IMG/VR virus record: IMGVR_UViG_3300003690_003063
Span: 32,001-96,000 of that record
Reading direction: 5' to 3' (one strand)
DNA: 64,000 nucleotides
From: a virus
Every line of letters begins with the position of its first letter. Position 1 is the stretch's first letter. Of this stretch, positions 1-64,000 are shown one piece after another. The notes beneath the pieces were generated by a model that was not told the origin of the DNA, searched no databases, and worked only from the letters and a program-made list of their open reading frames with translations. Made by a program: the position numbers and the translations under genes.

Positions 1-7
1 CGGCACC

Positions 8-2893
8 ATGAGCCGCGGCCAGGCCGCGACGTGGGTAAGAATGCTCCAGCTTATGATAGCAAATTCTTTTAATCCTAACCTTCCGGCGCCGCTTCCTTGG
101 ACCGGGAACAGTGCTGACTACCTGCGGAACACACTCCATGGCAATCAAGAGTTTTATGGGGACACCGGCGCGCCAGTAGGCAATTACTACACAGGTGGTC
201 ACCGTTCGCATCTACATGTGGATCTGAACAATACCGGGCCGGCAACGTTAGTCAATCATACAGATGCTGCCCCTTGGCACGTTGTGGGAGGACAGAAAGG
301 CCAGAATCTTAAGATATGTGCGGACTTCTTCTACCTATCCTGTTATATGAACTCGTCCACGGGGGCGCCCAACGATCTTAGTTTTGCTATGGAGCAGGTG
401 GCCGGCGCAGAGAACTATTCTTCGGTGTATGCTAACGGTGATAACCACCAGTCCACGACTTCGGACGAAGTAAACTTTAGTGTGTTACGGCCGATGGGAC
501 CGGGCAACTACAATTCCGCGGCCTCGTTGGCAGCCCTTGGTCTCGAGCACCAGGATCCCGGTTCCAACTGGGATGGGTGGAATTCTCCTCTTCTCCGCCT
601 CATAGAGGATTATACTTTGGGCATCACGGACATGTTTAAGGGGCAGCTCGCAGCATCTTCTCCTTTAATGTATGTTATAGAAAAAAGGAGACTTCACGAG
701 ATAAGCCCGGGCGTATACGAAACCTATGTTGATCCCGCGACCCGAGAGCCTGTACAACGGATTTTTATAACGAGGAATTTTGATGATTCGATCTCTGAGG
801 ATATTGTATATTATGATACTCAAATCAAATACAGCCAGCCATATCAATATGATGTATATTTAATAAATATAGTTTTCGGCAGCAAGTACACATATACAGG
901 TGTTTCTGTAACTGCTCCCAGTTATGACACCGCGGTGACGACGGTGACGACTCCGGACGTATACGGTTACGCCCCTTCGGCTTATGGAAGAGGCTTGGCA
1001 AATGCCTTGGGATTTTATCGAGAAGAGGAACGCTACGAACAGCACGGTCAGCCCGGAGACTTCCTCGGCGACTATTTTGACAACGGAACAGACACCCACG
1101 CGATCAGCCCCAATCCTAATCCTTATGCGGGTCGGGTGGAAGCTCAATACAATTTTATGAAACTCGGCGACCCGCAAGATCTTGGGACGATCGGCGACCA
1201 CCCGGACACTTCCAACCCGGCGGTTTATTATGAGGATTTTGCGGCCGCGGGCCAGCCGCTACTACAGTTTCATGAAACTGATATTGGAGAAGACGGAGGT
1301 TTTGACGGATCCAATATTGGCGCCAATCCATCGTTCGGTGGAATTCCTTTCATCGAGCAGCTGTCGTGGCAATACTCAAACCCCGGCCTCCTCGAAGCGA
1401 TGATAGATACTCCGCTCACCGACGCGTATAAAAAATATGGGCAGTCCGGATTTTATGTTTTTGAGCCCCCCTGGATGGCACCGGGGCAACCGGGGGGTTC
1501 CGTTGGCGCAGAGAACACAACCCTACAGTCCACAGTGAGCTCGTTTGAGTGGGTAAACAAGTTTAGTGAGTGGGCCATCAACACCAAAACCCCGGCCGCC
1601 GTTGTCGATGATCCCTTCGGCCTGCCAGGGAACGGGGAGTGGGATACCCCAGTAGGAGGCCTCTATCAGGAAAACGATGCTATGCGCATATTACGCGAGC
1701 TGACGGTGAGAATAGCGAACGACGGCATGGGATTCGACTCGAACTACTCGCAAGGTGTGGTACCATATAGTGTATACATTCCTAACGTGCCGGCCATCGG
1801 GCAGTTCGAAATCCCCAGAGAAGAGCCTGAAAACTGCTTCGTCGCAGGCACCAAAGTGGCGGCTATGGTGGATGGTCATCTTTGTGGTGTCAATATTGAA
1901 GATATCCGTGTGGGAGATTTAGTAATGTCTTATAATCTCCTTACCAACACCACAGAATTTAAGCCCGTTATTGATATGACGTCTCCAATCCATAGCGATA
2001 TAGTTGAATTTGAATTTTCTAATGGTACTACAACACAACACACCTATGATCATCCTTATTATGTTGATAAGAAAGATTGGGCGTCTTATACGCCACAAGA
2101 AACAATGGACAGATATGACCATCCGGATTTAAGGGATGTGACACAAATTGAAGTGGGAGACCAATGTAAACTTACTACCGGAGAATTAGTAACACTGACA
2201 AATATTATAGAAGTGTTTAATGGCCCCATTCAAACATACAATATTATGGTTAAGGATAATAATAATTATTTTGCTGATGAGATTTTAGTTCATAATAAAA
2301 CTACTGCCGGCCGGCCAGGCGGCCCGGAAGGGGATCCCTCTTGCTTCATGGCTGGAACGAAGATTCTTTTGCCTGCCGGTCTCTCCAAAAATATAGAAGA
2401 TATGAGAATTGGAGATTATGTGATGTCTTATAATTTGATGACCAAGGAACCTGAGCCGCAACAGGTACTCAATGTTATGTCGCCCATGCATGATGATATA
2501 GTTGAATTTAGATTTGCTAACGGGACAACAACTCAACATACTTATGATCATCCATATTATGTTGTAGATAAGGGGTGGGCATCATATAATCCCGCGGCTA
2601 CTATAAGAAGGTACAAAACTCCAGATTTAGTTAATACTTCTTTAATAGAACCCGGAGACAGGTGCCTGCATTCTGCGGGCGAAGCTGTTGTTTTGACCGA
2701 CATTACAGAAGTATTAACAGAGGCCGTACAAACATACAATATTATAGTTGAACAAAACCATAACTATTTTGCAGATGACTTTTTAGTTCACAATAAGATC
2801 GCCGGCGGCGACGACGGGCCCGACGAAGAGGACGACGACGACACCGGCGGCGGGGGCGGTGGCGGCGCTAGCGACGTGTTCCTCGAGGATTAA
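8..2893 (+). CDS. Large putative virion (baseplate/tail region) protein with two tandem C-terminal Hint (intein-like/BIL) domains; probably 5'-truncated by the window edge
   Basis: The frame is open to the window start. It has two CF(V/M)AGT...HTYDHPYY...TYNI.V..N.NYFA...LVHN domains and lies in a structural gene cluster. Confidence 0.75.
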   Translation: MSRGQAATWVRMLQLMIANSFNPNLPAPLPWTGNSADYLRNTLHGNQEFYGDTGAPVGNYYTGGHRSHLHVDLNNTGPATLVNHTDAAPWHVVGGQKGQNLKICADFFYLSCYMNSSTGAPNDLSFAMEQVAGAENYSSVYANGDNHQSTTSDEVNFSVLRPMGPGNYNSAASLAALGLEHQDPGSNWDGWNSPLLRLIEDYTLGITDMFKGQLAASSPLMYVIEKRRLHEISPGVYETYVDPATREPVQRIFITRNFDDSISEDIVYYDTQIKYSQPYQYDVYLINIVFGSKYTYTGVSVTAPSYDTAVTTVTTPDVYGYAPSAYGRGLANALGFYREEERYEQHGQPGDFLGDYFDNGTDTHAISPNPNPYAGRVEAQYNFMKLGDPQDLGTIGDHPDTSNPAVYYEDFAAAGQPLLQFHETDIGEDGGFDGSNIGANPSFGGIPFIEQLSWQYSNPGLLEAMIDTPLTDAYKKYGQSGFYVFEPPWMAPGQPGGSVGAENTTLQSTVSSFEWVNKFSEWAINTKTPAAVVDDPFGLPGNGEWDTPVGGLYQENDAMRILRELTVRIANDGMGFDSNYSQGVVPYSVYIPNVPAIGQFEIPREEPENCFVAGTKVAAMVDGHLCGVNIEDIRVGDLVMSYNLLTNTTEFKPVIDMTSPIHSDIVEFEFSNGTTTQHTYDHPYYVDKKDWASYTPQETMDRYDHPDLRDVTQIEVGDQCKLTTGELVTLTNIIEVFNGPIQTYNIMVKDNNNYFADEILVHNKTTAGRPGGPEGDPSCFMAGTKILLPAGLSKNIEDMRIGDYVMSYNLMTKEPEPQQVLNVMSPMHDDIVEFRFANGTTTQHTYDHPYYVVDKGWASYNPAATIRRYKTPDLVNTSLIEPGDRCLHSAGEAVVLTDITEVLTEAVQTYNIIVEQNHNYFADDFLVHNKIAGGDDGPDEEDDDDTGGGGGGGASDVFLED
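1835..2296 (+). other. Hint/BIL domain 1 (154 aa, Cys1 to His-Asn, +1 residue Lys)
   Basis: CFVAGTKV start, IEDIRVGD, block B T-x-x-H (HTYDHP), C-terminal YFADEILVHN. No homing endonuclease. Confidence 0.9.
2342..2794 (+). other. Hint/BIL domain 2 (151 aa, Cys1 to His-Asn, +1 residue Lys)
   Basis: CFMAGTKI start, IEDMRIGD, HTYDHP, C-terminal YFADDFLVHN. Paralogous to domain 1. Confidence 0.9.
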
Positions 2894-2898
2894 AGAAT

Positions 2899-4599
2899 AT
2901 GGTATCTTCCACAAACTGGTACATGGACATAGAAGTCTACCTGAAGAATAGTGGTCCGGACGAGGGCGGTCAAGGAGACACCTTGGAACTCCTGGACACA
3001 TTTGAATATGGCCCTTATGTCTGGGCCCACGGCGCCGTCATTACTTTAGAAGACTTTATAACGACCATTAATGATGCCAATGTGACCAGGGCAGACGCCG
3101 AGGGCATACCAATTTTTTATATCTGGGCGACTCCCTTTTTAACATCCCGCTCGCCTTCGAGCTCTGGTGCCGGGTACGTTCGCCCACGCGGGCCTAATCT
3201 AAGTAGGGCCTGGGGCGGCCTCCCGACTCTGCAGAGAAAATTGAGCTCGCCCGGGCAGCCCTACATGGCGGCCGAAGGCCACGCCGCAATGCCGCAGGAT
3301 ATGGACATCACCGCCGGCGCCAATGGCATGTACAATGGCCAACTGGTTATTCGTTACGATATATCTATGGTCGACTCCGTGTTTTGGAACGGCATCTGGA
3401 CGTCCGTCGATTATGTAGGCCCTGACGGCGCGGTGAATCCGTTCAGCGACGGCTATAGTTATTATGGATTTAAAATTATTTGGCGCACAGGAAACGAGAC
3501 ACTTGTGAGCCCAAGTACGTCAGTCACGACAACGACATACTCTCCTGCTGGTACGTACGCTGACGTGAACTACACGAAAATCCCCAATCCTTTGGCGATA
3601 AAGGCTCCATACCAGGGTTTTGATGCGTGGATGCTGGGTCCAGATAGCGACAACGACGGCATCCCCGACATCGACATCAAGGTCAACGGCGTAATTATCA
3701 CTTCTGTACATGATGATTCTCCATTGCCTCCAAACTCGGCTATAGTTCCCTATATGGGGATTAGTAATAAACTATTAATTATGTTAAATTCGAACACGGG
3801 AGAGTACGAGGCGCGCCCAGTTCCTATATTGGAAGAAGACTGGGGGAAAATTCAGGGTATTTACGGTGGCGGCAGTCCCCCACGAAACTATACCATTGAT
3901 GAAATAAAAGCACTTCTTGCGGATCCCGAGGCTGATCCAACTGATTATGCTGTAGAATACAAGAAAGACGATCCCACCACTAAATTTGAAATTTTCCGGA
4001 TGACAGAAAAACCAACCTCCTACCTAGATTTTGATACAGGAACAAACCCACACGCTACAATCGAAGAACAGCCATCCTTTGGCAAGCGCTCCGATGGAGC
4101 TTCTCTTCTAGACGATATACAACCAAATAAAAAATATTATTACTGTTTTAGGTCTATAGACGTACATCACAACATTTCTAATCCAAGTCACGTTTTCGAA
4201 GTAGAGATGGTAGACAATGACGGTCAAGTTTATATTATCTTGAATACGATTGATTTTGACCCAGGACCAAAGCGCGTTTCTATAAAGTCTGGTCGTCGGT
4301 TTATATATATTGAACCATCGCTGCAAAATCTTACGTTTGCTGACACCGACCTTCTCGAAGACCCCATTGTCCCGGGGGTAGCACTTAGTTCGATTGTCCC
4401 AACTGAGGTACCTTCCGATGATCTTTTGGGCGCCCTGCTGCCTGCCGAGGAAGCCGCCATACTTGCTGCTGGTGGCACATTGCCCCAACGAGTATGGAAC
4501 GACACATATAAAATACGCATCACTAGCAAGAAAACAAGCAGAAAAATTGATTTAAACTTAATATTCAAGAACAAGGGGGTAAAAAATCCCTCGGGTTAA
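2899..4599 (+). CDS. Putative virion structural protein (beta-rich, FN3-like C-terminal part)
   Basis: 566-aa ORF with GAGGA upstream and an FN3-like motif DDIQPNKKYYYCFRSID. Sits among structural genes. Confidence 0.6.
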   Translation: MVSSTNWYMDIEVYLKNSGPDEGGQGDTLELLDTFEYGPYVWAHGAVITLEDFITTINDANVTRADAEGIPIFYIWATPFLTSRSPSSSGAGYVRPRGPNLSRAWGGLPTLQRKLSSPGQPYMAAEGHAAMPQDMDITAGANGMYNGQLVIRYDISMVDSVFWNGIWTSVDYVGPDGAVNPFSDGYSYYGFKIIWRTGNETLVSPSTSVTTTTYSPAGTYADVNYTKIPNPLAIKAPYQGFDAWMLGPDSDNDGIPDIDIKVNGVIITSVHDDSPLPPNSAIVPYMGISNKLLIMLNSNTGEYEARPVPILEEDWGKIQGIYGGGSPPRNYTIDEIKALLADPEADPTDYAVEYKKDDPTTKFEIFRMTEKPTSYLDFDTGTNPHATIEEQPSFGKRSDGASLLDDIQPNKKYYYCFRSIDVHHNISNPSHVFEVEMVDNDGQVYIILNTIDFDPGPKRVSIKSGRRFIYIEPSLQNLTFADTDLLEDPIVPGVALSSIVPTEVPSDDLLGALLPAEEAAILAAGGTLPQRVWNDTYKIRITSKKTSRKIDLNLIFKNKGVKNPSG

Positions 4600-4602
4600 T
4601 AA

Positions 4603-4620
4603 CTATTTATTTACTATTTA
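4603..4620 (+). promoter_or_regulatory. Two copies of the candidate late promoter motif CTATTTA
   Basis: ctattta at 4603 and 4614, just upstream of the ATG at 4638. The same motif precedes many structural genes. Confidence 0.55.
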
Positions 4621-4637
4621 TATAGAGAGGGACAGTT

Positions 4638-5573
4638 ATGGGATTTCTAGATAATGCCGGCGACATCATTTTGGACGCCGTTTTAACCAACAAGGGCCGC
4701 AAGGCCATCGCCAAAGGAGACGGCAGTTTTAATGTTAAATATTTTGCTTTAGGAGATGATGAGATAGACTATGGTCTATACAACAAGAACCATCCAAGTG
4801 GAAGTTCTTTTTATGATTTAGATATTCTTCAAACTCCTGTATTAGAAGCTTTTACAAACCCGGACGCCTCACTAAAATCACGCCTCGTATCCATGGACGA
4901 TAATCATCGGCTATACTGGCCTGAAATAATTCTTCGTGCTGACGCCGGGAATACATCGCCCTATTCTACTGGCGCCTTTGTGGTGGCCGCTGATCAAAGC
5001 ACGTGGGAAGCTCTTACTTCAACGGATGGCATCATGCCGGGCTACAAGCCAGTTAAGTCTTTAAATCATATTAGACTTGAACAAGGTCTGAATACCGTCG
5101 CTGTACCAAAAGATAGCACCCTAGACCTAGAATTGGTGGAAACGCAGTGGAGAGTTCAAATGGACAGGAGGCTAATTCAGATTGCTCCTAATCCATCAAT
5201 GACGACCACTACGAGCACTGCGGGCACAACAGTTTCTTTCCCGAACGCAAAGCCGTCTTTTGTAAGCCAAAACAACATTGCTACGTATTTTTTCACCCTT
5301 GGCGGGACTCGCGGTGGCTCCAGTGGATATATTACAAATTGTGCCGAAGACTCAGGGTTAGCAGGCCCCGGGGGCACCAAACTTCAATTTCGGCTCGGGT
5401 CTACTCTCGAAACTCAAACAAGCACTTATCTGTTTGATACTCTGGGTCGAACCGTAGCCTCGTGGGGGTCAGGTATTACAACTGCTCAGACGATTAATAC
5501 CGTGATTACCATTGAGGGATTAACCACCCGAGCGCGCATCGATGTTGATGTTACACTATTGAAAAAAGTATAG
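4638..5573 (+). CDS. Baseplate/tail-collar structural protein (DUF3751-like N-terminus)
   Basis: DAVLTNKGRKAIAKGDGSFNVKYFALGDDEIDY resembles the N-terminal motif of tail-collar fibre proteins. Confidence 0.6.
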   Translation: MGFLDNAGDIILDAVLTNKGRKAIAKGDGSFNVKYFALGDDEIDYGLYNKNHPSGSSFYDLDILQTPVLEAFTNPDASLKSRLVSMDDNHRLYWPEIILRADAGNTSPYSTGAFVVAADQSTWEALTSTDGIMPGYKPVKSLNHIRLEQGLNTVAVPKDSTLDLELVETQWRVQMDRRLIQIAPNPSMTTTTSTAGTTVSFPNAKPSFVSQNNIATYFFTLGGTRGGSSGYITNCAEDSGLAGPGGTKLQFRLGSTLETQTSTYLFDTLGRTVASWGSGITTAQTINTVITIEGLTTRARIDVDVTLLKKV

Positions 5574-5583
5574 GATATAAGAT

Positions 5584-6783
5584 ATGGCCACAACACAAAA
5601 ATTATTTGTCCCTGGTAAAGATCAGGTTAGCACTAGAACCCTTTTACATGAAGCCGTGCCGCTTACGGGACAGCTTGCTTCCGGAACGTATGGAGGCGAT
5701 GTGACCTCACTCGGAGCGGAACCGAATGTCAAAAATTTCCCTCATGGCATGTTTCAATCTATTTATGATTATCCCTATTTAAGTTCCTCAGCAAATCATA
5801 TTTTTGATTTAACTTGTGGGTATTCAAGCAATTCTGTATTATCAGGAACTTCCGATGTGGTTCAACAGGAAAAGAAAATTAATATCTATAATCAGATGGC
5901 TCAAATTTTAGTTGGGTTTAATGAGTCTGGTTCTGTAAAAGAGTTTGATGAGGATGGGGACACTACAGAGGGCACTAAGATTCGCGAGGCCTTTTTCCTT
6001 AATTTTACTCGTCTTCTTGCGAAAGATGAAATTAAAAAAGGTAGCTTTACTTTAGAACTAGCTACAAGTGGTTCCCCCGCCGGCGCTACGAATCAGCAAA
6101 AAGGCGCCATCTTCAAGCAGACTATAAAGATTGTAGATTATAGTGGGTCCGACGGATACAAAATTAATTCTCCGGCAGGCGAGTATGGTATTTTATATGC
6201 TACGGGTTCTAACGGAGCCGGCGGCACCGGTGCTTCGGGAGATGTTTTTGTAATTGATCCGGGTTTGGTAGATGATAACGGCTATGTTAAGGCTGGTTTA
6301 CTTTATTATCAAGCCGGAATTGCTATAATCACGGCCTCGGTATTTAGCACCCTTCTTGGGCCCGCCTTCGTTGCTTATAACGGCGCCGCGCCCTCTGGCA
6401 GCTATGCTACCACTAGTGTTTCGAGTTCATTGGGAGTTGGTTCTATGACTGGTTCTCTTACTGGAAGTTCTATTTCTGGTAATGTTGATTTATTTAGACG
6501 CCGAATTGAAAATATTTCTTTCAATAACACAACTGAATTGAACTCTACGGTTTATTTCTGTCGCGCAAACCATAATGAGTTTAACTATTCTTCAAACCAA
6601 ACATATGTTAGCGCTAGTCAGTTTGTTGTAAAAACTAATTTTAATGATAGTCCGGTTTCTTATGTGACGACAGTTGGGCTTTATTCTGCTGAAAATGATT
6701 TAATGGCAGTAGCAAAACTATCCGAACCCCTGAAGAAGGATCCCTCCACTGAATTTACTTTAAGGGTGAGACTAGATTACTAA
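5584..6783 (+). CDS. Baseplate/tail structural protein
   Basis: C-terminus YVTTVGLYSAENDLMAVAKLSEPLKK...RVRLDY resembles tail-collar family C-terminal strands. S/T-G-S rich. Confidence 0.6.
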   Translation: MATTQKLFVPGKDQVSTRTLLHEAVPLTGQLASGTYGGDVTSLGAEPNVKNFPHGMFQSIYDYPYLSSSANHIFDLTCGYSSNSVLSGTSDVVQQEKKINIYNQMAQILVGFNESGSVKEFDEDGDTTEGTKIREAFFLNFTRLLAKDEIKKGSFTLELATSGSPAGATNQQKGAIFKQTIKIVDYSGSDGYKINSPAGEYGILYATGSNGAGGTGASGDVFVIDPGLVDDNGYVKAGLLYYQAGIAIITASVFSTLLGPAFVAYNGAAPSGSYATTSVSSSLGVGSMTGSLTGSSISGNVDLFRRRIENISFNNTTELNSTVYFCRANHNEFNYSSNQTYVSASQFVVKTNFNDSPVSYVTTVGLYSAENDLMAVAKLSEPLKKDPSTEFTLRVRLDY

Positions 6784-6789
6784 GATGGT

Positions 6790-8301
6790 ATGGCGTATTC
6801 TTTCTACAAATTCACTAGAAACGATCTATTCGTTAACACATTAGAACTATACCCAGACGTTAAATATTTTATTTACAGCGGTTCGGCCTTCTATAACGAC
6901 CGGCCGCATATGTCTGGTGCTTTTACTAGTTCTGTTAATTTATGCTCGGCGAGCAACATAAGCCTGTTTGAACTGAATGTAGATCGTCGTACCGATCTCG
7001 CCACCATCGAGGATCGTACCATTGGACCTAAATGGGATATCCCCGGCATCGACGTTCCCGACGGCGTCTCTGATACTGGATTAATCTATCCTTTTCTTTA
7101 CAAAGACGGCACCCGGATGAATTTTAGAGTTAATACAGCAGAATCTTTTGCTTCAGCTCCTGCAGGCCAGGTAATAACAGGCGCCGCTTATCCTTACACA
7201 GCATCGATAACGAAGGAATTTTATGGCCCATGGACAGGCGCACCTAGGGACCTCACCGAAAACGCGGCCGGAAATCCTATAGGCACTATGGGTAGTTTGA
7301 CCTTTTTAGACATTTGCCAGACCCCGCGGTTTACTGAGTCCTATAGGCCTCCCGGTGGGGGCCTCGTGGTGAATGGAACTGTTTCGCATCTGCGATCCCT
7401 TAAAAATGTCATTAATCGATATAAAACATTTTCTCCTCATTTTGAGTATAGGTCAACATCTGGTAGCTATTTACAGAATATTCATGATCGTAATTTTGAT
7501 TCTGCTAGCGTAGGCCTCATTAGCATTCCAAGCATTTTTTATGGTTCTTCGATAAAACGCGGGACTGTTAATCTAGAATTTTATTTTACCGGTACTTTAG
7601 TAGGCCAAGCTCAAGACATAAATAGAAACGGCGAGTTAATAGAAGTATATAGTGGCTATCGCCACCCAGATGTTGAAAATTTGTCAGGCTCCGTTGTCGG
7701 GATCGTATTGTATGAGGACGGTATCATTTTGTTAACCAGTTCTGCTGCGCTGAGTCCTTCTGTGGATAATTATACTGGAAGTGTTTATCCCTCCCCACAC
7801 CCTAACGCCGGCGATCCTTCAAAAGATAACCCGCGGTGGACATATTTTGCACAGTCTCTTTCGGCGGCCGCAGATCCTGCGGGCGACCCCGACTACCCGC
7901 GCGTTAATGGTTTTATTGCTGCCCCAAGTTCCTCGTTTATAATGGAATTTAGTGGCACGACGAAAACACAGGTATTTACAATGTTTGCGACTGCTCCGGT
8001 GGGAGAGTTGAATCATTCTAATAATCCTTCATATATCAAGAATTCTTGGTATCAAAGCAGCTACACCGCCAGTATTTCTACCGGATCAAAAGGGTATATT
8101 GAAAGTGACATGAAACCAATTAAAAACGTCGTAAGTTCGGCATATGCTGATCCAACGGGCTCGTTTGAGAAGACAACTTATATTTCAAAGGTTGCTATTT
8201 ATGATGAACATAGAAATTTAATTGGCATAGCAAAGACGGCGACACCGATTAAAAAGACAGTTCAAAGGTCCTTCACCTTCAAGCTTAAATTAGATATATA
8301 A
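6790..8301 (+). CDS. Baseplate/tail structural protein, paralog of the preceding gene
   Basis: Shares IK(K/R)G(S/T) and the C-terminal YISKVAIYDEHRNLIGIAKTATPIKK...KLKLDI pattern with 5584..6783. Confidence 0.6.
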   Translation: MAYSFYKFTRNDLFVNTLELYPDVKYFIYSGSAFYNDRPHMSGAFTSSVNLCSASNISLFELNVDRRTDLATIEDRTIGPKWDIPGIDVPDGVSDTGLIYPFLYKDGTRMNFRVNTAESFASAPAGQVITGAAYPYTASITKEFYGPWTGAPRDLTENAAGNPIGTMGSLTFLDICQTPRFTESYRPPGGGLVVNGTVSHLRSLKNVINRYKTFSPHFEYRSTSGSYLQNIHDRNFDSASVGLISIPSIFYGSSIKRGTVNLEFYFTGTLVGQAQDINRNGELIEVYSGYRHPDVENLSGSVVGIVLYEDGIILLTSSAALSPSVDNYTGSVYPSPHPNAGDPSKDNPRWTYFAQSLSAAADPAGDPDYPRVNGFIAAPSSSFIMEFSGTTKTQVFTMFATAPVGELNHSNNPSYIKNSWYQSSYTASISTGSKGYIESDMKPIKNVVSSAYADPTGSFEKTTYISKVAIYDEHRNLIGIAKTATPIKKTVQRSFTFKLKLDI

Positions 8302-8331
8302 AATATAACTATAAAATGTTATTATAGCCAT

Positions 8332-8865
8332 ATGATTTTGGGACTGGACATATCCACGAGTATTACCGGCTATACAGTATTAGACCATGAAGGCAATATT
8401 CTTGCGTGCGATCATATCGATTTACGCAAAGAGAAGAACTTCTTTAAGAAAGTACGAATTATAAGTTCACGCCTAGAATCGGTGAACGACAGATATGAGA
8501 TAGAACGGGTATACATCGAGCAGTCGCTCCAGTCCTTTCGCTCGGGCTTCTCATCAGCCCAAACCCTTTCTCTACTTTCAAAAATTAATGGCATTGTTTC
8601 TTGGATATGCTATAATATGTTTGGGGATGATCCCAATTATTTGGCCGCCACATCTGCGCGTAAAGCTTGCGGTATCAAGGTTCCTAGGGGCCAAAAAGCA
8701 AAGGCTGTTTCTTTACAGTTTGTTGTTGACAATGTGCCCGGCTTCGAGGTACAATATACGAAACATGGCAATCCAAGACCCGGCTACGACGATCGATCGG
8801 ATAGTTATATTATCGCGAAGGCGGCGTGGCTGAATGAAAGACAAAAAGCTCAAAATACTGATTAA
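8332..8865 (+). CDS. ruvC: RuvC-like Holliday junction resolvase
   Basis: MILGLDISTSITGY N-terminal catalytic Asp, VYIEQ Glu, C-terminal DDRSDS acidic pair. Confidence 0.8.
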   Translation: MILGLDISTSITGYTVLDHEGNILACDHIDLRKEKNFFKKVRIISSRLESVNDRYEIERVYIEQSLQSFRSGFSSAQTLSLLSKINGIVSWICYNMFGDDPNYLAATSARKACGIKVPRGQKAKAVSLQFVVDNVPGFEVQYTKHGNPRPGYDDRSDSYIIAKAAWLNERQKAQNTD

Positions 8866-9769
8866 TGTATTGGGGTCCTATTACCGGACCAACAACGAGT
8901 TTCTTTTCAAGTGCCCTTACTGCGACCACCACAAGCGCAAGTTCTCCGTAAATCTCGATAAAGGCTACTATAAGTGTTGGGTTTGTGATACTCGCGGCAA
9001 AAACCTTTATCGTGTCGTACGTCGCTTCGGAACAAATTACGATAAATCTCAGTGGCGCGAGTTTACATCCGAGGTTGAATACAATAAACTCGAAGATTGG
9101 TTTGTCGAGAAAACAGAAGAAAAACAAATACTTGAGATGCCCAAAGGGTTTGTATCTTTGGCGAATAAGGACGTACCACCTACTGGCTTTGCTGCGAGAA
9201 ATTATTTACGAAAAAGAAACATCGGCAAACAGGATATTATTTGGTGGAAGATGGGCTACTGCAGCGTCGGAGAATATGAAGGTAGAATCATTATTCCATC
9301 GTTTGATGATGAAGGGGATCTAAATTATTTCATCTCGCGGTCCTATGATAAGGCGTTTTATCCAAAGTATAAAAACCCTCCAGCGAGCAAGAATATTATA
9401 TTTAACGATTTATTTGTTGATTGGACTTCGGATATAGTTCTTGTTGAGGGCGCTTTTGATGCGATTGTTGCTGGCCGCAATGCGGTTCCTATCCTCGGCT
9501 CCACTCTGAATCAGAACTCGATTCTACTTCGTAAGATTGTAAAAGAAGACGCCGGCGTTTATGTTGCGTTGGATCCCGACGCGAAGAAAAAAGAACTTGA
9601 GATAATCAAGACTTTGTTGGATTTTGATATTGAGGTGTGGAAGGTTGATATCGATGATAACGAAGATGTTGGGTCGATGGAAAAGAAACAATTCCAGAAA
9701 TGCCTTGAAAATGCTACCCTTATCACTTCAGACAACTATTTATTGTTGACGCTTGCGATGTCTGTGTAG
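8834..9769 (+). CDS. DNA primase (zinc finger plus TOPRIM)
   Basis: CPYCDHH...KCWVC zinc finger, RIIIP, KYKNP, LVEGAFD and ALDPDA TOPRIM motifs. Confidence 0.9.
   Translation: MKDKKLKILINVLGSYYRTNNEFLFKCPYCDHHKRKFSVNLDKGYYKCWVCDTRGKNLYRVVRRFGTNYDKSQWREFTSEVEYNKLEDWFVEKTEEKQILEMPKGFVSLANKDVPPTGFAARNYLRKRNIGKQDIIWWKMGYCSVGEYEGRIIIPSFDDEGDLNYFISRSYDKAFYPKYKNPPASKNIIFNDLFVDWTSDIVLVEGAFDAIVAGRNAVPILGSTLNQNSILLRKIVKEDAGVYVALDPDAKKKELEIIKTLLDFDIEVWKVDIDDNEDVGSMEKKQFQKCLENATLITSDNYLLLTLAMSV
9736..9742 (+). promoter_or_regulatory. Candidate late promoter CTATTTA in the primase 3' end, upstream of the leader-gene cluster
   Basis: Exact motif about 36 nt before the ATG at 9778. Confidence 0.45.
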
Positions 9770-9777
9770 GAGACACT

Positions 9778-10122
9778 ATGAAACTAATAATGGAAAACTG
9801 GAAAAAGTTTGTGAATGAGGTTGACCCAATGCCCCGCGATGTGGGTTTGGGCCAAGGTCCTACGGGATTAACAGGACTTGGCTTAAGTCGGGTCGATCGT
9901 GAGCGCCTCGCTGCTGGTGGCGCCGGGGTGGCAGAGCTTGACCCCCACGCCGAACCTAAAACTTGGAATATTGAGAATGGCGTTTTAGCTGCATTGGATG
10001 AAGAAGGCCAGCTTTGGTTTAAGCGCCCCCACGGCCCTGGTGACTTGGACGCGCCTTTAGCTGAGCTTGAAGCAATGGGCTATGAGCAGTCTGCTGATTT
10101 GCCTGTTCCGTCCTGGACATAA
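9778..10122 (+). CDS. Small putative internal head protein, leader MKLIMENWKKFVNE
   Basis: SD AGGAG. The leader resembles the T4 internal-protein capsid targeting sequence (MKTYQEFIAE) and ends in hydrophobic-x-E. Confidence 0.6.
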   Translation: MKLIMENWKKFVNEVDPMPRDVGLGQGPTGLTGLGLSRVDRERLAAGGAGVAELDPHAEPKTWNIENGVLAALDEEGQLWFKRPHGPGDLDAPLAELEAMGYEQSADLPVPSWT

Positions 10123-10412
10123 TGATAAAAATCACCAGACAAAGGCTTAAAGAAATTATCAAGGAAGAGCTCCTTGGCGAACTTGAGGTTGGCTCTTTTG
10201 ATCGAGCCAAAGAGAAGATATTTAGTCTCGTCGATCGGCTTAGACACGAAGAGAGACAGGGGCGCCCAGTGATGGTCAGTTCCAAGGCCGGCGAAGATAT
10301 TAATATTCTGGAAGAACTTAGCGCCGCCCTTCAGTGGCTAAATGAACACCAACAAGAGATGAAGGATCAAGCAGCGGACACCCCCGCTTCGCGAGGATGG
10401 GGAGCCACCTAG
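10122..10412 (+). CDS. Small putative internal head protein, leader MIKITRQRLKEIIKEEL
   Basis: TAATG coupling to the previous gene; shared leader motif. Confidence 0.65.
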   Translation: MIKITRQRLKEIIKEELLGELEVGSFDRAKEKIFSLVDRLRHEERQGRPVMVSSKAGEDINILEELSAALQWLNEHQQEMKDQAADTPASRGWGAT

Positions 10413-10435
10413 CCTGCGTTCAGAGGATAATAAAT

Positions 10436-11062
10436 ATGAAAATCACCAGACAAAGACTTAAAAAGATCATTAGAGAAGAGCTGTCTCGCATGAACGAGGG
10501 CGGACTTGCGGGCCACCAGACTGAGCCGCGCCACGAAGGGAACACTCCAGAGGAGCGCCTTCTTAACAAACTTCTAATTCGATCGAAGATCGAGAAAGCT
10601 GGCGGAGACCCCCAGCGCGCCGCTGAAATGTTTGGCTTAGGCGAGGATGAAGAGGTTATTGCTTATCTCGCCAATCTGATGGGCAACCCAATGCTCGATA
10701 ATCCCAATATGGAAGAAGCCATCCAATCCGGTGGCAAACCATCGAAGCCGGAAGTGGAGCACTCCGAGGTTAGTTATAACCCCACGAAGGAGACACGAAA
10801 AACATTTCACAAAAAGGCGCGCCGCACTGCCAAGCAGGATATTAAAAAGGGCGAGATAGACGAATATAATCTTGGCTTCCGCGAGGATGATGATCTCTCC
10901 AAAACCGGTAAGGAAAAACTCGGTGCGGCCGATCCCGCCGAGGAAGAGCCCCTGCGCTTAAGCCGCCCCGAACACGATCCCCTGGATCGGTCTCCGGCTG
11001 GCATCCGCGCAAGACGACGATTACAGGGGAAAGGGATAAAGAATTATCCCTTAGACAAATGA
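10436..11062 (+). CDS. Putative internal head protein, leader MKITRQRLKKIIREEL
   Basis: Start moved from 10397 to the ATG at 10436 (GAGGA upstream, leader begins there). Highly charged body. Confidence 0.65.
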   Translation: MKITRQRLKKIIREELSRMNEGGLAGHQTEPRHEGNTPEERLLNKLLIRSKIEKAGGDPQRAAEMFGLGEDEEVIAYLANLMGNPMLDNPNMEEAIQSGGKPSKPEVEHSEVSYNPTKETRKTFHKKARRTAKQDIKKGEIDEYNLGFREDDDLSKTGKEKLGAADPAEEEPLRLSRPEHDPLDRSPAGIRARRRLQGKGIKNYPLDK

Positions 11063-11301
11063 AACTAACCAAACAAAGACTAAGAGAGATTATTAGAGAG
11101 GAATTAAATAGACTCACTCAAGAAGACATCGGCGATTATTATAGAAGTAAAAAAAAGGACCGCGATGATGCGTCCAAAAAGCTAAGAGATGCAGAAGAAG
11201 AGTTAAAGGCTGAGTCCGACCCCGCCAAAAAGGTTAAACTCAGGAAGAAAGTTAAAGACCTAAAAGATGAATATGACGCGGCCGCCGATACCGGGGATTA
11301 A
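11059..11301 (+). CDS. Small putative internal head protein, leader MKLTKQRLREIIREEL
   Basis: Overlaps the previous stop; shared leader; Lys/Glu/Asp-rich helical body. Confidence 0.65.
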   Translation: MKLTKQRLREIIREELNRLTQEDIGDYYRSKKKDRDDASKKLRDAEEELKAESDPAKKVKLRKKVKDLKDEYDAAADTGD

Positions 11302-11305
11302 TAAC

Positions 11306-11524
11306 ATGAAACTCACCAAACAAAGACTAAGAGAGATTATTCTAGAAGAGATTGGCGGTTATTCTCGTGAAGAGGTAAATAAGATTATTAATGCGCCTCA
11401 AAGTCGCTCTGGAGAACCGAATCTAAGAGAGCCTTGGGAAGGTATTGAAGAAAATGCAGCGCGCTTGGATATTCTATCGAATCAAATTGGCGCGCTGGCA
11501 CAAGCTCTTGGTGTAGAACTATAA
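11306..11524 (+). CDS. Small putative internal head protein, leader MKLTKQRLREIILEEI
   Basis: Start moved from 11267 to the ATG at 11306. The first 36 nt match 11059 except for one base. Confidence 0.65.
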   Translation: MKLTKQRLREIILEEIGGYSREEVNKIINAPQSRSGEPNLREPWEGIEENAARLDILSNQIGALAQALGVEL

Positions 11525-11532
11525 AATAATAC

Positions 11533-11560
11533 TTGACACGCTCTATCAGTAGTGTATACT
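11533..11560 (+). promoter_or_regulatory. sigma70-type promoter upstream of the sbcDC fusion
   Basis: TTGACA-N16-TATACT in the intergenic region. Confidence 0.65.
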
Positions 11561-11592
11561 GTGGATAGAGTTTTAGTTTAGGGGAGAACTGT

Positions 11593-14500
11593 TTGTACAA
11601 GATAGCACATATAGCGGACACGCACATAAAGAATTTAAAGTTTCATTACGAGTATAAGATCGTATTCGATCAATTATATGAAATATTACGAAAAGAAAAC
11701 GTAGACTACATCGTACACTGCGGCGATATTGCCCACACCAAGACCCAGATTTCACCAGAGTTCGTTGAGCTTTGCTCCGACTTCTTCTTAAATCTAGCTA
11801 AAATCGCGCCCACATACATCATCTTGGGCAACCACGACGGCAACTTAAAGAATAGCACGCGCCAGGACGCCCTACTTAAAAACTCCGGAGAAGTCCTTGT
11901 TGGGGCTGATATCGCCTTTAATGTCCTATCGGTTTTTGATGAGGATAACTGGGCCGCGCCGAGTAATGAAGAGAACATTAACATCGCACTTTATCATGGC
12001 TCTGTATCTGGAGTGAAGACTGACACGGGCTGGGTGATGACTCATGGAGATCATGACGTGGGTATTTTCGCGGGCCACGATTATGCCATGCTTGGCGATA
12101 TTCATAAGACTAATCAGATTCTGGATACCGAGGGTCGCGTGCGGTATGCGGGATCTACTGTTCAACAGAACCATGGGGAGACCAATGACAAAGGCTTTTT
12201 GATTTGGGAGATCGAGGACAAGGACACCTTTACGGTTAATCATCACGTTCTTCTCAACCCTAAGCCGTTTAAGACTATTGAACTCACACCAAAGGGGCGC
12301 ATGCCAAAGGGTACCAAAATCCCAGCTGGAGCGCGCCTTAGGCTGGTGAGTAATAACAATTTGCCTCTTGACGTGATGCGTAAGGCTGTTGAAGTTGCCA
12401 AGCACCGGTTCAACCCGGAAAGCATTACTTTTTTGAATCGTGCAGCGGGGGAAAGAGGAACAGTCGAGATCGGCGCAGGCTTTAAAGTAGAGAACCTGCG
12501 AGACAAGGGAGTTCAGGAAAACCTTATTCGTGAATACCTCACGGATTATGAGCCGAGTGAGGAAATACTTGAGAGGGTGTTTGAACTGAACCGAAAATAT
12601 AACTCACAGATTGAAGAAACGGAAGAGGTCGCTCGGAATGTAAATTGGAATCTTAACAGGTTTGAGTGGGATAACTTGTTTAATTATGGAGAAGGCAATA
12701 GCGTTGACTTCGCAAATCTTAATGGGATTGTAGGAATTTTTGGCAAGAATTATTCCGGAAAGTCTAGTATTATTGATGGCTTACTATACACGATCTTTAA
12801 TACAACCTCTAAGAATGAGCGCAAGAACTACAACATTATCAACCAGAACAGGAAAGACTGCCGCGGCCTCGTTGAGCTACAAGTTGGTGAGAAAATCTAT
12901 ACCATTGAGAGAACGTCTGAAAAGTATGTAAAGAAGCTTAAGGGCGAAGTCACCAATGAAGCACGTACCAATCTAGACTTTAGCGGCCTAGATCCTGTAG
13001 CGGGAGAAAAAACGAGTCTTAACGGCACGACTCGCAACGAGACCGACGCTCATATTCGTAAGCGATTTGGAACAGTAGAAGACTTCTTACTGACGTCTAT
13101 GTCTAGCCAGCTCGACAATTTGTCGTTTATTAAGGAAGGTTCTACGCGACGGAAGGAAATTCTAGCTAAGTTCCTGGATTTAGACATCTTTGAGAAAAAA
13201 TTTAAATTGTCTCATGAGGATTCTGCTGACCTTAAAGCGGTCATCCGGCGCATGGGAGACATTGATTATAATAATGATATAGTGATAGCAGAGGTTCAGC
13301 GGGATGAAGCTCAGAAAGTTTTGGATGAAGAGGCTCTCGTTGCCGAGGAGCTGAGAAAAGATCTCAGCGCCGACAAGTCTATATATATGTCCTTAACAGA
13401 GCAGATAGACTCAATTCCGGCTGAGCGTTTGGATATTAAAAATCTATTGGAATCACGCTCTACTCTTAAAAAGAAGATAGAAGAGACGAATATCAACATT
13501 GTGGAACTTAAGGACGAAAATATAGACTATGACAAACATCTTAAAGAATACGATGATTTTTTAACAACTATAGATATTGAAGATCTCCTCGAAAAAAAGA
13601 AAGATTATGACAACTTCAAACAAAAATATGACGACATTGTGAACCGGGCGCGCCTGATGGACAACGAATACAAAGTTATGGACAAGAAAGTACAATTACT
13701 TGACGAGGTACCATGTGGCAACCAATACCCGATGTGCCAGTTTATCCGGGATGCGCACTTGGCATCTGTAGAGTTGCCGTCGCTAGAAGTGGACATTATA
13801 GATAAGATTGAAGAAGCTACGAAGTACAAGTCTAAAGTTGTATCAGTCAATTCAGCAGAAATGATTGAGGTAATCGATAGATATAATAATATTATTATAA
13901 AAAAGAACAACATCGAGATTGAAAAGCGTGACAATAAGGTCTCGATTGAAAAATTATATGCGAAGATAAAAATTCTCAGAGCCGATCTTACAGAAACGGA
14001 TGAAAAGATTGTCCTCTACGAAGATAAAAAAGAATTAATTAAAAACATCGAAAAACTGGTAGATTCCCGTAATGGAGTCCAAGAGCAGATACAACAGACA
14101 AAAGAAGCAATTCAGACATACGAGGAACTTATCAATCAGCATCATCGTACTATTGGCTCATTGGAGCAGAAGGTAGAATCATTCAAAGAAAAGAAGAGTG
14201 ACCTTACCAATATTCGGGAAGAGTATGCGGCTTATGATTTATTTATGCACTGTATGCATTCGAATGGGATTGCTTATGATATTATTAAAAAACGGCTGCC
14301 AGTAATTAATGCTGAAGTTTCCAAGGTTCTTTCTAATATTGTGGATTTTGAGGTGTTCTTTCAAGAAGACGGGCGCAAGTTGGATATTCTCCTAAAGCAC
14401 CCGAAACATGACCCACGTCCAATTGAAATGGGGTCCGGCGCTGAGAAGACAGTCGCCGCAATGGCTATCCGTCTGGCTTTATTATCTGTATCGTCCCTTC

Positions 14501-14703
14501 CTAAAGGGAATGTTTTTATTTTGGATGAGCCGGGTACGGCCCTCGATGCCGAAAATATGGAGGGGTTCACTCGAATCCTTCAGTTGATTAAAATGTATTT
14601 TAAAATAGTTATCCTTATTTCTCACTTAGATTCACTAAAAGACATTGTTGATGTGGAAATTACCATTGATAAGAATGGCGGCTATGCGCGAGTAAATCAA
14701 TAG
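11593..14703 (+). CDS. Fused SbcD/Mre11 (gp47-like) nuclease and SbcC/Rad50 (gp46-like) ATPase
   Basis: ADTH, CGD, GNHD phosphoesterase motifs; Walker A GKNYSGKS; long coiled coil; GSGAE signature; FILDEP Walker B; ISH loop. TTG start with GGAG SD. Confidence 0.9.
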   Translation: MYKIAHIADTHIKNLKFHYEYKIVFDQLYEILRKENVDYIVHCGDIAHTKTQISPEFVELCSDFFLNLAKIAPTYIILGNHDGNLKNSTRQDALLKNSGEVLVGADIAFNVLSVFDEDNWAAPSNEENINIALYHGSVSGVKTDTGWVMTHGDHDVGIFAGHDYAMLGDIHKTNQILDTEGRVRYAGSTVQQNHGETNDKGFLIWEIEDKDTFTVNHHVLLNPKPFKTIELTPKGRMPKGTKIPAGARLRLVSNNNLPLDVMRKAVEVAKHRFNPESITFLNRAAGERGTVEIGAGFKVENLRDKGVQENLIREYLTDYEPSEEILERVFELNRKYNSQIEETEEVARNVNWNLNRFEWDNLFNYGEGNSVDFANLNGIVGIFGKNYSGKSSIIDGLLYTIFNTTSKNERKNYNIINQNRKDCRGLVELQVGEKIYTIERTSEKYVKKLKGEVTNEARTNLDFSGLDPVAGEKTSLNGTTRNETDAHIRKRFGTVEDFLLTSMSSQLDNLSFIKEGSTRRKEILAKFLDLDIFEKKFKLSHEDSADLKAVIRRMGDIDYNNDIVIAEVQRDEAQKVLDEEALVAEELRKDLSADKSIYMSLTEQIDSIPAERLDIKNLLESRSTLKKKIEETNINIVELKDENIDYDKHLKEYDDFLTTIDIEDLLEKKKDYDNFKQKYDDIVNRARLMDNEYKVMDKKVQLLDEVPCGNQYPMCQFIRDAHLASVELPSLEVDIIDKIEEATKYKSKVVSVNSAEMIEVIDRYNNIIIKKNNIEIEKRDNKVSIEKLYAKIKILRADLTETDEKIVLYEDKKELIKNIEKLVDSRNGVQEQIQQTKEAIQTYEELINQHHRTIGSLEQKVESFKEKKSDLTNIREEYAAYDLFMHCMHSNGIAYDIIKKRLPVINAEVSKVLSNIVDFEVFFQEDGRKLDILLKHPKHDPRPIEMGSGAEKTVAAMAIRLALLSVSSLPKGNVFILDEPGTALDAENMEGFTRILQLIKMYFKIVILISHLDSLKDIVDVEITIDKNGGYARVNQ

Positions 14704-14761
14704 TTTGAGTTGTTAGGTCATACTTTTATTTTCTTTCTAATTAGAATAGAAGGAGATTAAA

Positions 14762-14950
14762 ATGATGAAACACATCTTAGACAAGGGGTTAAATAAGCTC
14801 GTATCTCGTAAGTTGTTGGCGTGGACTACCGCAACTGGGTTGTTGCTATTTGCAGATTTAACATCTAGCGATTGGGTAATTATCACTTGTGTTTATATTG
14901 GTGGCCAGACGGTAATTGATGCTGTGGCGCGTTTGAAGGGATATAAATAA
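14762..14950 (+). CDS. Small two-TM membrane protein, putative holin
   Basis: 62 aa; SRKLL followed by two hydrophobic segments; AAGGAG SD; tandem ATG start. Confidence 0.5.
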   Translation: MMKHILDKGLNKLVSRKLLAWTTATGLLLFADLTSSDWVIITCVYIGGQTVIDAVARLKGYK

Positions 14951-15369
14951 TGAAGCTTTTAAAGTTAAAATTAGTTGCTAAAAAAGTTTGGCTTTGGGCC
15001 AAAAAGTTTTGGTGGGCTATCGTTATAGCTCTCGGTTTTATAATCGCAATTTTGGTTTGGGTGTTAACTCGTAATGGAGCCTTCGCCGCGACCTTGATGG
15101 ATCTTTTGGAATCGAAGAGAGAGGCTCATGTGAAAGAGATGGAAACGCTGACGCGCATTCACGACACTGAAGTATCCGCGAAAAATACTCGCCTAGAAGT
15201 ACACCTCAAGAAAAGAGCTGAACTAGAAGAAGAGTTTAAGAAGAGAGGCGAATCTATGGACAAAGAAAAGGAAGCAGAGCTTAAAAGACTTGTAGATGAG
15301 AGTTATAATGATCCTGAGAAGTTGGCTGAAGAATTAGCTAAAGTATTTGGAATGAAAGAAAATGGTTAA
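14950..15369 (+). CDS. Membrane-anchored coiled-coil protein, putative inner-membrane spanin
   Basis: Basic N-terminus, one TM helix, then a charged coiled coil. Coupled to the holin-like gene. Confidence 0.45.
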   Translation: MKLLKLKLVAKKVWLWAKKFWWAIVIALGFIIAILVWVLTRNGAFAATLMDLLESKREAHVKEMETLTRIHDTEVSAKNTRLEVHLKKRAELEEEFKKRGESMDKEKEAELKRLVDESYNDPEKLAEELAKVFGMKENG

Positions 15370-15844
15370 AAAAATATTATCTCTTTATTTAATTGGTTAT
15401 TTGCTGGCCCCCTCGGTTGCAATTGCGACGGAGCCCGAAGAAGAATCAGCAACAGACGAAACGTACCAAATAGTTTCCTTAAAGGAGGGAGAGACCGCTC
15501 CTTTCGCGGGGGTATTATTGTCTTTAGACGTGGCCGCCAAAATTATAACAGAGAAAAAATTCGAAGATGCGTCATGTGATCTTCGTATTGGGTATGAGTT
15601 AAATCTGCAGGAAGAGCGCTTTCGATTACAACTAGATTTCAAAGATATTGAAATTCACTCTTGGAAAGATAAGTACGAGTCTATGATGATTCTTAAAGTA
15701 GCGGAAAATGATCGACTTGAAAAACTAATATTCAAACAGAATCCTAACAAGGAACCTTGGATGGTTGCACTGGGATTTGGAATTGCCACTCTGACATCTC
15801 TGGGAATATTTGCTATTTCGACGGAGATCGTAGAGGGTGGCTAG
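15362..15844 (+). CDS. Exported protein with a C-terminal TM helix, putative spanin-like partner
   Basis: Signal-peptide-like N-terminus (A-x-A site), helical middle, C-terminal hydrophobic segment. Confidence 0.4.
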   Translation: MVKKILSLYLIGYLLAPSVAIATEPEEESATDETYQIVSLKEGETAPFAGVLLSLDVAAKIITEKKFEDASCDLRIGYELNLQEERFRLQLDFKDIEIHSWKDKYESMMILKVAENDRLEKLIFKQNPNKEPWMVALGFGIATLTSLGIFAISTEIVEGG

Positions 15845-16493
15845 AAGATTAATACCCGAGGCGACAAGTCGATCTAGGCTCTTAGAATTTATAAAAAAGC
15901 ATCGAGCGAAGGCTGGCATTACAGAAGCTGCCGGTTCGAATACCCAAATTCAATTTAATGACGCCGGCGTCTTCGGCGCGGATGCAGATTTAGTATGGGA
16001 TACAACAGATGGCGATGGATTGGGAATTGGATTACAACACTATGGGAATAAGTTCCCACAAGTTCATTTAGATGTTAACTATGGTTATCTAGATGACCTA
16101 GATAACGATACAGGGGGAGGCGAGAGTGTCGCATTCGGCACGGGCACGACTACTGCTGGAAAGCTTTATTACTTAAAGAATGACGGGGTATGGACAGAAG
16201 CCCGGGCAAACGCGGTTGCCACCGGAGCCAAAGAGCTATTGGGTATAGCATTAGGCACCGACCCGGCCACTAACGGAATGTTACTGCGAGGGTTTTTTCA
16301 AATGACTAGTTATCTACAGGGAACCTGGGATGAAGGCATTCCCGTCTATGTCAGCGATACACATGCTGGCCAAGGAGATATAGATATTCCAGCAAGTTCC
16401 GGTGATTTTGTAAGGGTTATTGGATATTGTGGCGCGGGTACGACTGATCTGATCTATTTTAATCCCAGTAGCACCTACATTGAACTTTCATAA
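15837..16493 (+). CDS. Virion fibre/decoration-like protein
   Basis: GSNTQIQFNDAGVFGAD fibre motif; LLGIAL...GMLLRG beta domain. Confidence 0.55.
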   Translation: MARRLIPEATSRSRLLEFIKKHRAKAGITEAAGSNTQIQFNDAGVFGADADLVWDTTDGDGLGIGLQHYGNKFPQVHLDVNYGYLDDLDNDTGGGESVAFGTGTTTAGKLYYLKNDGVWTEARANAVATGAKELLGIALGTDPATNGMLLRGFFQMTSYLQGTWDEGIPVYVSDTHAGQGDIDIPASSGDFVRVIGYCGAGTTDLIYFNPSSTYIELS

Positions 16494-17407
16494 TGTCTGA
16501 AGTTAGTAAAGTCAGTGCTGTAGCGATAGCCGACATAGAAGCTATTAATGGTGTTGACGCAGATGACATAGAGTCTCTTGATGGCGTAGATTTTGTGACG
16601 GGGTTTAGTAATACGTATTCTCTTCGACAGATGGTCACGGCCGGGACGGGCTCTATGCAAGTAGCAAATCCTAATAGCTATCATTTTGAAAGTGGGGGCA
16701 CCGATCAAGCATTTAGTATTAGTGCGTGGGTTCATGGGAAAGTAGACCCTCCCAGTAAATTTAGAATTGCGAGCAAGGGAACTGTTGCGGTCGGCGCGAC
16801 TGCAACTAATCGGGAATGGGTTTTAACCACTGGTTCCCCTCCTTGGTATGCTCCCAGCGACCCACCTCCTATTCAATTTACTATTTACGGAAATACAGAT
16901 GCATCCGTTTATATTCAACGATTTGGAGGCGAGATGACTATTAGCGGAAGCTGGAATCATATCGTGGCCACTTATGATGGTAACGGCTCTTCGGGAGCAA
17001 GCGGAAGTTTGGAGATATATCTTAATGGAGTCCGTTTCCCCGGCACAAACCCATCTGATGTCGGTTCATACTCATCCCTTGCAGACAGTGGGCTGCCGGT
17101 TATAATAGGAGCAATTGCCGGCAACTCTGACAGGTTTCAGGGGTATATAGATGAGGTAAGTATTTGGAACAAAGAACTGTCCTCTGGTGATATCACACAT
17201 ATTTATAATTCCGGAACGCCAACTGATATATCAGCTTCTGGCAGTTTATTATCTTGGTGGCGAATGGGCGACAATGATGGGGGCTCCGGGACTACGGTTA
17301 CGGATGTACAGGGTGCTGGAAATGGTTCCTTGGATAACGCGAACGGCCCCGCAGGAGCAGGAAAGTTTAGCGCTAGCGATGGAATTTCATCGGACTCGGT
17401 ACCATAA
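16493..17407 (+). CDS. LamG/concanavalin A-like jellyroll protein, putative carbohydrate-binding virion protein
   Basis: FSISAWV, WNHIVATYDG, IYLNG, IIGA, FQGYIDEVSIWNKELS, LLSWWRMGD. Confidence 0.85.
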   Translation: MSEVSKVSAVAIADIEAINGVDADDIESLDGVDFVTGFSNTYSLRQMVTAGTGSMQVANPNSYHFESGGTDQAFSISAWVHGKVDPPSKFRIASKGTVAVGATATNREWVLTTGSPPWYAPSDPPPIQFTIYGNTDASVYIQRFGGEMTISGSWNHIVATYDGNGSSGASGSLEIYLNGVRFPGTNPSDVGSYSSLADSGLPVIIGAIAGNSDRFQGYIDEVSIWNKELSSGDITHIYNSGTPTDISASGSLLSWWRMGDNDGGSGTTVTDVQGAGNGSLDNANGPAGAGKFSASDGISSDSVP

Positions 17408-17799
17408 TGTCTGATGATAAACAACAGTATATCGCAAAATTAGAAAAAGCCATCTCACAAAAGTATGGCGAAGAAACTATTAATAATCCTCGCCGGTTTT
17501 GGGATGCGGAAAAAGAACAAGAGTACATAACTCAATCTCAAGCGCAACAAATAAAGTTTGGGAAACTGGCTGAATCTCAAGACAAAGTAGAACAAGATGG
17601 ATTTTTAATAAATAAAAAACTACTTACTAGAGACCACAATAGGACTTGTCCTGTGTGTGAAAAATATTCTTTTCATCCTCGTGATGATTTATATATGAAT
17701 AAGTTTCAAGCGTGCTTTAACTGTTTCGTATGTTACGTGGAAGGAAGAGAAGAGAGATGGGCAACTGGTTGGAGACCACAAAATGAAAATAGCACATAA
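17407..17799 (+). CDS. Hypothetical protein with a Cys4 zinc-binding motif
   Basis: CPVC...CFNC; coupled to its neighbours. Confidence 0.6.
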   Translation: MSDDKQQYIAKLEKAISQKYGEETINNPRRFWDAEKEQEYITQSQAQQIKFGKLAESQDKVEQDGFLINKKLLTRDHNRTCPVCEKYSFHPRDDLYMNKFQACFNCFVCYVEGREERWATGWRPQNENST

Positions 17800-18061
17800 A
17801 AAACTTCGTCGGATTATTCGAGAGGAAACTGAAGCATTTCAATATGAAAAGATGCTTAGGGAGCAGGATCCCGACTTATTATTAGAGAATCCAATTGCAG
17901 CAGTTGTCTTACAACTGTTGAAAAATCCCCAAGTTGTGGAAATGTTAACGCAGCTTTTGCTTCCCAAGCTTATGGGAGGGCTGACTGGCGGTGGTGCCTC
18001 TGCGGGCACAACCGGTACCGGCGGCGCCATCGGCGCCACCGGCGGTCTGAAAGAGGAATAA
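17783..18061 (+). CDS. Small putative internal head protein, leader MKIAHKKLRRIIREE
   Basis: Shared leader, L-x-E sites, then an amphipathic hydrophobic segment and a Gly-rich tail. Confidence 0.6.
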   Translation: MKIAHKKLRRIIREETEAFQYEKMLREQDPDLLLENPIAAVVLQLLKNPQVVEMLTQLLLPKLMGGLTGGGASAGTTGTGGAIGATGGLKEE

Positions 18062-18064
18062 AGA

Positions 18065-18613
18065 ATGGCAACAGTATACGAAATCATCCAAGGAATTAAC
18101 CAAGCAGCCTCGAATGCCTATGATGGAGCTCACGAGGAGGGGCTGCAAGCTGATGGTAAGGCGAGAAAGGCGGGCCTTTCGCGTGAAGACGGTCACTATA
18201 TTAATGATAGTCGTGTAATGGACGGCTTTAAAGTTTCTTTTCATGGCCCCCTCTTGCGCGTTAACTATCAGGCTGAGGTAAGACTTAAAGATGTGAAAGA
18301 AACTGGTTTCGAAAATGACATCATCTCTCATCTTAAAGATATCATAAAATTTTTAAAGAAAGAATATAAAGACATTACTGGGAATACCCTTACACTTACG
18401 AAAGAAGGAGACCACAAGATCCTCGTTCAAAGAATTTCTAATTATCGCACTGACTGTCAAGCTCATTGTGATTATCGGATTGGCGGCCTCAAAGACGCAA
18501 TTGAAGTGAACGAGGGATCTGACGAAGATCGTCTCGATGACGCGATTAAAAAGTGGCTGGCCATGGGCCCTAAAAATAAGCGTCCCAAGAACGATACCCG
18601 TAAAGGTAAATAA
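18065..18613 (+). CDS. Hypothetical protein upstream of terminase
   Basis: 182-aa ORF with GAGGA SD. Confidence 0.6.
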   Translation: MATVYEIIQGINQAASNAYDGAHEEGLQADGKARKAGLSREDGHYINDSRVMDGFKVSFHGPLLRVNYQAEVRLKDVKETGFENDIISHLKDIIKFLKKEYKDITGNTLTLTKEGDHKILVQRISNYRTDCQAHCDYRIGGLKDAIEVNEGSDEDRLDDAIKKWLAMGPKNKRPKNDTRKGK

Positions 18614-18621
18614 CACATGTT

Positions 18622-20199
18622 ATGGGGAACGCCCTTACTAAACAAGAGATTTTAAAAGAGATCGTCAAAGCGGGCAAAGATCCGATCTATTTTACGACGA
18701 ATTATTGTCGTATCTCCCATCCGCAAAAAGGCCTTATACCATTTAAGGCATATCATTATCAACAAGATCTGCTCAAAGATTTTAATGATTACCGATTCAA
18801 TATAATTCTGAAGGCGCGCCAACTCGGTATTTCAACAATCACGGCAGCCTATGTTGCGTGGCTTATGCTGTTCCACCGCGATAAAAATATTCTTGTAGTG
18901 GCAACGAAGCTTCAGACCGCAACTAATCTCGTTAGAAAAGTTAAAGCAATTATTAAGCACCTACCTCCGTGGATGCGTATAGCAGAGATTATAGTTGATA
19001 ATAGAACTTCCTTTGAATTAAACAATGGGTCACAGATTAAAGGATCTTCTACTGCGGGTGACGCAGGCCGCTCTGAGGCCCTTTCATTGTTAGTCGTTGA
19101 TGAGGCTGCCCATGTTGAAAAACTTTCTGATTTATGGACGGCACTTTATCCTACACTTTCCACTGGTGGTCGATGCATCGCGCTTTCAACGCCTAATGGT
19201 GTCGGCAACTGGTTTCATCAACATTGTGTTGAGGCCGAAAACGGAACCAACGATTTTCATATGACGACACTTTTGTGGGACCAACACCCTGATCGAGATA
19301 AGAAATGGTTTGATAAAGAAACCAAAAATATGTCAAAGCGCCAAATAGCGCAGGAGCTAGAGTGCAATTTCAACGTATCCGGGGAGACAGTTATACACCC
19401 AGACGATATTCAGTGGTATCTGGAGAGAACGATCGCTCCAGAGTATCGGACAGGGTTTGATAGAAACTATTGGATTTGGAAGCAACACGAGGCCGGCAAA
19501 CCCTATCTTATAGTTGCTGACGTTGCCCGCGGCGATGGAAAAGATAATAGTGCTTTCCACATCTTGGAGTTAGCCACAATGGAAGTGGTGGCTGAATATG
19601 TGGGTAAACCCACCCCAGACGATTTCGCTGATATTTTATATAATGTGGCAAAAGAGTACGGTGATCCCATGTTGGTGATAGAAAACAACAACATAGGCTA
19701 TGCAGTACTTAAAAAACTATCAGATAAAGGGTATCCTAACTTATATCACTCAACAAAAGGAGATCATAGCTATGTAGATCCTGTGTCGGCGCAATGGCAA
19801 TCGAATGTTATTCCAGGGTTTACTACTTCTTCTAAAACGCGGCCTCTTATCGTGGCGAAGATGGAAGAGTTTATGAGAAACAAACTAATTAAGATTAACT
19901 CGAATAGGTTACTTTCTGAAATGAAAACGTTTATTTGGCACCACGGTCGACCACAGGCTATGAGAAGCTATAATGATGATTTGGTTATGTCGTTTGCTAT
20001 TGGATGTTGGGTAAGAGATACGGTGATTGTTGAGAGCCAGAAAAATATGGAATATAATAAGCAATTTTTATCCTCCATTTCAACCACCAAGACAGCTATC
20101 TCGACTACTATCCCGGGAATGCGCGATCATAGAACATCAACCGATATCAAACAAGCATCTGAGTTTGTGGAACAGTATATGGCGCTAATAAAAGGTTAA
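18622..20199 (+). CDS. terL: Terminase large subunit (T4 gp17-like)
   Basis: LKARQLGIST Walker A, LLVVDEAA Walker B, STPNG coupling motif, QELEC, IVADVARGDGKD nuclease motif, DDLVM. Confidence 0.95.
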   Translation: MGNALTKQEILKEIVKAGKDPIYFTTNYCRISHPQKGLIPFKAYHYQQDLLKDFNDYRFNIILKARQLGISTITAAYVAWLMLFHRDKNILVVATKLQTATNLVRKVKAIIKHLPPWMRIAEIIVDNRTSFELNNGSQIKGSSTAGDAGRSEALSLLVVDEAAHVEKLSDLWTALYPTLSTGGRCIALSTPNGVGNWFHQHCVEAENGTNDFHMTTLLWDQHPDRDKKWFDKETKNMSKRQIAQELECNFNVSGETVIHPDDIQWYLERTIAPEYRTGFDRNYWIWKQHEAGKPYLIVADVARGDGKDNSAFHILELATMEVVAEYVGKPTPDDFADILYNVAKEYGDPMLVIENNNIGYAVLKKLSDKGYPNLYHSTKGDHSYVDPVSAQWQSNVIPGFTTSSKTRPLIVAKMEEFMRNKLIKINSNRLLSEMKTFIWHHGRPQAMRSYNDDLVMSFAIGCWVRDTVIVESQKNMEYNKQFLSSISTTKTAISTTIPGMRDHRTSTDIKQASEFVEQYMALIKG

Positions 20200-20202
20200 A
20201 TT

Positions 20203-22176
20203 ATGGCAAAAAGAGAAAACAACCCTAGAAACCCAGCGGCTCCTCTGTTTAAGAGGCTTACTAGGCTTTTATCAGGGCCTATTGTAAATTACCGCGCACA
20301 GATCGCGCGTCAGGAACGCCGCGGCGACCTGGATAAATATAGATATCGTTTCCGTTCGATGAGCGGCCAAGAATTTAAGAGGTCCGACAATAACTTTTCT
20401 CAAAACTATAACTTGTTTACATCTGCGGCATTCCGTAATCAAAATCGGTCGGAGCGCTATATTGATTTTGAACAAATGGAATACATGCCCGAGATTGCAT
20501 CGGCTATGGATATCTATGCTGACGAGATGACTACGTCCAACGAGTATAATCAGTTATTAAATGTTGCCTGTATGAATCTGGAAATTAAAACTATCTTAGA
20601 GTCTCTTTTTTATGATGCCCTGAACATTGAATTTAACGCCTTTGGGTGGGCGCGCTCAATGTGTAAGTATGGCGATTTTTTTATGTATTTAGATATAGAT
20701 GAAAAGCTCGGGGTTACAAACGTAATTGGAATGCCGAATAATGAGGTCGAGCGTCTTGAGGGGCAAGACCCTACCAATCCGAACTATGTCCAGTATCAGT
20801 GGAATGGCGCCGGCATAACGTTCGAGAACTGGCAAGTTGCACATTTTCGTATTTTAGGTAACGATAGACATGCTCCGTATGGCACTTCTGTTTTGGATCC
20901 TGCTCGACGTATTTGGCGTCAGCTTACATTATTAGAAGACGCTATGATTGCCTATCGTGTTGTCCGCGCCCCCGAGCGCCGCGTGTTTAAAATTGATGTG
21001 GGGAATATCCCCCCCCAAGATATCCCGCAGTACATGGAAAAGGTTAAAACCGAGATGAAACGAAATTCATTGATAGATGCCAATACGGGCCGCGTTGATT
21101 TACGTTATAACCCCCTATCGCTAGAAGAGGATTATTTTATTCCTATGCGGGGTGGAGTGGGGTCTGATATTATTTCGCTCCCGGGCGCTAAATCTCTCGA
21201 TGATATCGACGATGTGAAGTATTTAAGAGATAAGATGTTTTCAGCTCTTAAAATTCCTCAATCTTATCTTACAAACTTGGAAGGGGCTGACGAAGATAAG
21301 ACTACGTTAGCACAGAAGGACATCCGGTTTTCTAGAACTATCCAGCGACTTCAACGTTCTTTGGTTTCAGAGCTTGAAAAAATATCTATAGTTCATCTTT
21401 ACACTCTTGGTTTCCGCGGCGACGACTTAATTAGTTTTGATTTGACCCTGAATAATCCCTCCCGACTTGCTGAGCTCCAGCAATTAGAATATCTGCGTAC
21501 TAAATTTGATGTGGCCAATGCGGTACCAGAAGGAACCTTCAGCAAACGCTGGGTGGGCCACAACATTCTGGGACTCTCTGACGAAGAGGTGCTACGAAAT
21601 CAGCGGGAATCCTTCTACGATCGTAAATATTCGCAGGCATTAGAGGCCGTGGTGGACGAGGGCGCCGAAGAGGCCGCCATGGGCGGCGAAGAAGGCCTTG
21701 GCGATCTCGGCGGAGACCTCGGTGGCGATCTCGGCGGAGACCTCGGCGGCGATCTCGGCGGAGAAGCTGCCCCCGCCGGTGAAGAATCTCCTCTATTAAC
21801 GGCTCCCGGTCGCGTCGAAGATATAAGAGAAGAGGATGGAGATGTCCGAAATTATGAAAAAAGTTCATATGAAACTGTACGACGCCGCGGCGGCGACCAG
21901 AGACGCAAAGGCCGCTCGGGCCCCACAAGCAGACACATTAAAAATACTGCATTGCCGGAGGCCCCTAGTCTTGGCACTCGCCGTTCCCGGCTCCCAGGCG
22001 TCGTTAAAACTTCTGATTTAGGATTGGGCACAATAGATTTTAAATCAATGGTGGGCTTGGAAGAACAAAAGGCATCTATTTATAATAGTGAAACGAGACT
22101 TCTAGAGAATACTACACGGGTTCGGAGGCTTGTGGAACAGCTAGAAAAAAAAGAGGCGGAAAAGGATGAAACATAA
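20203..22176 (+). CDS. Portal protein (T4 gp20-like)
   Basis: LLEDAMIAYRVVRAPERRVFKIDVGN, EDYFIP.RGG, LPGA..L.DIDDVKY, ALKIP.S. Confidence 0.95.
   Translation: MAKRENNPRNPAAPLFKRLTRLLSGPIVNYRAQIARQERRGDLDKYRYRFRSMSGQEFKRSDNNFSQNYNLFTSAAFRNQNRSERYIDFEQMEYMPEIASAMDIYADEMTTSNEYNQLLNVACMNLEIKTILESLFYDALNIEFNAFGWARSMCKYGDFFMYLDIDEKLGVTNVIGMPNNEVERLEGQDPTNPNYVQYQWNGAGITFENWQVAHFRILGNDRHAPYGTSVLDPARRIWRQLTLLEDAMIAYRVVRAPERRVFKIDVGNIPPQDIPQYMEKVKTEMKRNSLIDANTGRVDLRYNPLSLEEDYFIPMRGGVGSDIISLPGAKSLDDIDDVKYLRDKMFSALKIPQSYLTNLEGADEDKTTLAQKDIRFSRTIQRLQRSLVSELEKISIVHLYTLGFRGDDLISFDLTLNNPSRLAELQQLEYLRTKFDVANAVPEGTFSKRWVGHNILGLSDEEVLRNQRESFYDRKYSQALEAVVDEGAEEAAMGGEEGLGDLGGDLGGDLGGDLGGDLGGEAAPAGEESPLLTAPGRVEDIREEDGDVRNYEKSSYETVRRRGGDQRRKGRSGPTSRHIKNTALPEAPSLGTRRSRLPGVVKTSDLGLGTIDFKSMVGLEEQKASIYNSETRLLENTTRVRRLVEQLEKKEAEKDET
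21700..21762 (+). repeat. 12-nt tandem repeat encoding (GDLG)n in the portal C-terminal tail
   Basis: ggcgatctcggc/ggagacctcggy units, about 5 copies, giving GDLGGDLGGDLG... Confidence 0.85.
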
Positions 22177-22972
22177 TAAGAAGCGGAACACAGCATTTAT
22201 TTATGAAACTTTGGCCAAAGAACTTACGAAGAATATCGTAGATAAAGACGACGGAAGAAAAAATAAAGTTGTTAGAATTCTTAAAGAGTTTTTTGTTCAG
22301 GGAACGATTCTCGCACGAGAGCTTGAACTTTATCAGATTCTTCTTCAAACACAAAATGTTCAAAAAGAGATAGCCGAACGTCTTTTAGGCGAAACTAAAA
22401 AAGCTCGCGTCATCTTAGATCAAAATAAAATTTTTGATGCCCAGTCGCGACTCATAGCCGCCGTTAATAAGGGAATTGGACAACAAGTATGGGCCAACTT
22501 CGTTCCCAATTTTAAGTCTTTGGCCTCAGTTAGTGCTATTTTTAATATTAAGACCGCCGTTAAACAGAGAGTTTTATTTGAACAATCAATCATCGATAAA
22601 ATGAGCGCTAAGAAATCATCTCAATTCCCCGATAATCTGAGATCAATTGACAATTTAGTCTATGGATCATTTATTAAGAAATTTAATAACAAGTATGGAG
22701 ATCTTATTCAGGAGCAAAAAGATTTATTAAATCATTATATTATTAGTTTTGCTGATGATGGTTTTGAGTTGCGACTATATCTTAATGAGGAGATCGGCAG
22801 ACTTAAGACGTTGCTCTCTGAATTGGGCGCCGATACGCAAGCGTCCCTTATTGTTGAAAAAACACAGGCTGTACAGGGCTACCTTGAAAATATTCGCAAA
22901 CGGGAGTTTGCTGAAGCCGATATTGACAAAATTTTAAAGACACAACAATTAGTTCGGGAGCTCCAAGAATAA
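22166..22972 (+). CDS. Helical head-morphogenesis-region protein
   Basis: 268-aa ORF overlapping the portal 3' end (MKHNKKRNT...). Confidence 0.65.
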   Translation: MKHNKKRNTAFIYETLAKELTKNIVDKDDGRKNKVVRILKEFFVQGTILARELELYQILLQTQNVQKEIAERLLGETKKARVILDQNKIFDAQSRLIAAVNKGIGQQVWANFVPNFKSLASVSAIFNIKTAVKQRVLFEQSIIDKMSAKKSSQFPDNLRSIDNLVYGSFIKKFNNKYGDLIQEQKDLLNHYIISFADDGFELRLYLNEEIGRLKTLLSELGADTQASLIVEKTQAVQGYLENIRKREFAEADIDKILKTQQLVRELQE

Positions 22973-23478
22973 TGATTAAGATTAAGATTGGAGGCCCGCA
23001 GGCTACTGTCGAACTCAATGCTCGAAAAGCATTAGATGGTTCTCTCCTTATCATGGATCATCAAAAGATTGACATTGCGGTGGTGCCAGATAAACTTAAA
23101 GTCGTGACATTTCCAAAAACGACATCCACCGAGGACGTCTACGATTATCAAAATAGATTGTTAGAATTGTTAGCAGATAAAGGCATCATCGACCGCAGCA
23201 GTATTCAGGGGGGGAATGTCTTTCGTTCTCTAGAGGGGACAGTACATGAGAGCGAACAAATTAACCCCCTACAGGCTGCGGTATATATAATAGCTGAGTT
23301 CATCAACAGCGAGGCAGAGCATGAACAAGTCGCCGATAGATATGAGAAAGAGCTTGAAGATATGTATACCCACCCAGACGATAGAGATTCCACTGAATAT
23401 GGTGAAGTTCCCCAATATGCCGAAAAGGGTTCCATGCGTCCTGGCTACTACTATTATCCATTAAGAAATCGATATTAA
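22972..23478 (+). CDS. Hypothetical protein
   Basis: TAATG coupling; 168 aa. Confidence 0.6.
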   Translation: MIKIKIGGPQATVELNARKALDGSLLIMDHQKIDIAVVPDKLKVVTFPKTTSTEDVYDYQNRLLELLADKGIIDRSSIQGGNVFRSLEGTVHESEQINPLQAAVYIIAEFINSEAEHEQVADRYEKELEDMYTHPDDRDSTEYGEVPQYAEKGSMRPGYYYYPLRNRY

Positions 23479-23479
23479 A

Positions 23480-23797
23480 GTGGAGCTGTTACATTTTGTG
23501 CTTGCCGCGTACGGCATGACTTTTATCATTATTCACGGACATATCTTTAATAAGATACGTCCCGCTTGTCAAGCATGGGGAGGTTTTGGAAGATTATTTC
23601 ATTGTCATCTGTGTATGGGATTTTGGGTTGGCGTCTTTCTTTGGGGCGTAAGTCCTTACACAGAACTATTTAATTTTGACTATACGTTCGTAAATGCTTT
23701 CATTTGCGGCTGTATTAGCGCTGGTACCTCATACTTCTTAAGTATGTTGGTAGAGGATTACGGGATCAGAGTGATCTATAAAGGAGGTGAATCATGA
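23480..23797 (+). CDS. Small membrane protein, DUF1360-like
   Basis: Hydrophobic segments and LFHCHLCMGFWVG (CxxC-x-x-x-W motif). Confidence 0.6.
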   Translation: MELLHFVLAAYGMTFIIIHGHIFNKIRPACQAWGGFGRLFHCHLCMGFWVGVFLWGVSPYTELFNFDYTFVNAFICGCISAGTSYFLSMLVEDYGIRVIYKGGES

Positions 23798-23850
23798 AAA
23801 AGTGGATGATCCAGCCGGTTCGTCGATGCTGCTCTGGTAGCATACTTTAG
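23794..23850 (+). CDS. 18-aa minigene MKKWMIQPVRRCCSGSIL
   Basis: Perfect SD AAGGAGGT and ATGA overlap with the previous stop. Below the ORF-track cutoff. Confidence 0.45.
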   Translation: MKKWMIQPVRRCCSGSIL

Positions 23851-23888
23851 GTGGGACCGTAAAGACCCACGTTAAATAAATAGGAATT

Positions 23889-24430
23889 AATTATGGCACG
23901 TAGAAAAAATGTAAAGAGAATAGACCCAAGATACTTCTTGCACGAGACAGTGAATCGTAATGACGATGGCTCAGCTATTGAAGAAGAACAAGCCATATTT
24001 GCCCCCAACCATTATTGCGTTCATCACGGCGGCGTCCAGCATGAAGGCCAGATTAAGATGGCTGAAGCTATCAATCATAATTTTAACAGGAAGCTTAATA
24101 GAGTTACTCATTACGATATGAGACTTCAAGACGGTACTATTTTAGAAGGCATTGCGGCCGAAGATATTCAAGTTGTTCGTGCTTCTTTAGCTGAGGAACA
24201 CAGCCACGAAGAGGGTTGCCCCTCCGAAGAAGGAGGTGCCACCGACATTAGCCAGTTAACCCCCGAAGAAGCGTTTGATGCGGGCATGGCCGCGGCCAGA
24301 GATGCCATTGACCAAGCCATGGGCGCACCTGATGGGCCGCCTCCTGAAGGGGCTGAGGATAATTATGGCCCGTAGAAAAAATGTAAAAAGAATAGATCCA
24401 AGGTACTTCTTGCACGAGACAGTGAATCGT
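23889..24430 (+). repeat. 70-nt direct repeat (23889-23958 and 24361-24430) encoding an identical 22-aa leader
   Basis: Four mismatches, all synonymous third positions (gca/gcc, aag/aaa, gac/gat, aga/agg). Confidence 0.9.
23893..24375 (+). CDS. Putative internal head protein, leader MARRKNVKRIDPRYFLHE, with a His-rich small domain
   Basis: The leader is duplicated in the next gene; acidic tail. Confidence 0.65.
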   Translation: MARRKNVKRIDPRYFLHETVNRNDDGSAIEEEQAIFAPNHYCVHHGGVQHEGQIKMAEAINHNFNRKLNRVTHYDMRLQDGTILEGIAAEDIQVVRASLAEEHSHEEGCPSEEGGATDISQLTPEEAFDAGMAAARDAIDQAMGAPDGPPPEGAEDNYGP

Positions 24431-24886
24431 GGTGAGGAGCTTGATGAAGGCGCCCTTAACGTGGTGTTGGATATAGCCGGTCTTATCCCCGGTGTCGGGG
24501 AATATGCTGACGTTGCCAATGCTGCTCTATATGCGAAGGATGGCAAGTGGCTGTTCGCTGCCCTCTCCTTGATCTCGGTGATTCCGGTTCTGGGCGATGC
24601 CGTAGGCAAAGGCGGCAAGATAAGCATGTGGGTTGCTAAGAATTTCCCAAAGGGTGCCAAAGCGATCGCCAAGCATGGGCCAGAAGTTCTCAAGGTAATA
24701 GAATTACTTCAGAAGCATGCGTCCACTGTGGCTAATTTGTTTGATGCAGTAGCCCAGGACGAACGCGTGAAGGGCTTTTTGGGCGGCGATGAGGGGGTAG
24801 CGGAAATGCAACGAGCCCTAGATGAATTTGCCGCCGGCGGTGCTAGTGAGTGGCCCCCCACCGCGGCCCAAGCAGCAGAGGAATAA
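24365..24886 (+). CDS. Leader-tagged protein with a pre-toxin TG (PT-TG)-like domain
   Basis: Start moved from 24275 to the ATG at 24365. LDIAGLIPGVGEYADVANAALYAKDGKWLFAALSLISVIPVLGD matches the PT-TG pattern. Confidence 0.7.
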   Translation: MARRKNVKRIDPRYFLHETVNRGEELDEGALNVVLDIAGLIPGVGEYADVANAALYAKDGKWLFAALSLISVIPVLGDAVGKGGKISMWVAKNFPKGAKAIAKHGPEVLKVIELLQKHASTVANLFDAVAQDERVKGFLGGDEGVAEMQRALDEFAAGGASEWPPTAAQAAEE

Positions 24887-24891
24887 GAACA

Positions 24892-25491
24892 ATGCCACAG
24901 CTTCTCCGAGAATTTTATGAACTATGCGAAGGTGGCGTCTGTCAGGATCTTTTGACTGAAGCCGAAAAGACTTTTGTGCGCAATGGTGGCATGATATTAA
25001 GCGGGAAGCTTCAAGAAGCAGAAGTACAGAATGGTAATGGTCGCGTGTATCCGATGTCGATTTTAGAAAGAGAAGTACAACGTTATGCAAAACTCGTGGA
25101 GGATCACCGTGCCCTTGGGGAGCTCGACCATCCCGAGTCTTCGATTGTTAATTTAGCCAACGTTTCTCATATGATTACCGAAGTATGGATGGATGGTCCG
25201 TCGGTGATGGGTAAATGTAAAGTTCTCGACACACCTTCGGGACAAATTCTGCGCGCCTTGGTAGAATCGGGGGTTAAGATTGGGATTTCATCACGTGGTC
25301 TTGGATCTGTCATCGAGCAAAAGGGCAAAACAATAGTGGAAGACGACTTCCAGTTAATTAGTTTTGATATTGTGTCAGAACCATCTACTCCAGACGCCTT
25401 TATGACACTGTCAGAAAGCAAATTCATGAATGAACAGGTACAAAAAAATAACAAGATTATTAATTTGGCCAACAGTATTTTAGGAAATTAA
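24892..25491 (+). CDS. Prohead core protease (T4 gp21-like)
   Basis: N.NGRVYP, ALGELDHP, VSH, GISSRGLGS (catalytic Ser), FDIVSEPSTPDA. Start moved to the ATG at 24892. Confidence 0.95.
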   Translation: MPQLLREFYELCEGGVCQDLLTEAEKTFVRNGGMILSGKLQEAEVQNGNGRVYPMSILEREVQRYAKLVEDHRALGELDHPESSIVNLANVSHMITEVWMDGPSVMGKCKVLDTPSGQILRALVESGVKIGISSRGLGSVIEQKGKTIVEDDFQLISFDIVSEPSTPDAFMTLSESKFMNEQVQKNNKIINLANSILGN

Positions 25492-25495
25492 AAGT

Positions 25496-27580
25496 GTGCA
25501 AATATCTAAGCACGAGTTACACTCTATTATAAAAGAGGAACTTTCCGAGCATTTTAAGTTAACGGATCCATATCATACCCATTGGGGTGGGGGCGAAGAA
25601 GAGGAAGAGGAACCAGAAACTACCCTTGATGCTCCCGAAGGCCTCCCCGGCCCGCGCAAGAGTCGAGCTTCTCGAGGCGATCAAGATTATCCGGCGTCTG
25701 AAATGGCGACCATTACGGCGACTCTTTTTGAGGTAGCAGATGAGCTTGGAGTGCCTACGACGCCAGATGAACGTGAGGCCATTGTTGCTGAACTAGAAGA
25801 ACTCCTGCGGGGTCAAGGATACGAACTGCATGAACAAAACCTAATTTTATCAGAACCATTGTTTCTAGAAATTGATGAGTCGTCCCCCCGCCTTTTTAGG
25901 CTTTTAGATGATATTGAGAATGAAGATCCCGCCGCTCTTGATAGAATCATAGATGCTTTTGCCCGCGGCGGCATTGATATAGGGACAGGAACTCCCCCCG
26001 GCACTGATGATTTGGGCCGCGGCGATATTGTTCTTGTTCCGGAACCCGAGGAAGGTGAGCGTCACCCCGCGCCCATTTTACCAGGACGGTATGAGGTACG
26101 ACATTTAGGACGCCGAAGGGGCGTTCCCTCTGCCTTTTTGGGCGCCATTGACGAGGACAACGAGATCGATCATGATCGTCATGATTTATATGTTCCCCTT
26201 AGAGACATCATACCATATGGTGCCGTATATGCCTACTCGCCTTATGATTCCAAGGACCTCGATCGAGACTTGGATGATCCTGATTTAACGGATACAGAGA
26301 TCGATGTGCCCCCCGTCGAGGCGCCCGAGGAGGAAGAGTTGTGGGATCCTGATGACCCTACGATTGCTGGAGGTGTTCACGATGATGATGTATTGGTGCC
26401 CCCGGACGAGGAAGAAGAGCCCGAGGAGGAGGAAGCCCCCCTTAAGGTAGGAGATGTCGTACGTGTTAAAGAAAACGATCGCGATATAAAGCCCGGGGAC
26501 TATGAGGTAGCAGAGGTACGAGATTACACGACGGGCGCTTCCGTCGTGGTACTTGCCGCGGTAGCAGGCAAAGGCGGCGAGGACCGACACCAGGAATATC
26601 TTGAAACTATTCTTGATAATCCTGATGTTTTCAAAATAAACCCCTTTTTTCCTAAAATTCAAAATCCGTGGAGGTTTAAGTGGTTTTGGGAAGAAGACGA
26701 AGTCGACGACGATTCCACGGACGCTTTAAAGAAAGCGGCCAAAGGGATTAGAGATTTATTGCCTATCTCTCCTGGGAAGATGACCATTGGCGTACTCGGC
26801 ACCCTTGGCGGTATTGCGGGCATTGTCGGACTTGTGAAATATATATCCGAAGATGAAGAGGCCGTTTCTGAGCCCGCAGCCGCAGCAAAAGGCGAACAGA
26901 TAGAAGATTTAGGCAAAAAGGAGCCTAAAAGTTGGGACTTTCTTTTAAGTTCGTTAAAATTTATTCTATCTCTGGCGCTCGACGAAGGACAGATGGATGC
27001 CATCAATAAGGTTGAAATCCTCCTTAAAGCGATCACGGGCGCAGTCTCTGTTCAAGACCTTGACGCCGAAGCCTTGGGCGGCTTATTAGATGATGTCCCG
27101 GGGATAGAGTTTCTTGATAAACTACCGGGAGGCAGAGAAAAGCTAATTGAAATACTAATTGAGCAATGGCAAGAAATGCCGCTTGAAAAGAAGGTCAATC
27201 TTATACTTGCTCTAATCCCACAAGAAGACCTCAACCAGCTGGACGCCACGTTAAGTGCCGCACCACATCTCTCAGAGATGCCAGGAATGGATTGGCCTTT
27301 AGTAGGACCCGAAATCCAGGAGCTGATTAAAGAAAAAGCAGGCCTTGATGTGGGGGAAGATCCTCATATGGTGACTCTCTTATTAGCAGCCGGTCAGGCG
27401 TTTGGTCTCGCAGATGAAGAACATACGACGGATGCTATGGATGTTACACAGCATTTTTATGATTCTCTTGAAAAGGCAAAGAGTGCCGGTAAGTTAGAAC
27501 GTGGGATGATGATCATGGATGCTCTCTTTGAGCATCAGCAACAAATGAATAGAATGAAAGTATTAGCAGGCATAAAATGA
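25496..27580 (+). CDS. Large acidic putative internal head/ejection protein
   Basis: Leader MQISKHELHSIIKEELSE, two SH3-like segments, one hydrophobic helix, C-terminal RMKVLAGIK. Confidence 0.6.
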   Translation: MQISKHELHSIIKEELSEHFKLTDPYHTHWGGGEEEEEEPETTLDAPEGLPGPRKSRASRGDQDYPASEMATITATLFEVADELGVPTTPDEREAIVAELEELLRGQGYELHEQNLILSEPLFLEIDESSPRLFRLLDDIENEDPAALDRIIDAFARGGIDIGTGTPPGTDDLGRGDIVLVPEPEEGERHPAPILPGRYEVRHLGRRRGVPSAFLGAIDEDNEIDHDRHDLYVPLRDIIPYGAVYAYSPYDSKDLDRDLDDPDLTDTEIDVPPVEAPEEEELWDPDDPTIAGGVHDDDVLVPPDEEEEPEEEEAPLKVGDVVRVKENDRDIKPGDYEVAEVRDYTTGASVVVLAAVAGKGGEDRHQEYLETILDNPDVFKINPFFPKIQNPWRFKWFWEEDEVDDDSTDALKKAAKGIRDLLPISPGKMTIGVLGTLGGIAGIVGLVKYISEDEEAVSEPAAAAKGEQIEDLGKKEPKSWDFLLSSLKFILSLALDEGQMDAINKVEILLKAITGAVSVQDLDAEALGGLLDDVPGIEFLDKLPGGREKLIEILIEQWQEMPLEKKVNLILALIPQEDLNQLDATLSAAPHLSEMPGMDWPLVGPEIQELIKEKAGLDVGEDPHMVTLLLAAGQAFGLADEEHTTDAMDVTQHFYDSLEKAKSAGKLERGMMIMDALFEHQQQMNRMKVLAGIK

Positions 27581-28023
27581 AAAAGTCAGAATTGAAAAAG
27601 ATTCTTAAACCTCTCATAACTGAATGTATAAAAGAATCGCTCCTTGAGGACGGCCTTATTGTGGGCATCGTAAGCGAGGTTGTAAAAAGTATGGGAGTCT
27701 CCGCACCAGTTACTAAAAGAGTACCGCCTCAAGCAGACCCCCTAAAAGAACGAATGAAGCGAAATGCCTTTAGTAAAGAACAGACAGTGAAACTCCGAGA
27801 GCATAAAAAGAAATTAATGACAGCTATCGGAGGGGGTGCTTATAACGGAGTGGATCTGTTTGAAGGGACAACCCCAGCCCAGGCCCAGAAGTCTGGCACC
27901 CATCAGGCAACCCCCCTATCAGGACAAGAGTCGACAGATGCTGGTGTTGATATTAGTAATTTATTTGGTGCGGTAGGCCCCGCGTGGGGCGCTCATATGA
28001 ATGATGTTAGAGAAGGAAAGTAG
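27577..28023 (+). CDS. Head-region protein with a related leader (MKKSELKKILKPLITECIKESLLE)
   Basis: 148 aa; overlaps the previous stop; leader variant. Confidence 0.6.
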   Translation: MKKSELKKILKPLITECIKESLLEDGLIVGIVSEVVKSMGVSAPVTKRVPPQADPLKERMKRNAFSKEQTVKLREHKKKLMTAIGGGAYNGVDLFEGTTPAQAQKSGTHQATPLSGQESTDAGVDISNLFGAVGPAWGAHMNDVREGK

Positions 28024-28030
28024 GTATATT

Positions 28031-28252
28031 GTGGCACTAAATGTGAAAGTTGAATTGAGAAGAGGCGAATCCTCCGAGAGACTGATACGTAGGTTTATTA
28101 AGAAGTGTAAAAAAGAAAAAATCATAGAAAAATACAGGGAGCGTACAGGCTATTATGTTAAGCCTTCGGTAAGAAGGAAATTAAAACGCCAGAAAGCAGC
28201 GCGCGCCAGGAAGCAGAACACAGTAAAAATTAACAAGAAATTGTTTAGATGA
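28031..28252 (+). CDS. rpsU: Phage-encoded 30S ribosomal protein bS21
   Basis: VELRRGESSERLIRRFIKKCKKEKIIEKYRERTGYYVKPSVRRK fits the bS21 pattern. Likely GTG start at 28031 (the track gives 28001). Confidence 0.85.
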   Translation: MALNVKVELRRGESSERLIRRFIKKCKKEKIIEKYRERTGYYVKPSVRRKLKRQKAARARKQNTVKINKKLFR

Positions 28253-28369
28253 AAATCCCCTGGTTGCGTGCTATTTAGTACGATATTCTTTATCTAGTAC
28301 TGGGGTGTTTACAAATGAGCCAACAATTAGGTTATATCTACACTAGTTTAATTAGGAGAGATTCCTAAA

Positions 28370-29527
28370 ATGGCTGATCCCACAAATAAATGGTCACAAC
28401 CGGCCGCCCCTCCGGCTCCAATGTTTTTTGGAGCCAAGGAGCGCGAACTTGTAAAGCAAGTTAATGATGAATTGGCTGAACGCGTTATAGGGCAGGCGAT
28501 CGCCTACTATCCTATAAGCGTTGAGGAATCAAATTTTAATGATATTTACGGTGAAGCGCTGGAAAAGGTGTCCCTACCGCCGATCCGTGTATATGCCTAT
28601 GTGGTGGTCGAAAACGAGCAAGCTAATGAAAAATATGGCTACGATTACACTACTAAATTAACTGTTAATTTTCATCGCAAGCGATTAACGGGAGATCAAG
28701 ATCTATTTGTTCGAGTTGGAGATTTTGTACAATATGGCGATTTCTTTTATGAGATAGTTCGTACCTATAATGATACACGTTACTATTTCGGCCAGGTAGA
28801 ACATAAATTTCAAATTAGCGCCGAGTGCGTCCGCGCGCGAGAGGGCGTTTTTCGCGTGGAACCATCTCTTACGCGTCCCGTTCCCACGTCTGCGTCAGCT
28901 ACTCAATCTACGACCCCCGCACCCCGTGCCGCCCCTTATCCGCCCCTCCAGGCTTCATATGTTACTATCCTGGCCGACACAAAATTGCCAAACGAGCGCG
29001 TTCTGACGGCGGGTCTCGGTATTTCTATTACTGATGGAGGCCCAAATGGGTCTGTTACTGTTGCTACTAGTGTCACATCTTCAACTAGTGATATTAACTA
29101 TCCTATTGTATTCACCGAAGGTTTTCAAACCGATGGGACACTAGGATTAGGCGGGAACACAGCGCTAGTTTATAATCCAAATGATGCGATATTGTCCAGT
29201 TCTGCCGGCGCGCAATTTGTGGGGGCCACTATTCTTGGAAACACCTTAAGTGTTAGTGGTAACGTGAGTATTGGTACCTCAGCGCCTACGGCCCCGTTGA
29301 CTGTTCAGGGCAACGTTGATATTACGGGAAGTATTTTACCCGGCGCGGACGATACATATGATCTTGGGGCGGCCGCTTACCGGTGGGACAATCTTTATGT
29401 AACTGACTTACATTTGGCAAATGAGCGCGGAGATTGGACCATGATTGAGGAACATAATTATTTAACTATCAGGAACAATAAGAGCGGAAAGCGGTTTAAG
29501 CTCCTGATGGAGGAAATTGAAGACTAA
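28370..29527 (+). CDS. Neck/head-closure protein (gp14-like N-terminus) fused to a fibre-like C-terminal extension
   Basis: N-terminal IYGEA...VRVGDFVQYGDFFYEI beta domain; C-terminal DLHLANERGDWTMIEE...IRNNKSGKRFK fibre-tip domain. Confidence 0.65.
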   Translation: MADPTNKWSQPAAPPAPMFFGAKERELVKQVNDELAERVIGQAIAYYPISVEESNFNDIYGEALEKVSLPPIRVYAYVVVENEQANEKYGYDYTTKLTVNFHRKRLTGDQDLFVRVGDFVQYGDFFYEIVRTYNDTRYYFGQVEHKFQISAECVRAREGVFRVEPSLTRPVPTSASATQSTTPAPRAAPYPPLQASYVTILADTKLPNERVLTAGLGISITDGGPNGSVTVATSVTSSTSDINYPIVFTEGFQTDGTLGLGGNTALVYNPNDAILSSSAGAQFVGATILGNTLSVSGNVSIGTSAPTAPLTVQGNVDITGSILPGADDTYDLGAAAYRWDNLYVTDLHLANERGDWTMIEEHNYLTIRNNKSGKRFKLLMEEIED

Positions 29528-30813
29528 TGCCTATTATTATTAGTGGTTCTGATGGTCTCACAATTATTAGTGGCTCCAATATTGTAGTAAGTGGTTCCGG
29601 TGGCGTAACAACTCTTAGTGGCTCGGGGGTGATCACCAGTGGTTCAGGCGGTACCATACTAACTGTAACTGGTTCGAATCTTGATCCGACTTCGGGTAGT
29701 GTCGGTATTAATACTAGTGCATCGGTCACAACAACGTTGGATATAATCACGCCGCACACGGGGGGAATTAGAATACTCACGGGGAGTTCCGCTGGTGTGG
29801 CAGGCATGGGCCTTATCATTGGCGCCGCCGCGGCAAGGGCCGTTGACCCGGGCTATCATGGAATAAAGACAACTGCTCATGGCGCAAATGATTTTATGCT
29901 CCTCTCGAACGGTTCTGATACGCTTCTTTCCGCCAAAGATGCCAGCTCGGTCTACATCGTTGGAGGCGGCTACAATACCAACAACATGATCACGGTGTAT
30001 GATCCTGATGTTACGTCGCGGATAGATTTCACCCTAGCGGCGGGCACCGGTACGGCGGCGTTTAACGGCCATGTCAGCGGAAATGCGACGCTTCAAGCAG
30101 TGGGTGCCACCACACTTGGAAGCACCCTGGCAGTTTCCGGCTCTACAACATTAGCTGGAGCGCTTTCCTCCTCGGCCGCCGCTGTCTTCGTTCAGTCAAT
30201 ATCCTCTTCAGGTGATTTGGCCGTAACGGGTAATGTGCATGGAACCATATTCTATGGGTCCGCCGCGGGCCTAACGGGCATCAGCTCTGATGCGGTCGAT
30301 GTTACAAGTTCTACGGCCAATATTAATTATCCTATCGTTTTCACAGAAGGGTTTCAAGCTGATGGCACTTTGGGGTTAGGCGGCAACAGTAGTTTAACGT
30401 ACAATCCTTCAGCTCCCACTCCTATGCTTTCTAGTTCTGTGGGACTCCAGTTTGTGGGCGCCGCTATCCTGGGAAACACTCTAAAAGTTTCTGGAAGCAC
30501 GACTTTTGCGGCCGGTATTACCCATAACAGAACCGCCATTACAGCAACGACCTATACGATTCTTGTAACAGACTATTATATAGGAGTGGATACTAGTTCT
30601 AACGCTGTCACTTTAACATTGCCAGTCGCTGCCACAGCCGGCGATGGTAAAACCTATATTATTAAAGATGAAGGTGCAAATGCAAGTTCTAACAATATAA
30701 CAGTTCAGGGGGATGGTTCAGAAACAATCGATGGGGACGCTTCACAGGTAATGACCTCCCCTTACGGATCTATCGGGGTCTATAGTGATGGCTCGAATTG
30801 GTTTGTATATTAG
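29527..30813 (+). CDS. Fibre/whisker-like virion protein
   Basis: SGS repeats; C-terminal DYYIGVDT...TLTLP...GKTYIIKDE...ETIDG...SDGSNWF domain. Confidence 0.7.
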   Translation: MPIIISGSDGLTIISGSNIVVSGSGGVTTLSGSGVITSGSGGTILTVTGSNLDPTSGSVGINTSASVTTTLDIITPHTGGIRILTGSSAGVAGMGLIIGAAAARAVDPGYHGIKTTAHGANDFMLLSNGSDTLLSAKDASSVYIVGGGYNTNNMITVYDPDVTSRIDFTLAAGTGTAAFNGHVSGNATLQAVGATTLGSTLAVSGSTTLAGALSSSAAAVFVQSISSSGDLAVTGNVHGTIFYGSAAGLTGISSDAVDVTSSTANINYPIVFTEGFQADGTLGLGGNSSLTYNPSAPTPMLSSSVGLQFVGAAILGNTLKVSGSTTFAAGITHNRTAITATTYTILVTDYYIGVDTSSNAVTLTLPVAATAGDGKTYIIKDEGANASSNNITVQGDGSETIDGDASQVMTSPYGSIGVYSDGSNWFVY

Positions 30814-30972
30814 TTAAATTAAATACGTCTTTTTTTACTTATACGTCCTATATGTAATAGAGACGGAAGTGGGTATTAATATATATTTTGCTCCTTCAGA
30901 TTGTGTATAATCATTTAATTTGTGTTTATTGAGTTTTTCACCCGTTTTGCCATAATATAGGAGGATTTTAAA

Positions 30973-32223
30973 ATGGCATATAATATTTTTTCGGGATTGG
31001 TCCAGGTCAGTGGAGCGGTGTCGTCTTCAGCGGGAGACACAGCATGGGTCTTGGCTTCATCCCTCAGTTCATCCGGTGATCTTGCGATCAGCGGTGCATT
31101 TCACGGTGATGGGCAGTATCTGGCTAACATCGCATCTATAGGTTCTACGAGTGATACTCAGGTTCTGTTTAACAGTAGTGATTCCGTTGCCGGCAGCGCC
31201 AATTTCATTTTCACCGATACGATGGTCAAACTCAATACCGGAGTTGGTCTAAATGTAGGCGGGAAGACCTGGCTCACCGGTGCTTTGGACGTTGATGGTG
31301 CAACTACCCTCAATGGTGCTGTAACTCTTGGTGACGCTCAGACTGATATTACAACGGTGACCGGTCGACTGACGGCATCCGCTGGTCTTGAGATTGGTTC
31401 AGGCGGCACTCTGGAATTTGCCGGGAGTGCGGTCATTGATGCAACCAACGGATCTTCTCAAGGCAATTATGTGTCCATGAAGGATGACTTGGCCGCGGCC
31501 TGGGGTTTTTACGAAAGTAGCAATTCTTACCTCGAATTTGTGACCACCGACGACAAGGAGAAGATTTCTGCTCAGAAACGCCTCGAAGTAACTGGAGCTT
31601 TCAATGTTTCTGGGATTGTCACTTTAGATGCTGCTGTAACTCTTGGTAATGGCACCGGCGACGATATTACCATTACTGGTCGTATTGCGGCCGATGTTGA
31701 TCCAAAGACAACCAACACTTATGACCTTGGAGCGTCCGGATTGGTGTATAAAGACATCTGGGTTACCGCAGTCAGTGCAAGTTCACTGAATGCAACAGGG
31801 CCTCTTGACGTTGATGGTGATACTACCCTCAATGGTGATGTAACTCTTGGTGACGCTTCTGGCGACGATGTTAAGGTTTCGGGACACTTGGAAATAAATG
31901 CGGGTCAGTCGTGGACTGTTAGCTCGTCTGGACCGGACTATACCTTAACTGAGGCTATGTGTGTCCTGCTAGATGTGTCTAGTAGTAACTCTACCATTAC
32001 GCTGCCTGCAGCGGAACCCGCTAGCGGGTCTGTGTGGGTTCTCAAGAATGCTAATTCGGATGATGACAAATGGATGTTGATTACAGGTAGTAACGGAACA
32101 TGGTCAGACACCTCTACGATCGAGGAGGGGTATACGTATTCCTTGTCTTCGTCGTACTCCGCGGTTACTTTAGTGTATGGTGGTGAGAATGGTACGGGCG
32201 GCGGCCAGTGGTACGTCTTCTAA
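30973..32223 (+). CDS. Fibre/whisker-like virion protein
   Basis: AGGAGG SD; repeated LDVDG.TTLNG.VTLGD; the same C-terminal TITLP...VLKN...WY domain. Confidence 0.7.
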   Translation: MAYNIFSGLVQVSGAVSSSAGDTAWVLASSLSSSGDLAISGAFHGDGQYLANIASIGSTSDTQVLFNSSDSVAGSANFIFTDTMVKLNTGVGLNVGGKTWLTGALDVDGATTLNGAVTLGDAQTDITTVTGRLTASAGLEIGSGGTLEFAGSAVIDATNGSSQGNYVSMKDDLAAAWGFYESSNSYLEFVTTDDKEKISAQKRLEVTGAFNVSGIVTLDAAVTLGNGTGDDITITGRIAADVDPKTTNTYDLGASGLVYKDIWVTAVSASSLNATGPLDVDGDTTLNGDVTLGDASGDDVKVSGHLEINAGQSWTVSSSGPDYTLTEAMCVLLDVSSSNSTITLPAAEPASGSVWVLKNANSDDDKWMLITGSNGTWSDTSTIEEGYTYSLSSSYSAVTLVYGGENGTGGGQWYVF

Positions 32224-32265
32224 GATAATTCTAACTTCTCTTCGGAGATAGTTATACAAATATTT

Positions 32266-32300
32266 AAGGGTGGGTATTCTTCGGGGTACCCACCCTTTTT
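32266..32300 (+). terminator. Rho-independent terminator
   Basis: aagggtgggtattc-TTCG-gggtacccaccctt followed by a T run. A second TTCG hairpin lies at about 32232-32254. Confidence 0.8.
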
Positions 32301-32326
32301 GTGTTCGAACGCCTATTTAGAATGAG

Positions 32327-33035
32327 ATGGCATATAAAGTTGCAAAAGGAATAGTTAATCGCGGCGACATCTATTATGAAGATGATGCCCAAAAGAACAC
32401 TTATATAGACTGGAATGAAGATGCTTTCGGTGTAGTTGCTGGAGGCACCACGAATTTTGTTGTTTCTGCATCAACGGTGGGCATCGGCACCGCTTCGCCT
32501 TCGAGGGCGTTACATATTTCGGGTAGCAACGCCACCGCGGGCATCATTATAGTATCAGATTCAGCAGCTATAGAGTTATATCCCGCTACCGGACCGGCGA
32601 TCAAGCTCGGCATTCCTGCTGACACGGACTCCTACCAGGTCTATGGGACCTTCTCGGGCAGACATCAGATTCAGCTCAACTCAAACCTCGATTTCCAGAT
32701 TTCTGGCGCCTTGGGGGGAGTCGGCTATTACTTTGATCAGTCGGAGGGCAATGTCGGCATCGGTAGTAGATTATACCGGAGATGGGGCTGCCACCTTTAC
32801 TCTTCCAAACGTCAGCGGAATCACGGGAAGAACATATCATATTATAAGCCACAACCAGCACGAGACCGCGGCCCTTACCATTACTGGATCAGGAGGGCAA
32901 TTCCAGGGCCCCAATCTAGACGACGATTCGGATTCGATTGATATAGACGGTTGGGTACCGCAGAGTATAACAGTAGTAAGCACCGGGGGAAACTGGTTTA
33001 TCCTTACTGATAACAGATCCCAGCATGAAGAATAA
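32327..33035 (+). pseudogene. Fibre-like gene broken by a frameshift or deletion near 32763 (or an assembly error)
   Basis: One frame reads fibre-like up to GNVGIG. A second frame resumes with VVDYTGDGAATFTLP...GRTYHII...GGNWFIL, the C-terminal domain shared with the two upstream paralogs. Confidence 0.65.
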
Positions 33036-33103
33036 AATTTACATAAATCAAAACCTTCTTATGGCAGAAAACATATCTATTAGTCATTTCCTTATGTTAG
33101 ATA

Positions 33104-33110
33104 CTATTTA
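33104..33110 (+). promoter_or_regulatory. Candidate late promoter CTATTTA upstream of the scaffold-capsid genes
   Basis: Exact motif in the intergenic region before the ATG at 33144. Confidence 0.55.
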
Positions 33111-33143
33111 TTGTGATTACATGTCGGAGTTGGAGTAATTTTT

Positions 33144-34283
33144 ATGTCTTCACTATTAGAAGAAGCGATTGTAGACGCAAAAGCCCTAAAGGATGCCGCT
33201 CTTAAAAATGCGGAGAATACCGTGTTAGAGAAGTATTCGGCAGAAGTCAAAGGCGCCCTTTCTACGTTGCTGGAACAGGATGAAGCTGGCTTAGGATTGG
33301 GAGGGGAAGACTTGGGCCTAGGCGCCCCGGCTGCCCCACTTGGGGGCGCTGATGAAGGCGGCGCCAGCGCCGACACATCCTTTACAGATGACCTTCCTTT
33401 CGCATTCCAGACTGAGGAGCTTGATGCGCCGCCGGACGATGAATTAATTGAAATTGATTTTAATCAATTAAAGGCAAGAATTGCCGAGGAAGAAGCAGGA
33501 GGAGAATCTTTAGAAACTGCGGACCTTACCGATAGTTTGGGATTCGCCGATACTTTAGCCGAAGACGGTCCTATCACTGATACTGAGTTAAAGGATGATT
33601 CTCGCGAGGATGCCGCAAGTCTCGCCGGCGGAGAAGACCGAGAAGAACTTGATGAAGATGAAGAGATCTCCCTTACCGAAGAAATGCTTTCGGATCTAAT
33701 AGAAGAATTAGTAGTAGACATGGTTCCACGCCCCCAAGGATGGTCGTCCGAAGGCTCCGCTTATAATAGTATAGAGCAAGCGAACAACGATGCCATGGCC
33801 GCGGCGAGTGACGCACACCTCGAAGAAGAAGAGGAAATTGAAAAAGTATCAACCGCACCTGATGTAGTATCAGATGCGGAATTATTCGAGAGTAAAATTT
33901 CGAAATTTACAAAATCTAATAAAGAGCTTCGTGCTCTTTTGAAGGAAGCCAAGGCTCAGCTTACAAAACTGAACTTGGATAACGCCAAACTTGTTTATCA
34001 AAACAAGGCACTAAACAGCGCCTCCTTGAATGAGCGACAAAAAGGTAAAATTGTCGAAGCTGTTCAATCTGCCAATTCTGTTGAAGAAGCACATATGATC
34101 TTTGAAACAATTCAAAGCGCAGTGGGGATTTCGAACTTTAATAGTTCGAGACCACAAACACTTCGTGAAGCAGTTCAGAGACCTACATCGCTTTTGATTA
34201 GTTCTAATAAGAAAAACAACGAGGCAACACACGACCCAAATATGGGTCGCATGCTGCGTTTAGCAGGTTTAACAAAACAATAA
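33144..34283 (+). CDS. Prohead scaffolding/core protein (gp22-like)
   Basis: Acidic, coiled-coil, many L-x-E sites, immediately upstream of the capsid gene; C-terminal RMLRLAGL. Confidence 0.8.
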   Translation: MSSLLEEAIVDAKALKDAALKNAENTVLEKYSAEVKGALSTLLEQDEAGLGLGGEDLGLGAPAAPLGGADEGGASADTSFTDDLPFAFQTEELDAPPDDELIEIDFNQLKARIAEEEAGGESLETADLTDSLGFADTLAEDGPITDTELKDDSREDAASLAGGEDREELDEDEEISLTEEMLSDLIEELVVDMVPRPQGWSSEGSAYNSIEQANNDAMAAASDAHLEEEEEIEKVSTAPDVVSDAELFESKISKFTKSNKELRALLKEAKAQLTKLNLDNAKLVYQNKALNSASLNERQKGKIVEAVQSANSVEEAHMIFETIQSAVGISNFNSSRPQTLREAVQRPTSLLISSNKKNNEATHDPNMGRMLRLAGLTKQ

Positions 34284-34305
34284 CATACTAGGAGGTTATA
34301 TAAAA

Positions 34306-36252
34306 ATGTCTATTGTACAAAAACTAACCGAAGGGATTATTAACCGAGACCTTGCTCAAGAAGGTGCTGCTCTCATTACTAAATGGGAGAATACAGGACT
34401 TCTCGAGGGAATCGGTGATGATGCCAAGCGGAATAGTATGGCTCGACTGCTTGAGAACCAAGCGAAAGAGCTACTTCGTGAGTCTTCGTCCATGTCGGGT
34501 GGAGACGTTGAGGGCTTTGCGGCTGTCGCATTTCCCCTCGTTCGCCGTGTATTCGGCTCTCTGATCGCTAACGATCTCGTCAGCGTTCAACCGATGAGTT
34601 TGCCCTCGGGCCTCATCTTCTTCCTTGACTTTACTGTATCCGGTGAGGTTGGGGATAACGGCACGACTAATGGTCGTCTTGGTTATCCCGCGAGTACTTC
34701 CCTTTATGGTGGTGGCGTGGTTGGTAGCGAGATCACTGGTGGTGTCAGTCTTGCTTCGGGTGGACTCCCGCAGCAGGGCCCCTATGCCCTGAACAACGCC
34801 TACTCGTCTCCGACAGGTTCGGCGGTGATTACAGCGTTGGGGACTGGTGGAGGCGCCGGCGCGAGACCCCGTGGTAGTGATATCTGGCGTCTGGTTGTAT
34901 CAGGTGTCGCGGGTGCCGACAACAACGCCACCGGTTCGCACGATACCGCTGTTAATTTGGGACAGTTGACACAGTTCGACCCGGATCTTTCCGGATCTGC
35001 GGTTATTGTGGTCGAGGCGTTGCTCAGTAACTTTGATACGGCAACGTCGCCTTTAAATCTAGACGATCTGGTAGCTATTCAGGTTTCCGCTTCTGCGGTA
35101 GCTGGCGATACAGCCGGTACCGGCTTCGGTCGGCTCGGTCTATCCGGCACCGTCGGAACCCCGATGACTGGAGTTCCTGTTGCTGGCAGCACCATTGGTG
35201 CCGTCCGCCTTGCTCGTCGCCTTACTCAGTTTAGTTCTGCGTCCAATGGTGGTATCGTCGGTGACCGTAGCTCTACCAGGCTTCTGTTTACTTTCTTTAG
35301 TAATATAAACAGTGCTGGTGGTACTGCGCTCGATGCTAGACTGCCATGCTCCGGCGCGTATGCGCGCCTGAGTGGTGGCGTTACTAACTGGTCTTGGCCA
35401 GAGAGGGACGTCTTTAGTGCTGCACAGGGTGGTAGTAGCAACGCACTTGGTGCGCTTGTTGGTAGTGCCAATTGGGGACTTGAGGGTAATCCGAACATCC
35501 CCGAGATCGATATCAAGGTCGACAGTGTGTCCGTTACGGCGGTCACCAAGAAGCTCAAGGCCAAGTGGACTCCGGAGTTAGGACAAGATCTTAACGCCTA
35601 CCACAACCTTGATGCTGAGGTCGAGCTGACTCAGATTTTGTCTGAGCAGATTGCTCTTGAAATCGATCGAGAGATCATTGAGGATCTCGTCCGTGGTTCT
35701 ACGGGCGCGACTCGATACTGGTCTCGTAGCCCCGGGCAGTTCGTTAATCGTCTGACCGGTCAGCCTGCTGACGGTGGTGCAAGTCCTCCGGACTTCACTG
35801 GTAACGTCAGCGAGTGGTATGAGACTCTCATTGAGACTATCAATGATGTCTCGGCACAGATCCACCGGAAGACTCTCCGTGGTGCTGCCAACTTCGTCGT
35901 CTGCGGACCCGAAGTTGCCAACATCCTTGAGTTCACCGCTGGCTTCCGTGCCAACGTGACTGCTGATAGTGACCGCGGCGACGCGGGTGCTGTCAAGGTT
36001 GGTTCGCTTTCGAAGAAGTTCGACGTTATTGTCGATCCTTACTTCCCACGTCAGTTGGTCCTTGTGGGCCGACGTGGTAGTAGCTTCCTTGAGAGTGGCT
36101 ATGTGTACGCACCTTATGTGCCGCTGCAGACTACGCCTACTATCTTCGGTGTTGAGGACTTCGTGCCCCGTAAGGGAGTCATGACCCGATATGCCAAGAA
36201 GATGGTGCGTCCTGATATGTATGGACTGGTTATCATTCGTGATATAGTTTAA
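34306..36252 (+). CDS. Major capsid protein (T4 gp23-like) with a large insertion domain
   Basis: LLENQ, PLVRRVF...DLVSVQPMSLPSGLIFFL, KLKAKWTPELGQDL.AYH.LDAE.EL, EIDREI, YAPYVPL, GVMTRY. Confidence 0.97.
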   Translation: MSIVQKLTEGIINRDLAQEGAALITKWENTGLLEGIGDDAKRNSMARLLENQAKELLRESSSMSGGDVEGFAAVAFPLVRRVFGSLIANDLVSVQPMSLPSGLIFFLDFTVSGEVGDNGTTNGRLGYPASTSLYGGGVVGSEITGGVSLASGGLPQQGPYALNNAYSSPTGSAVITALGTGGGAGARPRGSDIWRLVVSGVAGADNNATGSHDTAVNLGQLTQFDPDLSGSAVIVVEALLSNFDTATSPLNLDDLVAIQVSASAVAGDTAGTGFGRLGLSGTVGTPMTGVPVAGSTIGAVRLARRLTQFSSASNGGIVGDRSSTRLLFTFFSNINSAGGTALDARLPCSGAYARLSGGVTNWSWPERDVFSAAQGGSSNALGALVGSANWGLEGNPNIPEIDIKVDSVSVTAVTKKLKAKWTPELGQDLNAYHNLDAEVELTQILSEQIALEIDREIIEDLVRGSTGATRYWSRSPGQFVNRLTGQPADGGASPPDFTGNVSEWYETLIETINDVSAQIHRKTLRGAANFVVCGPEVANILEFTAGFRANVTADSDRGDAGAVKVGSLSKKFDVIVDPYFPRQLVLVGRRGSSFLESGYVYAPYVPLQTTPTIFGVEDFVPRKGVMTRYAKKMVRPDMYGLVIIRDIV

Positions 36253-36280
36253 TCATAACTGACGTAAGGTCAAAATAGTT

Positions 36281-36309
36281 AAAGCCCCGTCTCTTTGAGG
36301 CGGGGCTTT
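36281..36309 (+). terminator. Rho-independent terminator after the capsid gene
   Basis: aaagccccgtctc-ttt-gaggcggggcttt hairpin. Confidence 0.8.
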
Positions 36310-36316
36310 CTATTTA
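36310..36316 (+). promoter_or_regulatory. Candidate late promoter CTATTTA
   Basis: Directly follows the terminator and precedes the neck gene. Confidence 0.55.
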
Positions 36317-36343
36317 GTAATAGTTTAATAGGGGAACTTTTCA

Positions 36344-37636
36344 ATGGCTATTCCTAATCTAAATCCAGCATCGACTTTAAATGCTAATATTTTACCAGTG
36401 ACGGGATCGCCGGCAAATGTCGGTGCCACTCTTCCATTTGGCATGTATGCGAGCTCGACTGCCTTTTTGTCGGGCGCGTCAGATCAAGTAGCCTATACAT
36501 ATAAAAAGCTGGGGGGCGATGTCTTAGATATTGAACTGGCCGAGGGAAGCGTATATTCCGCTTACGAAGAGGCGGTACTTGAATATTCATATCTAGTCAA
36601 TTTGCATCAATCAAAGAATGTTTTGTCGGATTTGTTAGGAGGCGCGACAGGTTCTTTCGACCAAGATGGTCAAATGACAAGCGGCCCGGGCCCTTCCTCA
36701 ACAACCGATTCATTGTCGGGCTCAAATATATCGCTTCGCTATCCCCGATTTGATTACGGATTTATGCGAAGAGTTTCGGAAAGAAGTGTCACAGAGATAG
36801 GCCTGGGAGGAACAGTCCCCATTTATTCTGCCTCTTTTACTCGTATTGTGGGACAGCAAGACTATGACTTACAGACTGTTATTTCCGGGGCGTCCGCATT
36901 GAGTTCTTCGTTTCCATTTTTTGGCCAAGTAGAAGACAAAAGAGTCATTATTCAAAAAGTGTTTTTCAAGACACCGCGCGCGATGTGGAGATTTTACGGA
37001 TACTACGGGGGATTCTCTGTAGTGGGAAATATGCGCACCTATGGTCAGTATGCCGATGATTCTACCTTTGAGATTGTACCGACCTGGCAGAATAAACTGC
37101 AGGCCATGGCGTATGAGGATGCTTTATGGACTCGAATCTCTCACTATTCTTACGAAATAAAAAATAATAACCTACGCATTTTTCCACGTCCAGATAATAC
37201 GAGCCCTGAAAAGTTTTGGGTGCAGTTTATTATAGAAAATCAATATGCTCCCTGGGAAGAGGGGACGGGGCAGCCTAAAGCAGGTATCGAGGGCATTAAT
37301 AATATGAATACATTGCCTTTCGAGAACGTTCCTTACGAGCATATTAACTCGATTGGGAAGCAATGGATTCGGCGCTTTGCATTAGCTTTAACAAAAGAAA
37401 TATTGGGACAAGTACGGGGTAAATTTAGCACCGTACCAATTCCTGGTGAAAGCGTGACGTTGAATGCCGCCGCGCTGTTAGGCGAAGCCCGAATAGAACA
37501 AGATCTTTTACGGCAAGAGCTCAAGGAAACGCTGGACCAGCTGACTTACACCGAAATAGCCAGCAAAGACTCTACTCTTCAAGATTCTACCGCCAAGGTT
37601 CTTCAAAATGTTCCTACTGGCATCTATGTAGGATAG
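36344..37636 (+). CDS. Neck/head-tail adaptor protein (gp13-like)
   Basis: KLGGDVLDIEL, WIRRFALALTKEILGQVRGKF..VPIPG..VTLNA pattern; position after the capsid gene. Confidence 0.8.
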   Translation: MAIPNLNPASTLNANILPVTGSPANVGATLPFGMYASSTAFLSGASDQVAYTYKKLGGDVLDIELAEGSVYSAYEEAVLEYSYLVNLHQSKNVLSDLLGGATGSFDQDGQMTSGPGPSSTTDSLSGSNISLRYPRFDYGFMRRVSERSVTEIGLGGTVPIYSASFTRIVGQQDYDLQTVISGASALSSSFPFFGQVEDKRVIIQKVFFKTPRAMWRFYGYYGGFSVVGNMRTYGQYADDSTFEIVPTWQNKLQAMAYEDALWTRISHYSYEIKNNNLRIFPRPDNTSPEKFWVQFIIENQYAPWEEGTGQPKAGIEGINNMNTLPFENVPYEHINSIGKQWIRRFALALTKEILGQVRGKFSTVPIPGESVTLNAAALLGEARIEQDLLRQELKETLDQLTYTEIASKDSTLQDSTAKVLQNVPTGIYVG

Positions 37637-37648
37637 GGAGCGCAACCC

Positions 37649-38593
37649 GTGGCCAGAAGCAAAAGAACAGAAGAGCAGATCAAGGATAAGAAAGCCAATC
37701 AGTACGATTATATAGGCGACAAGAAAGTAGCTGACAAGTTACATGAAATTGAATTTGCACCTTCTACCTTGGAAACGGTCGATGGTGCGATGATGCGCTT
37801 TATTAATGAGGAATTAAACCTTTCTGTTACCACAAATCAGGGATTTAAGAAAGTTCCAGTTATTTGGGTGTCAGCAGAGAGAGCCTATCAAATTAAGCAT
37901 AACAAAGATTTGCGCGATAAAGAAGAAATGTTAGTATTGCCCTTGATTACGCTCAACAGGGCATCTGTTAATAAAGAACCCAACAAGAGAGGGTCGATTT
38001 ATGCCAATTTATATCCTGCACAAGATGCGAAAGGGGGTGTCATCACTGTTGCTCGCCGCATAAACCAGGGAAAGACAGCTGAATTTCAAAATGCTCTAAG
38101 TAAGAGAAAATTTGGTACCGACGATAGTGTCAAGTCGAAGTATTTAAATACTAATAAGAGGAATATGTCGACTCAACGTGTGGTTTATGAAACAATCACA
38201 ATTCCTATTCCTACTTGGATAACAATCAAGTACGAAGTTACTCTTCGAACCGAATATCAACAGCAAATTAATGAGTTAATCCAGCCATTTATTACGATAC
38301 CAGGTAATTCTAGAACTCCTAAGCGGATTCATTACGAAAATCATTTTTATGAAACGTTTATTGAGGGTTCTTTTACTGATGGATCGAACAAAGCAGCTTT
38401 GGGGATGGACCGTCGAAACTACGAGCAGACGGTCAATATTGAAGTTTTGGGTTATCTTATCGGAGAAGGGGAAAATCAAGAAAAGCCTAAAATTGTAAAG
38501 CGTGAAAACGCCGTCGAGTATAGATTTTCAAAGGAAAGAACCATCTTCGGCGATATCCCCGAGAACATTAAAGATGGATTTTATAGAGAATAA
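37649..38593 (+). CDS. Tail terminator/sheath stabiliser (gp15-like)
   Basis: VPVIW...LPLITL.R, P.W.TIKYEVTL.TEYQQQINEL pattern; position before the sheath gene. Confidence 0.7.
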   Translation: MARSKRTEEQIKDKKANQYDYIGDKKVADKLHEIEFAPSTLETVDGAMMRFINEELNLSVTTNQGFKKVPVIWVSAERAYQIKHNKDLRDKEEMLVLPLITLNRASVNKEPNKRGSIYANLYPAQDAKGGVITVARRINQGKTAEFQNALSKRKFGTDDSVKSKYLNTNKRNMSTQRVVYETITIPIPTWITIKYEVTLRTEYQQQINELIQPFITIPGNSRTPKRIHYENHFYETFIEGSFTDGSNKAALGMDRRNYEQTVNIEVLGYLIGEGENQEKPKIVKRENAVEYRFSKERTIFGDIPENIKDGFYRE

Positions 38594-38614
38594 TACTATT
38601 GGAAGTAATTCAGA

Positions 38615-38621
38615 CTATTTA
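38615..38621 (+). promoter_or_regulatory. Candidate late promoter CTATTTA upstream of the sheath gene
   Basis: Exact motif in the intergenic region. Confidence 0.55.
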
Positions 38622-38658
38622 CTCTGAAAACTTCTACTGTTTAGGGAGAACGTAGCGA

Positions 38659-41658
38659 ATGTCAGTTAAAAACTACCGATTTGTATCACCTGGAGTCTTT
38701 ATCAATGAAATTGATAACTCCCAGATGCCCGCGTCGCCGGCGGGAATAGGCCCAGTCATCATCGGCCGCGCCGCCAAGGGTCCGGCTCTTAGGCCCACCA
38801 CTGTTAGCTCTTTTTCTGAGTTTATTAGAATTTTTGGGAACCCCGCTGCTGGCGCTAGCGGCGATGACGTATGGCGAGAGGGGTCAAGCACCCAAGCGCC
38901 TACTTATGGTGCGTATGCTGCTCAGGCTTATCTTCGTAATAGTTCCCCCTTAACTTTTATCCGCCTCCTTGGCGTCGAAACCACCGATGGAACGGTGTCC
39001 GGCGAAGGCGAAGCTGGCTGGAAGGCCGACAATGCTTATGGCCTTTTTATCTTTGAATCAGGGTCGGGCGCGGTGCACACCACAGCATCAGGGTCAGTGA
39101 CCGGTGCCTTAGCGGCCATTTTTTATACCAATGATAACGCTTCTCCGTCGATCACGGGAAGTTCGGTTTGTTATGTCCCAGATTTGAGCGCCTGGTCCCC
39201 GACCGCGCTCGACGGCCCCCTCCCCTACGGAGGCACTGTGGGCACCGCTTCAACTGATCCCCTTTCGAACATCATCGGACGCGCTGGATTTCAGTCGGTG
39301 CTTTGGACGAATTTAGCCTCAAATAATTATCAGTTCAAGATGATTATGAGTGGCGCATACGCCGATAACCAACACATTACGGCTTCGTTTAACTTTGATG
39401 TCAACAGCTCCAAGTATATTCGCAAGGTCTTTAATACCAACCCACAGCTTATGAATGCCGCAATTACGGATGCGAGCAATCGCCAAAACTATTTCTTGGG
39501 CGAGACGTTTGATCGGTTCCTTAAGGCGAATATTACGCCTGCGCAGGGTATCACGTGGGCCGCCATCGCGAAGATTTATAATACGGGGTCTTATGGCTCC
39601 GGATCTGTTTATAATGACAGCGCCCAAAGTGCCCAGACCCCATGGGTTGTTGGATGTGATTTGGGCGATAACCGGATTCCGAGACTCCTGAAGCTCCACG
39701 CTCGTGGCCAAATGGGCGATTGGACCAATCGAAACATTAAGATCTCCGTCCAGGATGTTAAACAATCTACTAATGAATCTACTGATTATGGTACCTTCTC
39801 AGTGGTGGTTCGTAAACTCAGTGATTCTGATAATGTTGTGGTTGTATTAGAACAGTTTAATGATTGTAACTTAAACCCGGAGTCGTTGAATTATGTCTGC
39901 CGCAAGATTGGTGACAAGTATCTTAGCTGGCGAGAAGATGAACGACGATATCAAGAGGTTGGAGATTATGACAACCGCTCCGACTTTATTCGCGTCGAAG
40001 TCGCCGGCGATGTAGACGGCGCCGTAATGAACGCTATGTACCTTCCCTTCGGATTTGAAGGCATCATTAAGTACAAGGATGACACTGGGGCCAGCGTAAT
40101 TTATGGCTGCGGCGAAGGTGGCGCCGTCGCGTCGACCAATTCTCCGGCCGGCAATTGGGCCACAGGAAGTGAAGCCCATATAGCGGGACAGTACCCACCC
40201 GACAATTTCTTCGTCCCCGGCGCACTCGGAGGCATGGCTACTACCGGCAGTGTCTTTGTTGTTAGTGGCTCCCGAATGACCGCTTCTGTTTTGTTCCCCG
40301 CACCTGAACTGCGCGTGAACGCTTCTGCTGGCGGCCTAGGGGAGTTAACGGATGCATATTTTGGATTCCAAACCACGAGAACTACGGCGGGCACTGTTTA
40401 TGATGCTTCGACGATTGACCTTCTGCGCCCCCGCGGCGCTCTTGTTGCTAACATGTTTGCTGGCGTTACGGGCAGTGTGAACCGTTCTGTACAGTTCACC
40501 TTGGACGATATATCTGGTAGTCTGGGAACGTGGATTTCCGGTTCCCGCGCCGAGTCCGGCGCCACGGTCGCCGGCACATCGCTTAGTGCGATGGACGGTG
40601 CCATCAGCGGTGTTCTGGACGCAGGTTTCGATCGATTTACCATTCCTATGTTTGGTGGCTTTGATGGTCTTAACATTGATGAGATGAATCCCTTCAGAAA
40701 TAACGTGATGGGACAAATATCGAGTATTACTGACCAAAATAGCTATCAGTATAACTCAATTCGGCGCGCCATTGACTCGACGTCTGATCCCGAAGTTGTT
40801 CAGATGAACCTGCTCTCAATGCCCGCGCTCACGCACGAAGGTTTGACAACGAACATGATTCGAGTATGCGAAGATCGCGCTGATTCTTTGGCCGTTATTG
40901 ACCTTCCTGATGGGTTTACTCCACGAGCTGAATCCACCGTTTCCGCGCGGAATAATACAGCTAGTACGATTAGGCAGGCAATTGCGAATCTTCGGGCTCG
41001 GGGACTCAACTCTTCGTATGCTTGTACGTTCTATCCGTGGGTTCGTGCGCGAGACACCATTAGCGGGCAACTCTTATGGCTACCACCTTCTGTTGCGGCT
41101 ATTGGAACTTTCTCAAGTTCGCAGCGCAAGACGCAGGTTTGGTTTGCCCCCGCTGGTTTCAACCGCGGCGGCCTCACTGAGGGCGCAGCTGGAATTCCAG
41201 TCGTAGATGTGGCCCATAGGTTGCGTCGGAAGGATCGTGACGATCTTTACGCCGCGAATATTAATCCCATCGCGAAGTTCCCCGCAGAAGGCATTGTAAT
41301 CTTCGGTCAGAAGACCCTTCAGGTTACTCCCTCTGCTTTGGACCGGATTAACGTACGTCGTCTTATGCTTTTCATCAAGAAGCGCATTTCTCAGATGGCC
41401 TCTACCATTCTGTTTGATCCCAATGTGGCGACCACCTGGGCACGCTTCACTTCGATGGTAGACCCCTTCTTGGCAGACGTGAAGACCAATTTTGGTCTAA
41501 CTGAGTACCGGGTGGTTTTGGATGAGACGACAACGACGGCCGACTTAATTGATAGAAATATCTTGTATGCCAAGATTTTCTTGAAGCCGACCCGTGCTAT
41601 TGAATATATTGCGATTGACTTCAATATCACTAGAACCGGAGCATCTTTCGATGATTAA
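38659..41658 (+). CDS. Contractile tail sheath protein (gp18-like)
   Basis: SPGVFINEID, WFAPAGFNRG, LY..NINPI, GQKTLQ..PSALDRINVRRL, KPTRAIEYI. Confidence 0.95.
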   Translation: MSVKNYRFVSPGVFINEIDNSQMPASPAGIGPVIIGRAAKGPALRPTTVSSFSEFIRIFGNPAAGASGDDVWREGSSTQAPTYGAYAAQAYLRNSSPLTFIRLLGVETTDGTVSGEGEAGWKADNAYGLFIFESGSGAVHTTASGSVTGALAAIFYTNDNASPSITGSSVCYVPDLSAWSPTALDGPLPYGGTVGTASTDPLSNIIGRAGFQSVLWTNLASNNYQFKMIMSGAYADNQHITASFNFDVNSSKYIRKVFNTNPQLMNAAITDASNRQNYFLGETFDRFLKANITPAQGITWAAIAKIYNTGSYGSGSVYNDSAQSAQTPWVVGCDLGDNRIPRLLKLHARGQMGDWTNRNIKISVQDVKQSTNESTDYGTFSVVVRKLSDSDNVVVVLEQFNDCNLNPESLNYVCRKIGDKYLSWREDERRYQEVGDYDNRSDFIRVEVAGDVDGAVMNAMYLPFGFEGIIKYKDDTGASVIYGCGEGGAVASTNSPAGNWATGSEAHIAGQYPPDNFFVPGALGGMATTGSVFVVSGSRMTASVLFPAPELRVNASAGGLGELTDAYFGFQTTRTTAGTVYDASTIDLLRPRGALVANMFAGVTGSVNRSVQFTLDDISGSLGTWISGSRAESGATVAGTSLSAMDGAISGVLDAGFDRFTIPMFGGFDGLNIDEMNPFRNNVMGQISSITDQNSYQYNSIRRAIDSTSDPEVVQMNLLSMPALTHEGLTTNMIRVCEDRADSLAVIDLPDGFTPRAESTVSARNNTASTIRQAIANLRARGLNSSYACTFYPWVRARDTISGQLLWLPPSVAAIGTFSSSQRKTQVWFAPAGFNRGGLTEGAAGIPVVDVAHRLRRKDRDDLYAANINPIAKFPAEGIVIFGQKTLQVTPSALDRINVRRLMLFIKKRISQMASTILFDPNVATTWARFTSMVDPFLADVKTNFGLTEYRVVLDETTTTADLIDRNILYAKIFLKPTRAIEYIAIDFNITRTGASFDD

Positions 41659-41688
41659 TAATCAACGAGGATTTTATGCCGGTGCGAA

Positions 41689-41695
41689 CTATTTA
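41689..41695 (+). promoter_or_regulatory. Candidate late promoter CTATTTA upstream of the tube gene
   Basis: Exact motif in the intergenic region. Confidence 0.55.
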
Positions 41696-41723
41696 ATTTT
41701 AGAACTGTAGGAGAACTAAACTA

Positions 41724-42290
41724 ATGCCATTTTGGACAAGCGCTTTATCGGAACCGAAAAGACAACATAGATTTATCTTGAGGTTGCCCAACCTAATCTC
41801 GCAAGACGAGGAACATACGTATGCTGAGTACCTGGCAAAGACGTTTACAAAGCCCTCCTACTCGATTACTAGCACCGAACACAAGTTTCTTGGAAACACG
41901 TATTACTACCCTGGCACCGTGGCATGGGGAGATTGCGCGGCCTCGATTGTTAACTCGTTGACGCCCGATGGAAATAAGCTTTTATACGATGCCCTCTCAA
42001 AATCTGGATATCTTAAGCCAGATCAACAGTTGGATGCCTTGATTGAAGGAAATGTTGGGACAGTTAATAAGGCTAGCGCCCTCGGCGCGCTGGGACAGGT
42101 AGAGATTGACGAGCTCACCGGTACAGGAGAAGTTGCCGGGCGCTGGAAGTTACAAAATGCTTTTATCCTGGATGCTAAATTCGGCGATCTCGATTATTCC
42201 GGCGATGAATTACTTAATATTGATATGACTTTCAAGTATGATTGGGCTACATATGAATCTTTTACTGTGGTAACTGATCCCACGGAATAG
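41724..42290 (+). CDS. Tail tube protein (gp19-like)
   Basis: EPKRQHRF, KP, YPG...W, W.L.NAF....FGDLDY, TFKYDWA; follows the sheath gene. Confidence 0.85.
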   Translation: MPFWTSALSEPKRQHRFILRLPNLISQDEEHTYAEYLAKTFTKPSYSITSTEHKFLGNTYYYPGTVAWGDCAASIVNSLTPDGNKLLYDALSKSGYLKPDQQLDALIEGNVGTVNKASALGALGQVEIDELTGTGEVAGRWKLQNAFILDAKFGDLDYSGDELLNIDMTFKYDWATYESFTVVTDPTE

Positions 42291-42314
42291 GCAAAATAAG
42301 AAAGAAGGTGCCGA

Positions 42315-43181
42315 ATGGCAAGAAGAAACTCAGAACGACTACAACCTCACCACGAACCAAATAGCGACGAATCACCTCCCCCTCCTGCAGTTAACCCCTC
42401 CGAAGGAGGGAACGTCTTTTCCTTTGTAACACCTACAGAATTTGTAGAGCTTCCTAGTAAAGGCGCTCACTATAATGAGGACCATCCCCTACGCGGCGCA
42501 GATACTATAGAAATCCGCCACATGACTGCCAAAGAAGAGGATATTTTAACTTCGGAAGCACTTATACGCAAGGGTCTCGCTCTTGATCGACTGTTACAGG
42601 CCGTCATAATGGACAAATCAATAAATGTGAATGATCTCCTGGTAGGAGATAAAAATGCTATCCTTATTGCCTGTCGAAAGACGGGGTATGGTTCGAGTTA
42701 TGAAACCACAGTGGTATGCCCCACTTGTATGACAAGCGCAGAGTCTGTTCTTGATTTGGATGATCTCGTCATCAAGGAATCCAAGAACTTACCAGAAAAT
42801 GTGAGCGAGAATGCGAATGGTAACTATACTATTCGTTTTGAAGATATTGATCTTAATCTAGAAGTGCGTCTTTTAAGAGGTTCCGATGAAAAGCGCGTGG
42901 CCCAGTTACGGGACAACCGTAAAAAGCGCAAGCTTCCGTCAGCAAATATTACGGATCAGCTAGTTGCCATAATCGTGTCTATTAATGGTATGACAGAAGC
43001 CGCTATTATTAAACAATTCGTGGAACGCGTGCCCGCCATCCTTTCACGACAGATCAGGACAATTTATGACGAACTAACTCCAGATTTGGATTTAAGTTTT
43101 GAGTTTGAATGTGATGAATGTAATTATGTGGGGAAAGTAGGTATGCCGTTGACGGCAGACTTTTTTTGGCCTCAATCATAA
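42315..43181 (+). CDS. Baseplate hub/tail assembly chaperone (gp26-like)
   Basis: PTEFVELPSKG, IRHMTAKEEDIL, CPTC and CDEC, ends PLTADFFWP. Confidence 0.8.
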   Translation: MARRNSERLQPHHEPNSDESPPPPAVNPSEGGNVFSFVTPTEFVELPSKGAHYNEDHPLRGADTIEIRHMTAKEEDILTSEALIRKGLALDRLLQAVIMDKSINVNDLLVGDKNAILIACRKTGYGSSYETTVVCPTCMTSAESVLDLDDLVIKESKNLPENVSENANGNYTIRFEDIDLNLEVRLLRGSDEKRVAQLRDNRKKRKLPSANITDQLVAIIVSINGMTEAAIIKQFVERVPAILSRQIRTIYDELTPDLDLSFEFECDECNYVGKVGMPLTADFFWPQS

Positions 43182-43365
43182 ATACCAAGAACTAGTTTAC
43201 GAAGAGTTTTTTATTCTAAAACACTATGGTGGGTGGTCATTTTTTGAAGTCTATAACTTACCGGTCCAATTACGGCGCTGGTTTCTTAATCGACTCTCCG
43301 CTGAGTACGAAAAACAGAATAAGGCCATGGAAGAAGAGACATCTAAGAGCAAGCAACGGAGGTAA
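43153..43365 (+). CDS. Start-less gp51-like/G-T type extension, probably reached by a +1 (or -2) frameshift at the T7 run 43161-43167
   Basis: Frame between TGA (43150) and TAA (43363-43365) reads FFGLNHKYQELVYEEFFILKHYGGWSFFEVYNLPVQLRRWFLNRL..., with no ATG/GTG/TTG until near its end. Confidence 0.7.
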   Translation, partial: RQTFFGLNHKYQELVYEEFFILKHYGGWSFFEVYNLPVQLRRWFLNRLSAEYEKQNKAMEEETSKSKQRR

Positions 43366-43416
43366 AAGGCGCCCCTTTTTATTTCTGAAACTAGTTATTG
43401 TGGAGTTTTATTTTCG

Positions 43417-43737
43417 ATGGTTTCCGACACATTAGTAATTAATTTAAATGATCCTCTTTTAAAAGAGATAAAGGTCTATACCCAATTTCGAAACCAGGTT
43501 AATAATTTACTTCTAGATTTATATTACGCTGGGGTTGAGTTGCCGGTTTCTATCCGCGGCACCCAGAGCCAAGTGGAAACCTTTTTTAATGCTTTGCGAA
43601 AAGAAAAAAATTATATGGATAGCTATATGAAGTATGGGCTTGATGATTCCGTAACCCTTCGTAACCGACATAAACTAGATAGGTCGGTACACGATTTTGA
43701 GAGGGAGACGGGTCTTAAGTGGCCATTTAAAAATTAG
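43417..43737 (+). CDS. Hypothetical protein between the chaperone and tape measure genes
   Basis: 106 aa; GGAG upstream; preceded by CTAGTTA. Confidence 0.6.
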   Translation: MVSDTLVINLNDPLLKEIKVYTQFRNQVNNLLLDLYYAGVELPVSIRGTQSQVETFFNALRKEKNYMDSYMKYGLDDSVTLRNRHKLDRSVHDFERETGLKWPFKN

Positions 43738-43750
43738 GGGCACATAGAGA

Positions 43751-46375
43751 ATGGCAGAGCTAACTCAAGAATCTATTAATGCACTTAATCAAATCCTTGG
43801 ACGGATCGATCGGCATCTCAGGACTGAGGGTCGACCAGGTGGTGGTGGTGGTGCCCCGCCTCGTCTCGGCCCGGATTTGGGACCTGCGGGGGGTGCCGAT
43901 GATCTCTCCTATCGCGAGAGAGCCACCCGGCACTATGGGAAGCAAGCCGATGAGGTGACGCGGCTTTTAGTTCAGCTTCGCGAAAAAGAAGAACTTATGG
44001 GAAGGCTTACGTCTGCCGAGAGGCTCGAAGTAAAAGAACTCCAGCAACAAGAAGATGCACTTCAAAGGGTGAACGCCGCCCTTCAAGACAACACGGAGGA
44101 CTTAGGAGCTGCTGTTAAGGCCCTTGACAAGTTGACCGAGGCGCACAAACGCCATCGTGAACAGCTTAAAGAAGGCGCACAAATTGCCGAGAATTATGAG
44201 AATAAATTATTTGGATTAAGCGGTGAATTTGGGGCTCTTTATACAAGGTTTATTCCCAAATCTATTACTTCTTTTAAGTCGTTTGGCAAATCTCTTGTTA
44301 CAAATATCTTTTCTATAAATGGAGTTATTTCTGCTGCTCTTAAGCTCGCCAATATCTACTTTAACCTGGCGTTTGCTGCCGATCGCGCTGCGTCATCTTT
44401 TAAGAAATCAACCGGCGCTGGTGAAGGCTATACTGATAATATAGAACGAGTGCGCGATGCAAATATACTCGCGGGCGTCAGTTTCGAGGACTCATCTGCT
44501 GCCATGGCCGGCCTTTATAAGGGCTATACCTTATTTAATCGGGAGAGCGAGGGTACCCAAGATGCCATGGCATCACAAGTGGCTGTATTTGGGAAGTTGG
44601 GGGTATCGGCTGGCACGACAATCGGAATTATGGGACTTGCTCGCCAAGGTTTGGGAATGACTGGTAAAGAAGCCCTGAAGCTTACGGACCAACTTAAAGA
44701 TACGGCCTTTAGCTTGCACATGGACCTGGGGGGCGTACTGGAATCGTTCTCACAGGCGGCCCCCCAGCTGGCTTTTTACGGAGATGATCTTATTCATGTG
44801 TTCCGCAAGCTTCAGATGCAGGCCAAGGATACGGGGTTGTCGGTAAGTGATATTCTGGGCATCGTGGGCGAAGGCTTTGATACTTTTGATGGAGCAGCTA
44901 GCAAGGTGGGGAGAATGAACGCTTTATTGGGCGGCCCTTATCTTAACTCTATAGACATGTTAAATGCCTCCGAAGGCGAACGTCTTGATATGCTTAAGCA
45001 ATCCATGGACGCCTCTGGCCGCGTGTTCTCGGATTTGAGTAAGTACGAACAAAAGGCGTTTGCGGCAGCCCTGGGCACCGATGTCCTCAGCCTTCGAAAA
45101 GCTATGGGCGCCTTAACTTGGGAAGAAGAGGAGCGCATAAAAGTACAGGAAAAGGCAGAGAAGCGCGCCAGAAAGGCTAAAGACGCTATGGAATCGCTGG
45201 CTTTGGCGTTTGAGAACTTGTTCAAACAAAACAAGAATTGGATGAAAAAGGTTGTCGAGGGAGTCAGGAAGTTCGCGGAATATGTTCAAAAGTTTGACGA
45301 CTGGAAAGACCTCCTTAAAGATATTCCTAAGCAGCTGAAAAAACTTATCCCACCCAAAGTGCAAAAAGGGCTGAAGATATTTGGGATTGCGTTGCTGACG
45401 ATGGGGGCAATGCTGCTTGCTTTGAAAGTTGCTCTCATCGTTACTGCGGGCATTCTTTTGGTGACCTTCTTGCCAGCCATTATGGCCGCCATGGCCCCAT
45501 TCTTGCCGATCATCGCCGTTATAGGCCTCTTTGTTGTTGCTATCGGTCTTATGGTGGCTGCCTTCCTTTCATTCAAGCCCGAAGATGTCGGCTGGATCCA
45601 ATGGTTTAAAGACTGGGCGTTTACAATCGCGGGTATAGTACCGGGCTTACAAAGCGTCGCCAAAGGTTTTGGTATGTTTTTTGATAAGTTAATGAAAGGC
45701 GAAACTATTATGAGCGCTTTAAAGGGGGCTATGCTCGAATTTGCCAACAGCTTAACTTATGGCAAATTCGGCTGGGTTATGGCGAAGCTCACCGGGGACG
45801 AATCATGGAAAGGGGGAGGTGCGTCAACGGTGCCGTCACCACCCAGGACGCGCCCGACGTCGCCCTCCACGATTCAGGATGGTGGCTTTATCGCCGGCAC
45901 ACAGGGGGTGGCCGAATTCGCGTCTGCGGATGATGTGCTCGCTCTGAAACCCGGAGGGGGGATTGGTAGCGCCTTCGCCCAGATCGCCAAGGGCGCCGCC
46001 GAAGGCGCAGGCGCCAACTTCGCGAAGATGGGTAAGGGAATACAGACGTTTGACACCGAAGCCAAGGCAGTTAAAAGTCCAGAAGATCTTAAAAATCTTC
46101 TCGGCATGGGTCCAGGTGGAGTGTGGCAGCAGATGGCGTCTACGATCAAGAAAGGTAAAGACGCCCAACTGAAAAAGTTGTTGACTCCTCCCGTTGATGA
46201 TGAAATGTTAAGGAGGGCCATCACGGATCCTCTTATAGTGGCCCTCGCACAGCTGGAAGATAAAGAAATTATAGTGCAGATTGGAGATGCAGCTGCCGGC
46301 CGCATTGTTACAAAAGGTATGAACTCTAGAACAGGGGCAAGCGCGGTATTACCGTGGTTACCAGGGAGAAAGTAA
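43751..46375 (+). CDS. Tail tape measure protein
   Basis: 874 aa, helical, Ala/Gly/Lys-rich, with a long hydrophobic segment; position after tube and chaperone. Confidence 0.8.
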   Translation: MAELTQESINALNQILGRIDRHLRTEGRPGGGGGAPPRLGPDLGPAGGADDLSYRERATRHYGKQADEVTRLLVQLREKEELMGRLTSAERLEVKELQQQEDALQRVNAALQDNTEDLGAAVKALDKLTEAHKRHREQLKEGAQIAENYENKLFGLSGEFGALYTRFIPKSITSFKSFGKSLVTNIFSINGVISAALKLANIYFNLAFAADRAASSFKKSTGAGEGYTDNIERVRDANILAGVSFEDSSAAMAGLYKGYTLFNRESEGTQDAMASQVAVFGKLGVSAGTTIGIMGLARQGLGMTGKEALKLTDQLKDTAFSLHMDLGGVLESFSQAAPQLAFYGDDLIHVFRKLQMQAKDTGLSVSDILGIVGEGFDTFDGAASKVGRMNALLGGPYLNSIDMLNASEGERLDMLKQSMDASGRVFSDLSKYEQKAFAAALGTDVLSLRKAMGALTWEEEERIKVQEKAEKRARKAKDAMESLALAFENLFKQNKNWMKKVVEGVRKFAEYVQKFDDWKDLLKDIPKQLKKLIPPKVQKGLKIFGIALLTMGAMLLALKVALIVTAGILLVTFLPAIMAAMAPFLPIIAVIGLFVVAIGLMVAAFLSFKPEDVGWIQWFKDWAFTIAGIVPGLQSVAKGFGMFFDKLMKGETIMSALKGAMLEFANSLTYGKFGWVMAKLTGDESWKGGGASTVPSPPRTRPTSPSTIQDGGFIAGTQGVAEFASADDVLALKPGGGIGSAFAQIAKGAAEGAGANFAKMGKGIQTFDTEAKAVKSPEDLKNLLGMGPGGVWQQMASTIKKGKDAQLKKLLTPPVDDEMLRRAITDPLIVALAQLEDKEIIVQIGDAAAGRIVTKGMNSRTGASAVLPWLPGRK

Positions 46376-47320
46376 ATGGCAAATGACGAAATGACGATGG
46401 CCGAGAAGGCCGCGGCAGCCGAACAAGAGATGGTCGACCTGATAAAGGCGGCCCACACACAACCCTCACATACATTTAAGGCTCCAGAGGACTTTGGTAC
46501 ATTGCGCAAGTCCTTTGGACATGGCCCGGGCTCGAGCGTTGTGAAAATGCCTGCCGGCTCGGCCAATGATGCCCTTCAGATTCAAATTACCCATATTCCT
46601 ACACGGAACAAGATTACTTTTGAGGGATGGGTTACCAATTTTGCTGATCAATTTAATTCTACGTGGTCTGGAACTCCCGCATACGGGCGAATGGATGATC
46701 TTTATACTTTTCAACGAACGGGGCGAAAAATTAGTATGGCATTTGATGTAGTTGCTCATTCGGGCGACAAGGCCAAAAACAACGCACAGAAGCTTAATAG
46801 ATTAACACAATTTTTATATCCGGTATATAGTGATGAGTTTGGCACCAAGTGTGATACAGCAACCGGTCAGTCCACTTCAGTTGAACTAGCGCGCAACCAA
46901 CGCGTACTTACATCTCCTCCTCTTTTAAAATTACATTGGGCAAACATGGCAGAAAATGTGCAAACAGGCGAGGGCCTAGTAGGATTTCTGGGTGGCTTCA
47001 GCTATGCTCCTATAATGACGTCGGGACAGTTTATAAAAAGTAGCGGCGGCATTTTAAATTTTCAACATTTTTCGGTCACTCTTGATTTTACTGTTCTTCA
47101 TACCCATCTTACTGGGTGGAGCAGGGACTCGAGCGGAAATTATGTTTTTGGGGGTTCTGAAGCAGAGAGGAACAAACTGGCAAGCTTCCCGCATAAAGCG
47201 TCGAATGTCGTTGTGGAGGGCGTCTGGTCTCGAGATAAAGGCGCCATGATCACCGTAGCTGCCCCGGCCGAAGTTGGAAACCAAGAAGCAGAAGCAGAAC
47301 AGTGCGCTGTTTTGAAGTAA
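46376..47320 (+). CDS. Baseplate tail-tube initiator (gp48/gp54-like)
   Basis: F.DQF.STW...YGRMD..YTFQRTGRKISMAF, PPLLKL; position after the tape measure gene. Confidence 0.7.
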   Translation: MANDEMTMAEKAAAAEQEMVDLIKAAHTQPSHTFKAPEDFGTLRKSFGHGPGSSVVKMPAGSANDALQIQITHIPTRNKITFEGWVTNFADQFNSTWSGTPAYGRMDDLYTFQRTGRKISMAFDVVAHSGDKAKNNAQKLNRLTQFLYPVYSDEFGTKCDTATGQSTSVELARNQRVLTSPPLLKLHWANMAENVQTGEGLVGFLGGFSYAPIMTSGQFIKSSGGILNFQHFSVTLDFTVLHTHLTGWSRDSSGNYVFGGSEAERNKLASFPHKASNVVVEGVWSRDKGAMITVAAPAEVGNQEAEAEQCAVLK

Positions 47321-47346
47321 ATAGGGTATAACAAAGGAGATTTAAG

Positions 47347-47685
47347 ATGGGAACTCGATATGATAATAGACTCCTTCTGAGAAACGATGCGGAGGAGTAT
47401 GAAAATATATTTGAAGAAAGAGGAGTAAAATATATAAAACAATATAATAGCGCGCGCCTTTATTATCCCACTCCCAATCAAATCGGAGGCCTCCAAAGGG
47501 TCCAACATATTTGGAAGGTGGGGGATCGATATTATAAGCTTGCCGCAGAATATTATGGAATTCCTACTTATTGGTGGGTTATTGCTCATTACAACAAGAA
47601 GCCCACAGAATCACAGGTTTCCATTGGAGAAGTTATTTATATTCCTCTTCCTCTTCCTAAGATTCTTAATTATATTATGCGTTAG
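47347..47685 (+). CDS. Baseplate wedge protein with a LysM-like fold (gp53/tail X-like)
   Basis: HIWKVGDRYYKLAAEYYG.PTYWWVIAHYN...IGEVIYIP. Confidence 0.8.
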   Translation: MGTRYDNRLLLRNDAEEYENIFEERGVKYIKQYNSARLYYPTPNQIGGLQRVQHIWKVGDRYYKLAAEYYGIPTYWWVIAHYNKKPTESQVSIGEVIYIPLPLPKILNYIMR

Positions 47686-47693
47686 GAAGATAT

Positions 47694-50600
47694 ATGGGAC
47701 TCAAATCACATCCTAATTTAGTAAGTATATGGAAAAAATACTGGGACGAGGTTTTGGTCCCTGCTTGCTGCCGAGCCTATTTAACAGACTATCTGAGTAG
47801 TGCTGCGATCATTAATCAGTTTGCAGATGATCCCACTAAGGGGTTTTTAAAGCCCAAATCTGAAATAAGAGGAGCTCCATTTACAGATGACGATTATGTG
47901 GGGCTTGTGACCCAGGACCAGTATAAACAAATAGAAGCTAAGATTAATCAGCTTTATAGCGGCACCGGAACAGAAACGGCTACTGCGGCTGTAAAAGCGT
48001 TCCGAGGCATGACGGTAAAACCTGCCATAGATCATAAAAATTGGTGGCCCGGGGGAGAATACAAATGGGAAGGCCTGTGGGTCACCATGGATGGCATGCA
48101 GGGGGTGGGACTTCATGATTATTTGCCGCGCCACACATCAACGAGTGCCGGCCCGGATAACAAGTCAGCTCAGTTATCCATTGCGGATATAATATTGGGT
48201 TCTGCACTGATGAGCGTGTCTAATATATTTAAATTTGGTTCCGATTCCATCACCGGTTTCGGTGCCGGCGCAAGGGGGAAGGATATAGTTGGTTCCGCGA
48301 TTGATGATCCATCGGGCTATATTATACTACATCCCAAAAAAGACAAACCGTCGGATCCAGACGACAACGATTATTCCCCTATTCCCACCACACAGGCGTG
48401 GGTGAATTCTCACGGCGGTTTTAAGATGCCTCTGTGGGCTAAGCATGTTAAAACATGGTCCGCCGTTAAAGCCTTACAACCTCAAACTGCTGGTAAACAT
48501 CTTGATAAGAAGTATAAACAGAATGATGCTTTAATCTTTTACACTCCCGGCGCCGGCAAGCATGCTAGGGAAATAGCTCCGTGGCAGGTAGAATTCATAG
48601 CGCGGATTGCTCGAAATCATGAAGAAGTTCTGGACACTTTGGTCGACGAGATCATTGACAATATTTTAGCTGATATCCTCGATGCCGATCCAAAGGGCTT
48701 TACGGCCGCCCCCCCTGCTCAGCCGGCCCGGCCGCCGGCAAGGAAGAAGGCCGGCCGAGAGGAAATGGGTAAGTATGGCTCTTTTTTGAAGCCATTTGAT
48801 TTACAGTGCTTCTTAATGGAAAACATTAATCTTTTATCAAGCACAAAAGAAGATGCCGATCCTTACAAATATTTGGGCAAACTTAATGGCCACAGTAAAC
48901 ATGACCAACCCGGTAATTTGGTGTCTTATATACAACACGCCAATCGAGATAGCGAGGTTCAAGCACTTTTGGAGACATGCCCAGATGTTTATGCTTTATT
49001 GTCTCCATATATTAGACTTTATCGCGTAGATTACAGAGGGGATAATACTCTTTATCCATTTCGAGAGACTGAAATACCTTTTCCCAATTTTATTGATCCA
49101 AAGGATATTTCGTTGATAGGGTCGGGCCTCCTCGGCCGTGTTCCGGGAGCCGGTATAAAGTCCTTTTCATGGTCTCTAGATGGTACGCAGCCCGCCGAAG
49201 TGGATTTTAATATCAGTGCTAATTTAACTGTACACTTTCAGACAATTCAGGACTTGTTCTCTTTGAATCGAGACCCTAATGGCATGTATCGCGCCGGTAT
49301 TGGGGGAGAAGATGAAGTCCCCGCGCCCGGCTATCTTGATTTGATAATCGGGTCCGGCACAAGTTTTCTGGAACAACCGGTTGAGATTAAAGAGAAGCCC
49401 CCAAGCAACGGCACCGTCTGTGATGTAGTGATGCAGGAGTATGATGGTGCGCGCTTTAGGATAAAAGTGGTTGTTGGGTGGAGTATCCCTACATTAAGCA
49501 GTATTTTAGATGCCACGAGCCTGACAGCCAAGCAGGCTCTTGCTTTTAAACACGCCATCGAAGAAACTAAAACAAGTCTGTATTTACAAATCACAGGTCA
49601 TCAACTAAATTTTAAAGACGATGGTGCACTGGAACTAAGTATTGATTATGTGGCCTCTTTGGATGGCATTATGGCTGCGAAAGATGCTGATATATTTGCG
49701 GGTGATACTACCTATACGGCTAAACGTAAAAGAGCCGAAGATGATCAAAAGGAAGCTAAGGAGGACGAGAAAAAGAAGAAGGAGGCCGCCAAACGCCACC
49801 GCGGCGGCGAGGAAACAGAGGACTCTGATACCGCAGCCGATGATGCTGAGGATTCCGTACTAGATAAGGCAAATAAAAAAGTAAAGGAGCTCGCATCGAA
49901 GGACAGGATGGCGCGCTATCGGCGCTTTTTGGGAATTTTGTATGACAAAAATAGAATTTATTCGGTTAAGATTTCTGCTGATATGTATCAACAAGGTCTT
50001 ATTAGTGGTCAGCAAAATCCTGAAAAACGCGCTGAAATGGCGCGCGTTCGAGTGGGGAAAGATCCTGCGAAGCGAGGGTTTGGTGAGCCCCAACAATCGA
50101 ATAACTTTGATTCCACACTTATGAAAGACCTAGCGTCGTTTTCCCGCACAAAAGGAGACACAGACAAGAACGCTTTAGAGGGCCCCGACGAATTCGATAA
50201 GTATGCGGAGCTGCAGATTAAAAAAGATGACGACGGCTCCGTTACGGTACCGTATTTTTATTTGGGAGACCTTATAGATGGTATTTTTGAATATATGAAC
50301 CATCTCCCGGTTGATGCCCAAGGGTATCATGGGAGCCTTCAATTTTTGTTGGGGGCTATGGAACTGATAGACCCCCTTCAGGCGTTTCAAGTAAAAGATA
50401 TTGAATTAGAGTGTGTAAACGCAAACGCAAAACGAGTAATTAGAGCTATTCAAGACGTAGATCCTCTAAGATTTAGTGGTCCGGGAAGTGGAATTACTTT
50501 TTCGATCAATATGGGAAGCATTCCTATTTCTTTACATTCTTTCCGAGAATGGTATGTACAGAATGTAGTTCGTTCGAATAGGGATAAATTTATGCTCTTA

Positions 50601-51386
50601 GATTTTGTGAAGCAAGTCTGCGCGAGTCTTGTTATAAAAGCTTTTAATGCTGTGTGCTTTCAAGATACGATTAGATATCATTTAAAATTCGACACTTCTC
50701 TGTTTGATCTTGCTGATTCTTATGTGGGACAAAATGCTACTGTGGACGAGGTAGCGGCCTCAAAAAAGAAGGCCGACACCCTCTCCCGTACCGCACTTGT
50801 CCCCGAAGTGAGGCCGAATATTCCTACCGTTATCCTCTATAGTGTTGATTCCCGCCCACGCACCGGCGATTATCAAGAAGATCTAGAGGCTGGTATATAT
50901 CATTATTATTTGGGAGCATCCTGCGGCCTCGCCAAAAATATTAAGTTCAACCGAATTGATTTTCCCGAGATGAGAGCAGCACGTATTACTAAGGATGGCT
51001 CACTGTCTGCCACCCAGCTTCGCGAATTATACATGGTGGACTTGGACTTAATTGGCAACACCCTCCACAAAACAGGTCAATACGTGTTTATTGAACCTAT
51101 AGGTGTTGGCCTTGGGTCGCTGAAGGCAGCTGGTACGATACCCAATTTAGCGCGCATTTTGGGGATTGGAGGGTATCACCTTATAAACTCTGTAAAGAGC
51201 GAAATTAGTGACGCCGGGTTTAATGTTTCAATCAGCGCTCAGCAGGAGGGAATGGCTTTTGATAACAATCGTATTATTTCTATAAATCGATGGCCCGAAA
51301 CGGCGCCAAAGATTAAAGACAAAAAAGGAAAGAGGAAGAAAGGTGGAGAGAAAGAAGAAGCGCCACTCCCTGCGGACGGTTCTTAG
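47694..51386 (+). CDS. Large baseplate hub-like protein
   Basis: 1230 aa; C-terminal DLIGNT...GQYVFI...LGIGGYHLI.SVKSEIS..GFNVSI resembles gp27/late-control-D C-termini; position. Confidence 0.6.
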   Translation: MGLKSHPNLVSIWKKYWDEVLVPACCRAYLTDYLSSAAIINQFADDPTKGFLKPKSEIRGAPFTDDDYVGLVTQDQYKQIEAKINQLYSGTGTETATAAVKAFRGMTVKPAIDHKNWWPGGEYKWEGLWVTMDGMQGVGLHDYLPRHTSTSAGPDNKSAQLSIADIILGSALMSVSNIFKFGSDSITGFGAGARGKDIVGSAIDDPSGYIILHPKKDKPSDPDDNDYSPIPTTQAWVNSHGGFKMPLWAKHVKTWSAVKALQPQTAGKHLDKKYKQNDALIFYTPGAGKHAREIAPWQVEFIARIARNHEEVLDTLVDEIIDNILADILDADPKGFTAAPPAQPARPPARKKAGREEMGKYGSFLKPFDLQCFLMENINLLSSTKEDADPYKYLGKLNGHSKHDQPGNLVSYIQHANRDSEVQALLETCPDVYALLSPYIRLYRVDYRGDNTLYPFRETEIPFPNFIDPKDISLIGSGLLGRVPGAGIKSFSWSLDGTQPAEVDFNISANLTVHFQTIQDLFSLNRDPNGMYRAGIGGEDEVPAPGYLDLIIGSGTSFLEQPVEIKEKPPSNGTVCDVVMQEYDGARFRIKVVVGWSIPTLSSILDATSLTAKQALAFKHAIEETKTSLYLQITGHQLNFKDDGALELSIDYVASLDGIMAAKDADIFAGDTTYTAKRKRAEDDQKEAKEDEKKKKEAAKRHRGGEETEDSDTAADDAEDSVLDKANKKVKELASKDRMARYRRFLGILYDKNRIYSVKISADMYQQGLISGQQNPEKRAEMARVRVGKDPAKRGFGEPQQSNNFDSTLMKDLASFSRTKGDTDKNALEGPDEFDKYAELQIKKDDDGSVTVPYFYLGDLIDGIFEYMNHLPVDAQGYHGSLQFLLGAMELIDPLQAFQVKDIELECVNANAKRVIRAIQDVDPLRFSGPGSGITFSINMGSIPISLHSFREWYVQNVVRSNRDKFMLLDFVKQVCASLVIKAFNAVCFQDTIRYHLKFDTSLFDLADSYVGQNATVDEVAASKKKADTLSRTALVPEVRPNIPTVILYSVDSRPRTGDYQEDLEAGIYHYYLGASCGLAKNIKFNRIDFPEMRAARITKDGSLSATQLRELYMVDLDLIGNTLHKTGQYVFIEPIGVGLGSLKAAGTIPNLARILGIGGYHLINSVKSEISDAGFNVSISAQQEGMAFDNNRIISINRWPETAPKIKDKKGKRKKGGEKEEAPLPADGS

Positions 51387-51452
51387 GGACGATTATTATC
51401 TTCATCCATCAAAAAATGAAAAGAGTTATATTTAGTAACGAGGGCGAATAAA

Positions 51453-52892
51453 ATGGCACACGACTATACACAATTTACTTTTCCCTACACTCTTAATGAG
51501 CTTGTTAACCCTCAAGGAAGAAACGCACTGGCAACCGGTGCTAAGTTTTTTCAGCGCACGATGTACAGAGAGGCCATTTATCCAGACCACGCGGCCCATC
51601 TTCCACGACCTTTAGATACGTGGTATGACAAAAATCTTTTTGGGCGCGTAGATAGGTGTCAAAATACTATAGTCCCAGTGGGAAGCAATTTAAAAACTGT
51701 TCGTAAAGCTGCTACCTCCAATATCTATTGTTTAAATTTTGTGGAGTTAGCTTTTGATGCTCTGGTTAGCCATATGGGAACTGCGGCCATAAACGGCTGT
51801 ATGTCGACAGAGGGCACGCCGGCCATCTGGGACATGAAGGCGGTTCGTGGGTATGTAGACCCTCATCAAAAGTACAAGGCTTTTCTGGACGGCTTAATCG
51901 ATGCGTTTGCTAACGAACATGTTGACACGGGGCAAAACATTATTAAAAATTTTGATGATTTTGTTCCCATATTCAAAAATTATATTTTGTATATTGCTCG
52001 TACCTATCCGATTACAAAAGAAAACTTTTTTCTTAGCAATGTTGTAAGCCCCTATATGACTGGGCTTAGCCTGGCAATTTCGAGACATTCCGCAGCCGAT
52101 GACGCCCCCAAATATCAAGACTATATTAACGATGTAAATTTTGACTATTATATAAAGTCTGCCAAGGAATACGGCTTTTTAGTTAATAAGAATATGCCAT
52201 GGGTATTGACAGCTGATCTTTTTACCAACGCGATACAACGTTATATGAACTATTATCTTTTTGGGGACCCCTCTGACCCTGTGGCACCCGATAAGACTAA
52301 CTTGTTCGAACTATATTATGATGAAGTATATCGGTCAGCTTTCGATAACTTGCGTTATGTATTCGCTTACGGTTATTATAGGTTCAGACAACAGAAGCCA
52401 CTTTATTCCGAGCGTAAGGTAATTTGGAAACAGTGTCACCCGGCCCCGGTGGGAGCGTCGCAGGGGCGAGTCATAGAGGGCTCCCTTACCGAGCATAATT
52501 TTTTTAGAAAGTACTATGGCGATATTACAGTGCTGGAAGGGATGCTTAAAGAGCAGTTTTTAATTGACCTCTATATCGATTTACGTCATATAGAGAGTAG
52601 AGAGAGTCACCCTTCTAAGTCAAATGTCAAAGCTCGTGCATATCAAGTATATGGCGCTCAATTGCCCACCGGGCAGGCGCCGATGCATGATGTCCTAGAA
52701 TTCGTTAACGAAGTTTATCGTATTTATCTTTATCCTTCTAACTATGGGGATATTAATCTTACAACAAACCTTGACAAATTGCTTATTTCCGATATAATGG
52801 ATACAGGAGTGGAGATAGCTGCCACACCAAGATGTACTAGTGCAACAGCCGCAGCCGTGGCAACACCTGGTGGTGGTTCTGGCTATCCGTAG
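51453..52892 (+). CDS. Hypothetical protein
   Basis: 479-aa ORF at the end of the structural block; no motif recognised. Confidence 0.6.
   Translation: MAHDYTQFTFPYTLNELVNPQGRNALATGAKFFQRTMYREAIYPDHAAHLPRPLDTWYDKNLFGRVDRCQNTIVPVGSNLKTVRKAATSNIYCLNFVELAFDALVSHMGTAAINGCMSTEGTPAIWDMKAVRGYVDPHQKYKAFLDGLIDAFANEHVDTGQNIIKNFDDFVPIFKNYILYIARTYPITKENFFLSNVVSPYMTGLSLAISRHSAADDAPKYQDYINDVNFDYYIKSAKEYGFLVNKNMPWVLTADLFTNAIQRYMNYYLFGDPSDPVAPDKTNLFELYYDEVYRSAFDNLRYVFAYGYYRFRQQKPLYSERKVIWKQCHPAPVGASQGRVIEGSLTEHNFFRKYYGDITVLEGMLKEQFLIDLYIDLRHIESRESHPSKSNVKARAYQVYGAQLPTGQAPMHDVLEFVNEVYRIYLYPSNYGDINLTTNLDKLLISDIMDTGVEIAATPRCTSATAAAVATPGGGSGYP
52771..52798 (+). promoter_or_regulatory. sigma70 consensus promoter embedded upstream of the replication block
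   Basis: TTGACA-N16-TATAAT. Confidence 0.6.
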
Positions 52893-52895
52893 CGC

Positions 52896-54092
52896 GTGAA
52901 AAGAGTGTTATTTCAAATTTTAGATTCTAAAGCTGACTGCGTGGGGTATTATGCAGACAATGCGATAAATGCGGGATTTCCTCCTCCTCTGACAGGTTCT
53001 ACGTGGGACTATTCTCCCCACCTCTCTGGAAATAACTATGAGATAGCTCGCATTTATGGAAGCGGCGCCACGCTAACCGACCTATGTCCTCCAGAAATGA
53101 AAGACGAATGGGTTAGCGTTAAAAAAACACTTAAATCATGTCTCAAAGCCTTTGACACAGCGTGCTTCTCAATGGAAGAGAATTGTTTTTATGATGCCGT
53201 GCCCGAATATTTTCTTTTTCAATACTTGAAAGCGAAAAATAAGATTACCCAACATATATTGGAAACCTACCAGCGTCCCGATAACTATGATTTTATGTAC
53301 AACTTAATTGAAATGCTATCTGATATTCGATCTCGCCCATTGGGTGTCGACATAGGTCCAATTGGACATTTGCTGAGCTCGGTGCGTGGTCAGAACTTTC
53401 AACGCACATTACAGCGCGCCAAACTTATTTGCGATTACAATCCTTGGGGCACCGTGACTGGACGCTTGACCACCCAGACGAATAGCTTTCCTATTTTAAC
53501 GATGAGTAAAGACTTTCGTTCGTGTATCCGCCCCCAGAATGACTGGCTCCTGGAGCTAGATTTTAATGCTGCTGAATTGAGAGTACTTTTGGCGCTCTGT
53601 GGTGCCAAACAGCCCACCAACGATATCCATGATTGGAATGTTAAAAATGTTTTTAAGGGCGCCATATCGCGGGAAGAGGCAAAGAAGAAAACGTTTGCGT
53701 GGCTCTATTCGCAGCGACCCAATGGCTCTTTGGAGCGTCTTTATGATAAGAATTTAGTGAGAAATAAGTATTGGGATGGCTGTAAAATTAAGACAGATTA
53801 TGGTAGAATTATAGAGAATGTGGACGCACACCACGCGCTCAATTATGTTGTACAAAGCACAACCATTGATATGGTGCACGAACAAGCGTATAAAATCTAT
53901 AAGCTTTTGAAAGGAAGAAAAAGCAATATTTCGTTTTTGATTCATGATGCAGTTTATATTGATCTGGATGATGAAGATCGCTATGAAATTTTAAATTTAC
54001 TTGACACTTTTAAGGATACACGGTACGGTTCCTTTAAGATCAACATTTCAGCAGGCAAGAACCTGGGTCAAATGAAAGAACTTAAGCTATGA
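52896..54092 (+). CDS. Minimal family A DNA polymerase-like protein
   Basis: TVTGRL, motif A LDFNAAELRVL, motif B R.EAK..TFAWLY, ALNYVVQST, motif C IHDAV. Confidence 0.8.
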   Translation: MKRVLFQILDSKADCVGYYADNAINAGFPPPLTGSTWDYSPHLSGNNYEIARIYGSGATLTDLCPPEMKDEWVSVKKTLKSCLKAFDTACFSMEENCFYDAVPEYFLFQYLKAKNKITQHILETYQRPDNYDFMYNLIEMLSDIRSRPLGVDIGPIGHLLSSVRGQNFQRTLQRAKLICDYNPWGTVTGRLTTQTNSFPILTMSKDFRSCIRPQNDWLLELDFNAAELRVLLALCGAKQPTNDIHDWNVKNVFKGAISREEAKKKTFAWLYSQRPNGSLERLYDKNLVRNKYWDGCKIKTDYGRIIENVDAHHALNYVVQSTTIDMVHEQAYKIYKLLKGRKSNISFLIHDAVYIDLDDEDRYEILNLLDTFKDTRYGSFKINISAGKNLGQMKELKL

Positions 54093-54409
54093 AAAAATTA
54101 TTATACCATAAATTAGTACGAGACCGAATCCCAGAGATTATTGAAGAGTCTGGGAAGGCCTTTAAAATACGCCAAGAAAGGGGTGATCGCTTAAAAGATT
54201 ATGCCATGCGAAAACTTCAAGAGGAGGTAATGGAGTTTGTAGAAAACCCTTGCGCCGAGGAAGCAGCTGACATTATGGAAATAATGAATTTTATTTGCTA
54301 CCGATTGAGCATTCATGATCATACTATTTTGGCTGAGGCAACTGCAAAGCGGGTCACCCGCGGCGGCTTTGATATGGGCTTTATTTTAGAGTGGGTGGAC
54401 GACTCATGA
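54089..54409 (+). CDS. MazG-like/PRA-PH nucleotide pyrophosphohydrolase
   Basis: KLVRDRIPEII, KLQEEVMEF, EEAADIMEI. Confidence 0.85.
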   Translation: MKKLLYHKLVRDRIPEIIEESGKAFKIRQERGDRLKDYAMRKLQEEVMEFVENPCAEEAADIMEIMNFICYRLSIHDHTILAEATAKRVTRGGFDMGFILEWVDDS

Positions 54410-55257
54410 AAATTATAGGCCTCGGGAAGGCAGGATGTAATCTTGCAAAGGCATTTTCAAAGTTCCCACAGTATGATACCTACAGGATTGATACCGATAA
54501 GGATGCGGACATCACCATTAAAGAACGACATAGCCACGAAGAATACGATGCCCACTTTCCAAGTCTGAAAAAAAAATTAAAGTTTACGGATGAAGAGGTG
54601 TGGGTTATAGCTTGCGGCGCGGGCAAAATCTCAGGGGGACTCCTTCGTCTCTTGGAACAACTTAAGGCCAACACCATTTATATTTTATATATCAAGCCTG
54701 AGTTGTCGTTACTGAGTGAGGTACAGACTATTCAGGAGAAGGTAGTGCGAAACGTCCTTCAAGAGTATGCACGTTCGGGACTCGTTGAGGCCATCTGGTT
54801 AATTGACAATCAATATGTTGAAGGGGGGCTTGGCGATATTCCCATTTTAGGGTATAATGATATTCTCAACCAGGCGATAGTCAACACCGTACACATGATA
54901 AACGTATTCAAGAACTCAGACCCTGTGATTGGCACCTTCATGACGCCCTCTAACCTGAGTCGCATCGGCACCGTGGGAATTTTGGATATTGAAAAAGAAG
55001 AAGAAAAATGGTTTTATCCCTTGACAAGCGTGCGTGATGTAGTATACTATTATGGTATCAACGAAGAACAACTGAGGGAAGACGGCACACTGTATAGAAG
55101 CATTACCAACTATGTTAAGTCCAAGCAAGATGAAAACTTGAATGTTTCATACGGCGTCTTCAAAACAACGTATGAACAAAAATATTGTTATTGCGTTAAG
55201 TATTCTTCTATGGTACAATCATATAAAGACTTACTAGACGATCAGGAGATTAGCTGA
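54406..55257 (+). CDS. Divergent tubulin/FtsZ-family protein
   Basis: IIGLGKAGCNLA (T1 loop), IDT, CGAGKISGG (degenerate signature), LIDN, LN.AI. Start at the ATG at 54406 (ATGA overlap). Confidence 0.7.
   Translation: MKIIGLGKAGCNLAKAFSKFPQYDTYRIDTDKDADITIKERHSHEEYDAHFPSLKKKLKFTDEEVWVIACGAGKISGGLLRLLEQLKANTIYILYIKPELSLLSEVQTIQEKVVRNVLQEYARSGLVEAIWLIDNQYVEGGLGDIPILGYNDILNQAIVNTVHMINVFKNSDPVIGTFMTPSNLSRIGTVGILDIEKEEEKWFYPLTSVRDVVYYYGINEEQLREDGTLYRSITNYVKSKQDENLNVSYGVFKTTYEQKYCYCVKYSSMVQSYKDLLDDQEIS
55021..55048 (+). promoter_or_regulatory. sigma70-type promoter inside the tubulin-like gene, upstream of SSB
   Basis: TTGACA-N16-TATACT. Confidence 0.5.
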
Positions 55258-55291
55258 TCGTACTATAACCCAACTATAAGGAGATAAAAAA

Positions 55292-56065
55292 ATGGGTATT
55301 AATTTAGACAAGATGAGAGAGAAGCTCTCATCACTACGTGGAGACGGAAACTCCTCAAATGACACTTTCTGGCGCCCCGAGGACGGGGACCAGACTATTA
55401 GAATCGTTCCGACATCGGACGGAGACCCCTTCAAGGAAATGTGGTTTCACTACAATGTCGAAAAGGGCGGTTTCTTATGTCCCAAGCGCAACTACAGTGA
55501 CGAGTGTCCTGTATGTGAGTTCGCCTCACAGTTGTGGCGCGAAGGGGCAGACAACAACGACGAACACAGCAAGAAGGTGGCAAAGTCCCTCTTCGTGCGA
55601 CAGCGTTTCTTCAGTCCCGTGATGGTTCGCGGCGAGGAAGAGCGAGGCGTCCGAGTATGGGGCTACGGTAAGACGGCGTATGAGAATCTTCTCACGCTCG
55701 TGCTTAACCCTGAGTATGGTGACATTACCGATACCGAAACTGGTACCGATCTCACTATGACCTACGGAAAGCCCCCCGGCGCTTCCTTCCCTCAGACGAA
55801 GCTTGTGCCGCGCCGGCGGTCTTCCCCTCTTTGCGAGGATCTGACGCCTGAGAAGTGCGTAGAGCTGCTGGATGCTATCCCAGATTTTACTGGGCTGTTT
55901 GAGCGAAAGACGACTGCGGACGTGCAGACGATTCTCGATAACTTTGTCAACTCTCAGGTTGACGATCCCGAGACGGTCAGTAGCGAGACCGAAAAGTATG
56001 GCAAGTCTGGCGATGGCGAAGCTAACGCTGTCGACGCAGCTTTCGCAGAGCTTGGAGCTCTCTAA
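55292..56065 (+). CDS. Single-stranded DNA-binding protein (gp32-like)
   Basis: FWRP..G.QTIRIVP, HY...CP...CPVC zinc site, VWGYGK, G.DL, acidic C-terminus. Confidence 0.85.
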   Translation: MGINLDKMREKLSSLRGDGNSSNDTFWRPEDGDQTIRIVPTSDGDPFKEMWFHYNVEKGGFLCPKRNYSDECPVCEFASQLWREGADNNDEHSKKVAKSLFVRQRFFSPVMVRGEEERGVRVWGYGKTAYENLLTLVLNPEYGDITDTETGTDLTMTYGKPPGASFPQTKLVPRRRSSPLCEDLTPEKCVELLDAIPDFTGLFERKTTADVQTILDNFVNSQVDDPETVSSETEKYGKSGDGEANAVDAAFAELGAL

Positions 56066-56074
56066 TAATCCCCC

Positions 56075-56358
56075 CCACAGGGAGGCATAGGGTCATCAGG
56101 TGTCTCACCCATAGAAAGGAAGAATTATGACTATTGAAACAAATCTACTTGAGCAGCTGATCACGCTTCTTGAGGAAACTCGCGAAGACCACGAAAAGTT
56201 TTTTGAACGTAGCAACAATGCTGCTGGAACTCGTATACGTAAGGCAATGCAAGAAGTGAAGACTTTGGCTCAGGATCTTCGCATTGAAGTTCAAGAGGCC
56301 AAAAACACAGAGTAAAGCCTTGAAAACCGCAGGGAGGCATGGGGATACAGATGCCTCA
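56075..56358 (+). repeat. Two copies of a ~32-nt hairpin element (56075-56107, 56327-56358) flanking the Hc1-like gene
   Basis: ccRcagggaggcatRggg...cagRtgYctca, with a GAGGCAT/RTGYCTC stem. Confidence 0.7.
56127..56315 (+). CDS. Histone H1-like Hc1-family small protein
   Basis: EKFFERSNNAAGTRIRKAMQEVKTLAQDLRIEVQ fits the Hc1 N-terminal domain pattern. Confidence 0.75.
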   Translation: MTIETNLLEQLITLLEETREDHEKFFERSNNAAGTRIRKAMQEVKTLAQDLRIEVQEAKNTE

Positions 56359-56380
56359 ACTTTACGAAAAGGGAGAAAGA

Positions 56381-56869
56381 GTGAAAAATATTATAGAGAA
56401 ACTTCAGCAACTTAATATTGGACCCGATGATTACGTTTATCTTAACTACGTTGATCGCGCCGATGTATGGCACATTTCTGATGATTATGTTGAGGAAGCC
56501 CTAGGGGAAACAAGCACTGCTAGTAAGTTAGCGGGCCTTTTATCCAGACCTGGTGTGAGAGTTTATTCGCGTTATGAAGAAGACATACTAGAGTTGATGC
56601 GCGACAACGATCTATTAGAAGATTATGATCGGGAGGGATGGTTTGAAAAATATCTCACGGAAACCCTCATAACACAGGCGTATGAGTATGATCTATTGAC
56701 TGTTTCTACAGAGCGGCACGACCACAAGCGCGGCACGTGTGAGATTTCCGCCAACGTTAAGGTGAGGGCTGAAGATATTTACCATCTTGGTGACGAAGCT
56801 AACGCTTTTGTGCAAGATTTTGATGTTGTAGTTCAAACCGAGAACGGCGTCTTGCTGGTGGCAGTTTAA
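56381..56869 (+). CDS. Acidic hypothetical protein
   Basis: Likely GTG start at 56381 after a GGGAG SD (the track gives 56339). Confidence 0.6.
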   Translation: MKNIIEKLQQLNIGPDDYVYLNYVDRADVWHISDDYVEEALGETSTASKLAGLLSRPGVRVYSRYEEDILELMRDNDLLEDYDREGWFEKYLTETLITQAYEYDLLTVSTERHDHKRGTCEISANVKVRAEDIYHLGDEANAFVQDFDVVVQTENGVLLVAV

Positions 56870-56883
56870 ACAGGAGGGCCCTC

Positions 56884-57945
56884 ATGGCAAAAAGTAAATC
56901 AAAAGCAGGCAAGATTTCAATTGATGGTTTGAGGACTCTTATTAATAAGACATCTGGCTTGGAGGTTGCTCACAATCTAAATGAAGCAAACCCAACCGAA
57001 GTAAAGGAATGGATTCCCACTGGCTCCCGCTGGTTGGATTCTATTGTTTGTAGAGGGCGCCTCGCCGGCATCCCCATCGGTAAATTTACGGAGATCGCTG
57101 GTTTGGAGTCAACCGGCAAATCTTTTATGGCCGCACAGATCGCCGGTAATGCCCAGAAGATGGGGCTGAATGTTATCTATATGGATTCCGAATCGGCGAT
57201 TGACCCAGGCTTCCTTGAACGCGCCGGCTGCGACATAAACGAACTCATTTATGTTCAGGCCCAGTCAGTTGAGCATGTACTAGAAACTGTTGAGAACGTT
57301 TTGAAGTCAGGAGCAGAAAGAACTTTATTCATCTGGGACTCCTTGGCCATGACTCCAACCATCACAGATGTGGAAGGGGACTTTAATCCTCAATCCACAA
57401 TGGCGATGAAGGCGCGCATACTTTCAAAGGGAATGTCCAAGCTGACCATCCCCATCGCCAATACCAAGTCTGCTCTCTTGGTTCTGAACCAACTGAAGAC
57501 CAACATCCCACAGGGGCCAAACGCGCGCATCGTCGCAATGACGACACCGTTTGTTACCCCGGGTGGAAAGGCTATGCACTATGTATACTCGCTGCGTATT
57601 TGGTTGACGGGACGCAAGGCGAAGTCCGCTTTCATCGAGGATGATAGTGGCTTCCGCATCGGCTCCGAGGTGAAGGTTAAACTGGAGAAGTCTCGCTTCG
57701 GAACGCAAGGGCGCAATTGTGCGTTCAAGATTCTATGGGGTACTGACGAGGTGGGCATCCAAGACCAAGAGAGCTGGCTGGAAGCCATCAAGGGCTCCGA
57801 CAATCTCAAGCAAGCTGGTGCTTGGTTCTCTCTGGTCCATAAGGACGGTAAAGAAGAGAAGTTCCAGAGCGCTCATTGGATTGAAAAGCTTAAAGACAAG
57901 AAGTTCAAAAGCGCGAAGGAAGCGCTGCGGATTTCTACGACGTAG
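56884..57945 (+). CDS. recA: RecA/UvsX recombinase; extreme C-terminus possibly frameshifted
   Basis: IPTGS..LD, EIAGLESTGKS Walker A, DSE.A.D, IWDS, LNQ, TPGGKA, KSR, QAGAWF. Confidence 0.92.
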   Translation: MAKSKSKAGKISIDGLRTLINKTSGLEVAHNLNEANPTEVKEWIPTGSRWLDSIVCRGRLAGIPIGKFTEIAGLESTGKSFMAAQIAGNAQKMGLNVIYMDSESAIDPGFLERAGCDINELIYVQAQSVEHVLETVENVLKSGAERTLFIWDSLAMTPTITDVEGDFNPQSTMAMKARILSKGMSKLTIPIANTKSALLVLNQLKTNIPQGPNARIVAMTTPFVTPGGKAMHYVYSLRIWLTGRKAKSAFIEDDSGFRIGSEVKVKLEKSRFGTQGRNCAFKILWGTDEVGIQDQESWLEAIKGSDNLKQAGAWFSLVHKDGKEEKFQSAHWIEKLKDKKFKSAKEALRISTT

Positions 57946-57966
57946 ATAAGAAATAGAAAAGAACCA

Positions 57967-57995
57967 TTGACTTCGAAGCTTCCGTGAGGTATACT
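57967..57995 (+). promoter_or_regulatory. sigma70-type promoter
   Basis: TTGACT-N17-TATACT in the intergenic region. Confidence 0.6.
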
Positions 57996-58025
57996 CATAG
58001 GAGCTTCATACGTTAGGGGACTAGA

Positions 58026-58409
58026 GTGAAGAACAAGAGATACATAGAGTTCGCAAAGCGAGTAGCAGAACAATCAAATTATGGAAAGTTTAGGCACGGA
58101 GCCGTTCTCGTGAAGGGTAGCTCCGTTCGTAGTATTTCCTGTAACAAGCACCGGCATTGTAGTTTCGGTGCGAGATTTCGTAAAGAGGGTCACGGCGAAG
58201 CCACCCTCCACGCAGAGTTGGGAGCCATCCTCGGCATCGAGCGCTCCACGACACAGGGCTCAGACGTTTACGTCGCGCGCATCAACAGAGAAGGAGAGGC
58301 ACGCATCAGCAAGCCTTGTCCAATGTGCGAAGCAGCCATGCGCCACGTAGGTGTCCGTCGCGTCTACTATACCAATGAAGACGGCAAGATCGAGAGGATG
58401 CGCCTATGA
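58026..58409 (+). CDS. Zinc-dependent cytidine/dCMP deaminase-family protein
   Basis: HGAVLV, HAE, SKPCPMC, GVRRVYY. Confidence 0.85.
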   Translation: MKNKRYIEFAKRVAEQSNYGKFRHGAVLVKGSSVRSISCNKHRHCSFGARFRKEGHGEATLHAELGAILGIERSTTQGSDVYVARINREGEARISKPCPMCEAAMRHVGVRRVYYTNEDGKIERMRL

Positions 58410-59371
58410 AACGCGTCATGATCATCGACGCGCTGAACGCCTATTTCCGGGCTTTTATCGTCAACCCTAGTCTCTCGGCCCACGGACAGCCCATCGGGGG
58501 CTTGAAGGGCTTCCTAGGCATCTTACAGAAGCTGTGTAGGGACATCAGGCCCGACACGGTGATGATCATTTGGGATGGCCCGGGCGGCAGCCGTAAACGG
58601 AGGGAACAAAATAAGAACTATAAGGCAGGTCGCAAGCCTATTCGGGTCAACCGCCAGACCGACTTAACACAGGAACAACAGCAGGCCAACATGGCGTGGC
58701 AACAGCTACGGTTGATGGAATATCTTAATGAGTTGCCAGTAGTTCAGTTGCGCTTTGATGAGGTAGAAGCCGACGATGTGATCGCATACGCCACACAGGT
58801 AGAACAATTTAAAGGGTGGGAGAAGGTAGTTGTTTCTAGTGATAAAGATTTTCTTCAGTTGTGTGATGATGAAACGGTTTTGTTTAGGCCGATCCAAAAG
58901 AAGGTGCACACTAAGTTAAACATAGTGGAAGATTTTGACATTCATCCACGCAATTTTGCAATGGCCCGCGCTATAGCTGGAGACCCTTCGGACAATCTTA
59001 AAGGTGTCCCTCGCGCCGGCTTAAAAAGTATTTCAAAAAACTTAAAATTTCTTAGGGAAGATAAGGACGCGACATTACAAGAGATTTTTGATTTCTGTCT
59101 TAAGAGCGACTCCAAGGCCAAGTTTTTCACGAACGTTTTGGAGTACAGAGATGTAATTATAGAGAACTATAAGTTGATGCAATTATATGCTCCAGCGTTG
59201 TCTTTACAGTGTCGTGACAAAGTACACTATACACTAGATAATTTTGAATATGACTACAATAAAACCGAAGTTATTCGCATGATGAATCAGGACGGTTTTG
59301 GAGTTTTTAACTGGGATGATTTACATGCTGCGATGAACCGCATGTGTGTTGACAAGGCGCTGACGAAGTGA
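58406..59371 (+). CDS. 5'-3' exonuclease/flap endonuclease (T4 RNase H-like)
   Basis: IIDALN, WDG, YKAGR, EADDVIA, SSDKDFLQL, GDPSDNLKGV. Confidence 0.92.
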   Translation: MKRVMIIDALNAYFRAFIVNPSLSAHGQPIGGLKGFLGILQKLCRDIRPDTVMIIWDGPGGSRKRREQNKNYKAGRKPIRVNRQTDLTQEQQQANMAWQQLRLMEYLNELPVVQLRFDEVEADDVIAYATQVEQFKGWEKVVVSSDKDFLQLCDDETVLFRPIQKKVHTKLNIVEDFDIHPRNFAMARAIAGDPSDNLKGVPRAGLKSISKNLKFLREDKDATLQEIFDFCLKSDSKAKFFTNVLEYRDVIIENYKLMQLYAPALSLQCRDKVHYTLDNFEYDYNKTEVIRMMNQDGFGVFNWDDLHAAMNRMCVDKALTK

Positions 59372-59377
59372 TATTAT
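59349..59377 (+). promoter_or_regulatory. sigma70-type promoter upstream of the helicase
   Basis: TTGACA-N17-TATTAT with a TG extension. Confidence 0.55.
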
Positions 59378-59384
59378 AGAGGCA

Positions 59385-60764
59385 GTGGATAGAACAATGA
59401 AATTAAATGGTGAAGCTGCGAACTTCTCAAAATACGGGAAATCATTTCAAGAAAAGTTATGTATGGTGATTTTGGATGATCGCTCCTTCGCAGATCAGAT
59501 TGAAGAAGTCCTAGATGTAAATTTTTTGGAATTAAATTATCTCAAATTGTTTTTAAATAAGATTTTTGACTACCGTAAGAAGTATGGAGTCCATCCATCT
59601 CGCGACATCATGAAAACTATTTTGCGCGCTGAACTTGACAACGAGAATGAATTAACAGCAAAGCAAACGAGAGAATTTTATGTTCGGAGTCAAATCACAG
59701 ACCTTACTGATGTGGGATATATTAAAGATACCTCATTAGATTTCTGTAAGAAGCAGAACTTGAAGTCCGCCATGGTAAAGTCCATTCAACTGTTGCACAA
59801 CTCATCATTTGATGAGATTTCACGAGTTATTAATGACTCTCTTAAGTTGGGAATAAATGGTGATGAGGGATACGACTACAAGAAAGACTTCGAAGAGCGG
59901 TTTAAGCCGCGCTTTCGCAACCCCATCACAACTGGCTGGCCACTGATTGATGATGTGTGTAAAGGAGGCTTGGGACAGAAGGAATTGGGTGTCGTCATCG
60001 CGCCGACTGGGGCCGGTAAGTCAATGGCTCTGGTACATCTTGGGACGCAAGCTCTGAAAGAGGGCAAGACTGTTATTCATTACACTCTCGAACTTCAAGA
60101 TACTGTGGTGGCATCTCGTTATGATTCTTGCCTTACCAAGATCGCTTTGGAGGACCTACTGACCTTTAAAGAAAAAATCTATGAAGAAGTGAGCGACATT
60201 GGAGGCAAACTTATTATCAAGGAATACCCCACAAAGACTGCGACCACTCAAACTATTCGGAATCATTTAGAAAAATTGAAAATGCGCGATACTATTCCCG
60301 ATATGGTTATCGTTGACTATGGTGATTTGTTACGACCCATGAGGTATTTAAAAGAGAAGAGAAATGAATTAGAATCTATTTACGAAGAGCTGCGCGCTAT
60401 CGCAACAGAGTATAAATTTCCAGTATGGACAGCATCGCAGACGAATAGGTCCGGATTGAACGCAGAAGTGATTACAATGGAGTCGATCTCCGAGGCATTC
60501 AACAAGTGCTTTATAGCAGATTTTATTTTTACTCTTTCTCGCACCATTGAAGATAAGTCAGTAAATGGTGGGCGCTTGTTCGTGGCGAAGAATCGAAATG
60601 GCCCAGACGGAATTATATTTCCTCTCTTTATGGACGCCGCCAGTGTTTGTATTAAGGTATTGGACCCGCGCGCAGAGGATGAATTTATAGAGGTAAATTC
60701 TAAAAGGCAAAAAGAGAACTTGGTTGAGAAATATAAAAAATTTAAACAGGGCAATGGAGGTTGA
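59385..60764 (+). CDS. Replicative DnaB-like helicase (gp41-like)
   Basis: APTGAGKS, TLEL, IIKEYPT, IVDYGD, WTASQTNR, KNRNG. Start may be the ATG at 59397. Confidence 0.92.
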   Translation: MDRTMKLNGEAANFSKYGKSFQEKLCMVILDDRSFADQIEEVLDVNFLELNYLKLFLNKIFDYRKKYGVHPSRDIMKTILRAELDNENELTAKQTREFYVRSQITDLTDVGYIKDTSLDFCKKQNLKSAMVKSIQLLHNSSFDEISRVINDSLKLGINGDEGYDYKKDFEERFKPRFRNPITTGWPLIDDVCKGGLGQKELGVVIAPTGAGKSMALVHLGTQALKEGKTVIHYTLELQDTVVASRYDSCLTKIALEDLLTFKEKIYEEVSDIGGKLIIKEYPTKTATTQTIRNHLEKLKMRDTIPDMVIVDYGDLLRPMRYLKEKRNELESIYEELRAIATEYKFPVWTASQTNRSGLNAEVITMESISEAFNKCFIADFIFTLSRTIEDKSVNGGRLFVAKNRNGPDGIIFPLFMDAASVCIKVLDPRAEDEFIEVNSKRQKENLVEKYKKFKQGNGG

Positions 60765-60767
60765 GGG

Positions 60768-63188
60768 ATGTTTGATAAAGATAAAGTACGAGAGGATACT
60801 CTTGAATATTTTGATGGTGATGAGCTGGCAACGAATGTTTTTATGACGAAGTATTGTTTGCGTGACAAAAAAGGTAATTTTATGGAGAAAACTCCAGATG
60901 ATATGCATAAGCGTATTGCTAAGGAGTTCGCGCGGATGGAAGATAAATTTATTACCCGGAAGTCAAATCATTTGACAGAGGATGAGATATATTCATTCCT
61001 CAAAGATTTCAAATACATCGTGCCCCAGGGCTCTCCAATGATGGGAATAGGAAATAATTATGTTAATGTGTCACTGTCTAATTGCGTTGTTATTGATAAC
61101 CCCGCCGACTCTGTATCAAGCATCATGGACGCGGGCAAAGATCTTGCGAATCTCTTTAAACGTAGGTGCGGTGTTGGGGTTGATATATCTTCTCTTCGTC
61201 CTGAAGGGGCTGTGGTCAATAATTCCGCTCGGACTACTACTGGTGCGTGGTCTTTTGCTGATTTTTACTCCTACGTCTGCCGAATGATCGGACAAAACGG
61301 GCGCCGCGGTGCCCTCATGATTTCGCTGGATGTACGCCATCCTGATATCAAAAAGTTTGTACAAATGAAGAAGGATCTCACAAAGGTGACGGGGGCTAAT
61401 GTGTCCATTAAAATAAGTGACAGCTTTATGGAAGCCGTAGAGAAGAAAGAAACGTTTACTCTACAATTTCCCGTTGATAGCGAAGACCCGGAGTATGTGA
61501 GGGACATAGATGCCGCTGCGTTGTGGAGTACTATCGTGGAGTCAGCGACTACGGGTGCCGAACCGGGCCTCCTGATGTGGGATAATATTATTAGGAATTT
61601 GCCGGCCCATGAATATGAGGAGTTCAGTACCAAAACTACTAACCCCTGCGGAGAAATACCTCTTTCGGCTTACGATAGCTGTAGGCTTGTATCTCTGAAT
61701 TTAAAAAGTCTCGTCAAAAATTCTTTTGAAAAAAGTGCAAACTTTGACTTTGGTAAGTTAAGAGAGATAGCTGCTATTGGTATGCGTCTCTCAGATGACC
61801 TAGTAGAATTAGAGTTAGAAAAACTAGAAACTATTTGCAGTGTGGCGGATACGGATGACGAGAAAGAACTTTGGTTAAAACTGCACGGCGCCGCAAAGAA
61901 TGGCAGGCGCACAGGTTTGGGCACCCACGGGCTTGCGGACGCGTTGGCATGTCTTAATCTGGCATACGATAGTGATGAGGCCCTTGTGGTTATTGAGCAA
62001 ATTTACCGCACACTACGCGACGCAGCATACGAAGAGAGCGTTTATCTTGCTCAAGAGCGAGGCGCCTTTCCTGCGTTTGACTGGAGTGTCGAGGAAAACA
62101 ACGAGTTTATTCAGAGACTCCCAGAAGAACTAAAGAAAATGATCGCACAGTATGGACGTCGCAACATTTCTATTCTTACTAACGCACCAACGGGCTCTGT
62201 CTCTATAATGTCTCAAACGTCTTCGGGTTTAGAGCCTGTTTTTAGGAATTCTTATATCCGTCGCCGCAAACTTTCGCACGACGAACAGCATCTTGATGCC
62301 GATCACGTCGACGAGGTGGGAGATCGATGGCTTGAGTATGAGGTGTTCCATCACAATGCTCAGGCATGGTTTGAGTGGCATCCTTTTAAAGAGCCGGGCC
62401 CCCTTCCCGCATTTTTTGTAGAATCGGACAGCATCGATTGGACCCGACGAATTGCGGTGCAGTCTGTCATACAACAGAACATAGATCATAGTATTAGTTC
62501 GACAATTAATCTTCCCAAAGGTACTTCGCCGGCATTGGTGGGGGAGCTTTATATGGAAGGGTGGAAGCAAGGACTCAAGGGGATTACTGTTTATGTGGAA
62601 GGATCTCGTTCGGGGGTTCTTTTATCCCAGACAACGGATATTTTTCCACAGCATACTGCTCCCAAACGTCCGATTGAATTAGACTGTAATATTCACCACA
62701 CCACCATCCAGGGCGAGAAGTGGATCATTGTTGTAGGCCTCATGGATAACAGGCCGTATGAAATTATGGGAGGACTTTCAAATTTGATTGAAATTCCCCG
62801 TGACAAGGCGGCAGGTATTTTGGTGAAGAACCCAAGGAAGACGATGAATTCTGTTTATGATTTGAAGGTGGGAAAGAATGGCGACCATGTTATCGTAAAA
62901 GATTTGGTCAAGGTTTTCGATAACCCTAATCATTCAGCGTTTACGCGCATGATTTCGCTTGGTCTTCGTCACGGATCCAACATTCAATATGTAGTTGAAC
63001 AGCTTCAGAAGGATCGGGATAGCGATATGTTTAGTTTTGCTCGTTGTATGGCACGCATTTTGAAGAACTACATTCCAGATGGGCAGCAAGCCACGGAGCG
63101 CACGTGTGGAGAATGTGGTACCGAAGGACTGATATATGTAGAGGGTTGTGTTACATGTTCCAACTGTGGTTTTGCGAAGTGCGGCTAG
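60768..63188 (+). CDS. nrdJ: Class II (adenosylcobalamin-dependent) ribonucleotide reductase
   Basis: SLSNC, GRRGA, TNPCGEIPL, RRTGLG, APTGS, ISSTINLP, KGITVY; C-terminal CGEC...C..CSNCG. Confidence 0.9.
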   Translation: MFDKDKVREDTLEYFDGDELATNVFMTKYCLRDKKGNFMEKTPDDMHKRIAKEFARMEDKFITRKSNHLTEDEIYSFLKDFKYIVPQGSPMMGIGNNYVNVSLSNCVVIDNPADSVSSIMDAGKDLANLFKRRCGVGVDISSLRPEGAVVNNSARTTTGAWSFADFYSYVCRMIGQNGRRGALMISLDVRHPDIKKFVQMKKDLTKVTGANVSIKISDSFMEAVEKKETFTLQFPVDSEDPEYVRDIDAAALWSTIVESATTGAEPGLLMWDNIIRNLPAHEYEEFSTKTTNPCGEIPLSAYDSCRLVSLNLKSLVKNSFEKSANFDFGKLREIAAIGMRLSDDLVELELEKLETICSVADTDDEKELWLKLHGAAKNGRRTGLGTHGLADALACLNLAYDSDEALVVIEQIYRTLRDAAYEESVYLAQERGAFPAFDWSVEENNEFIQRLPEELKKMIAQYGRRNISILTNAPTGSVSIMSQTSSGLEPVFRNSYIRRRKLSHDEQHLDADHVDEVGDRWLEYEVFHHNAQAWFEWHPFKEPGPLPAFFVESDSIDWTRRIAVQSVIQQNIDHSISSTINLPKGTSPALVGELYMEGWKQGLKGITVYVEGSRSGVLLSQTTDIFPQHTAPKRPIELDCNIHHTTIQGEKWIIVVGLMDNRPYEIMGGLSNLIEIPRDKAAGILVKNPRKTMNSVYDLKVGKNGDHVIVKDLVKVFDNPNHSAFTRMISLGLRHGSNIQYVVEQLQKDRDSDMFSFARCMARILKNYIPDGQQATERTCGECGTEGLIYVEGCVTCSNCGFAKCG

Positions 63189-63198
63189 TTATATAGAG

Positions 63199-63498
63199 AT
63201 GATACAGTTTACTGATAAAGCAACGGAGCGCATCACCAAGGTTTTAGAAGCCGGCGAGGCTATTAGGATTGCGGTCCAGGGGGGCGGATGCTCGGGTATG
63301 TCATATTGTTTGAATATAGAGACGGAAGAGCCGGACGAAGAAGATATTTTACTTGACATTACTGCTGTAAAGATATATATTGATCCTATGAGTGCTGGGA
63401 TTCTAAAGGACACTACGGTAGATTACATAGCCACACTACAGCAAGAGGGATTTGTCCCCAGAACGTGGGATCTTTTGATAAGGACGAACAACATGTAG
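63199..63498 (+). pseudogene. iscA: IscA/HesB Fe-S carrier protein lacking its C-terminal CGCG motif
   Basis: RIAVQGGGCSGMSY, IDPMS..IL..TTVDY, EGFV, then similarity stops at about 63455. Confidence 0.7.
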
Positions 63499-63791
63499 GT
63501 ACGGGTATCGTGGGCGCCCCAGAATGTGGAGATGTGATGAAACTTCAAATTAAAGTAGATGACAGTGGGTATATCTGTGACGCCAAGTTTAAAACCTTTG
63601 GGTGTGGGTCGGCCATTGCCGCCTCATCACTAGCTACAGAATGGATCAAGGGAAAGACCTTGAAAGAGGCCGCCGAGATTAAAAATACAGATATCGTGGA
63701 AGAGCTCTCTTTGCCCCCCGTTAAGATACATTGCTCGGTGTTAGCAGAAGAGGCAATCAAGGCGGCAATAGAAGATTTGGAGAATAAATGA
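63456..63791 (+). CDS. iscU: IscU/NifU-N Fe-S scaffold, N-terminally truncated
   Basis: PQNVGS, GAPECGDVMKLQI, FKTFGCGSAIAASS, LPPVKIHCSVLAE. The usual residues before P-x-N-V-G are missing. Confidence 0.85.
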   Translation, partial: PQNVGSFDKDEQHVGTGIVGAPECGDVMKLQIKVDDSGYICDAKFKTFGCGSAIAASSLATEWIKGKTLKEAAEIKNTDIVEELSLPPVKIHCSVLAEEAIKAAIEDLENK

Positions 63792-64000
63792 CATTTACAC
63801 CAGTTAATAACTATCTTTATGTGAGAACCATAGAGGACAACGAAACAGAAGACAGCGCCATCTTATTGCCCCAGGATTACCGCGCAGTTGAAAGCCCATT
63901 CGCAGTGGTTGAAGTAGTCAACTGTTCGGGCGAAAACGGAACCTTGTGGGGCGCTGGATTACGCCTCGTGGTGGAAGCCCACATGCTCCGAGACATTTGC
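63788..64000 (+). CDS. GroES-like co-chaperonin (partial, runs off the window)
   Basis: MTFTPVNNYLYVRTIEDNETEDSAILLPQDY... fits the GroES N-terminal strand and mobile loop (ILLP). Not in the ORF track. Confidence 0.6.
   Translation, partial: MTFTPVNNYLYVRTIEDNETEDSAILLPQDYRAVESPFAVVEVVNCSGENGTLWGAGLRLVVEAHMLRDIC

Follow-up and report, generated by a model that had tools for sequence, protein, structure and literature searches.

Tandem BIL-type Hint domains ending in His-Asn-Lys at a variable junction of a predicted phage tail-module protein

Two tandem Hint domains lie at positions 1835 to 2893 of the window, i.e., of the whole 64,000-nucleotide stretch of viral DNA analyzed here, and, judged from sequence, both copies are best explained as catalytically competent BIL-type (A-type-like) domains. 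At the junction that they occupy, some relatives of their host protein are fused, others are split, and one is interrupted by a Hint domain. Active self-processing of some kind by the pair is very probable. Knowledge of BIL-type Hint domains dates back to 2003; a literature search found no paper on the HN-Lys subfamily described below or on frequent BIL-type Hints in phage tail-module proteins.

RESULTS

Layout of the protein and its downstream gene

The protein carrying the Hint pair comprises 1,496 amino acids (ORF calling; positions 30403 to 34893 of the genome, G000), and its ORF begins 5′ of the window. Translation placed Hint1, a linker, Hint2, and an acidic tail in tandem within positions 1835 to 2893 and matched to the base the arrangement described in an earlier note on this DNA, i.e., two mini-Hint domains with Cys1, T-x-x-H, and a terminal His-Asn followed by Lys, together with linker and tail. 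The features are as follows, in window coordinates.

2 to 1834, + strand: body (N-extein), C-terminal 611 codons, from ORF calls; the gene starts upstream, at G000 position 30403
about 590 to 1040, + strand: conserved core of the body (protein residues 730 to 880), common to 67 homologue clusters
1835 to 2296, + strand: Hint1, 154 aa, CFVAGT...ILVHN, from translation, profiles, and predicted fold
1835 to 1837, 2042 to 2053, and 2291 to 2296, + strand: Cys1, T-x-x-H (TYDH), and His-Asn of Hint1, from translation; His-Asn-Lys spans 2291 to 2299
2297 to 2341, + strand: linker KTTAGRPGGPEGDPS, 15 aa, Gly/Pro-rich, predicted to be disordered (pLDDT 51 to 66); its first residue is the +1 Lys of Hint1 (2297 to 2299)
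2342 to 2794, + strand: Hint2, 151 aa, CFMAGT...FLVHN, from translation, profiles, and predicted fold
2342 to 2344, 2540 to 2551, and 2789 to 2794, + strand: Cys1, T-x-x-H (TYDH), and His-Asn of Hint2, from translation; His-Asn-Lys spans 2789 to 2797
2795 to 2890, + strand: tail KIAGGDDGPDEEDDDDTGGGGGGGASDVFLED, 32 aa, acidic/Gly, pLDDT below 50; its first residue is the +1 Lys of Hint2 (2795 to 2797), and its last residues are FLED
2891 to 2893, + strand: stop codon (TAA) of the Hint-pair ORF, from translation
2899 to 4599, + strand: downstream gene, 566 aa, from ORF calls; its C-terminal 300 aa correspond to the second half of the protein, which many related phages encode as a single ORF

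In the AlphaFold2 model, the 30 residues preceding Hint1 are disordered, and no folded domain lies between or past the Hints. The linker resembles the beginning of the post-Hint tails in P0003 and P0016, and the P0003 tail is similar in Pro/Gly/acidic character, terminating in MLED. Plain read-through into the downstream gene is excluded, as this gene lies in another frame, 5 nt past the TAA codon.

Genomic context suggests that the protein is a large component of the tail module, the phage being T4-like, marine, and uncultured; the label "virion protein" used in the earlier note stands as a deduction from this context, not as an observation. Neither the body nor its neighbors could be named from PHROGs, Pfam, or NCBIfam. 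When 50,697 GenBank phage records were searched with tblastn, no homologue of the body or of the second half was found, and the Hint queries returned only helicase and RNR inteins at 25 to 31% identity. Scans of viral contigs with body-derived and P0140-derived patterns gave no match. A word-indexed search with the body returned the query alone; this search is insensitive, having missed the orthologue P0016, and the body homologues were taken from a full phmmer search in its place.

Assignment to the Hint fold

Hint1 and Hint2 share 57% identity (BLASTP, E = 1e-63). The earlier note had proposed a search against Hint, PT-HINT, and intein models, and in this search Pfam PT-HINT (PF07591) matched two stretches (E = 6e-15; 56.1 bits against a cutoff of 27.7), five further Hint-clan Pfam models hit the same residues, and NCBIfam intein_Cterm exceeded its cutoff twice (32 bits against 15.6). 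NCBIfam intein_Nterm (22 against 24.5), Pfam Intein_splicing (29.9 against 35.8), and Pfam Hint (PF01079; 26.7 against 29.7) remained below cutoff. AlphaFold2 predicted two Hint folds with pLDDT values mostly above 90. Their top structural matches in Foldseek were BIL2 of BUBL1 (TM 0.91) and the Clostridium thermocellum BIL 2LWY (TM 0.90), with true inteins and hedgehog ranking lower, and the same two BILs were the best sequence matches in the PDB. Given the PT-HINT score, the Hint-clan models, the intein_Cterm hits, and the predicted folds, the assignment is not due to chance.

The top Pfam score, 78.8 bits, belonged to AXH (PF08517), the noncatalytic ataxin-1/HBP1 module. This score is probably a cross-match between related profiles: six Hint-type models share the same residues, the catalytic residues are present, and AXH proteins are absent from the structural matches listed (ranks 1 to 50, near-duplicate chains omitted). 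The view that these are noncanonical Hint domains is borne out in that they appear to be BIL-type, with every residue for Cys1 thioester formation and Asn cyclization in place.

The HN-Lys Hint subfamily

The 231 viral units of the subfamily contain Cys1, the block-B His, and His-Asn without exception (100% each) and the block-B Thr in 98%; most homologues have thus kept their catalytic residues, contrary to the outcome that the earlier note had named as refuting its interpretation. Taking these units together with 91 cellular ones, the nucleophile, both catalytic histidines, Thr, and Asn are essentially invariant. Block B reads T-[YF]-D-H-P, and members also occur in Bacteroidota, archaea, and CPR genomes. 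A basic residue, Lys or Arg, occupies +1 in 93% of the viral units: among the 121 terminal units it is Lys in 118, and among the 110 internal ones it is Arg in 71. Of the cellular relatives, 68% have Lys at +1. Ninety of 121 proteins terminate in HNK, i.e., one residue past His-Asn. Family-wide, the spacers between Hints are 1 to 10 variable residues long (RA, KA, K, RPMIGS, and others). Since the spacers vary and most proteins stop one residue past His-Asn, the release of short peptides, suggested earlier as a purpose of the module, is unlikely; linker and tail as the products are ruled out by the same family-wide variability of the spacers.

Multicopy Hint architectures are conserved in other protein families, and tandem arrays without cargo exist. 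The Hint clade of the pair is also found on the unrelated bodies P0004, P0060, and P0081. In P0064/P0205, a subfamily Hint interrupts a protein whose Hint-less homologues (P0206 to P0213) are continuous; the C-extein of P0064 shows no similarity to the downstream gene of the window, and its identity with this gene is ruled out.

Base composition and selection

That the Hint DNA is AT-rich had been noted by eye, with the suggestion of a sliding-window GC computation, and the values agree: GC3 is 0.30 in Hint1 and 0.33 in Hint2, compared to 0.515 in the body, 0.53 in the linker, and 0.88 in the tail. Among all 150-codon in-frame windows of the 112-kb genome, Hint1 falls in the 1st percentile and Hint2 in the 3.5th. 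The contrast is repeated in L004 and L005. Between the two Hint copies, dN/dS is at most 0.15, indicating purifying selection, and dS is saturated, as it is among Hint1, Hint2, and the L004 Hint. The saturated dS and the repeated contrast rule out low GC as a mark of recent transfer.

Homologues of the body and the variable junction

In 31 related loci a single ORF covers both the body and the downstream gene, and in 20 the two are separate ORFs. Of the split loci, at least 19 contain no Hint; these counts refer to loci, not lineages, and several Hint-less split loci are near-duplicates. A gene split caused by, or always accompanied by, a Hint is ruled out by the 19 Hint-less split loci. A sister of Hint2 is found in L149, a metagenome contig, immediately ahead of the second half and within the same ORF; the stretch of the L149 ORF directly after this Hint shares 45% identity with the downstream gene of the window. 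The L149 Hint site is an interdomain linker with no conserved motif, whereas in the window the C-extein is merely a tail.

Most body homologues lack a Hint. Hint1 is orthologous to the single Hints of P0003 (67% identity) and P0016 (66%), as opposed to the two copies present here. The alignment with P0140, the closest Hint-less body homologue, reaches the Hint1 junction and is followed by about 400 unrelated residues, the C-terminal end of which is a Peptidase_S74 domain (26.5 bits against a cutoff of 22). Separately, the Hint of P0051 adjoins an S74-like segment scoring 21.5 bits against the same cutoff of 22. Gly/Pro/acidic tails with LLED-like ends occur in some Hint-less body homologues, with 5 of 34 passing a strict composition test. 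In the structure model of the fused homologue P0158, the region matching the body part in the window consists of FN3-like sandwiches; fold searches of P0158 returned FN3 domains only, and no baseplate or fiber protein.

DISCUSSION

Cleavage at the junctions is, by homology, the outcome that we would put forward as the main one, with confidence just short of even. The first half of a tail-module protein that is made in two parts and contains FN3 domains would carry the Hint pair in its disordered C-terminal region. After translation, each Hint would convert the peptide bond preceding its Cys1 into a thioester, its terminal Asn would cyclize, and the Hints would detach themselves from the body. 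The pair would thus be a disposable C-terminal module, linker and tail being discarded, and the mature body would then function together with the second half, which has its own gene (2899 to 4599). This role would correspond to that of the self-cleaving Peptidase_S74 chaperone on the Hint-less body homologue. Published work, in which BILs yield mostly cleaved products (PMC7664689, PMC7765530), is in accord with the view that cleavage predominates in BILs lacking a +1 nucleophile. The resulting configuration would be a known viable one, since at least 19 split loci without a Hint encode the two halves separately. The catalytic residues, their conservation across the family, purifying selection, the BIL-like predicted folds, and the Hint-less homologues are all consistent with cleavage.

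Pure cleavage does not, however, explain the invariant His-Asn and +1 Lys of proteins ending in HNK, in which a C-terminal cut would free one lysine, nor the retention of two copies under selection as opposed to one in P0003 and P0016, nor the similar tail character with the [FM]LED end that is kept in P0002 and P0003. Moreover, where the subfamily lies inside P0064/P0205 and L149, whose relatives are uninterrupted, rejoining would make sense. It is possible, if rather doubtful, that each Hint excises itself and its flanks are rejoined, the mature protein being the body with a 47-residue Gly/Pro/acidic tail; the α-amine of the +1 Lys would attack the Cys1 thioester after Asn cyclization, or its ε-amine would do so before. 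The prevalence of Lys or Arg at +1 in viral units, of Lys in terminal units and among cellular relatives, and the complete conservation of His-Asn even with a one-lysine C-extein would all fit such splicing, as would the interrupted proteins (P0064/P0205 and L149), whose Hint-less homologues are continuous, and the similar tails with LLED-like ends in some Hint-less homologues of the body. A-type BILs can reportedly splice without a +1 nucleophile, as Dassa et al. are said to have described in 2004. Lys isopeptides are made by BIL2 (PMC8616854). On the other hand, cleavage predominates in BILs, Arg, which prevails at +1 of internal units, is a poor side-chain nucleophile, the tail similarity is of low complexity and passes the strict composition test in few Hint-less homologues, and a splicing reaction that adds a single Lys to proteins ending in HNK has no obvious use. 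The earlier note had also considered ligation through the Cys1 thioester, for which the closest solved structure offers a precedent: conjugation to Lys through isopeptide bonds is known for BIL2 of Tetrahymena BUBL1 (PMC8616854). That the invariant +1 lysine is itself the acceptor seems unlikely; the C-terminal carbonyl of the body would then move from the Cys1 thioester to a lysine amine without ATP, either to the Hint's own +1 Lys (by splicing or as an Nε "lysine cap") or to a Lys or the N terminus of the second half. If the second half were the acceptor, the single-chain protein of the 31 loci would be re-created after translation, and L149 encodes the same protein with the Hint in its middle.

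Conjugation in trans, in which a second molecule would supply the amine or hydroxyl that resolves the thioester, as with BUBL BIL2 or with cholesterol in hedgehog, is in our estimate improbable. Candidate acceptors would be another virion protein, a component of the host envelope, or the second half, through its N terminus or a Lys, in which case the fused protein would be re-created. In favor of conjugation, the nearest structure solved so far belongs to a BIL that conjugates to Lys, the Hints adjoin the second half (covalently continuous in the 31 loci and directly after the Hint in L149), and the fact that they were duplicated and long retained once the gene had split suggests a positive function. 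Against this, no acceptor-binding region comparable to the sterol-recognition region of hedgehog follows the Hints, the flanks being disordered; 19 split loci do without any Hint; with two tandem copies, Hint1 would itself become conjugated cargo; and nothing specific points to an acceptor. We give a similarly low probability to a selfish intein-like element, useless to the phage and kept only because failed excision would harm the host protein. A patchy distribution, a distinct base composition, and the same Hint clade on unrelated bodies would suit such an element, but a homing endonuclease is absent, deletion from a disordered, dispensable tail should be easy, and yet two copies persist with saturated dS and low dN/dS; multicopy architectures are, moreover, conserved in other families. 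Very unlikely, finally, are chemically silent Hints that stay on the end of a fiber or baseplate protein in a structural or binding role: the AXH score and the cargo-less tandem arrays could be cited in their favor, but binding modules would not need essentially invariant catalytic residues, and the structural neighbors are processing-competent BILs and inteins.

The junction offers a natural series, i.e., fused without Hint, fused with a linker Hint (L149), split with a vestigial tail and either one Hint or two (L004 and the window), and split without Hint. It bears on what BIL-type Hint domains do, on whether an invariant +1 Lys turns cleavage into ligation, and on whether a self-cleaving domain may be a step to gene fission. 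If the Lys chemistry held true, it would provide a compact, ATP-free tool for protein ligation.

Comparison with known systems

The pair most closely resembles A-type BIL/PT-HINT domains (PF07591; C. thermocellum BIL 2LWY), being mini-Hints of about 150 aa that match the profile, without endonuclease, with Cys1 as nucleophile, T-x-x-H, and His-Asn, with a +1 residue other than Cys/Ser/Thr, and located in a variable region of a nonconserved protein, here a disordered tail, the Hint being absent from at least 60 homologue clusters and loci. Unlike A-type BILs, it is phage-borne, tandem, and at or near the C terminus rather than preceding a toxin, and its subfamily is marked by a nearly invariant basic residue at +1 and by the block-B motif T-[YF]-D-H-P. 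BIL2 of Tetrahymena thermophila BUBL1 (6TMM, 6Y75; 26% identity) shares with it the repeated Hints in one polypeptide, and the PDB sequence match spans the insert after block B; the chemistry of BUBL1 BIL2 uses a lysine amine. BUBL Hints, however, are ciliate domains that flank ubiquitin-like domains, whereas the phage pair is flanked by a disordered linker and tail, and a Pfam search found no ubiquitin family. Class 1 mini-inteins (Ssp/Npu DnaB, gp41-1) have the same fold and blocks A, B, F, and G; of the curated intein profiles, intein_Cterm passes on the pair but intein_Nterm and Pfam Intein_splicing do not. Canonical class 1 inteins have Cys/Ser/Thr at +1, where both phage copies have Lys, and the pair lies outside any conserved site of a conserved enzyme. 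The hedgehog Hog/Hint domain (1AT0) matches in fold, is likewise C-terminal, and releases its N-terminal protein through a Cys1 thioester; it differs in lacking a terminal His-Asn and in its sterol-recognition region, in place of which the pair has only the 15-aa linker and the 32-aa disordered tail. The Peptidase_S74 intramolecular chaperone, found on the body homologue P0140, is a self-cleaving C-terminal module of phage tail fibers and spikes, but as a serine-lysine protease and trimeric chaperone it is unrelated to the Hint pair in fold and chemistry.

The Hint-bearing gene and its tandem domains

The source contig (112 kb, IMG/VR; completeness estimate, 62%), of which the window covers bases 32001 to 96000, derives from an uncultured T4-like myovirus; its + strand encodes a T4-type portal, a gp23 capsid protein, sheath, large terminase, and RNR. 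The Hint-bearing gene belongs to a run of very large + strand ORFs that spans about 40 kb and precedes RuvC-like and primase genes. The main features are as follows (G000 denotes the whole contig; other coordinates are those of the window).

G000 15332-26074, +: single ORF of ~3580 aa with a Laminin_G_3 domain, upstream of the window and within the giant-ORF run that precedes the Hint gene
G000 30403-34893, +: Hint-bearing ORF, 1496 aa, starting beyond the window's 5' end and ending at window position 2893
1835-2296, +: Hint1
2342-2794, +: Hint2
2899-4599: downstream gene, 566 aa, different frame

Translation reproduced exactly the layout read in the earlier note for positions 1835 to 2893, i.e., Hint1 of 154 aa, the linker KTTAGRPGGPEGDPS, Hint2 of 151 aa, and an acidic/Gly tail of 32 aa. 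Both domains possess the catalytic residues named there, Cys1, T-x-x-H (here TYDH), and terminal HN (here VHN), the last with Lys next to it. The two Hints are 57% identical (E 1e-63) and are the only ones on the whole contig. Elsewhere in the window, a single 1036-aa ORF (11593-14703) combines an Mre11/SbcD-like phosphoesterase with a Rad50/SbcC-like ATPase.

In an HMM search, Pfam PT-HINT matched above its cut-off (56 bits versus 27.7), and the Pfam models AXH, Hom_end_hint, Intein_splicing, Hint, and Hint_2 matched the identical residues; of the NCBIfam models, intein_Cterm scored above and intein_Nterm below the cut-off. Pfam AXH (ataxin-1/HBP1) outscores every Hint-named model on window positions 1835 to 2794 and on all relatives tested. 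AlphaFold2 modelled the C-terminal 382 residues with two confident Hint folds, the 30 residues preceding Hint1, the linker, and the tail being disordered.

The AT-richness of the Hint DNA, previously judged by eye, was borne out by GC3 values of 0.30 (Hint1) and 0.33 (Hint2) versus 0.515 for the body, i.e., the N-terminal part of the protein before Hint1; the mean for the genome's ORFs is 0.446. In a sliding-window analysis, Hint1 falls at the 1st and Hint2 at the 3.5th percentile among in-frame windows of 150 codons. The contrast recurs, with Hints of ~0.30 to 0.35 inside flanks of 0.42 to 0.64 (window 1835-2794 and the loci L004 and L005). Saturation at synonymous sites (dS >2) in the comparisons among Hint1, Hint2, and the Hint of L004 speaks against recent transfer as the cause of the low GC3; since dN/dS is, moreover, ≤0.15 and the contrast recurs in L004 and L005, the AT-richness is maintained rather than being the trace of a fresh transfer. 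Hint1 and Hint2 are old copies under purifying selection. In the Hint-bearing gene as a whole, conserved folded parts are AT-richer than low-complexity parts.

Body homologues and the junction with the downstream gene

No family search supplied a name for the body. With the body as sole query, a full phmmer search yielded 67 homologue clusters, and the only Hint carriers among them are P0016, with a single copy, and P0157, with a single divergent copy; P0003, the orthologue encoded on L004, was obtained from other searches. Hint copy number is thus two in the window protein and one each in P0003 and P0016, and in a tree of all units (single Hint copies) Hint1 clusters with the Hints of the latter two, with Hint2 as their sister (support, 0.93). 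The closest Hint-less homologue, P0140, aligns to the body as far as residue 1145, the position of Cys1, then continues with ~400 unrelated residues, and has at its end a Peptidase_S74 domain, a self-cleaving fibre chaperone (26.5 bits; cut-off, 22). In P0051, a Hint is accompanied by an S74-like segment whose score falls just short of the cut-off.

Approximately sixteen body homologue clusters (870 to 1380 aa) have at their end the motif with which the downstream gene's product terminates; according to BLAST, the C-terminal 300 aa of the downstream gene (the second half) begin in them some 20 to 40 residues at most after the conserved body core. One fused homologue, P0158, gave a good model (pTM 0.80), in which FN3 domains are the only matches to the core and the second half. 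Sixty IMG/VR loci holding the second-half domain (L008 to L067) were sorted by ORF layout; since near-duplicates occur among them, the counts refer to loci, not lineages.

Layout of the junction in 60 loci
Single fused ORF lacking a Hint: 31
Two adjacent ORFs (split), lacking a Hint: 19
Split with Hint: 1 (L004 contig, syntenic with the window)
Unresolved state: 9

Where the ORF is split, a tail of low complexity, often Gly/Pro/acidic, closes the first half, and the motif W-[YW]-[ILM]-D-[IF]-x-E is conserved at the start of the second ORF. A further arrangement was found by a metagenome scan on the 3.6-kb contig L149, whose ORF at 3-1445, open to the contig edge, encodes at least 23 residues, a Hint, HN followed by K, ten residues, and a complete second-half domain; the edge lies 23 codons upstream of the Hint, so that any first half would fall outside the contig. 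This second-half domain is the best match of any to that of the window (45% identity, E 3e-74), and the L149 Hint branches as sister to Hint2, both falling in one five-member clade (support, 0.92). Four states of the junction thus occur: a fused ORF, a fused ORF containing a Hint, a split with Hint(s) and tail, and a split lacking a Hint. These states support the view that the Hint-bearing and downstream genes are halves of one ancestral gene, but are no proof that a Hint caused the split.

The Hint subfamily in viruses and cells

Searching with Hint1 identified 161 longer proteins, and with an HMM built from 120 of them, 231 full-length units were recovered in 121 proteins among the matches listed. 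Loss of catalytic residues in most homologues, named in the earlier note as refuting its reading, was not found in these matches: Cys1, the block-B His, and the His-Asn pair are 100% conserved, and the block-B Thr is kept in 98%. The residue after His-Asn (+1) is Lys in 141 and Arg in 73 of the 231 units; it is Lys in the last unit of 118 of the 121 proteins. Of the 121, 90 terminate as HNK*, with the stop one residue past His-Asn. Among the same matches, tandem copies are usual (two or three per protein), and most of the proteins share one architecture, in which two or three intact Hints come after an N-terminal domain of ~460 aa whose closing stretch resembles a degenerate Hint that lacks Cys1. 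An example is the following.

L007:8001-10736: 911-aa protein, ~460-aa N-terminal domain plus three intact Hints, HNK* end

Here, the Cys-less, degenerate-Hint-like stretch closing the N-terminal domain ends in [ST]HN; a Pfam search with this N-terminal domain gave no match. The neighboring genes on the 183-kb viral contig encode an epimerase, a carbamoyltransferase, a 2OG-Fe(II) oxygenase, a radical SAM protein, and a glycosyltransferase. In P0081, the same Hint accompanies a middle segment that by eye is GDSL-hydrolase-like. In P0064/P0205 (~1800 aa), a Hint of this subfamily with +1 Lys interrupts a variable linker, whereas in eight homologue clusters that lack the Hint (P0206 to P0213) the N part runs directly into the C part.

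Other hosts of the same Hint adjoin baseplate genes, P0004 (L005) being located next to a T4 baseplate protein and a tape-measure-like gene. Together with the giant-ORF block, the FN3 matches, and the S74 homologue, these hosts suggest that the Hint-bearing protein is a virion protein.

The subfamily is not limited to viruses. When prokaryotes were scanned with one genome per species, 258 relatives were confirmed; they come from genomes of Flavobacteriia, Thermoplasmata, DPANN, and CPR. All 91 full cellular units read start with Cys, 89 end in His-Asn, and 62 have Lys at +1; many cellular units are located at the extreme C-terminus. A 2927-aa ORF of a Thermoplasmata MAG (L076) contains nine tandem units of the subfamily, with mostly Thr at +1 and Cys-rich linkers of 2 to 5 residues. 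Among GenBank phage records, no close relative of the Hints was found.

Predicted activity of the Hint domains

Residues, fold, selection, and relatives all point in the same direction, and Hint1 and Hint2 very probably perform Hint chemistry. As to its main outcome, we tentatively favor self-removal, in which the Hints would detach themselves from the body through cleavage. This preference arises because BIL (bacterial intein-like) domains, which have no +1 nucleophile, yield mostly cleaved products, a point of the earlier note upheld by the literature (PMC7664689; PMC7765530), because many relatives function with the two halves on separate polypeptides, and because a homologue uses another self-cleaving C-terminal module. 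The release of short peptides, also proposed earlier, is unlikely: spacers elsewhere in the family are 1 to 10 variable residues, which argues against the 15-aa and 32-aa peptides as products.

Lys-dependent splicing, although we consider it rather unlikely, is a serious rival to cleavage, as it would be the simplest account of His-Asn and the +1 Lys staying invariant even where just one Lys follows, and of the presence of this subfamily in the middle of proteins that are otherwise continuous. The Arg found at +1 in most internal units speaks against a side-chain nucleophile, but is no argument against attack by the α-amine released on Asn cyclisation. Conjugation in trans, for which the ε-isopeptide conjugates that BIL2 forms with Lys (PMC8616854) are a precedent, appears improbable here, as does a purely selfish element, a reading that overlaps the others; that the Hints are silent structural domains is more improbable still.

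Relationship to known Hint domains

Within the incomplete coverage of our literature search, we found no description of a Hint subfamily with a basic +1 residue, of how frequently phage tail-module proteins carry it at their ends, or of the four-state junction. The domain class itself (Hint/BIL) is already known. In Foldseek, BIL2 of Tetrahymena BUBL1 (6Y75/6TMM) ranked first (target TM 0.91) and the Clostridium thermocellum BIL (2LWY) second (TM 0.90), whereas the DnaB, gp41-1, and RecA inteins and hedgehog ranked below both; the same two BILs were found by phmmer against the PDB sequences.
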